Shown: positions 1-32,000, counted from the stretch's first letter. The stretch: DNA of 32,000 nucleotides from Candidatus Electronema halotolerans (GCA_942493095.1 OW818675.1:840001-872000), one strand, 5' to 3'. A program made the numbers and translations. Notes: generated by a model from the letters alone, not told the origin.

Positions 1-22
1 CGTCTGGTCATTGTTCTTCTTT

Positions 23-1345
<1,323 letters not shown>

Positions 1346-1354
1346 TCAGCTATG

Positions 1355-1390
1355 CTTGAAAAGGCCCTCCCTTTATTGGCAAGGGAGGGC
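1355..1390 (-). terminator. Rho-independent terminator downstream of the GGGtGRT gene
   Basis: Perfect 10-bp stem GCCCTCCCTT/AAGGGAGGGC (1364-1373 and 1381-1390) with a 7-nt loop, followed on the minus strand by CTTTTC. Confidence 0.6.
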
Positions 1391-1409
1391 AGGTTTCTTA
1401 CAAGCAGCA

Positions 1410-2408
1410 CTATCCTGCCGCCTGCTGCAAGGCCACGGCCACAGCTACAGAAGCCCCAACCATCGGGTTGTTGCCCATGCCGATGAAGCCCATCATTTCG
1501 ACATGCGCAGGCACGGAGGAAGAACCGGCAAACTGCGCGTCGCCGTGCATCCGGCCCATTGTGTCGGTCAGGCCGTAAGAGGCTGGCCCGGCAGCCATGT
1601 TGTCCGGGTGCAGGGTCCGGCCTGTGCCGCCGCCCGAAGCCACGGAAAAATACTTCTTGCCCAGCTCAACGCACTCCTTCTTATACGTGCCTGCCACTGG
1701 ATGCTGGAAGCGGGTGGGATTAGTCGAGTTGCCAGTGATCGACACATCCACGCCTTCAAGATGATTGATGGCCACGCCTTCGCGCACGTCATCCGCACCA
1801 TAGCAGCGCACCTTGGCCCGCTCACCATCGGAAAAAGGCTTCTCCAGCACCACGTTCAGCTTGCTGGCCGCATAGTCAAACTGCGTCTTCACGTATGTGA
1901 AGCCGTTGATCCGCGAGATGATGTAGGCCGCATCTTTGCCCAGACCATTGAGAATCACCCGCAGCGGCTCAGTTCGCACCCAGTTGGCAGACTTGGCAAT
2001 GCCAATGGCGCCTTCGGCTGCGGCAAAAGACTCATGCCCGGCGATAAAGGCAAAGCAGCGGGTCTTCTCGCTGAGAAGCCGGGCCGCCAGATTGCCGTGG
2101 CCAATGCCCACTTTGCGGTTCTCGGCCACAGAACCGGGAATGCAGAAGGCCTGCAAGCCAAGCCCCAAGGTGGAGGCAATCTCCACCGCCTTTGTCTGCC
2201 CCTTTTTCAGGGCAATGGCTGCTCCGGCAATATACGCCCAGCAGGCGTTCTCAAAGCAGATCGGCTGCACTTCTTTGACAAGGGCATAGACATCCACGCC
2301 CGCATTCATGCCCATAAGCTTGGCCTCGTCCAAGTCCTTGATCCCGTGTTCGGCCAGCACCGCGTTGATCTTGCCGATTCGCCGCTCGTATCCTTCAAAA
2401 AGTGCCAT
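1410..2408 (-). CDS. GGGtGRT family protein (conserved, function unknown)
   Basis: 332-aa ORF. The eponymous GGGTGRT motif is encoded at 1614-1634 (GGC GGC GGC ACA GGC CGG ACC on the minus strand). It starts 5 nt after the stop of the upstream NifU-like gene. Confidence 0.85.
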   Translation of the reverse strand: MALFEGYERRIGKINAVLAEHGIKDLDEAKLMGMNAGVDVYALVKEVQPICFENACWAYIAGAAIALKKGQTKAVEIASTLGLGLQAFCIPGSVAENRKVGIGHGNLAARLLSEKTRCFAFIAGHESFAAAEGAIGIAKSANWVRTEPLRVILNGLGKDAAYIISRINGFTYVKTQFDYAASKLNVVLEKPFSDGERAKVRCYGADDVREGVAINHLEGVDVSITGNSTNPTRFQHPVAGTYKKECVELGKKYFSVASGGGTGRTLHPDNMAAGPASYGLTDTMGRMHGDAQFAGSSSVPAHVEMMGFIGMGNNPMVGASVAVAVALQQAAG

Positions 2409-2413
2409 GATCG

Positions 2414-3106
2414 TTACTCCTTCCGGGGATCAATTGTTTTGACAGCCTCGGCAAAGCGTCCGTAGGTGCCAGTGGCTTGCGCCAGCGCCTCTGCCGGATC
2501 AACGCCCTTTTTGATCGCGTCCATCATCGGCCCCAGCCGGACAAACTTGTAGCCAATGATCTCGTCGTCCTTGTCCAAGCCCAGCTCCATGATGTACCCT
2601 TCAGCCAGCTCCAGATAGCGCGGCCCTTTCAGGCGGGTGCCGTAGGTGGTGCCAGTGACGGTGCGCAGCCCCTTGCCCAAGTCCTCCAGCCCCGCGCCAA
2701 TGGGCAGGCCGCCCTCGGAAAAGGCGGACTGGCTGCGGCCATAGCTGATCTGGAGAAACAGCTCGCGCATGGCCACGTTGATCGCGTCGCAGACCAAGTC
2801 GGTGTTGAGGGCTTCGAGAATGGTCTTGCCCGGCAGAATTTCCGCAGCCATTGCCGCTGAATGGGTCATGCCGGTGCAGCCGACCACCTCGACCAAGGCC
2901 TCTTCAATGATCCCGTTCTTGATATTCAGGGTCAGCTTGCAGGCCCCCTGATTGGGAGCGCACCAGCCCACGCCGTGCGTCAGGCCGTTGATGTCGCCAA
3001 TCTGACGGGCCTGCGTCCACAGCCCTTCTTGAGGAATGGGCGAGGGGCCGTGGTTCGGCCCTTGGGCGACGCAGCGCATTTCTTGGACTTCATGAGAATA
3101 TTCCAT
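2414..3106 (-). CDS. NifU/IscU-like iron-sulfur cluster scaffold domain protein
   Basis: Start moved to the ATG at 3104-3106 (MEYSHEV...), which is preceded by GGAGAA. The Cys motifs GWCAPNQGAC and VVGCTGMTHSAAMAAE resemble IscU/NifU N-terminal scaffolds. Confidence 0.7.
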   Translation of the reverse strand: MEYSHEVQEMRCVAQGPNHGPSPIPQEGLWTQARQIGDINGLTHGVGWCAPNQGACKLTLNIKNGIIEEALVEVVGCTGMTHSAAMAAEILPGKTILEALNTDLVCDAINVAMRELFLQISYGRSQSAFSEGGLPIGAGLEDLGKGLRTVTGTTYGTRLKGPRYLELAEGYIMELGLDKDDEIIGYKFVRLGPMMDAIKKGVDPAEALAQATGTYGRFAEAVKTIDPRKE

Positions 3107-3354
3107 AGCAGTTCTCCTCGATGATAAAATAAACAGGCCCACATGATACCAGCAGCAGGCGGAAAACGCTACGCTATTTGCACAGCAGCCGTCTTGCCGC
3201 CATCTTGTCTTGACCGCTCAACTGCAAGGTTAAGTTGACTTTTTCCGCTGCTGCCGCTAAGGTGTGCAGAATATGTTCAACAGGCAGAAGCACGAATTCC
3301 CGTTGCATGACATCAGCCCGGCAGGGCTGCTTTTTTGAACAAGGAGCCGCAAGC

Positions 3355-3996
3355 ATGGCAAAGAGCCGCAATACACTTTCTCCGCTGGAGATTCTTCATC
3401 ACGGGCCGGTCATTCCGGTGATTGTGCTGCACAATGCTGATCATGCCCTGCCGCTGGCCGAGGCCCTGCTGGCAGGCGGCATCAGGGTGCTGGAAATCAC
3501 CCTGCGCAGCGGAGCAGGAATGGAAGCCATTCGTCGTATCAGCGCGGAGATGCCGGAGCTGCTTGTCGGCGCAGGAACCGTGCTCTCGCCGGAAGACCTG
3601 ATGTCTGTGGCCCAAGCAGGAGCTAAGTTCGCCATCAGTCCCGGCCTGACTCCATCACTTTTTGCCGCCTCGCATGACGGGCCGATCCCTCTGATTCCTG
3701 GCGTGGCCACGCCTTCCGAACTGATGCTGGCTATGGAGCGCGGCTTCACAGAGCTGAAATTTTTTCCTGCGGAAACATCGGGCGGGGTGCGGACACTGAG
3801 AGCTTTGCACGGCCCGTTTCCCCGGATCACCTTCTGTCCGACCGGCGGCATTTCCCCGGAAAACTGCAAAGAGTATCTCTCCTTAGCCAATGTCGCCTGT
3901 GTGGGCGGCTCATGGCTGACCCCGCAGGATTTGATTGAACAGGAAGATTGGGATAGAATCACCGAGCTGGCAGCAGACGTGAACGCAAAAGGATAA
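3355..3996 (+). CDS. eda: 2-dehydro-3-deoxyphosphogluconate / 4-hydroxy-2-oxoglutarate aldolase
   Basis: ATG at 3355 with an AAGGAG RBS at 3341-3346. KDPG aldolase hallmarks are present: PVIPVIV..., GIRVLEITLRS, GAGTVL, FAISPG, LKFFPAE, FCPTGGIS. Confidence 0.9.
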   Translation: MAKSRNTLSPLEILHHGPVIPVIVLHNADHALPLAEALLAGGIRVLEITLRSGAGMEAIRRISAEMPELLVGAGTVLSPEDLMSVAQAGAKFAISPGLTPSLFAASHDGPIPLIPGVATPSELMLAMERGFTELKFFPAETSGGVRTLRALHGPFPRITFCPTGGISPENCKEYLSLANVACVGGSWLTPQDLIEQEDWDRITELAADVNAKG

Positions 3997-4134
3997 CGCA
4001 TGAGCAAGACCTTGTGGCGGAGTAACTAACTCGCCCCCACTCTGAGTCTTGACAGAAACAACGGATGAAGATTATTCTGCCGGTATGAATTTCAGCATGC
4101 CCGATGAAAAAGAAATCTGTAAGTGTCAGAGACA

Positions 4135-4500
4135 ATGAACCGAGGCAGCAACAGCAAATCGACAGTCCGGCAGACCATTCGGGTGAAGATCACCCGCCCT
4201 GTTGCGCCGTCTTGGGAGACAGACCGATTGCGGGAACATTTTTTCCAGCTCCTTTTCCGTCTGCTGACAGCCCTCTTTGTCAGCACCGCCGCTGCGGGAA
4301 TTTTTCTCCACTGGCGCATTGGCCAGGAACAGGAGATTTTGGCCGGACTGACTGAACAAGACGCAGCCTTGCGCAAAGAACATGCCGCCCTGCTGGCGCA
4401 GCGGAACGAGCTGATGTCAAAGTCCCGGATTGCGGCGGCAGCGGCTGTCCGGCTGGGGCTGCAGCTCCCGGAAAAAGAGCAGGTGCATCGGCTCTATTGA
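4135..4500 (+). CDS. ftsL: FtsL-like cell division protein (single N-terminal TM, coiled coil)
   Basis: Small bitopic protein with a TM segment (LLFRLLTALFVSTAAAGIFL), a coiled coil, and the C-terminal RIAAAAAVRLGLQLP motif typical of FtsL. Its stop overlaps the start of the downstream PBP gene (TGATG). The start is either the ATG at 4135 or the GTG at 4123. Confidence 0.65.
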   Translation: MNRGSNSKSTVRQTIRVKITRPVAPSWETDRLREHFFQLLFRLLTALFVSTAAAGIFLHWRIGQEQEILAGLTEQDAALRKEHAALLAQRNELMSKSRIAAAAAVRLGLQLPEKEQVHRLY

Positions 4501-6425
4501 TGCGGCGCAGGCAGAACGAATACAGCCGGTCGGCGGCAGCGGCGAATCGGCCTGCCGCCAGACAACAGAGCGGAAAACACCGGCTCTGCTGTCTTCTTTT
4601 TGTTTTGCTGGCAGCAGCCGGCCTCGGCCTGCTCCGGCAGTTCCTCTATTTTCTTAACGATGGGAGCCAGCCAGCCCGGCAGCCAGCAGCAGCGGACCAA
4701 CTCAAGGAGAATGCGTCTGCTCTGCCTGCCCTGCGCGGCACGATCTATGACCGGCATCTGCACGAGATGGCGGTTTCCTATCAGCTTTTTTCCTTGCAGG
4801 CCCATCCTGAAGAGCTGGCTGACCGGCAGGCTGAGGCGGAAAAATTGGCCCTGATCATCGGCACAGGCAAGGACATGCTCCTTCAGCAGATGCAGGGCGG
4901 TGACACGGTTGTGGAGCTGGCAGGCAACCTGAGCCAGAAGCAGGCGGCAGAGGCGGCGGCCCTGCATCTGCCCGGCATCCGCCTTCAGTCTGCCGAGGCC
5001 CGCTGCTATCCCGGTCATGCGGCGGCAGGCCACCTGCTCGGCTTTGTCAGTGAGGGCATCGGCCTGAGCGGCGTGGAGGCTCGTTGCGACAGCCTGCTCC
5101 AGCCGGGCGAGTTCCGCAAGGCTGAAGCGCCGGGCATTGACTTTGCCGGACAGGAGAGTTTGGGGGCAACGGCGGCGGACATTATTCTCACGATTGACTT
5201 CACTCTGCAAAAAAAACTGGAGCAGCGAATCAGTGCATATCGCCAAGCCGTAGAGGCGGCTTCAGCTTCAGCCCTTGTCCTGAACATGGACAGCGGAGAA
5301 CTGCTGGCTGCTGTCCGTCAGCCCAGCTTTGATCCGAATTACTTCTGGAAGAGCAAGGAAGACAGCATCCTGTTTCCGCAAATATTTTCCCCGGACCTGC
5401 TCCGTCCCCTGCTGGCTCAGGCAGCGGCGGTGCGGGAGACTGGCACTGTTGCTGCAGTGCCGCCTGATGTGGTCAGTCCGCCTGATCATGGGCTGAGGCA
5501 GGAAGAATTGACCGCAAACTGGCAGAAATTCGGCTTTGATCAGACAGCGTCTGAACCTGAACTGGCATCGCCTGCTGTGCCGCTGCAAAAAACTGAGCCG
5601 CAGAAAGAGGATGCGAAACTGAGCGCAATCCAGATGGCGGCAGGCGCGGCTGCGCTGTTCAACAACGGCAAACGGCTCAAGCTGTGGCTGCTCAAAGCGG
5701 TCTATGATCCTGATCATGAACGTCTTTTTCAGCATGATCCTGATGCTGCCACGCCGCAGCGGATAATCCCGCCTGCTGTCGGCGTGCTGCTGCGGCAGAA
5801 CCTGCTCCATCATTCCCGTTGGAGCCATGAGCAGGGCTTTCTTTTTGGCAACAGAATTGTTTTTGCCGAACCTGTCCGCAACGGCCTACAGCAGCAGCGT
5901 GTTCAGGAACTGCTGCTCCTTGCAGCACCAAGAGAGAATCCGCGCCTGCTCCTGCTGCTGGCCTTGGATTACGGACGGCTCGAACCTCCTCCTTTTGCAG
6001 GTGATGCGGAAGAGGAGGCAGCGCAGCAGCCAGAGGATTTGGGCCGGTCGCTGCTTGCGCTCCTGACTGACTATGCCAAAGAAAAAGACAGTCCCCTGCA
6101 AAAACCGCCGAAAGAAAAGAATGAAACCAATATGCGCCGTTTTTTCCTCAGTCGTCAGTTGAGCCTGCCTTCGGCGGAAGAGGAAAAAGCGGCTGACAGC
6201 AGCGGCGGACGGATCATGCCTGATCTTAAAGGGTTGAGCCTGCGCAAAGGCTTACAGCGGCTCAATTCCTGCAAACTCAAAATTCAGATCCGCGGCAGCG
6301 GCAAAATCCGCCGCCAGCACCCGGCAGCCGGAACCTCTTTGGAGAAAATCGACCGCTGCACCTTGATTCTCAGGCCTGAGCCGATCAAGCGTCTCAGGCC
6401 GACACCGAAAAGGAAAGTGCGCTGA
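4500..6425 (+). CDS. FtsI/PBP2-like penicillin-binding protein homolog with degenerate transpeptidase domain and C-terminal PASTA domain
   Basis: N-terminal TM segment. PBP dimerisation-domain motifs (LRGTIYDRHLHEMA; LVLNMDSGELLAAVRQPSFDPNYF). A PASTA-like C-terminus (MPDLKGLSLRKGLQRLNSCKLKIQIRGSGKI). At the expected EPGSTxKP position the sequence reads IFSPDLLRP (5382-5408), and no KTG/KSG motif is seen. Confidence 0.7.
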   Translation: MRRRQNEYSRSAAAANRPAARQQSGKHRLCCLLFVLLAAAGLGLLRQFLYFLNDGSQPARQPAAADQLKENASALPALRGTIYDRHLHEMAVSYQLFSLQAHPEELADRQAEAEKLALIIGTGKDMLLQQMQGGDTVVELAGNLSQKQAAEAAALHLPGIRLQSAEARCYPGHAAAGHLLGFVSEGIGLSGVEARCDSLLQPGEFRKAEAPGIDFAGQESLGATAADIILTIDFTLQKKLEQRISAYRQAVEAASASALVLNMDSGELLAAVRQPSFDPNYFWKSKEDSILFPQIFSPDLLRPLLAQAAAVRETGTVAAVPPDVVSPPDHGLRQEELTANWQKFGFDQTASEPELASPAVPLQKTEPQKEDAKLSAIQMAAGAAALFNNGKRLKLWLLKAVYDPDHERLFQHDPDAATPQRIIPPAVGVLLRQNLLHHSRWSHEQGFLFGNRIVFAEPVRNGLQQQRVQELLLLAAPRENPRLLLLLALDYGRLEPPPFAGDAEEEAAQQPEDLGRSLLALLTDYAKEKDSPLQKPPKEKNETNMRRFFLSRQLSLPSAEEEKAADSSGGRIMPDLKGLSLRKGLQRLNSCKLKIQIRGSGKIRRQHPAAGTSLEKIDRCTLILRPEPIKRLRPTPKRKVR

Positions 6426-6470
6426 AACGGCGTTTATAGTGCAATGCGCTAAAATTACGTGGAAACACCG

Positions 6471-6498
6471 TGCCACCCACAGGGGTGGCATTTTTTTT
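6471..6498 (+). terminator. Rho-independent terminator after the PBP-like gene
   Basis: Stem TGCCACCC/GGGTGGCA (6471-6478 and 6483-6490), loop ACAG, then a T8 run at 6491-6498. Confidence 0.8.
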
Positions 6499-6504
6499 GT
6501 CGCA

Positions 6505-6684
6505 ATATCAAACCAAGGCGCCCCGGAGTGTCATTGTGACACAATGAATTGTAATTCATGCAAGACTGGTGAATTGTCATAACCCAGGGCGCCCCGGAGT
6601 GTCATTGTGACAAATAATACTCTCACCTGCCATAGTCTATACATGAACGTCATAACCCAGGGCGCCCCGGAGTGTCATTGTGAC
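6505..6684. CRISPR. Orphan mini-CRISPR array (3 repeats, 2 spacers)
   Basis: The 36-bp repeat GTCATAACCCAGGGCGCCCCGGAGTGTCATTGTGAC is identical at 6576-6611 and 6649-6684. The copy at 6505-6540 is 30/36 identical, with all 6 mismatches in its first 12 nt. The unique spacers are 35 bp (6541-6575) and 37 bp (6612-6648). No cas gene is present in the window. Confidence 0.7.
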
Positions 6685-7005
6685 TCTGCCTCTTTTTATA
6701 CCCGTAAATTCAGCTTCCTGTCAATACCATTTTGTAGTACCTCCCCTTCCAGAGCCTGTTTCACCGCCATTTTGCAGGAGGTACTACATTGTGTTGGTTT
6801 TGCCAAATAATGACGCAGATTCAACAAGATAATTCAACAGCGAAAAAGTCGCTCAACCATTTGATCTTAAAAGATTTTTATCTGATTTTACAAGATTTTT
6901 CCCAAAAAACGCTGTTCAGCCCGCTCAAAGGGGTAAAAATAAGGGTTCCTCGAAAAATACAACATCCATTCTGCTGCATTTGTTTTGTTATTTTTTATTT
7001 TAATA

Positions 7006-7033
7006 TTGAAATTTCAGTCTATTATGTTATAAT
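7006..7033 (+). promoter_or_regulatory. sigma70-like promoter of the IS transposase
   Basis: TTGAAA (7006-7011), 16-nt spacer, TATAAT (7028-7033), about 40 nt upstream of the transposase ATG. Confidence 0.5.
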
Positions 7034-7072
7034 TTCGGCATCAATTCAACTCATGCTGCCGGAGATGCACAG

Positions 7073-8086
7073 ATGAACCAACTTGGATTTTTTGATTTTT
7101 ATATTCGTCTTTCCCGAATTGACAAAGCAGGTGATCCTTTAGTTAAGATCAACAAGGCTATTGACTGGGAAATATTTCGGCCAATTCTTGAAGAAGCAAA
7201 AAGAAAGCCTGTGAAATCAAATGCTGGAGCTAAAGGTTATGATTCAGTCATGATGTTCAAAATTTTAATTTTGCAATCATTATACAATCTTTCTGATAAA
7301 GGGATGGAATATCAAATTCTTGACAGATATTCGTTTTCCAGATTCCTTGGACTTCGGGCGGCTGACAAAGTTCCAGATGCGACAACGATATGGCTTTTTC
7401 GTGAAACTTTGACCAAAGCAGGAAAAATCGAGGAACTGTTTTCTGTTTTTGACGAATTTCTTGATGAAAATGGATATCAAGCCAGAAAAGGGCAGATAGT
7501 CGACGCTTCCATAGTCAACGCCCCGATCCAGCGTAACAGCCGCAAGGAAAACAAGCAGATCAAGAATGGTGAACAGCCTGAAGGATGGAGTGAGAATAAG
7601 CAGGCGCAGAAGGATACTGATGCCCGTTGGACCAAAAAGAACGGCAGAAGCTTTTTTGGTTATAAAAATCATATATCTGTTGATGTGAAGCATAAATTCA
7701 TCCGAAAATATGCGGTGACCAGCGCCGAGGTTCATGACAGCAATATTTTTGAGGAGCTGCTTGACCCTGACAACACCAGTCGGGATATCTATGCGGATTC
7801 GGCATACATATCTGAAAAAAAGCTCAACTGGTTGAACGAGAATGGATACAGAGAGCATCTGAACCGCAAAGGAACACGAAGCCGGAAACTGACCGAATGG
7901 GAGAAGCAGGGAAATCGGACAAGATCAAAAATTCGCTCCCGGATTGAACACGTCTTCGGCATCCAGGCGCAACGTGCTGGCAATATGATTCTCCGAGGAA
8001 CAGGTTTCATTCGCGCTGCTGCGAAAATAGGCTTGAGAAACTTGACGTTCAATATTGACAGGTACGGAACTCTTAATAAAATTTAA
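7073..8086 (+). CDS. IS5-family DDE transposase (InsH-like N-terminal domain)
   Basis: 337 aa. The N-terminus (DKAGDPLVKINKAIDWEIFRPIL...YDSVMMFKILILQSLYNLSD) resembles the InsH N-terminal domain. DDE region motifs are present: IVDASIV, DTDARWTKK, YADSAYIS, RSRIEHVFG. Confidence 0.9.
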   Translation: MNQLGFFDFYIRLSRIDKAGDPLVKINKAIDWEIFRPILEEAKRKPVKSNAGAKGYDSVMMFKILILQSLYNLSDKGMEYQILDRYSFSRFLGLRAADKVPDATTIWLFRETLTKAGKIEELFSVFDEFLDENGYQARKGQIVDASIVNAPIQRNSRKENKQIKNGEQPEGWSENKQAQKDTDARWTKKNGRSFFGYKNHISVDVKHKFIRKYAVTSAEVHDSNIFEELLDPDNTSRDIYADSAYISEKKLNWLNENGYREHLNRKGTRSRKLTEWEKQGNRTRSKIRSRIEHVFGIQAQRAGNMILRGTGFIRAAAKIGLRNLTFNIDRYGTLNKI

Positions 8087-8335
8087 GATTTAAAAAAAGA
8101 AACGCATTCAGGAACATATTTCAACGGAAGTTTGCTCAAAATAAATAAAAAACAGGAAATAACAATTTATGTATTTGAAATTTTCAACTGTCAAAGACAC
8201 TATTGATAAGCTGAAAAAACTTTATCTCGAATTTTTCGAGGTTCCCATAAGCAAAAAACGACCTGTAACTGAAAAAAAGCACCGTAACTGCATGGAACCA
8301 AAAACGATTTTGCATTTTTTTCAAAGCCGCTCTTT

Positions 8336-9187
8336 TCACGAATCAGACAATGAACGCATAGCCGCTCGGCCAGCATTTTCGCCTTGCAGCCTCTCCGGGA
8401 GAGAGACAGATGGCAGCGTCATTTCGTCCTGTGCTTTGCCCTCCTTGATGGCAAGAAACGAGGCAAAATTGATCCAGCGGAAATACACTTCCGCCCAGTT
8501 GAAGCCGCCTTGGCGGAGCAGGCTGAGATTCTCCTCAGCGGTGAAAGGAATCAGAACATTTTCCAAGGCCTCGCGCTTGGCTGCGATCTCCAATTCAGAA
8601 TAGCCCTGCTCCCGCTTGAAGTCGTGATAGATGTTGATGAATTTTCTGTTCAGCAGGCTGTGGCCGCAGATGATTTTCTCGTTGAGAAAGAGCAGGCCGC
8701 CGTCAGCAAGAGCCTCATGCAGACTGCTGACAAAGCTCTGCCGGAGCAGGGGCCGGATGAACTGCATGGTGTAGCTGCACAGGATCACATCCGCGCCAGC
8801 TATCTGCGCCGCCAGATCAGGCGAGGTGATGTCCTGCTGCCGGAATTCAATATCTTTGCAGAACATCTCCGCCTTGCGGCGGGCCTTGTCCAGCATGGCA
8901 GGTGCCCTGTCCAAGCCGATCAGGCGCAGGCGCATGTCTGGCAGCAGGCGGGCCAGCTCCAGCAGGGCAGTGCCGGTGGAGCAGCCAAGGTCGGCAACTG
9001 TGCCGCCGGGCGGCGCAAGCTGGCGGATCAGCGCGGCTGTGGCCTGCATCACAGTGCGGTAAAAAGGCACGGAGCGGTCCAGCATGTCGTCAAACACTTC
9101 AGCAACCTGCTCATTAAAGGTGAAATCCTCGCTCACCGTGCCGCTGCTGTACAATCTGTCATTGCCTTGTGTTTCCAAGTGCTTCAT
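8336..9187 (-). CDS. cmoA: carboxy-S-adenosyl-L-methionine synthase
   Basis: Aligns by eye along its whole length to E. coli CmoA (FTFNEQVAEVFDDMLDRSVPFY, DLGCSTG, HDFKREQGYSELEIAAKREALENV). It has a C-terminal extension of about 35 aa beyond the usual end. Confidence 0.85.
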   Translation of the reverse strand: MKHLETQGNDRLYSSGTVSEDFTFNEQVAEVFDDMLDRSVPFYRTVMQATAALIRQLAPPGGTVADLGCSTGTALLELARLLPDMRLRLIGLDRAPAMLDKARRKAEMFCKDIEFRQQDITSPDLAAQIAGADVILCSYTMQFIRPLLRQSFVSSLHEALADGGLLFLNEKIICGHSLLNRKFINIYHDFKREQGYSELEIAAKREALENVLIPFTAEENLSLLRQGGFNWAEVYFRWINFASFLAIKEGKAQDEMTLPSVSLPERLQGENAGRAAMRSLSDS

Positions 9188-10530
9188 AGACCTTTTTCAG
9201 CCATCTCCCCTTTCAGTGAATGCTGGCCTGCGTGATTGATCGTCACCATGACCAAATCGCCGGGCTGAAGCACTTCCGGCCCTGTGAAATGCACGACATG
9301 ATTGCTGCCCGTGCGGCCTTGCATGCCTGACTCGCTGCGGCCCTCCACCATCACCGCAACGCTTCTGCCAAGGAATTCCTGGTTCCGTGCCAAGCTGATT
9401 TGGTTCTGCCGCCGCTGAAAGCGTTCCAGCCGCTCGCCTTTGACCTGCTCCTCCACCTTGTCAGGAAAGGCTGCCGAGCGCGTGTTGGGCCGGTCCGAGT
9501 ATTTGAAGGAAAAGGAGCCATGAAAGCGCACGTCCTCCAGCAGGCTCATGGTCTGGGTGAAATCCTCCTCAGTTTCGCCGGGAAAGCCGACAATCACGTC
9601 TGTGCTGATGGCGATTTCCGGGCAAAAGGAGCGCAGTTCGGCCACTTTTTCCAAATACAGCTCGCGGGTGTATTTACGGTGCATCCGCTTCAGCACCGCG
9701 TTCGAGCCAGCCTGCACGGGCAGGTGAAAATGCGGGCAAAGGTTCGGCAGATCGCAGAAGCACTGCATCAGCTCAGTGGATAAGTCCTGAGGATTAGATG
9801 TGGTGAAGCGCAGTCGTCGCAGGCCCGGCACGGCTGCGGTCATTTTGAGCAGATCAGCAAAGCTGGTCTCTTTGTCAGCCACGGGATTGGTGCTGCCGTA
9901 GGAGTTGACATTCTGGCCAAGCAGGGTGATTTCCTGCACCCCTTGGCTGATCAGCAGCTCAACCTCCTCCAGAATGTCGGCTGCCGGGCGGCTGATCTCC
10001 CGGCCCCGTGTCGCTGGCACTACGCAGTAAGCGCAGAAATTGTCGCAGCCCTGCATGATGGTGACAAATTTACTCGGAGCCGGAGCAGCGGGCTGATGAT
10101 GCAGGAGCTTCTGGAAGGGCGGAATGACAAAATTTTTGGCTAAACCGCAAGCTGCCTCACGCTGACGTTGGCCCTGCTCCAGCCGCCGGAGCATGTCCGG
10201 GAGCTGCCAGAATTGCTGGGTGCCGACCACAATGTCAACGTGCGGCATCCGTTCAAAAATACGTCCGCCTTCCTGCTGGGCCACGCAGCCTGCCGCAACA
10301 ATGCGCAGGTTGGGCCGCCGCTCCTTCTCCTGCCGGAGCGCGCCGAGCAGGCTGAAGAATTTTTGTTCTGCCTTGGCCCGGATCGAGCAGGTGTTGAGGA
10401 TGATCAAATCTGCCTCAGAAAAGTCCGCTGCCGGGAGATAGCCATCTTGGGCAAGGAGCTGCTCCATGATTTCCGAGTCGCGCTCGTTCATCTGGCAGCC
10501 AAAGGTTTTGATGCAGAGCTGTCTGCTCAT
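9184..10530 (-). CDS. miaB: tRNA-2-methylthio-N6-dimethylallyladenosine synthase (radical SAM methylthiotransferase)
   Basis: MiaB N-terminus (KTFGCQMNERDSE), the radical-SAM CxxxCxxC motif (CDNFCAYC) and a TRAM-like C-terminus. The stop overlaps the cmoA start as ATGA. Confidence 0.9.
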   Translation of the reverse strand: MSRQLCIKTFGCQMNERDSEIMEQLLAQDGYLPAADFSEADLIILNTCSIRAKAEQKFFSLLGALRQEKERRPNLRIVAAGCVAQQEGGRIFERMPHVDIVVGTQQFWQLPDMLRRLEQGQRQREAACGLAKNFVIPPFQKLLHHQPAAPAPSKFVTIMQGCDNFCAYCVVPATRGREISRPAADILEEVELLISQGVQEITLLGQNVNSYGSTNPVADKETSFADLLKMTAAVPGLRRLRFTTSNPQDLSTELMQCFCDLPNLCPHFHLPVQAGSNAVLKRMHRKYTRELYLEKVAELRSFCPEIAISTDVIVGFPGETEEDFTQTMSLLEDVRFHGSFSFKYSDRPNTRSAAFPDKVEEQVKGERLERFQRRQNQISLARNQEFLGRSVAVMVEGRSESGMQGRTGSNHVVHFTGPEVLQPGDLVMVTINHAGQHSLKGEMAEKGL

Positions 10531-10696
10531 GGATTCATTATGCTGTCTAAGAGTTACGCAATGGTGCGAATTCAGGTTCCAAGTGCAACTTTTTTTGCAA
10601 GGTTCAATTTAAAACTTGCGGAGACGAAAACCATCTGATAATTTGATGAATTGCAGCATCATGATTATCCAGACAAAAACAGCAAAGGAGGATGCA

Positions 10697-11218
10697 ATGG
10701 CTGAGGACAAAATGATTTCACGCCAAGCTGCGCTGAACGAGCTGAAAAGATTGGGCATCAGCGGAGAGCAGGTTTATCTGATTGATTTTATTCCGCTCCT
10801 TGAGATAGTGTGGGCGGACGGCGAGGCCCAACCGAGCGAAGTCACCATTTTGGAAGAGTTTGTCGAAAACCATGTGGACAACATTAACAAGCAGGCTGGA
10901 TGCAAAGTCTTGGAGCTTGATCAGGCAAAGGAATTCGTCAACCGGTTTCTTGTCAAGCAGCCTGATCCTGAAATCATGAAGACCTTGCGACGCTTTGTCA
11001 AGCCGCTGCGTCTTTCCTCAGCAGATCAAAAGGAAAATCAGCAACTGAAAGAATCGCTTCTCTGCGCCTGCATGGACATAGCCGCCAGTGCTGTGACCGA
11101 ATATCCTTATGGCCTGCATGACCGATTCTGTCATGAAGAAAAGAGGTGCTTCTTCAGTATATTAGAATCACTGTCAGAGTCAGAGGCGGCGGAGCAGGAG
11201 CACTTCCCCGCTTTCTGA
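10697..11218 (+). CDS. hypothetical protein (possibly TerB-like fold)
   Basis: ATG at 10697 preceded by AAAGGAGGA. Acidic 173-aa protein containing LIDFIPLLEIVWADGEAQPSE. The functional assignment is tentative. Confidence 0.55.
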   Translation: MAEDKMISRQAALNELKRLGISGEQVYLIDFIPLLEIVWADGEAQPSEVTILEEFVENHVDNINKQAGCKVLELDQAKEFVNRFLVKQPDPEIMKTLRRFVKPLRLSSADQKENQQLKESLLCACMDIAASAVTEYPYGLHDRFCHEEKRCFFSILESLSESEAAEQEHFPAF

Positions 11219-11279
11219 CAGAAACAGAATGCGAATCCTAAGCTGATTCGCTTTGCAGACAAGGCAAAAAAAGTGCAGC

Positions 11280-12560
11280 TTACCGCTTTTTCCTGACAGC
11301 CCGTTTATATTTCTTTTTCAAGACTTTTTTCTTGCGAGCTGTTCTTTTTTTGCTGGAACTGGAATCTTTTCCCAGCAGCCGCCGCAGCACGGCAATGCGC
11401 CGGTTGGCCGACTGATTGAGAAGAATCGCATAGGCTCTGCCGTCATTGAGATAGCCGACATAGTTCCACACTCCTTTCATGCTGCCGGATTTGGTCGGCA
11501 CGCCTTGATGCTTGCGCAGCAGCCACGAATATGGCCGGAAAACCCGCAGCACTTCCAGCATGGCCCGCGCCGTGACCCGGTCGCCCCGGTACAAACCTGC
11601 CCCGTCCTTGTGAACAATCGCCGCCGCAGTTGCTGAACCAAGCTGACGGACCAGCTCCTGCTTCATTGCCCGCTCCGCCTTGGCCCACGTCGCGGGCCAG
11701 CCGAACTTTTCCGCACCAATGGCCAAATAGACCAGATTGGAAATGAAATTGGACGAGTATTTGAGAAAGGATGAGGTCAGATCGAGCAGATTCTTGCTGC
11801 TGTGGTGCTCGTAAACGAGCCGGGCGGTCAACGGCACCTGCTTCAGGCCCATTTCGCCCTGGCCGGGAATGCCCGTCTCTTCTTGCAGGGCGCGGAACAG
11901 TTCGGCAGTGTAGCGGGCCATTTTCCGGTCCGCGTTGCAACCGCCTTTGCAGATGTTGATCCGATGACGGCCAGAGGGCCAGCCTGCGGCCATTTCTCCC
12001 ATCAGGGGCAAAAGCGGCGTGTTCGGCTCACCCGACTCCACCACGCCGCCTTTTTGCACCCGGACCGGCACGCTGTTGAAATTGACCGAAGTCGGCCCGA
12101 CCGGCGCGTCATAAGGATTGTCGCTGAACTCGCTGCCCGGAGTCTGGTGTTCAAGGGCAAACTTCGAGCTGTCAACATAAATGGCATTGATCTGCCGCAG
12201 GCCGCGCCGCTGGAGTTCGGCAAAAATCAGCCGGATTTCCTCCGGGATCAGCAGCGGATCGCCAAAGCCTTGGATGTAGAAATTGTTCTGCGCGTCGATG
12301 TAAAAACGGGTTTTGAAGCGGTAGTTCGGCCCCAAAATGGACATGGCGGCCAGCGCGGTCGGCACTTTGAGGATGCTGGCCGGAATATACGACGTGTCAA
12401 GATTGCAGCCTTCAACAATCTTGCCTTGCAAATCGCTGACTCCGTAGGCTCCGTTCTGAATCAGCGTGTTGTATGGCGACGGACAGCCTGCGGCAAGGGC
12501 GGCTTGGTTGAAGGCGACGAGCAGCAGGGCAAAAAACAGAGGGGGTATGTATGAGCGCAT
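11280..12560 (-). CDS. dacB: D-alanyl-D-alanine carboxypeptidase/endopeptidase (PBP4, peptidase S13)
   Basis: Signal peptide, an active-site SxxK context (PASILKVPTALAAM), and PBP4-family similarity throughout. The C-terminal tail is strongly basic. Confidence 0.8.
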   Translation of the reverse strand: MRSYIPPLFFALLLVAFNQAALAAGCPSPYNTLIQNGAYGVSDLQGKIVEGCNLDTSYIPASILKVPTALAAMSILGPNYRFKTRFYIDAQNNFYIQGFGDPLLIPEEIRLIFAELQRRGLRQINAIYVDSSKFALEHQTPGSEFSDNPYDAPVGPTSVNFNSVPVRVQKGGVVESGEPNTPLLPLMGEMAAGWPSGRHRINICKGGCNADRKMARYTAELFRALQEETGIPGQGEMGLKQVPLTARLVYEHHSSKNLLDLTSSFLKYSSNFISNLVYLAIGAEKFGWPATWAKAERAMKQELVRQLGSATAAAIVHKDGAGLYRGDRVTARAMLEVLRVFRPYSWLLRKHQGVPTKSGSMKGVWNYVGYLNDGRAYAILLNQSANRRIAVLRRLLGKDSSSSKKRTARKKKVLKKKYKRAVRKKR

Positions 12561-12883
12561 TTTCAGGGCTATTTTAAGAAGGCGTGAGATGATTGCTGAC
12601 TGCGTCTGAGGCTGACAACAGGATACAGCAAGAAAAGAGAGGATGCAATGCAGTCAGCCATGCAGGTTTTGCCGAGGCAGCTGCCGCCCTGCTGCTTCTC
12701 AGCCCATTCCAGCATACCTACAGCGATTCATCATCTCGTATTTCGAGGAATCATTCTCCAGCCAACGCAAGCATTCGCTCAATCATCAGCTCACCTCATG
12801 GAACATATTCATCTTGCTCAGACATCCCAAAGTCTTAGGTTCGGGAATCTTCTCCTTCCTGCCATGTCGTTATGAAAAAAAAT

Positions 12884-13247
12884 GGGGCGGACTGTAAGCC
12901 GAATCCTGTTCCTGCCAAAGCAGGCCATGATCATTTGACTGGGATGCCGGTCGCCCGGCACCTCGTGCAACCTACCCGGAAACTTTGGACGGGCAGCCCT
13001 CAAGCGTTTCCCTATTTGGTCTTGCACCCGGCGGGGTTTGCCATGCCCTTTGTGTCGCCACAAAGGCGGTAAGCTCTTACCTTGCCATTTCAACCTTGCC
13101 TGTGAGCAGTCGCCTGCTCCATCGGCGGTGTCTTTTCTGTGGCACTTTCCCCCGATTGCCCGGAGTTCCTGTTAGGAACCGCCGCGCCCTGCGGTGTTCG
13201 GACTTTCCTCTCCGGCAGCAAGGCCGGAGCGATCATGCGTCCGCCCC
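12884..13247 (-). ncRNA. rnpB: RNase P RNA, bacterial type A
   Basis: The minus strand carries GGAGAGGAAAGTCCGAACACC (P4 5' strand), GGTAAGAGC, CAAGACCAAATAGGGAA and ACAGGATTCGGCTTACAG (P4 3' strand). A P1 helix forms between GGGGCGGAC (13247-13239) and GTCCGCCCC (12892-12884). A T-run follows the 3' end. Confidence 0.9.
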
Positions 13248-13257
13248 AAAACTTGTG

Positions 13258-13668
13258 TTATTTCGATCTGCTGTCAACGCCCTGATTGGCAAGCTCGTCC
13301 GCCCGTCTGTTCTGCTCTCTGGGAACATGGGCAACAGTCCAGCTTTCCAGCCGGGCCAGCAGGCTGCTCACCTCCTGAAAGAGCGGCTTCAAGGCTTGGT
13401 TTTTGACTTGGTAACGGCCCTGAAGCTGACGGACGATCAGTTCCGAATCCAGCCGGATATCCAGCCGGGCGCAGCCCTGCTCCAAGGCGGTCTGGAGACC
13501 AAGAAGCAGGGCGCGGTACTCAGCAACATTGTTGGTGCATTCACCAAGATAGAGCGACCGGGCCGCCAGCTCCCGGCCTTCTGCGTCCACAAGCACCGCG
13601 CCTGCGCCCGCCTGCCCAGGATTGCCTCTGGAGGCTCCGTCTGTGAAGAGGCAGCAGGCCGCGCTCAT
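13258..13668 (-). CDS. rnhA: ribonuclease HI family protein
   Basis: RNase H fold motifs: TDGASRGNPGQAGAGAV, NNVAEYRALLLGL, DSELIVRQL, REQNRRADELAN. The start overlaps the upstream stop as ATGA. Confidence 0.85.
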   Translation of the reverse strand: MSAACCLFTDGASRGNPGQAGAGAVLVDAEGRELAARSLYLGECTNNVAEYRALLLGLQTALEQGCARLDIRLDSELIVRQLQGRYQVKNQALKPLFQEVSSLLARLESWTVAHVPREQNRRADELANQGVDSRSK

Positions 13669-14438
13669 ATCTCCTCTTCCGCCTCGGTTGGGTCAGCGTC
13701 AGCAGGCTGCTTGCCGCCGCCGTCCGCATTATCAGAGGGCAGATAATAAAGAATGCGCTGGCAGGTCGGACAGGAGCAGATATGCTCGCCCTTGCGCACC
13801 TCGTTGTACTGCTGGGGCGGGGCGGTCATGAAGCAGCCTTGGCAGACTCCGTCGAGAATCCGCACCACAGCCAGCCCCTTCCGTTTCTGAAGCAGCATTT
13901 CATACCGCTTCAGCCGGGCAGGCTGCAGGGCCTCAGCAAACTGGCGGCGCAGCTTGAGCACCTCGGCCCGGCGGCGGTCAATCTCCCGCACTGACTTGTC
14001 AACCCGGCCCGCCTCCTCAGCAAGCAGCTTCTGCTCGCCCTTGCAGAGATTGTCCAGCTCCGCCGCTCTGGCTTCCTCAGCCTCAGCCTCCTCCATCAAC
14101 TGAAGGAGCCTATCATCCGTGTCCTTGATCTGCTGCTTTGCCTCCTCAATTTCCTTGAGCAGGGCCTGATGCTCGCGGCTGGTCTGCACCTGCATCATTC
14201 GTATCTGGCCTTCGCGGATGCGCTCCGCCGCCTCTTCGGCTGCCGTCTTGACCGCATCCCGGCTCTGCTCCAGCTCGACCGCCTTTTCCCGGCACTGCGC
14301 AGCCTGCACCTCCTTGTCGCGGACCGCTTGTTCCCGACCGGCCAGCTCCTGCCGCAGCGTCTCTGTTTCCCGATCCAGTTCGGCCAGCTTGGTGTCAGTC
14401 TCCTGCAAAGCGATGAGCGTGCTGATCTCTTGGTTCAA
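13665..14438 (-). CDS. coiled-coil / C4 zinc-ribbon protein (COG1579-type)
   Basis: Long coiled-coil N-terminus, then a C-terminal CQGC...CPTC zinc ribbon. It occupies the conserved position downstream of a Nif3-family gene. Confidence 0.8.
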   Translation of the reverse strand: MNQEISTLIALQETDTKLAELDRETETLRQELAGREQAVRDKEVQAAQCREKAVELEQSRDAVKTAAEEAAERIREGQIRMMQVQTSREHQALLKEIEEAKQQIKDTDDRLLQLMEEAEAEEARAAELDNLCKGEQKLLAEEAGRVDKSVREIDRRRAEVLKLRRQFAEALQPARLKRYEMLLQKRKGLAVVRILDGVCQGCFMTAPPQQYNEVRKGEHICSCPTCQRILYYLPSDNADGGGKQPADADPTEAEEEI

Positions 14439-14471
14439 AATGCGCTCCTTTCTCTGTATGATAGTTGATCT

Positions 14472-15296
14472 CTATAGATTTTCTGAAACAAACGGCTGCG
14501 CCAGCCGCAGCGGGGCTTCCTGCCGGGCAAGATGAAGCGGCGGCAGGTTCAGGCCCGCCTGCCGCGCCTGTTCAGCAAGCAGCAGGCCGAGTTGGCGCAT
14601 GGCCGGATTTTCGGTGGCAAAATGGCCGCCGTCAAGAAGCCACAGCCCGGCTTCCTCGGCCCAGCGGGCGACATGATGCTTGATTTCTGAAGTAAGAAAG
14701 ACATCCGTGCCTGCGGCCAAGGCAATCTCAGCCAAGTCCGCGCACGAGCCGCCGCAGACGGCAGCCTTGGTCACTGCTGCCGGACGAGGCCCAGCCTCCA
14801 GCAGCCAAGGGAACGTTGCCGCCTTGAGCAGCCGGGCAAGAAAATCCTCCGGCGGCACAGCCTCTGACAGAGAACCGATTCTGCCCAGACCGCAGCGGCT
14901 GCCCTGCTCCTGCGGCAGCAACGGGGAAACATTGGTCAATCCCAATGCTTGGGCCAGCACGTCGCTGACTCCGCCAGCAGCCGCATCAAAATTGGTGTGG
15001 CAGCCGATGACACTGATGTCTGCCCGCAGGGCCGCCGTGAGGAACTGACCTGATGGCTGGTCAGTGCGCAGACGTTGCAGCGGCTGAAAAATGGCCGGAT
15101 GGTGAGTGATGATCAGATTGGCTCCCAGCGACTGCGCCTCAGCAATTAAGGCGACGGTTGGGTCAAGAGCGATGAGAATGCCGTCAACCCTGCTCTGCGG
15201 ACTGCCAATCAGCAATCCGACATTATCCCAGTCCGCTGCAAGGTGCTGCGGAGCTATTGTCTCAAGAATGCTGAGAATTGTCTTGACTTGTGTCAT
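14472..15296 (-). CDS. Nif3-like dinuclear metal center protein (YbgI family)
   Basis: NIF3 family motifs: WDNVGLLIG, ITHHP, IGCHTNFD, GGHFATE. Confidence 0.85.
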   Translation of the reverse strand: MTQVKTILSILETIAPQHLAADWDNVGLLIGSPQSRVDGILIALDPTVALIAEAQSLGANLIITHHPAIFQPLQRLRTDQPSGQFLTAALRADISVIGCHTNFDAAAGGVSDVLAQALGLTNVSPLLPQEQGSRCGLGRIGSLSEAVPPEDFLARLLKAATFPWLLEAGPRPAAVTKAAVCGGSCADLAEIALAAGTDVFLTSEIKHHVARWAEEAGLWLLDGGHFATENPAMRQLGLLLAEQARQAGLNLPPLHLARQEAPLRLAQPFVSENL

Positions 15297-15300
15297 GGTG

Positions 15301-15336
15301 CAAAGAAAAGAGGCACGCCCGTGACCGGGGTGCCTC
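15301..15336 (-). terminator. hairpin plus T-tract downstream of the tRNA (putative terminator/attenuator)
   Basis: The minus strand reads GAGGCACCCCGGTCACGGGCGTGCCTC followed by TTTTCTTTG. It ends only a few nt before the Nif3 start codon. Confidence 0.5.
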
Positions 15337-15481
15337 CTGATGCATCTGGCTGTTCTGCGGCAGAGCTGAAGAGCAGCTTCTTCTGAAAGGAAATTCCGAA
15401 TGTCTTTAGACTCAACAGACTGCGGCGCAAGAAGTATTTTTCATGCAGGATGATGGACATCATCCTGCTGTCTGACTGCGC

Positions 15482-15558
15482 TGGTGGGCCTGCCTGGACT
15501 CGAACCAGGGACCGACCGGTTATGAGCCGGTGGCTCTAGCCAACTGAGCTACAGGCCC
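15482..15558 (-). tRNA. tRNA with CAU anticodon (elongator Met type; tRNA-Ile2/lysidine not excluded)
   Basis: The reverse complement GGGCCTGTAGCTCAGTTGGCTAGAGCCACCGGCTCATAACCGGTCGGTCCCTGGTTCGAGTCCAGGCAGGCCCACCA folds as a cloverleaf. The anticodon loop is CTCATAA, the 1:72 pair is G:C (so not an initiator), and CCA is encoded. Confidence 0.9.
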
Positions 15559-15907
15559 TGCCGCAAGCAGCATATATTACCAGCCGGGCCGCTCAGGTCA
15601 AGAAAAAACAGATGAAAATCGCTTGAAAAAAGCATCTGTCTCATATTTTTATAGACAAGTGTGTATTTTTTTGTTCAGAACAGGTAAAATAGTTTTGTCA
15701 AGGTCAGGTCGTTTGGGCCTGCCTGCCGACACCGACCCGACCGCTTAAATCGAATGGAACTTCGGGTATTTTCTACGCTGTTTTTTTGGCAGTTGAGTAA
15801 TTTTTACACAGAAAGTTTTTTTCGGCAGCAGCTCAGTCGGGCGGGAGAATAAAAAAATTCATTGTGATGCCGAAAGGATGAATTTACGGCAAGCGTGCTG
15901 TGAAAAC

Positions 15908-15923
15908 TGGCACGGAATTAGCA
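15908..15923 (+). promoter_or_regulatory. sigma54-type (-24/-12) promoter candidate
   Basis: TGGCACGGAATTAGCA against the consensus TGGCACG-N4-TTGCW. There is one mismatch and the GG/GC spacing is correct. It lies about 25-35 nt upstream of the RBS and start of the following ORF. Confidence 0.45.
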
Positions 15924-15946
15924 ATGTCAACATCAAGATTGGAGGT

Positions 15947-16414
15947 ATGAAAAAGATGGGCATAGAAAAGATGATTACTGCGCATAAAACAAGAAAGGTT
16001 ATTATTATCGCAACTGCGAGTGTGCAAATTATGACTGCTGCCTGTCTCCAAGCTGCTGAACCATGCCGTCCAGACGGGTTCTGTCCGCTGCCTAACAAAG
16101 AGGCGGATATGAAAGCTGCTCTTCGTGTTGAAACAAAAAGGGCAGCTCTGAAGAATATGTTGAAAAATCAATTTGATCGCTGCGACACCTTTGTCAGCGA
16201 AAAGCTGACTGCAACTTTGGGCCAGATGAATGTGCTGCGGGAGCAGATTATTCTCAAGGCCCTGGAAACAGGGCTTCTCCTTCAGCTTCCTGACATAGTG
16301 CGGGAGGTTGTGCGGAAGAAAGGGGATGAGGGCCAGCAGCTCTGCTGCGGCGCGATGTATTCGAGCCAGTACTTGTCTTTCAGCAGAACCAATTGTATTT
16401 CATCAGAATCGTGA
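15947..16414 (+). CDS. hypothetical secreted protein
   Basis: GGAGG at 15941-15945. Candidate starts are ATG 15947 and ATG 15956, the latter with better spacing. A hydrophobic signal-like segment (VIIIATASVQIMTAACLQAAEP) is present. I recognise no family. Confidence 0.5.
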   Translation: MKKMGIEKMITAHKTRKVIIIATASVQIMTAACLQAAEPCRPDGFCPLPNKEADMKAALRVETKRAALKNMLKNQFDRCDTFVSEKLTATLGQMNVLREQIILKALETGLLLQLPDIVREVVRKKGDEGQQLCCGAMYSSQYLSFSRTNCISSES

Positions 16415-16432
16415 TATTATAAGCTCAACCCG

Positions 16433-16483
16433 ATACCCCGGCAGGTTTACTCCTCCTTTTTTTTCCTGCCGGGGTATTTTTTT
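16433..16483. terminator. hairpin repeat copy 1 (terminator between convergent genes)
   Basis: ATACCCCGGCAGG / CCTGCCGGGGTAT stem, loop TTTACTCCTCCTTTTTTTT, followed by a T-run. Confidence 0.6.
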
Positions 16484-16522
16484 AAAGCTGGTTTCAAGCC
16501 AGTGGTGAATTTGTTCAAACCT

Positions 16523-16569
16523 GATGCTCCGGCAGGTTTTACTCCTCCTTTTTTTCCTGTCGGAGCATC
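16523..16569. repeat. hairpin repeat copy 2
   Basis: GATGCTCCGGCAGG / CCTGTCGGAGCATC stem with nearly the same loop as copy 1 (TTTTACTCCTCCTTTTTTT). Confidence 0.55.
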
Positions 16570-16644
16570 TGTTTTCTCCTTTGTTTTCCTAAGTATTTCA
16601 ATTTTCCCAAACAAACAGCCGCATTCCGTCCTTGCACGTGAAGA

Positions 16645-17340
16645 TCAGACGGAAATGCCGAATATTTTGCCCACTGCCGCAGTCAGCAGCATGGCCAAGG
16701 TGCCCCAGAAGCAAACCCGCAGCGCGCCCCGCAGTGGTGACGCGCCTCCGGCAAGCGCCGCAGTCGCACCAAGTCCGGCCAGCAGAACTATGGCCAGCAT
16801 TGGAACAAACCAGAGCAGCATAGCCCTTGGCACGATTGCCGCTGCTGTCACAGGTGCTGCGCCGCCAATCGTAAAAGAGGCCGCCGACCAGAAAGCTGCC
16901 TGCAGCGGCTGGGCGCTCAGTTCCGAAGTGATGCCAATCTCATCCCGCGCATGAGCCTCCAAGGCATCGTGCTCCATAAGCTGTCGGGCCACTTCTTCGG
17001 CCAAGGCCGCATCCAAGCCCCGCGCCACGTAAATAGCTGTCAGTTCCCGGTGCTCCTCCTCATGATAGTGCTCCAGCGCATGGGCCTCCATCTGCAAATC
17101 CGCCAGTTCGGTGTCTTCCTGTGATTTCACGGACACATATTCGCCAGCAGCCATGGACATGGCCCCAGCAGTCAGGCCGGCTGCTCCGGCCAGCATGATT
17201 TGGGTCTGATCAGAACCGGCAAAGGCGACCCCGACCAGCAGGCTGGCAATGGAGACAATGCCGTCATTGGCGCCGAGCACAGCAGCCCGAATCCAGCCGG
17301 AACGGTGGATGCGGTGATGTTCAGAGCAATGAGCACTCAT
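16645..17340 (-). CDS. VIT1/CCC1 family iron/manganese transporter
   Basis: Family signature WIRAAVLGANDGIVSIASLLVGVA, a central acidic helical region and C-terminal TM helices. Confidence 0.85.
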   Translation of the reverse strand: MSAHCSEHHRIHRSGWIRAAVLGANDGIVSIASLLVGVAFAGSDQTQIMLAGAAGLTAGAMSMAAGEYVSVKSQEDTELADLQMEAHALEHYHEEEHRELTAIYVARGLDAALAEEVARQLMEHDALEAHARDEIGITSELSAQPLQAAFWSAASFTIGGAAPVTAAAIVPRAMLLWFVPMLAIVLLAGLGATAALAGGASPLRGALRVCFWGTLAMLLTAAVGKIFGISV

Positions 17341-17395
17341 AGGGGGCGATATGAAAAATAGAAAAGTCGATCAGTAGAACAGCCTGAAAATACTG

Positions 17396-18736
17396 TCATT
17401 CTTCTCGCGGCTCCTGCACTTTGGCCTCCAGCAGCTCTTTACTGAACGGCTCCAGATTGCTGCCGACTGCGGCCAGCAGTTGACTTTCCATCTGATGACA
17501 GGCGACAACCGCCTGCGCCAGCCTGCCATGCGTGGCAGTCAGGTCCCGCTGGGCCTCGTTGAGCCGAGTCAGCGAAGCCGCGCCTGCCTCGTATTCGCTT
17601 TTAGCCAATTTTCGGTTCTCCTCCACCAAGGCCACAGTGTCCTTTTGGAGCTGCACCTGCTGGCGGGCCGCAGCCAGCTTGGTCAGTTCTTGCCGCACCT
17701 CAGCGGCAATGCTGTTGCGCAGGGCGGCCCGACTGTAGATGGCCTCGCGCTTGGCCTGCCGAGCCGCAACTGCCGCCGCTTCCACAGCCCCGCCTGAGTA
17801 CAGATTCCAGCTCATGCTCAGAGTCAGGGTGCTGCCAAAGTCATCGGTTTCAGGAAACAGTTTATTCTGACTGCTGCCGCCGACCTGCCCCTGCACTTTG
17901 ACCTTGGGCGCATCATCTGTCTCAGCCAGCCGCACCGCCGCTTCCGCCGCCTTGATCTGCATGGTCAATTTCTGATAATCAGGCCGTTTCTGCAAGGCTT
18001 GACTGATCAAGGCCTCCGCATTCTTCTGCACAGCCGGACCGCAGCTATTGTCCAAATCAGCCAAATCAGGCAATGCGTCATCCTCAATGCCGAGCAAAGC
18101 GGCCAGACCGCTGCGGGCTGCCGCATGGTCGCGCTGGCCGGTGAGCACGCTGTTTTTGGCTGTATTGACCTGCACTTTGATGTTGAGCACATCGCCCCAG
18201 GAGCCTGCGCCAGCATCAAAGCGATGCTGGGCATCAGAAAGCTGCTGCTCGTAAAATTTCTGATCCGCGTCAGCAATGTCAATCGAGGCTTTGGCCAGCT
18301 GGGCATTGAAGAAGGCATCCGCGACCGAGGAAAGCAGCAGCCGCTGGCTGTCCAATTTGCCCTCAACCGACGCGCTTTCACTGTGCTTGGCCTGCAATTC
18401 CTGAAACTTGCGGGCATAGCCGTCAAAGAGCAGCCACGAGGCTTGCAGGCCAAGCTGACTGTTTTTGCCCGTTGAATCAGAGACCGGCCCGCTGTCCACT
18501 TGATACGACAGGCCAAAGGAGCCAATCGCATCCACACTGGGCTGCCAGGCCGCTGCCGCCTGTTTCACTTTGGCTTTGGCCTGCTCAATCCGGGCTTGAG
18601 CCGCGCCAATGCTGGGATTGCCCTGCAAGGCGATCTGCTGGACCTCCCGCAGGTCAATGGTCTTGGGCGGTGTTGCGCCTGGGGCCGGACTGCATGCCAG
18701 ACCAAGCAACAGCAGAGCAAGGGACAGTTTTTTCAT
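17396..18736 (-). CDS. TolC-family outer membrane efflux protein
   Basis: Start set at the ATG at 18734-18736 (MKKLSLALLLLGLACSP signal). The protein has the two-repeat TolC/OEP architecture rich in A/Q/L coiled segments. Its start overlaps the upstream stop as ATGA. Confidence 0.85.
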   Translation of the reverse strand: MKKLSLALLLLGLACSPAPGATPPKTIDLREVQQIALQGNPSIGAAQARIEQAKAKVKQAAAAWQPSVDAIGSFGLSYQVDSGPVSDSTGKNSQLGLQASWLLFDGYARKFQELQAKHSESASVEGKLDSQRLLLSSVADAFFNAQLAKASIDIADADQKFYEQQLSDAQHRFDAGAGSWGDVLNIKVQVNTAKNSVLTGQRDHAAARSGLAALLGIEDDALPDLADLDNSCGPAVQKNAEALISQALQKRPDYQKLTMQIKAAEAAVRLAETDDAPKVKVQGQVGGSSQNKLFPETDDFGSTLTLSMSWNLYSGGAVEAAAVAARQAKREAIYSRAALRNSIAAEVRQELTKLAAARQQVQLQKDTVALVEENRKLAKSEYEAGAASLTRLNEAQRDLTATHGRLAQAVVACHQMESQLLAAVGSNLEPFSKELLEAKVQEPREE

Positions 18737-19746
18737 CGCTTTTCCTGCGGCCCGATGGACGGGCATTCTCTTGGCGGCCCGGCAGGCCGTGGGGGAGGAG
18801 GCGGGGGAAGAGTATTCACTTGAGCATCTGTGAGCCTTTTTTCCGGCAGCAGCTTCTGCTCAATGATCTCCGAGACAGTGCGGCTTTTTTCCCCCTGCGG
18901 ATCAACGCGGTGGAGGAAGTCGAGATAGGCAAGAAAGTCTTGCAGCTCATGTGGCGAGCTGTGGTTGACAATACCATAAACACCGGAACGCATGGAGCTG
19001 AAAACGTTTTCCGCCGCCTGCGCTTCCCTCATGAAATAGTGGGTCAGCCATTTCCGCTCAATGCCATTATACATGCCGACGCTGAGATAGTCATTCCTGC
19101 CCTTGCTTGGCTCCATGTCCGGCTCAAAGCGGCCCGGCTCGCCGTAGTTGGCAAAGCCGGAGCAGGTGTCATAGATGATCGCGTCGGGCAGCGCATTTTT
19201 GCGGCCCTCATCATTCATGCAGCCGGATTTGACCGCAGGATTGAGCCGCCGCAGTTTGGCGGTTAAATCAGTCAAGGTGCCGTAATAGGTTTCATCACCA
19301 AAACAAGCTTGAAAGTCATGGCCACCCGCCCTCTTCCGCTCTGCCTCGGCTTCAGACCGGGGCAGCGCGGAATAGCCGTCCCAGTTGCCATGCCCGACGC
19401 TATGATGATGCGCAGCGATTTCATGACCGCTCTTTTTCCAGCGTTCCAGCGCGGCGGCCCGCTCTTTGTCTGCCAAGAGATAGTCTGCCCACTGTGGCGC
19501 GAACATGAGGGTGAGCTTGATATCGTATTCATCAGCCTTGGCAATCATCTTCGTGAGGATGCGGTATGATTCCTCAGTGAAGAGGCGGTTCTGCTCATGA
19601 TTGAACGGCTCGTTGTGGATGGCGATAAAGTACCAAGGAATGCTGGTCTTCTTCTCCTGCGGCTCCGCTGCGCCGCAGCAGGTTGCCACTGTCATGAGGG
19701 CGAGGCCGACAAGAGCTGCCCATTTTTCTTTTGTCCAGATATTCAT
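18733..19746 (-). CDS. hypothetical exported protein, tentatively polysaccharide-deacetylase-like, with proline-rich C-terminus
   Basis: Signal peptide (ALVGLALMTVATCCGAAEP). His-rich motifs IAIHNEP and HEIAAHHHSVGH suggest a metal-dependent hydrolase. Translationally coupled on both sides. The functional call is weak. Confidence 0.55.
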   Translation of the reverse strand: MNIWTKEKWAALVGLALMTVATCCGAAEPQEKKTSIPWYFIAIHNEPFNHEQNRLFTEESYRILTKMIAKADEYDIKLTLMFAPQWADYLLADKERAAALERWKKSGHEIAAHHHSVGHGNWDGYSALPRSEAEAERKRAGGHDFQACFGDETYYGTLTDLTAKLRRLNPAVKSGCMNDEGRKNALPDAIIYDTCSGFANYGEPGRFEPDMEPSKGRNDYLSVGMYNGIERKWLTHYFMREAQAAENVFSSMRSGVYGIVNHSSPHELQDFLAYLDFLHRVDPQGEKSRTVSEIIEQKLLPEKRLTDAQVNTLPPPPPPRPAGPPRECPSIGPQEKR

Positions 19747-19880
19747 TGATTTGTGTCAGAGCAGGTTCCGCCCTCCGGGCTGTTGCCGCCGCATTGGCCG
19801 ATGAGATTATGAGGCCCGCAGGCGGCAATGAAAAAGGCAAGGGCGGCGGCGCAGAACAGCAGTTTAAGCATGGTTTTCAT
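19743..19880 (-). CDS. small lipoprotein (45 aa), absent from the ORF track
   Basis: My translation is MKTMLKLLFCAAALAFFIAACGPHNLIGQCGGNSPEGGTCSDTNQ. GGAGGAGAAC lies directly upstream. The lipobox is FIAAC. The stop overlaps the next start as ATGA. Confidence 0.55.
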   Translation of the reverse strand: MKTMLKLLFCAAALAFFIAACGPHNLIGQCGGNSPEGGTCSDTNQ

Positions 19881-19936
19881 GTTCTCCTCCTTGAGTTGTG
19901 GTCAGCAGGAATAGCGCGGCTGGTGTCGTTTGTTTC

Positions 19937-19964
19937 ACTATAGAACTGCTGCCGTGCTTGTCAA
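19937..19964 (-). promoter_or_regulatory. sigma70-like promoter for the lipoprotein/deacetylase-like/TolC operon
   Basis: The minus strand reads TTGACA, a 16-nt spacer (AGCACGGCAGCAGTTC), then TATAGT. It sits about 55 nt upstream of the small lipoprotein ATG. Confidence 0.5.
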
Positions 19965-20116
19965 GCGCAAAGGGCTGCGACGCAGGAGAATCAAAGCGCA
20001 GCGGGCCGCGAGTTTGACAACCTTGCGAATAAGGATGGTCTCCTCTTGAGCGCGGCTGAATAATTGTTTATCCTTCTGTGTGTGTCAACTGGTTATCGGC
20101 AAAGAAGGAGGAGAAT

Positions 20117-20188
20117 ATGGCTGAACTTGCGAAAGCCGGTGATTTCTGTCCGAACCGTGCCCGTGCAGGCGTTCGGTGTTTTCCATGA
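20117..20188 (+). CDS. 23-codon upstream ORF coupled to mnmA
   Basis: ATG at 20117 preceded by AAGAAGGAGGAG. It encodes MAELAKAGDFCPNRARAGVRCFP. The TGA stop overlaps the mnmA ATG at 20185 as ATGA. Confidence 0.35.
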   Translation: MAELAKAGDFCPNRARAGVRCFP

Positions 20189-21198
20189 AGACTGTCGGCA
20201 TTGCCCTGAGCGGCGGGGTGGATTCCACCACTGCCGCTGCTCTATTGCTCAAGCAGGGCCTGACAGTGGAAGGCTTTTTCATGCTCCTGCTGCCGGAGAG
20301 CGAAAAACAGGTCGGCAAAGTTCAGCTTGTTGCTGACCAGCTCGGCATTGCCCTGCATCTTGTTGATCTGCGCCAGCAGTTCCAAGAGCAGATCATCGCC
20401 GCCTTTGCCGCTGCCTATCAGCAGGGCCTGACTCCCAATCCCTGCGTGGTTTGCAACGAGCTGATCAAAGGCGGCCTGCTCATGGAGGCGATGCTTGCCC
20501 ACGGCATGGAGGCGATGGCCACTGGCCATTATGCGCAGATCAGAAACGGCAGGCTCTGCCGGGGCAGCGATCCCAGCAAAGATCAATCCTATTTCCTCTG
20601 CCGCCTTGCTGCTGATCAGCTCGCCCGGCTCATCCTGCCACTCGGCGCGTGGCGCAAGGAAGATGTTTTCGCTCAAGCGCGGGCATTGGGCTTCCAGCAT
20701 TTTGACGGCAGCGAGAGCCAAGATGTCTGCTTTTTGGCCGGGCAGACCTTAGCTGCTTTTCTTGCCGAGCAAGGCGTGGCCAGCCGCAGCGGCGAAATCG
20801 TGACAGCGGACGGCAGGATTTTGGGAGAGCACCAAGGCTGCTGGCAATACACAGTCGGGCAGCGGCGGGGCTTGGGCCTTCCTGATGCAACTCCGTGGTA
20901 TGTGATCGCACTTGATGCGCAGCGCAATCAAGTGATCGTCGGCAAAAATGAGGAGCTGTTCCAGCGCGGGCTGCTCCTGACGGATCTGCGTTGGCAAATT
21001 GCGCCGCCGGAACAGTGGCAGGGCTTGGTTCAGCTTCGTTCACGCCACCGGGCGGCAGAGGCCCAAGTCATGCCTGCGGCCCAGGACTGCTGGCGGGTCT
21101 GCTTTGCCGAGCCGCAGCGGGCGATCACGCCGGGCCAGTTCGCGGTCTTGTATGAAAATGACGCTGTGGCTGGTTCAGGTGTGATCAGGCAGGCATGA
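20185..21198 (+). CDS. mnmA: tRNA 2-thiouridine(34) synthase
   Basis: PP-loop motif (IALSGGVDSTTAA), CVVCN and MATGHYA, with MnmA family similarity throughout. The alternative GTG start at 20176 has no RBS. Confidence 0.9.
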   Translation: MKTVGIALSGGVDSTTAAALLLKQGLTVEGFFMLLLPESEKQVGKVQLVADQLGIALHLVDLRQQFQEQIIAAFAAAYQQGLTPNPCVVCNELIKGGLLMEAMLAHGMEAMATGHYAQIRNGRLCRGSDPSKDQSYFLCRLAADQLARLILPLGAWRKEDVFAQARALGFQHFDGSESQDVCFLAGQTLAAFLAEQGVASRSGEIVTADGRILGEHQGCWQYTVGQRRGLGLPDATPWYVIALDAQRNQVIVGKNEELFQRGLLLTDLRWQIAPPEQWQGLVQLRSRHRAAEAQVMPAAQDCWRVCFAEPQRAITPGQFAVLYENDAVAGSGVIRQA

Positions 21199-21291
21199 GT
21201 TGCAATCATCGTCTCTGGATGCTACCATTGACACACGATTTGAACCGCAAATTCAAAGCAAACATTTCTGAGCGCAACCAAGGAGGAGTGC

Positions 21292-22467
21292 ATGGACAAC
21301 AAGGCATCTGATAGCGGTATTATTACCGAATTTCTCAAAATGGAGGCAGCGGGTGGCATCCTGCTCATGGCGGCAATGGTGCTGGCCATCATCAGTGCCA
21401 ACAGCTTTCTCTCTCCGTTGTATGACGGCCTTTTTTCCGCTGAGATACTCGGCCTTTCCGTGACCACATGGATCAACGACGGCCCGATGGCGGTCTTTTT
21501 TTTCTTAGTTGGCTTGGAGCTGAAACGGGAATTTCTCGACGGCGAGCTGTCAGATCGAAAAAAGGTCATGCTGCCGGTGATCGGCGCGGTCGGTGGAATG
21601 CTCTTTCCCGCCCTGATTTATGTGCTTTTCAACTGGGGCGATGACAAAGCCGTGCATGGCTGGGCCATTCCCGCCGCCACAGACATCGCCTTTGCCTTGG
21701 GCGTGCTCAGTCTGCTCGGCCCCAAGGTGCCGAACGCGCTGAAAGTCTTTCTCACCTCGCTGGCGATTTTTGACGACATGGGCGCAGTGCTGATCATCGC
21801 CTTGTTCTACACCGCCAAAATTTCCGTCCTTGCCTTGGCATTTGCCGCCCTCTTGGTGCTGGTGCTGGCCGCTCTCAACAGCTTGAATGTGACTAAGAAA
21901 ATACCCTATATCGCGGTCGGCCTGCTCCTCTGGTTCGCCACGCTGAAATCCGGGGTGCATGCCACTGTTGCCGGCGTGGTGCTGGCCATGTTCATTCCTC
22001 TGAAGGGCAAAAATGAAGCCGAAGCTTCACCGCTGAAAAGTCTGGAGCATGACCTGCATTCCTTTGTCGCCTTCATCATTCTGCCGATTTTCGCCTTTGC
22101 CAATTCCGGCATTGACCTGCGCGGCATGGGCATGGCGCAGGTGTTTGACAGTGTGCCGGTCGGCGTGGCTCTGGGCCTGTTTTTTGGCAAGCAGGCCGGA
22201 ATTTTTGCGGTCTGCTGGCTGGCAGTCAAGTTCGGCCTGGCCCAGCTGCCCAAGGAGGTGAACTGGACCAATCTCTACGGAGTCTGCGCCCTCTGCGGCA
22301 TCGGCTTCACCATGAGTCTGTTCGTCGGCTCCTTGGCCTTTCCAGGCGAGCAGCCCTTTGATGAACGCATCGGCATTATTGCCGGTTCCCTGCTTTCCGG
22401 CCTTGTCGGCTATGCTGTCCTGCATTTTTCCAAAGACGGCAGGAACGCCTTGGCAAACCCGGCCTGA
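21292..22467 (+). CDS. nhaA: Na+/H+ antiporter NhaA
   Basis: AAGGAGGAG RBS. NhaA motifs are present: WINDGPMAVFFFLVGLELKRE, AIPAATDIAFALG, LAIFDDMGAV. Confidence 0.92.
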   Translation: MDNKASDSGIITEFLKMEAAGGILLMAAMVLAIISANSFLSPLYDGLFSAEILGLSVTTWINDGPMAVFFFLVGLELKREFLDGELSDRKKVMLPVIGAVGGMLFPALIYVLFNWGDDKAVHGWAIPAATDIAFALGVLSLLGPKVPNALKVFLTSLAIFDDMGAVLIIALFYTAKISVLALAFAALLVLVLAALNSLNVTKKIPYIAVGLLLWFATLKSGVHATVAGVVLAMFIPLKGKNEAEASPLKSLEHDLHSFVAFIILPIFAFANSGIDLRGMGMAQVFDSVPVGVALGLFFGKQAGIFAVCWLAVKFGLAQLPKEVNWTNLYGVCALCGIGFTMSLFVGSLAFPGEQPFDERIGIIAGSLLSGLVGYAVLHFSKDGRNALANPA

Positions 22468-22527
22468 TCTGCCGCCATCACCACCAGCGAGCTGCGGGCA
22501 ATGCTCCCGGCTCGCTGCAACTCTCCG

Positions 22528-23202
22528 TTACTTCTTCTCCATCTGGGCGATAAAGGCGTTGGATTCAGCAATGGACGCATTCATTCTGCTGATCAAGGTC
22601 TGGATATTCTCTTTCAGGCCAGCAAATTCCGTGCGTAATGAGCCAATTGCCTGCGCATTGAGATTGTGCTTGAGAAAAAGGACATTGTCATGAAAAATGC
22701 GCAGAACTGGAGCCATGCTCTTTTCCGCCGTCCGCATCGAGGCCAGCATGTCCCGGTAGCGGGATTTGGTCTCCCTGAGCTGCTGCCTGCTGTTCGCCTG
22801 CAAGGTTTTATTTTCGTACTGATCTAACTCCTCCTGCCATTCCTCAAACAGGTCTTCAGCAACTTTGTCAACTTTGTCAATCCGATCTGAAACAGCTTCG
22901 CTTGCCTTCTCACAGTCAAGATATTCGTCATTGAGCTTGTCGTAGGCTTTTTTCAAATCCGTCTCTTTCAGCTCCACCACAGAAGCAAACTGCTCCAAGG
23001 CGGATTTGAACTGTTCCTGCGCCTCGGTCTGCGCATCCCGTGCGCCCTCGACCCGATCAACCAAAATGTCCCGCTTGTGAATGCCGACTTTTTCCATAGC
23101 CGAGTAATAGGTATTTGAGCAGCCGCCCGTGCAGCCGCTAAGAAGCAGAATAATGAAAAACAGCGCGGCAGTTCTGCCATTGCTTTGTTTGGCAAAAGAC
23201 AT
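22528..23202 (-). CDS. DUF2959-family lipoprotein
   Basis: Lipobox LLSGC, followed by YYSAMEKVGIHKRDILVDRVEGARDAQ, which is typical of DUF2959. GGGAGGGG RBS. Confidence 0.7.
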   Translation of the reverse strand: MSFAKQSNGRTAALFFIILLLSGCTGGCSNTYYSAMEKVGIHKRDILVDRVEGARDAQTEAQEQFKSALEQFASVVELKETDLKKAYDKLNDEYLDCEKASEAVSDRIDKVDKVAEDLFEEWQEELDQYENKTLQANSRQQLRETKSRYRDMLASMRTAEKSMAPVLRIFHDNVLFLKHNLNAQAIGSLRTEFAGLKENIQTLISRMNASIAESNAFIAQMEKK

Positions 23203-23580
23203 TTTTTCCCCTCCCTTTGCATAAAAAATAACATCAGTCGTTGGCTACTGGTTGCGGTCATCGCCGCAGTCTTCCAGCTTGCCAGGCACATTTATCGGTC
23301 AAACAGAGCGAAGAATCTACCCGGCCAGCAGCAGATGTCAAGAGCAATCTGTCAAGTGTTCCAGGAACTCAGAACAGGAAGGCAGCCTTGCGGCCTGCCG
23401 CAGAAAAAAGAGAGCAACATCTTGTTTCGATTTTTAAAAAGAACGCTGGTCAGAGATTCAACCGGGCCGATTTTTTTTGTCCTTGACAGAACCCCCTGTT
23501 TTATAGTCTATTAAACATCTTGCGTGAAACACGCCGATGATCTATTTGTCACTGATTTCAGATATAACAGGAGGACAGGC

Positions 23581-23892
23581 ATGTATGCCATAGTGCGGAC
23601 TGGCGGAAAACAGTATCAGGTTGCGGTTGGCGACCGGCTGAAGGTGGAGAAACTTGAAGGCGAAGTCGGCGACACAGTGGAGCTGGCTGACGTGCTCTTG
23701 GTGGCTGACGGCGACAACGTCTCCATTGGCGCGCCAGTGATTGATGGAGCCAAGGTGGTCGCCAGGATCGCCGAGCAGGGCCGGGCCAAGAAAGTGCTGG
23801 TCTTCAAAAAGAAACGACGGAAAAACTATCAGGTGCTGCGCGGGCACCGTCAGCAGTTCACTGCCCTGAGCATTGAGCAGATCATGCAGTGA
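23581..23892 (+). CDS. rplU: 50S ribosomal protein L21
   Basis: ATG at 23581 preceded by AGGAGGA. Canonical N-terminus MYAIVRTGGKQYQV. Confidence 0.95.
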   Translation: MYAIVRTGGKQYQVAVGDRLKVEKLEGEVGDTVELADVLLVADGDNVSIGAPVIDGAKVVARIAEQGRAKKVLVFKKKRRKNYQVLRGHRQQFTALSIEQIMQ

Positions 23893-23947
23893 GGACAGCT
23901 AACTGACTTTTTTTCTCATTCCTTTTTAATTTTCTTGGAGAACCTTC

Positions 23948-24259
23948 ATGGCCCATAAAAAAGCAGGCGGCAGTTCGAGAAACGGTCGCGACAGTGCAGG
24001 ACAGCGGCGCGGAGTGAAACGCTTCGGCGGCCAGAGCGTGACAGCAGGCAGCATTCTGGTGCGGCAGCTCGGCACCAGAATTCATCCTGGCACCAATGTC
24101 GGCTGCGGACGCGACTACACCCTGTTTGCCAAGATCGACGGGATTGTTCAGTATGAGAAGTTTGGCAAAGACCGCAAGCGGGTCTCAGTGTATCCTGTAG
24201 CGGAAGCTGATGCTTCCTGTTCCTGCGCCCAGCAGCAACAATGCGGAGCAGACTGCTGA
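23948..24259 (+). CDS. rpmA: 50S ribosomal protein L27 (with Cys-rich C-terminal extension)
   Basis: [16 protein letters not shown]... is the canonical L27 N-terminus. Confidence 0.95.
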
Positions 24260-24292
24260 ATTTTCCGGCGGCGGCGCAGGCTGGAACAGCAA

Positions 24293-24326
24293 CCCGATGC
24301 CAGTTCTGTGGTGTCGGGTTTTTTTT
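24293..24326 (+). terminator. Rho-independent terminator after rpmA
   Basis: Stem CCCGATGCC/GGTGTCGGG (including G-U pairs), 8-nt loop, then a T8 run at 24319-24326. Confidence 0.7.
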
Positions 24327-24347
24327 ATGGGCATGATCAATAGTCCG

Positions 24348-25496
24348 TCATCCTGATGCGGTGCGGCTTTTTCGCAACGCAGCCAAGGTCTGCATTGCAG
24401 TCCGCTGCCACGTGAATGCTTCAGCCCAAGCCCTGCCCAGTTCAGCCCGGCGGTTGCGCTCCTGCGCAGACAACCGCAGCAAATCTTTGATTTTGTCAGC
24501 CAGCAGCTCCGGCTCCGGCGCATCAACATAACACGCTGCCGCACCGCCAACTTCCGGCAGCGAAGCCGCCTTCACTGTCACCACTGGCAGCCCGGCCAGC
24601 AAGGCCTCAAGCACGGGCAGGCCAAATCCCTCATAGCTCGACGGAAGAACAAAGACTGCCGCAGCCTGATACAGCGTCCGCAATTCCTCTTCCGTCAGTC
24701 CATGCAGGCGCAGCACCCGCTCCGGGCTGCTGATCTTGAGCAGGCTTTTTCTGACCGCCTCCTCGCCACGCCGCGCCTTGCCGACCATAACTAACTGATG
24801 CGGCATTTCGTCTTGCAGCAGCGCAACAGCATCAATTAACTTATCAATATTTTTATGCGGATAGCTGTGCGCCACGCAGAGCAGGAACCGAGGTTGGACA
24901 TGCAGGCGGCCCAGAATCTGTTCCGTTTGCTCTGGTGCCAGCCGATGTTGGGCAAAATTGTTGCTCACGCCCAGCAGCACAGCATGAACTTTTTCCGGCG
25001 GAGCAAAACCGTATTTGATCACCTCCTGCCGGGAGAACTCGGAGATGGTCAGCACAGTTTGACAGCGGCTACAGGCTGTCCTGACCAAGATATCCAAGAC
25101 AGTGCGCTCCAGCCAGCTCATGTCTTGAGGATAGCTTTTATATTGCAGATCACAGACCGTCACGGCCTGCGGCGAAAAGCAGACTGCCGGAGCCGTGTAA
25201 CCCGGTGACCAGAGCACATCAACCGCTGCTTTACGGGCCGCAAAAGGAAGCAGGAATTGCTCGGCAAGAATCCGCACAGGCCGCACAGCCGCCTTGCAGG
25301 GAATTTGCTGCAATTCGACCTGCGGAAACGCGGCTAAGTCCGTGCGCAGAAGTTGGTCGTTCTCCTTGTTGGTGAACAGAACCAGCGTGTCATTTGCAGC
25401 CAGCTCCGCCATAGCCTTGACAGTTTCACGCAAATAAACTTCTGTGCCGCCCACATCACCGGGCACAAGAAACAGGGTGTTGATGCCTATGCGCAT
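24348..25496 (-). CDS. glycosyltransferase family 4 (GT-B fold)
   Basis: MRIGINTLFLVPGDVGGTEVY N-terminus and a C-terminal PSSYEGFGLPVLEALLAGLPVV motif. Confidence 0.85.
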   Translation of the reverse strand: MRIGINTLFLVPGDVGGTEVYLRETVKAMAELAANDTLVLFTNKENDQLLRTDLAAFPQVELQQIPCKAAVRPVRILAEQFLLPFAARKAAVDVLWSPGYTAPAVCFSPQAVTVCDLQYKSYPQDMSWLERTVLDILVRTACSRCQTVLTISEFSRQEVIKYGFAPPEKVHAVLLGVSNNFAQHRLAPEQTEQILGRLHVQPRFLLCVAHSYPHKNIDKLIDAVALLQDEMPHQLVMVGKARRGEEAVRKSLLKISSPERVLRLHGLTEEELRTLYQAAAVFVLPSSYEGFGLPVLEALLAGLPVVTVKAASLPEVGGAAACYVDAPEPELLADKIKDLLRLSAQERNRRAELGRAWAEAFTWQRTAMQTLAALRKSRTASG

Positions 25497-26284
25497 GAGG
25501 TTCTCCTGCGGCTGGCCATGAGCGAGTAGATGCCGACAATGCCCCAGCGGACAAAAAAATGGGCAACAGCCTGTGGGCTGAAGCGGCCTGCATCAGCCTG
25601 TGCCGCCTCGTATTCCTCCCGGAACTGGGCCGCGAACTGCTGCCCGCTGATCGACTGCTCATGCCAGCGGAAGGCGGCCAAAGGTGCGCCCGGCACCTGC
25701 ACCGCCTCGCCGCTGCGCCAGAGCCGGAGGAGAAATTCGTAATCCCAAGCCGCAATCATGTCCTCCCGCAGCGGCCCGGCTTGGGCAAAGGCGGAGCGGC
25801 GGAAAAACAAGGCTGGCTGGGAGAGATAATTGATGCACTGGAATATGAAGCGGGAGGAGAGGGGATAAAAGAACTCCTTGAAGCGGGTGATGCCAGCCCG
25901 GATTTCCTGCCCCTGCGCATCAATGATCGGACAGCCGCCAAAGCATAAAGCCGACTCTGGCCTGCATTGCAGAGCCTGCCGCACCCGCCGCAGTGCGCCA
26001 GGATAATAGAAATCATCCGCATTCAGCCACGCCAAGACCTCGCCGTTAGCCGCAGCCAAGCCCTTGTTGATGGCATTGGCCGGGCCGCTGTCTGATTCAA
26101 TAATTATTCTGGCGAGCTGCTGGGAATATTTTTCTATAATCTCGTGCGAGTTGTCTGTGCTGCCGCCGTCAACAATGATATATTCCAGCTCAATCCCGTC
26201 ATCCGCCTGACTGATGACACTGCGCAGCGTCTGCTCCAGAAATTTGCCGCCATTGTAATTCGGGGTTATAATCGAGAACAGCAT
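25487..26284 (-). CDS. glycosyltransferase family 2
   Basis: FSIITPNYNGGKFLEQTLRSVISQ and IVDGGSTDNS motifs. It overlaps the downstream GT4 gene by 10 nt. Confidence 0.85.
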   Translation of the reverse strand: MLFSIITPNYNGGKFLEQTLRSVISQADDGIELEYIIVDGGSTDNSHEIIEKYSQQLARIIIESDSGPANAINKGLAAANGEVLAWLNADDFYYPGALRRVRQALQCRPESALCFGGCPIIDAQGQEIRAGITRFKEFFYPLSSRFIFQCINYLSQPALFFRRSAFAQAGPLREDMIAAWDYEFLLRLWRSGEAVQVPGAPLAAFRWHEQSISGQQFAAQFREEYEAAQADAGRFSPQAVAHFFVRWGIVGIYSLMASRRRTSCA

Positions 26285-26781
26285 ATTGGTCTGATTTTTC
26301 CTTGCTTATCTCAAAATTTTCAGGACGGAACGCGACAGCGGTCACAGTTTTCTTGACAAATGCCCTTTTTACCGGGTTGGGATGAGCAGGCCGTTTCTGC
26401 CCGCTCCTCAAATAATAAGGTGTCAGGCGGATTTCGCAAGAAAAAAAGACGGCAGGATCATGTCCTGCGAAAACCGCGATTGCGCCGCAATCCTCTCCCG
26501 ATGGTTGACTTATGCCGACCAAGCTGCGAGACTATGACCGACGGCGTAAATCCTGCTTGCTTCAAGGCGTAAATCTGGTTACGTTCTGATTCGGTGCGTT
26601 GTCTGGCATTGCTTCGTGCGCGCTCCTTTTGTCAGGCCGTGAGACTTGCGTCATCATAAAACTGAAGCAGGATAACATCCCGTAATGTTTCCCGTCATTT
26701 TGGCGCGTTGCACGGGCAGACACAGCACTTGCCGGACAGGAAGGAAATTGCTTCCCAGCGCGGCATGGAGGATTCTTCCTG

Positions 26782-26810
26782 TTGACTTTGCTGCATTTCC
26801 TTTTTATGCT
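26782..26810 (+). promoter_or_regulatory. sigma70-like promoter candidate for the REC-HK/Hsp70 operon
   Basis: TTGACT (26782-26787), 17-nt spacer, TATGCT (26805-26810). Confidence 0.35.
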
Positions 26811-26862
26811 GCTTTCTGGCCTTCCTTTTTGATAAAGCAGGTGAAAAAAAACACGCTTCGCC

Positions 26863-27927
26863 ATGCCCATGAAACTGCTTATTGCTGATGACGAACTATC
26901 AACCAGAGTTTTTCTCCGGCACTGCGCCGCCAGATGGGGCTATGAACTTGTCGAGGCTTCAGACGGCTTGGAAGCTTTGTCCATGCTGCGCGAAGCAGAC
27001 CCGCCCCGGATTGCGGTGCTGGACTGGATGATGCCCGGCTTGGACGGCGTGGAAATTTGCTCCCGGCTCAATGCTGAGGACAATGGCCCGCTGATCTACA
27101 CCATCCTGCTCACTGGCAGGAACGACAAGGAGGACGTGATCCATGCCTTGGATCATGGCGCGCACGATTTTCTCAGCAAACCCGTGCATATCGGCGAGCT
27201 GCAAAGCCGGATCGCAGTTGGCCGGCGGCTGGTCGAGGCCCATGACCGCCTGCTGGAGCTGGACCGGCTCAAAGAACGTTTTCTCCGCATTGCCGCTCAT
27301 GACCTCCGCAACCCGCTCGGCTACATCATCACCATGAGCGAGATGCTCACAGACCGTGATTTTGTTGAAGTCCGCCAAGAGATGGACAGCCATCTGCGCA
27401 GCATTCATGAGACCGCCTCGACCATGCAAAATTTGATCAACGATCTGCTCGACTTGGCGGCAGTCTGGGAAGGCAGGTTCACGATCAGCAGAAAACCAGC
27501 CTTGCTGCATGAGATAGTCCGGCAGGCCGTGGCCGAGCGGCGGCCTGCGGCGGCGGACCGGCAGCTGCGGTTAGTCGAGCGGCTGGCTGAGGTGCCGCCG
27601 GTCAGTTGCGACCCGGATCGCATTCAGCAGGCGATTGACCGGCTGCTGACCAATGCCTTCAAACTTGCCCCTTCCGCCTCAACGGTCACAGTGAGCGCGG
27701 AGCCGGAAGGAAGCAGCGTCCGGGTGGCAGTGTCTGATCAGGGGCCGCGCCGGAACAGCAGGGAGCTGGCCGCCTTTTCCGCCGCCGCTCCGTCCGCAGA
27801 CGGCAGGGACAGCAATCTCAGTCTGACCGTGGTCAAAAAAATCATTGAGCTGCATCAGGGCCGGGTCCAGGCGGAACAGCAGGCTGGCGGCGGCAGCGTC
27901 TTCAGCTTCACCCTGCCTTTGACCTGA
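26863..27927 (+). CDS. response-regulator receiver fused to histidine kinase core (HisKA plus degenerate HATPase)
   Basis: REC domain (LIADDE..., phospho-acceptor context AVLDWMMPGLDG, SKP). H-box FLRIAAHDLRNPL. N-box LLTNAFK. G1 reads SDQGPR and the G2 position reads DSNLSL instead of GxGLGL. No TM segment or sensor domain. Confidence 0.8.
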   Translation: MPMKLLIADDELSTRVFLRHCAARWGYELVEASDGLEALSMLREADPPRIAVLDWMMPGLDGVEICSRLNAEDNGPLIYTILLTGRNDKEDVIHALDHGAHDFLSKPVHIGELQSRIAVGRRLVEAHDRLLELDRLKERFLRIAAHDLRNPLGYIITMSEMLTDRDFVEVRQEMDSHLRSIHETASTMQNLINDLLDLAAVWEGRFTISRKPALLHEIVRQAVAERRPAAADRQLRLVERLAEVPPVSCDPDRIQQAIDRLLTNAFKLAPSASTVTVSAEPEGSSVRVAVSDQGPRRNSRELAAFSAAAPSADGRDSNLSLTVVKKIIELHQGRVQAEQQAGGGSVFSFTLPLT

Positions 27928-27951
27928 AACACCAGCAGGCAGCAGAGCATC

Positions 27952-30267
27952 ATGAAAAAATCCATAGGCATTGATCTGGGAACCACCAATTCCGCCGCCG
28001 CAATCAGAAAAGTGAGCGTTGAGGTGCTGCGGAACGCTGAAGGCGAATACATCACCCCGTCCTGCGTCACGGTGCGCAAGCGCCTGATGCGGAAGCCGGA
28101 TTTCATTGTTGGCCGTCATGCCTTGGAATGGCTGCGGCAGGAGCCGGAAAACACGGTGACAACGGTCAAACGGCTGATTGGCCGCAGCTTTCAGGATGCA
28201 GAGGTGCAGGAGCTGATCGTCAGCCAGCGTTTCCGCTGCCGTCTGGCCCCGCATTCGCACGGCTCGGAAAACAGTCTCTCCATTCTTGCCGGAGGCCGCG
28301 AGTTCACGCCCGAGGAAATTTCCGCCAAGATTCTGGCTAAAATCAAGGCGGATGCGGAGCATGCTCTGGGTGACGCAGTGGATTCGGCAGTCATCACTGT
28401 GCCTGCCTATTTCAATGACAAGCAGAAGCATGCCACCCGCACTGCCGCTGCCTTGGCCGGGCTGAAGGTCAGCCGCCTGCTGCCTGAACCCACAGCAGCG
28501 GCCATCTCCTTCGGCGTTGACAAGGTTGCCGAAGATGAGGGCAAGACTGTGCTGGTCTTTGATTTTGGCGGCGGCACCTTGGATCTGTCCGTGCTCGCCA
28601 TCAGCGGCGGCCAGATCATTGAAATGGGCAAGGGCGGCGACATGTGGCTGGGCGGCGAGGACATTGACAGCCTGATCATCAATCATGCCCTCCAAGAAGC
28701 AGGCGGCGAGGAGGGTGCCGGACGCATCTATGCCCTGCTGGCCCGGCAGGATGAGACGGCCCGGAACCGCTTCATGGCTGAACTGAAGACTGCGGCGGAA
28801 AAGGCCAAGATCGCCTTGACTGAGCAGGAGGATGCCTGCCTTGAGGTGCTGGGGTTGCTGACCGATGAGGACGGCGATGCAGTGGATATTGAGGTTGAAC
28901 TGCGCCGTTCGCAGCTGGAGGCCATGCTGGCTGCCAAACGCGACGCAGTGCTCAAGCTGCTGCGCCGCCTGCTGGCCGAGCTGCATTTCACGCCTGAGCT
29001 GATTGACCAAGTCCTGATGGTGGGCGGCAGCTCCTGTATCCCCTGTTTTTGCAGAGATTTGCAGGAGGAATTCGGAGAGGGGAAAGTCCTGCTCCATGAG
29101 CGGCCCATGCTGGCGGTTGCTGAAGGCGCGGCCATCCTCAGTCATCGTCTGGCAGACACTCAAGAATGCCCTGGTTGTGGCAGTGAAGCCGGGCGCAACG
29201 ATGCCGCCTGTCCGCACTGCGGTTTTGATCTGGAAGCCTACACGGCAAAACAGGGCTTGGTAGATATTGTTCATGCGGCGGCCCATGATTATTTCATCCG
29301 GCTGGAAAATGATCAACGTTTTCTCATGGTCGAGAAAAACACGCCGCTGCCCTGCTCCAGCACTGAGATTTTCCAGCTCGTGGCAGCGGAGCAGGAGCTG
29401 GTGCATATAAAATTTTTCAATATTGTCAATGATAGGGAGGAAAGCATCGGCGACCTCTGGCTCGGCATTGACCGCGATGGTCAGGAAGAGAAGGAGGGCC
29501 GTGCGGACGAGCTGCCGCGTGTCGCAGTCACCTTGGATATTGATGAAAATAATTTGGTTTCGGTGCGGGCGGCCTTGGTCGGGCAGCCAGAGGTGAAGGT
29601 GGCAGGCACGCTCTCACGCGGCAAGGCGGATGAGAAGCTCTTCCTCAGCTTGGAGCGGACCATCAGCGAGGCAGATCAGAAGGGTTATTCCACCTACACG
29701 GTCACAGATCTGCTCAACCGGGCCAGAGCCATCATCCGTCTGATTCATCAGGTGGTTGACCCGGAAACCGGCAAGGTTGACGAGGAGCTGCGCCGCTCTG
29801 TGGAGGAAAAAATCAGCAAGGCCGTGCAGATAGCCCAAGACGAAGAAGCACCGCTGACCCGCATTTATTATGCGGAAAGCATGCTGGAAGATTACGGCAG
29901 GCTGATCAAACCGGATTTGGCGGCGCAGATGCAGAAAAAAATTGATTTGCTGCGCCAAGCGGACGAGGAAGGAACGTATGAGGAGACCATGCAGGCTATG
30001 GAAAATCTGGCCGACCTGCTGGAAGACCCAAGGCTGGAGCTGGTTCATGCCCTGACCCAGATTGAAAACGCCTGCGAAATCTGCTATCAGAGCGATCCGG
30101 GCCAGGCAAAGCGGTTCATGCGGGCGGCAGCGGACGTGCTCGCTTCAGCGGAAAGCGGCGGCGAGCTGCTGATGGATGAAGTGCTGGCAATCATGCCGGA
30201 AGTGGAGGAGGTGCTGGATCAGCACGCCCGCAGCACCCAGAAGATTTATCGGGACATCAGAAAATGA
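27952..30267 (+). CDS. atypical Hsp70-family ATPase with inserted zinc ribbon and long helical C-terminus
   Basis: The Hsp70 nucleotide-binding motifs are intact: IGIDLGTTNS, LPEPTAAAISFG, LVFDFGGGTLDLSVL, LGGEDID, VLMVGGSSCIP, AVAEGAAI. A CPGCG-x9-CPHCG zinc ribbon lies at 29167-29220. A DnaK-beta-domain-like segment follows (VAVTLDIDENNLVSVRA), then about 220 aa of helical sequence. Confidence 0.85.
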   Translation: MKKSIGIDLGTTNSAAAIRKVSVEVLRNAEGEYITPSCVTVRKRLMRKPDFIVGRHALEWLRQEPENTVTTVKRLIGRSFQDAEVQELIVSQRFRCRLAPHSHGSENSLSILAGGREFTPEEISAKILAKIKADAEHALGDAVDSAVITVPAYFNDKQKHATRTAAALAGLKVSRLLPEPTAAAISFGVDKVAEDEGKTVLVFDFGGGTLDLSVLAISGGQIIEMGKGGDMWLGGEDIDSLIINHALQEAGGEEGAGRIYALLARQDETARNRFMAELKTAAEKAKIALTEQEDACLEVLGLLTDEDGDAVDIEVELRRSQLEAMLAAKRDAVLKLLRRLLAELHFTPELIDQVLMVGGSSCIPCFCRDLQEEFGEGKVLLHERPMLAVAEGAAILSHRLADTQECPGCGSEAGRNDAACPHCGFDLEAYTAKQGLVDIVHAAAHDYFIRLENDQRFLMVEKNTPLPCSSTEIFQLVAAEQELVHIKFFNIVNDREESIGDLWLGIDRDGQEEKEGRADELPRVAVTLDIDENNLVSVRAALVGQPEVKVAGTLSRGKADEKLFLSLERTISEADQKGYSTYTVTDLLNRARAIIRLIHQVVDPETGKVDEELRRSVEEKISKAVQIAQDEEAPLTRIYYAESMLEDYGRLIKPDLAAQMQKKIDLLRQADEEGTYEETMQAMENLADLLEDPRLELVHALTQIENACEICYQSDPGQAKRFMRAAADVLASAESGGELLMDEVLAIMPEVEEVLDQHARSTQKIYRDIRK

Positions 30268-31370
30268 GCCAGAGCTGTTCCTGTCCAGTCTGCGGGCGGC
30301 AGGGGCTGCCCGCAGACTGCGCCAGCTGCCCGCAGTGCGATTCTGATTTGACCTGCTTTCAGGTGCTTGATTCCCTGTCCTCCAATAAGGCCGAGCAGAC
30401 GGGCCGCCGTTTTTCGTGGCGGGCGCTGCTGGCAGGGGCTGCCTTCCTCCTGCTGCTGGCAGTGCTGGCCGCAGTCTGGCAAAGCAAGGTGCCGGGACCG
30501 TTGCTGACAGCCTCCCAAGACCGCCAAGCTGCGCTGCCTGCTTCAGCTTCTGACGGCAAAATTCACATTGATGCCCAGATACGGATTCTCGATGACCGGC
30601 AGGAGCGGGAAAACCGCCAGCACCGAGCTGCTCAATCTGTTGCCATTGAAGAAAAAAAACAGGTTGACAAGCCTGCGCAGGAGGAGGTGCGGCAGATGGT
30701 GCCTGATGAGGAATCTTCTGATGCTCCGGCAGCGCAGGAAACTGTTGCGCCTGCGCTGCCGGAGCAGACAGAACAGGCCGACAGTGACAGCAGCGTCCCG
30801 GAGCCGCTGCCAGTGGAATTGTCCGAGCCAGTTGCAAAAAAAGCTGTTGCTGCGGCATCTGCGCCTGATCAGCAAGCTGCCGAGCCTGCACCAGCACCGC
30901 CGCCTGAGCTGCCAGTGCTGCAAGGCCGCCGCAAGCGGGCAGTGCGGACCCGGGCAGTGTCCGGCCTGCGCGAAGCCGCTGCAAAATCGGCAAACCAGAA
31001 GAACAGCAAAAGCACCTTGGTTTATCACGCCCAAAACGGCGAGACGGTCTGGGAGCTGGCTGAACGGTTTTACGGCGAGGGCAAATACTATCCTCTGATC
31101 ATGGAGCTGAATCCGCAGGTCGTGCAAGGCCGCGTCCGGGGCAGCGACAAAGTCCGGCTCCTTGCTGACCGGCGGCAGGCCGCAGCCCTGTATCAGCGCA
31201 GCACCGAGCAGCGCGACGGCCTGCTGCTCTGGAAGCACAAGGTGCAGCCGGGCGAGACGTGGCAGTCCATCTATGCCCGCTTCTTCCCGCCCAAATACTC
31301 CGGCATGGTTTTTTATCCCGGAGACCAGAAAGTGGTTCCCGGCAGCACGGTCAGGATTATTCTCCGTTGA
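30264..31370 (+). CDS. zinc ribbon / single-TM / Pro-Glu-Ala-rich linker / tandem LysM-like protein
   Basis: ATGA overlap with the Hsp70 gene. CPVCG-x9-CPQC at 30282-30338. TM segment ALLAGAAFLLLLAVLAAVW. The C-terminus carries two LysM-like units (YHAQNGETVWELAERFYG...; HKVQPGETWQSIYARFF...VPGSTVRI). Confidence 0.75.
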   Translation: MSQSCSCPVCGRQGLPADCASCPQCDSDLTCFQVLDSLSSNKAEQTGRRFSWRALLAGAAFLLLLAVLAAVWQSKVPGPLLTASQDRQAALPASASDGKIHIDAQIRILDDRQERENRQHRAAQSVAIEEKKQVDKPAQEEVRQMVPDEESSDAPAAQETVAPALPEQTEQADSDSSVPEPLPVELSEPVAKKAVAAASAPDQQAAEPAPAPPPELPVLQGRRKRAVRTRAVSGLREAAAKSANQKNSKSTLVYHAQNGETVWELAERFYGEGKYYPLIMELNPQVVQGRVRGSDKVRLLADRRQAAALYQRSTEQRDGLLLWKHKVQPGETWQSIYARFFPPKYSGMVFYPGDQKVVPGSTVRIILR

Positions 31371-31375
31371 AGGTG

Positions 31376-32000
31376 ATGGGACACACTTGTTTTTTCAGCC
31401 TGAAAGGGCTTTTTCATAAAAGACGGGCCGCCCAGCTTGAGGCGGAATGCCGACGGCTGCAGGAGGCTGCCGGGCAGGCTGAGGCGGCTGATGATCATCT
31501 CCGCGCTGCCGGGCTGCTGGAGCAAGTTCACACTCTCCGGCCTGAGAACGCGCTGCTCTTGCGGCTGGCCCGCTGCTGGCTGCGGGCCGGACAATGGCAG
31601 CAGGCTGCGGATGCCTACAGTGAGACAGGCTGTTCTGGGGCGGCAGATTGGTATGATGCCGGTTTCGCCTTGGCCAAGCTGGACCGCTTTGCGGTCTGTC
31701 TGCGCTGCTGGCGGCAGACCGGCTCAAGTCATCCAGCTTTTCTTGCCCAGCAGAAGCAGGTCAGCCTCCTGCTCCTTCAGGAACTGAGCCGCTGCTTGGA
31801 CGAGCAATCTTGGGCGCAGGAGGAGCAGGTCCGTGCTCTGCTGACCGAATTTTCCTTGACTGAACTGCCTGGCGGCCATGAGCTGCTGGCCCGTTGCGAC
31901 CGGGTGCGGCTGGCCCGGCTCTGGCAGGAAGACCGGCTGGAGGAGATCATGGCAATGGCGGCAGAGAACGATCTCAACCATCCGGCAGTGCTGGAAATTC
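31376..32000 (+). CDS. helical-repeat (TPR-like) protein, 3'-truncated by the window end
   Basis: My translation from the ATG at 31376 stays open to the window end (MGHTCFFSLKGLFHKRRAAQLEAECRRLQEAAGQAEAADDHLRAAGLLEQVH...). It starts 5 nt after the LysM gene stop. It is missing from the ORF track because no stop lies within the window. Confidence 0.6.
   Translation, partial: MGHTCFFSLKGLFHKRRAAQLEAECRRLQEAAGQAEAADDHLRAAGLLEQVHTLRPENALLLRLARCWLRAGQWQQAADAYSETGCSGAADWYDAGFALAKLDRFAVCLRCWRQTGSSHPAFLAQQKQVSLLLLQELSRCLDEQSWAQEEQVRALLTEFSLTELPGGHELLARCDRVRLARLWQEDRLEEIMAMAAENDLNHPAVLEI

Follow-up and report, generated by a model that had tools for sequence, protein, structure and literature searches.

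A conserved five-gene cassette of sulfate-reducer relatives points to a dedicated cell-envelope Hsp70 machine

Introduction

Several described systems bring an Hsp70, or another molecular machine, to a membrane. The mitochondrial presequence translocase-associated motor comprises mtHsp70, Tim44, Pam18, Pam16, Mge1 and the zinc-finger escort protein Zim17/Hep1, and in Escherichia coli membrane-anchored J proteins form specialised pairs, DjlA with DnaK and DjlB/DjlC with HscC, an Hsp70 with a shortened lid and without a dedicated GrpE. Gram-negative bacteria also have LysM-anchored landmark proteins, such as FimV/HubP and TsaP. For the Myxococcus proteins SglK and StkA, we know of no reported zinc ribbon, anchor, or TPR-like or J-like partners. 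SglK (MxDnaK2) of Myxococcus xanthus has its own GrpE, GrpS (MXAN_6672), encoded next to it (PMC11019930). HscC is also mentioned in PMC13580251. Shewanella AtcJ is described as a short J protein with a partner-binding C-terminal extension (PMC6715715).

Here, we analyse a stretch of 32,000 nt (hereafter, the window) from the cable bacterium Candidatus Electronema halotolerans, whose last part (26863-32000) had been predicted from its sequence to hold a single operon for a REC-kinase, an atypical Hsp70, a membrane protein with LysM-like units and a helical-repeat protein. The gene set, its order and co-inheritance, the domain identities and the fold were established in our analysis: the window contains most of a conserved cassette of sulfate-reducer relatives, the 3′ part of which lies beyond the window end, and for which we found no published description in the literature. 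The observation behind the original prediction was partly confirmed, and its interpretation partly supported.

Results

Four open reading frames follow each other on the + strand, at 26863-27927 (354 aa), 27952-30267 (771 aa), 30264-31370 (368 aa) and from 31376 to the window end. The tight packing reported for them holds for the coordinates, for the 24-nt gap between genes 1 and 2, and for the ATGA overlap of genes 2 and 3 (30264-30267), whereas the 5-nt gap before gene 4 may not exist: this gene may start at a TTG (31367), with a 4-nt overlap with the gene 3 stop, instead of at the ATG at 31376, and NCBI protein P0123 has the N-terminus MKVMGHT. A promoter-like site (TTGACT-17-TATGCT, 26782-26810, + strand), a consensus match only, lies some 50 nt before the start of the REC-kinase gene, in a region with 7 such sites versus 1.6 expected. 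Pfam searches of the products, as had been proposed, found REC-HisKA-HATPase_c and HSP70 domains, together with sub-threshold TPR and zinc-ribbon matches.

Across about 80 species genomes, the core genes occur on one strand in the order Hsp70 (zinc-ribbon), zinc-ribbon/TM/LysM protein, TPR-like protein, J-like protein and GrpE, an order kept in virtually all sufficiently long loci, where the genes mostly lie 0-10 nt apart or overlap by 4 nt. Clustering of the cassette flanks across loci revealed no conserved flanking gene family, and the recurrence of order and strand in 80 species genomes without conserved flanks means that the association exceeds chance. With 89 confirmed stretches among 185,579 species genomes, and 242 clusters in a set of 1.84 billion representatives, the cassette is rare. 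Its carriers belong mainly to the Desulfobulbales, Desulfobacterales and Desulfatiglandales, and Desulfobacter latus and Desulfonema magnum are cultivable ones. It is also present in metagenome-assembled genomes (MAGs) labelled as other phyla. The plan is maintained in deeper relatives, namely a Cloacimonadota MAG (L092), an Oligoflexia MAG (L093) and loci L089 and L090, where the periplasmic domain changes. The divergence of each of the five proteins follows taxonomy, with identities of 73/66/63/54% for the Hsp70 and 47/38/36/26% for the TPR-like protein.

This synteny across 80 species genomes upholds the idea of one functional unit for the Hsp70, the membrane protein and the helical-repeat protein, but not for the REC-kinase, which is found in Electronema only. 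The boundaries first drawn for the unit were wrong because the window cuts the cassette off, and the same truncation accounts for the missing J-domain and GrpE genes: their absence is true within the window, but a J-like gene lies just outside it and a GrpE gene is found in most relatives, and the proposal of an Hsp70 without J and GrpE partners is not supported.

Gene 2 (27952-30267, + strand) encodes an atypical Hsp70 of 771 aa (Pfam HSP70, E 1.5e-95, residues 5-401), which is neither DnaK nor HscA, in agreement with the original prediction: it scores 318.6 bits against the DnaK equivalog cut-off of 648, and 257.8 bits against the HscA cut-off of 620. Since a canonical DnaK (1057 bits) is moreover encoded 1 kb from the cassette in one relative (L015), the cassette Hsp70 is a paralogue. 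The AF2 model (pLDDT 86.3, pTM 0.80) predicts a full NBD-linker-SBD-lid fold, with full-length DnaK and BiP as best Foldseek matches (E 2e-42, ~706 columns). The protein shares with DnaK its actin-like NBD, the hydrophobic linker, the beta-sandwich SBD and the helical lid, but it differs in a zinc ribbon between NBD and linker, a lid about twice as long and a basic tail. Alignment of the NBD (aa 1-401; 27952-29154) to E. coli DnaK (2kho, 1dkg) finds the catalytic residues intact (IGIDLGTTNS, the K of VKRLIGR, the E of PEPTAAA, and DFGGGTLD), and we predict the protein to be ATPase-competent. The zinc ribbon (aa 403-428, CPGC-x10-CPHC; 29158-29235) has all 4 cysteines invariant among 69 homologues; Pfam zinc-ribbon matches at this position are sub-threshold, AF2 places short strands at residues 403-414, and the distant variants L089 and L093 lack the insert. 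A linker-like GLVDIVH and the beta-sandwich SBD follow (aa ~436-552; 29257-29607), as judged from DnaK alignment, AF2 strands and Foldseek; residues 459-563 form a second stretch aligned to DnaK (411-512), and the acidic loop 510-517 is modelled with low confidence. Nine helices make up the predicted lid (aa 559-760; 29626-30264), which in our tail census terminates in a conserved basic motif, I-[YH]-[KR]-[DG]-I-x-[KR], with I365, D368 and I369 of alignment A1 invariant.

Gene 3 (30264-31370, + strand) encodes a bitopic anchor protein of 368 aa. At its cytoplasmic N-terminus lies a zinc ribbon (aa 7-36, CPVC-x11-CPQC-DSDLTCF; 30282-30371), delimited by the family conservation profile and motif listing. 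Across orders and phyla, no other segment of the anchor is as well conserved, and the ribbon is maintained in L089, L090, L092 and L093. The likeness first noticed between this ribbon and that of the Hsp70 is borne out by their motifs (CPxC-x11-CPQC-D[AS]DL versus CPxC-x10-CxxC-xFDL). The basic stretch GRRFSWR before the single TM helix (aa ~54-72; 30423-30479), itself read from the sequence, would imply an N-in/C-out topology. A low-complexity linker of variable length and poor alignment occupancy extends to about residue 250, and is followed by two predicted LysM units (aa ~252-299, 31017-31160; aa ~322-367, 31227-31364), the second of them assigned by the family profile match to LysM repeats. 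Pfam LysM gives 23.1 bits with the C-terminal 125 aa and a sub-threshold 18.8 with the whole protein (GA 20.9), and matches 55 of 60 family members (best E 6e-15); profile positions 79-124 match the LysM repeats of LytE, P60, Ecp6, MltD and SafA, and TsaP is also among the matches. The LysM-like units that had been predicted are thereby confirmed, and a cell-wall tether is plausible. In distant variants, the zinc ribbon and TM helix stay constant while the periplasmic part is swapped (two LysM, one LysM, none, TPR or coiled coil); since LysM is dispensable there, tethering to the wall may be secondary, and, given the missing Hsp70 ribbon in L089 and L093, pairing of the two ribbons is not a universal docking mode.

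As in the DjlA and HscC-DjlB/DjlC systems, a bitopic partner encoded nearby would bring a specialised, non-housekeeping Hsp70 to the inner membrane, but their anchors bear a true HPD J domain where that of the cassette bears a zinc ribbon, and the J-like protein of the cassette is a soluble one without HPD. With FimV/HubP and TsaP the anchor would share the fixing, by a bitopic or periplasmic LysM protein, of a cytoplasmic or envelope machine to peptidoglycan; however, its LysM units are C-terminal and outside the membrane, the opposite topology to FimV, and in the cytoplasm it has no more than a zinc ribbon of ~35 aa.

Gene 4 (31367-32000, + strand), cut by the window end, covers the N-terminal third of an all-helical TPR-like protein of 605 aa, identical to P0123 of Ca. 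Electronema halotolerans; lengths across cassettes range from 600 to 750 aa. Sub-threshold Pfam TPR matches and a confident AF2 all-alpha solenoid of 31 helices (pLDDT 91.1) agree with the TPR-like nature first assigned to it. Foldseek retrieved generic TPR solenoids only (TM <= 0.2), with Tom70, APC3 and similar proteins as nearest folds to the model, and no specific structural relative. The combination of a TPR solenoid with an Hsp70 and a J-type module recalls Hop/Sti1, CHIP, Tom70, DNAJC3/P58IPK and DNAJC7, but the tail of the cassette Hsp70 is basic (IYRDIRK), not EEVD.

In the same organism (L085), a J-like gene of 86 aa overlaps the end of gene 4 just past the window end. Members of this family (~90 aa) have no HPD motif (0/64), no zinc-finger domain and no C-terminal domains, and share a C-terminal motif, L-x-R-L-x-I-F-D. 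Their hhalign alignment to J domains (prob 74%, E 2.8e-5, HPD loop deleted) and sub-threshold Pfam DnaJ matches in 8 of 49 members lend moderate support to a J-domain relationship, while the search of the family profile against the PDB returned no significant J-domain chain (best, designed coiled coils; DNAJC3, E 0.51). In L093, a similar segment within a helical protein (E 5e-4) may represent a fusion. With DnaJ the family would share helices I-III in a small protein, but not the HPD loop, the Gly/Phe region or the zinc-finger and client-binding domains and, as HPD is missing, it may have no effect whatever on the ATPase. AtcJ is likewise a short J-type protein with a conserved C-terminal tail that could dock on a same-operon partner, but it has a functional HPD J domain.

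A short GrpE follows in most relatives (Pfam GrpE, 44.9 and 38.2 bits versus a threshold of 25.8), an exchange factor in common with DnaK-DnaJ-GrpE and, as the adjacent GrpE of a DnaK paralogue in a complex deltaproteobacterial-type organism, with SglK/MxDnaK2. No GrpE gene was found beside the cassette in the window's own sublineage, where it appears to have been lost, so that the housekeeping GrpE would have to provide nucleotide exchange. Compared with DnaK-DnaJ-GrpE, the cassette has two additional obligate partners, namely the membrane anchor and the TPR-like scaffold.

Gene 1 (26863-27927, + strand) encodes a soluble REC-HisKA-HATPase_c protein of 354 aa (Pfam Response_reg, HisKA and HATPase_c), whose orthologues begin at the second ATG (26869). 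In the alignment, both phospho-acceptors (D54 and H146) are conserved, and the G1 and G2 boxes of the ATP lid are eroded in the window's sublineage. The gene adjoins the cassette only in the window and in L001-L003, L005-L009 and L087/L088 (the Electronema clade), and its sequence family occurs in no more than 10 of the clustered loci. It is an addition specific to the Electronema lineage, rather than the core partner originally envisaged.

Discussion

On balance, we favour a self-contained, specialised Hsp70 machine on the cytoplasmic side of the inner membrane, formed by the five-gene core with its wall-binding anchor, all inter-subunit contacts of the model being inferred from co-occurrence alone. 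An ATPase-competent Hsp70 with a full SBD, a post-NBD zinc ribbon and a double-length lid would be its chaperone, and the TPR-like solenoid its scaffold or adaptor. The cytoplasmic zinc ribbon of the anchor may act as the docking element through which the Hsp70-scaffold complex is brought to a site fixed to the wall where, in Desulfobacterota, two periplasmic LysM units would bind peptidoglycan. The J-like protein, probably not a canonical trigger of ATP hydrolysis, could bridge scaffold and Hsp70, with its C-terminal motif in the TPR groove or the SBD cleft, and the short dedicated GrpE would reset the nucleotide state. Such a machine might remodel, hold or pull an envelope-associated client, and in Electronema the sensor-less REC-histidine kinase added upstream is probably a regulatory input or output. 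The presequence motor (see PMC9695410) is similar in its membrane-tethered Hsp70, dedicated GrpE-type factor, HPD-less J-like protein (Pam16) and zinc module; however, tether, scaffold and zinc modules are non-homologous and the resemblance functional only, and the cassette encodes neither a translocon nor an equivalent of the HPD-bearing Pam18.

Less likely by a wide margin is trans-envelope signalling by chaperone titration, where LysM would sense peptidoglycan or muropeptides and the Hsp70 would bind or release the cytoplasmic tail of the anchor, by analogy with the action of BiP on IRE1 and of DnaK on sigma-32; the result would be a regulatory switch, not protein remodelling, read in Electronema by the REC-kinase. 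A periplasmic ligand-binding module swapped by lineage (LysM, TPR or none) is typical of sensors, the cytoplasmic zinc ribbon is the best-conserved part of the anchor, and a sensor-less REC-HisKA-HATPase gene lies immediately upstream in Electronema. However, the cassette lacks any conserved output domain, such as that of a transcription factor, the kinase is confined to one genus, with ATP-lid motifs decaying in the window's sublineage, and a scaffold of 600-750 aa plus J-like protein and GrpE exceed the needs of a titration switch.

More doubtful still is a regulator of exopolysaccharide, surface glycans or motility analogous to SglK, with its own GrpS, and StkA, which are ordinary-length DnaK-type proteins not known to have the zinc ribbon and long lid. 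The genes divergent from the cassette in the window are indeed GT2 and GT4, as predicted, and L003 and L087 have neighbours matching Pfam ABC transporter, Wzy_C, GT9 and GT2; but the GT2/GT4 pair, on which the proposed surface-polysaccharide link was based, adjoins the cassette in no other locus, including relatives at 86% and 95%. Glycosyltransferase neighbours vary among close relatives and are missing from the other 70-odd loci, and the rest of the cassette is unrelated to polysaccharide, even if MxDnaK2 likewise adjoins a dedicated GrpE (PMC11019930).

We give equally little credence to a conflict or anti-phage system, already considered in the original prediction, with the Hsp70 as an NTP-driven switch comparable to Hsp70/GrpE-containing GTPase systems or CoCoNuT CnuD. 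The rarity of this self-contained cassette, its variable genomic contexts, fast-evolving partner proteins and presence in MAGs labelled as other phyla would fit such a role, as would the genes with Pfam RAMPs products that adjoin it in Desulfonema. Against it, PADLOC models match none of the four window-encoded proteins (0/4), no effector domain, whether nuclease, protease, pore-forming or other, occurs in the cassette or its flanks, and neither a GTPase nor McrB is among the neighbours; the ATPase motifs, unlike those of CnuD (PMC11090510), are intact, and Hsp70 identity follows taxonomy, the pattern expected under vertical inheritance.

Finally, that the cassette is a plain duplicate of the DnaK/DnaJ/GrpE stress operon, with neighbours there by chance, is highly improbable, despite the canonical Hsp70 fold and motifs and the presence of GrpE and J-like genes. 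This reading is contradicted by an Hsp70 at half the DnaK equivalog cut-off with an invariant zinc-ribbon insert and doubled lid, by a J-like protein without HPD (0/64), zinc-finger or C-terminal domains, and by a five-gene synteny in which anchor and scaffold genes are positionally as conserved as the Hsp70.

For the sulfate-reducer relatives that carry it, cable bacteria included, the cassette points to a dedicated cell-envelope chaperone machine.

A conserved gene cassette reaching beyond the window

Four co-oriented genes had been predicted near the end of the window, and an ORF scan of the + strand recovers all of them: a REC-kinase gene (26863-27927, 354 aa), an Hsp70 gene (27952-30267, 771 aa), a gene for a membrane anchor (30264-31370, 368 aa) and a last ORF that runs past the window end. 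Two of the spacings from which a tightly coupled operon had been argued, a gap of 24 nt and an overlapping ATGA at 30264-30267, are present in the sequence. The fourth gene starts at 31376 or, alternatively, at a TTG at 31367 that overlaps the stop of the third gene by 4 nt; the latter may be the start, since it is the one used by the identical NCBI protein (P0123), annotated as ‘tetratricopeptide repeat-containing protein [Candidatus Electronema halotolerans]’, a match that assigns the window to a cable bacterium. A simple consensus scan placed one promoter-like site some 50 nt ahead of the first gene, and on the + strand nothing between the genes made a convincing terminator-like site.

Homologues of the 771-aa Hsp70 with full-length coverage and more than 50% identity occur in cable bacteria, in Desulfonema magnum and in many MAGs of Desulfobacterales. 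Both in the 86% relative (locus L003) and in D. magnum (locus L004), the downstream order is identical: Hsp70, anchor, a TPR-like protein of 600-713 aa, a protein of 86-95 aa and a GrpE. From the C-terminal half of the Hsp70, which is specific to this family, an alignment was built and scanned against one genome per GTDB species, yielding 80 loci; their cassette genes were located by iterative HMM searches on six-frame ORFs. In essentially every sufficiently long locus the five genes follow one order on one strand, mostly separated by 0-10 nt or overlapping by 4 nt, and clustering of all ORFs of the 10-kb flanks revealed no further gene family conserved beside them. The four-gene unit of the original prediction is therefore partly redrawn: its Hsp70, anchor and helical protein are co-conserved in essentially all of the sufficiently long loci, the REC-kinase occurs in ten loci at most, and a J-like protein and a GrpE also belong to the set.

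Identities to the proteins of the 86% relative, taken in the order Electronema, Electrothrix, Desulfocapsa and Desulfobacterales, fall along 73/66/63/54% for the Hsp70, 63/56/49/42% for GrpE, 52/56/50/43% for the J-like protein, 47/38/36/26% for the TPR-like protein and 39/46/45/30% for the anchor. The five proteins thus diverge in parallel along the taxonomy, albeit at unequal rates, a pattern that fits a mostly vertical inheritance of the cassette as one unit. The Hsp70 family is also rare: a profile of its C-terminal half retrieved just 242 clusters at E <=1e-3, and 50 at E <=1e-30, among 1.84 billion cluster representatives. Contigs labelled as Promethearchaeota, Spirochaetaceae, Victivallales, Elusimicrobia and Kiritimatiellia also carry the cassette (L021, L029, L032, L043, L050, L063, L077 and L084), the Promethearchaeota-labelled one being a 2.6 kb contig with a coverage of 0.29. 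Their proteins match those of the 86% relative as well as the Desulfobacterales ones do (median Hsp70 identity of 53.5% vs 53.7%), which points to either horizontal transfer or mis-binning of these contigs.

An atypical Hsp70

The product of the second gene matches the Pfam model for the Hsp70 NBD (PF00012, E 1.5e-95) and, weakly, zinc-ribbon models at residues 403-428. When aligned with E. coli DnaK, it keeps the phosphate-binding loops, with IGIDLGTTNS and the equivalents of K70, E171 and DxGGGT. A second stretch aligned by HMMER spans the SBD (459-563 vs DnaK 411-512), and by eye the segment GLVDIVHAAAHDYFIRLEN can be matched to DnaK's linker and the first strand of its SBD. The four ribbon cysteines are invariant among 69 homologues. 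An AF2 model (pLDDT 86.3, pTM 0.80) shows the NBD, then short strands at the ribbon, the beta-sandwich and a lid of nine helices (residues 559-760), about twice as long as that of DnaK; Foldseek aligns some 706 columns of this model to full-length DnaK and BiP (E 2e-42). At its C-terminus the protein has a basic tail of conserved sequence, I-[YH]-[KR]-[DG]-I-x-[KR]. From these features of sequence and model, the cassette Hsp70 is predicted to be competent for both ATPase activity and substrate binding.

This protein was suspected to be neither DnaK nor HscA, as its NCBIfam scores bear out. It stays below cut-off against the DnaK equivalogs NF001413 (318.6 vs 648 bits) and TIGR02350 (310.9 vs 822.55 bits), and against the HscA models TIGR01991 (256.6 vs 708.55 bits) and NF003520 (257.8 vs 620 bits). 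Scores of around half the cut-offs or less rule out membership of either equivalog. Moreover, in a Desulfobulbaceae MAG, a canonical DnaK gene (L015:5866-7806, - strand; NCBIfam 1057 bits) lies divergently at 1 kb from the atypical Hsp70, indicating that the latter is a paralogue and not a replacement.

A zinc-ribbon membrane anchor

The anchor starts with a CPVC-x11-CPQC ribbon, followed by a basic stretch, one hydrophobic helix at about residues 54-72 and a low-complexity linker of very variable length. Such an order of elements would put the N-terminus in the cytoplasm and the LysM units on the periplasmic side. Pfam LysM (PF01476) remains below threshold with the whole protein; the C-terminal 125 aa alone reach 23.1 bits vs a gathering value of 20.9. 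LysM was matched in 55/60 members of the anchor family, with E values down to 6e-15, and both halves of the family profile match solved LysM repeats, including those of LytE, P60, Ecp6, TsaP and MltD, as expected for a pair of beta-alpha-alpha-beta units. The LysM units are accordingly read as a predicted outer module for peptidoglycan binding. By far the best-conserved part of the family profile is the cytoplasmic ribbon, and the likeness that had been proposed between this ribbon and the one inserted in the Hsp70 is confirmed at the level of motifs: CPxC-x11-CPQC-D[AS]DLtCF in the anchor resembles CPxC-x10-CxxC-xFDL in the Hsp70.

TPR-like, J-like and GrpE partners

Pfam TPR models match the product of the fourth gene below threshold, and the TPR-like proteins overall at or below it. 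The AF2 model of the protein from the window's organism is a confident all-alpha solenoid (pLDDT 91.1) of 31 helices, for which Foldseek returned generic TPR superhelices (APC3, Cut9, Ski3, Naa15, Tom70; E ~1e-5, TM <=0.2) and no specific structural relative. A word-indexed protein search gave 15 matches with the single sequence and 21 with a 40-sequence profile, all of them cable-bacterium relatives, which left a shallow MSA for the model, itself nonetheless confident. Most family members carry an extra N-terminal TPR segment of about 100 aa, which is missing in Electronema. NCBIfam had no match for this protein and sub-cut-off matches for the others encoded in the window.

In the small protein of about 90 aa, the consensus reads MNPYKILNI..A.K.EIIQAA..ALRERKYS.REIA.AQK.L.DP.SR, and a C-terminal L.RL.IFD motif comes after it. 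Eight of 49 members show matches of helix I to Pfam DnaJ (PF00226), the best one at E 8.4e-5 and all of them under the gathering threshold. With hhalign, the family aligns to nine J domains over helices I-III with the HPD loop deleted (prob 74%, E 2.8e-5). The HPD tripeptide was found in 0/64 cassette proteins. A search of the profile against PDB sequences gave nothing significant, with designed coiled coils and DNAJC3 at E 0.51, and was uninformative, which leaves hhalign as the sole support for the J likeness. Taken together, the Pfam, hhalign, HPD and PDB results lead us, moderately confidently, to the label J-like for this protein.

The last gene encodes a GrpE (PF01025) in the relatives, with 44.9 bits in L003 and 38.2 bits in D. 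magnum vs a gathering value of 25.8; with the NCBIfam equivalog model, the score falls far below the cut-off (28 vs 137).

Deep variants of the cassette

Four divergent loci keep the plan of the cassette and vary at its periphery. In a metagenome contig (L090), an Hsp70 of 759 aa with a ribbon is accompanied by an anchor made of ribbon, membrane helix and one LysM (170 aa), a TPR protein of 803 aa, a J-like protein of 104 aa and a GrpE. A second metagenome contig (L089) encodes an Hsp70 of 722 aa without ribbon, an anchor reduced to ribbon and helix (122 aa), a helical protein of 327 aa, a J-like protein of 62 aa and a GrpE. A Cloacimonadota MAG (L092) combines a ribbon-bearing Hsp70 of 784 aa with an anchor whose ribbon and helix are followed by a periplasmic TPR region (261 aa), a TPR protein of 733 aa, a J-like protein of 115 aa and a GrpE. 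Finally, an Oligoflexia MAG (L093) has an Hsp70 of 725 aa without ribbon, an anchor with ribbon, helix and coiled coil (173 aa), a helical protein of 364 aa and a GrpE. In this last locus, a J-like segment appears to sit at the C-terminus of the helical protein (L093:2929-4023), the hhalign match being weak (E 5e-4, prob 30%), and the scaffold profile gave no match to the same 364-aa protein (hhalign E 0.59). This possible fusion is only suggestive of a Rosetta-stone link between scaffold and J-like protein.

From these variants, the invariant core of the system consists of five parts: the Hsp70, the zinc-ribbon membrane anchor, the helical protein, the J-like module and GrpE. The outer domain can be replaced, and in Desulfobacterota it takes the form of LysM. 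Since some variants have an Hsp70 without ribbon, a pairing of ribbon to ribbon cannot be the general mode of docking.

The lineage of the window

The absence of J-domain and GrpE genes that had been noted in the window has two different explanations. For the J-like gene it is an artefact of the window end, as on the contigs of the same organism (L085 and L086) an 86-aa J-like gene overlaps the end of the TPR-like gene. For GrpE the absence next to the cassette is genuine: tblastn with cassette GrpE proteins did not find it in these two loci or in those of the 95% relative (L087 and L088). The J-like gene is followed by a GC-rich hairpin with a T-run and an unrelated ORF in the organism itself (L085:2573-2870), and by an Lcl_C gene in the 95% relative (L087:15263-16266). 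The 86% relative still has its dedicated GrpE (L003:15281-16020), so the gene looks to have been lost or relocated recently in the sublineage of the window.

The first gene encodes Response_reg, HisKA and HATPase_c domains, all above Pfam thresholds, and lacks both a sensor and a membrane segment. Its inclusion in the functional unit did not survive the comparison, for outside the Electronema clade this family is not found directly ahead of the Hsp70, and flank clustering recovers it in no more than ten loci; in Electronema, the REC-kinase is an accessory of later date, probably a regulatory one. Among Electronema relatives D54 and H146 are invariant. The ATP-lid boxes (window 27700-27927, residues ~290-354) are eroded in the window, the 95% relative and the 86% relative, where G1 reads DQGPRR (the form of the window sublineage) or DQGPEL and G2 reads LSL; sister Electronema species have DQGPGL and LGL. 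This decay, together with the retention of D54 and H146, suggests that the protein of the window sublineage may be a pseudo-kinase or a phosphatase-only protein, acting as a phosphotransfer or phosphatase module instead of an autokinase.

Upstream of the cassette, the window carries a divergent pair of GT2 and GT4 genes, from which a link to surface polysaccharides had been drawn. That link is not upheld, as the pair is syntenic in no other locus, including those of the 86% and 95% relatives, which have other envelope-glycan genes upstream of the cassette. The GT4 gene (24348-25496, - strand) reaches 57 bits (GA 26) with PF20706, a Pfam model titled ‘Family 4 glycosyltransferase in conflict systems’, and scores higher with ordinary GT1/GT4 models (92.9 bits). 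Beyond the pair, translations indicate genes for the ribosomal proteins L27 (23948-24259) and L21 (23524-23892) and an NhaA-type antiporter-like ORF (21292-22467). Elsewhere in the window there are a class A bacterial RNase P RNA (12879-13248, - strand; 297 bits), a tRNA gene (15485-15558, - strand) and a region at 6001-9000 with a G+C of 0.42-0.49 vs ~0.58 elsewhere, which may be an island or foreign DNA.

The flanks of other loci have their own particularities. Right after the cassette of the 86% relative (L003:16116-20977) lie genes for a MinD/ParA-like ATPase, ABC_tran and FtsX proteins (suggesting FtsE/FtsX), an M23 peptidase and a Ctp-type S41 protease, by sequence a predicted set for wall-hydrolase activation. 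In D. magnum (L004:100-3736 and 18079-21242), the cassette is flanked by genes matching RAMPs (CRISPR-associated repeat proteins) and by a CheB-like REC-methylesterase pair around a ParA-like ATPase. Flank clustering rejects the ParA/MinD-like ATPase, FtsEX/M23/Ctp, CheB-like and RAMPs genes as further cassette members, as none recurs across loci.

A membrane-tethered chaperone machine?

Full-text searches found no description of this cassette in the literature, and the published Hsp70 operon types do not fit it. GAP1-N2 GTPase/Hsp70/GrpE conflict systems (Kaur et al. 2020, PMC7159879) have a linked TRAFAC GTPase and an FNIII-repeat protein, neither of which is conserved in the 10-kb flanks of the cassette. 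The CnuD protein of CoCoNuT systems (PMC11090510) associates with McrB/McrC and has degenerate ATPase motifs, whereas the cassette Hsp70 lacks such neighbours and keeps its motifs intact. The cassette is a real, conserved and undescribed Hsp70 system.

What the comparison does establish is a co-inherited set of five genes, among them those for a private exchange factor and for a bitopic anchor whose cytoplasmic ribbon is under constraint. By analogy, the cassette would work like a specialised Hsp70/J/GrpE triad recruited to the membrane. Closest in logic is the mitochondrial PAM motor, with its tethered Hsp70, HPD-less Pam16, Mge1 and zinc-finger escort; the membrane J proteins DjlA and DjlB/DjlC of E. 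coli are also close, and the TPR element is reminiscent of Hop, Tom70 and TPR-J proteins.

In the mechanism that we envisage, the anchor would hold the machine at the inner membrane and, via LysM, to the wall, and the TPR-like solenoid would serve as a platform. The J-like protein, lacking HPD, would bridge or regulate the components and would not trigger hydrolysis, its C-terminal hydrophobic-acidic motif being a candidate ligand for the TPR groove or the SBD, and GrpE would reset the Hsp70 cycle. The output could be an ATP-driven holding, remodelling or pulling of an envelope-associated client. A more specific version, which we regard as rather doubtful, is that of a membrane-tethered Hsp70 motor with a wall-fixed zinc-ribbon anchor, TPR scaffold, HPD-less J-like protein and private GrpE, whose ATP cycles would serve to pull on, extract or assemble one particular protein or structure of the envelope. 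In function it would then be the prokaryotic counterpart of the import motor of mitochondria, activated without the canonical contact between HPD and NBD.

Trans-membrane signalling by chaperone titration, with which the swappable outer domain would be compatible, seems unlikely to us, given that it calls for a conserved output that the cassette does not contain. An exopolysaccharide or motility role like those of SglK and StkA is distinctly improbable, its sole basis being the non-conserved neighbours. The rarity of the family and its variable genomic context would suit a conflict or anti-phage system, yet there is no effector and no GTPase or McrB partner, the PADLOC-DB 2.0 defence models matched none of the four proteins encoded in the window, and inheritance looks vertical, all of which makes this role quite improbable as well. 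A plain duplicated stress operon is very improbable, contradicted as it is by the sub-cut-off DnaK and HscA scores, the five-gene synteny and the complete lack of HPD.

Recent reviews (PMC13580251 and PMC11019930) point to a wealth of DnaK-derived paralogues in complex bacteria that are uncharacterised as to partners and role. The cassette provides one such paralogue with a full and conserved set of partners (membrane anchor, scaffold, exchange factor and J-like protein), and its carriers include the cultivable Desulfobacter latus, Desulfonema magnum and Desulfamplus magnetovallimortis, which makes the role of this family directly testable. A J-like partner that universally lacks HPD would in turn allow a natural test of the ways in which the Hsp70 cycle can be promoted or held back when the canonical trigger of the J domain is missing. 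Biologists working on chaperones and on the envelope should find the cassette worthwhile even before any client or phenotype is assigned to it and, more speculatively, the way in which cable bacteria build their elaborate periplasmic structures could be linked to a chaperone tethered to the wall.
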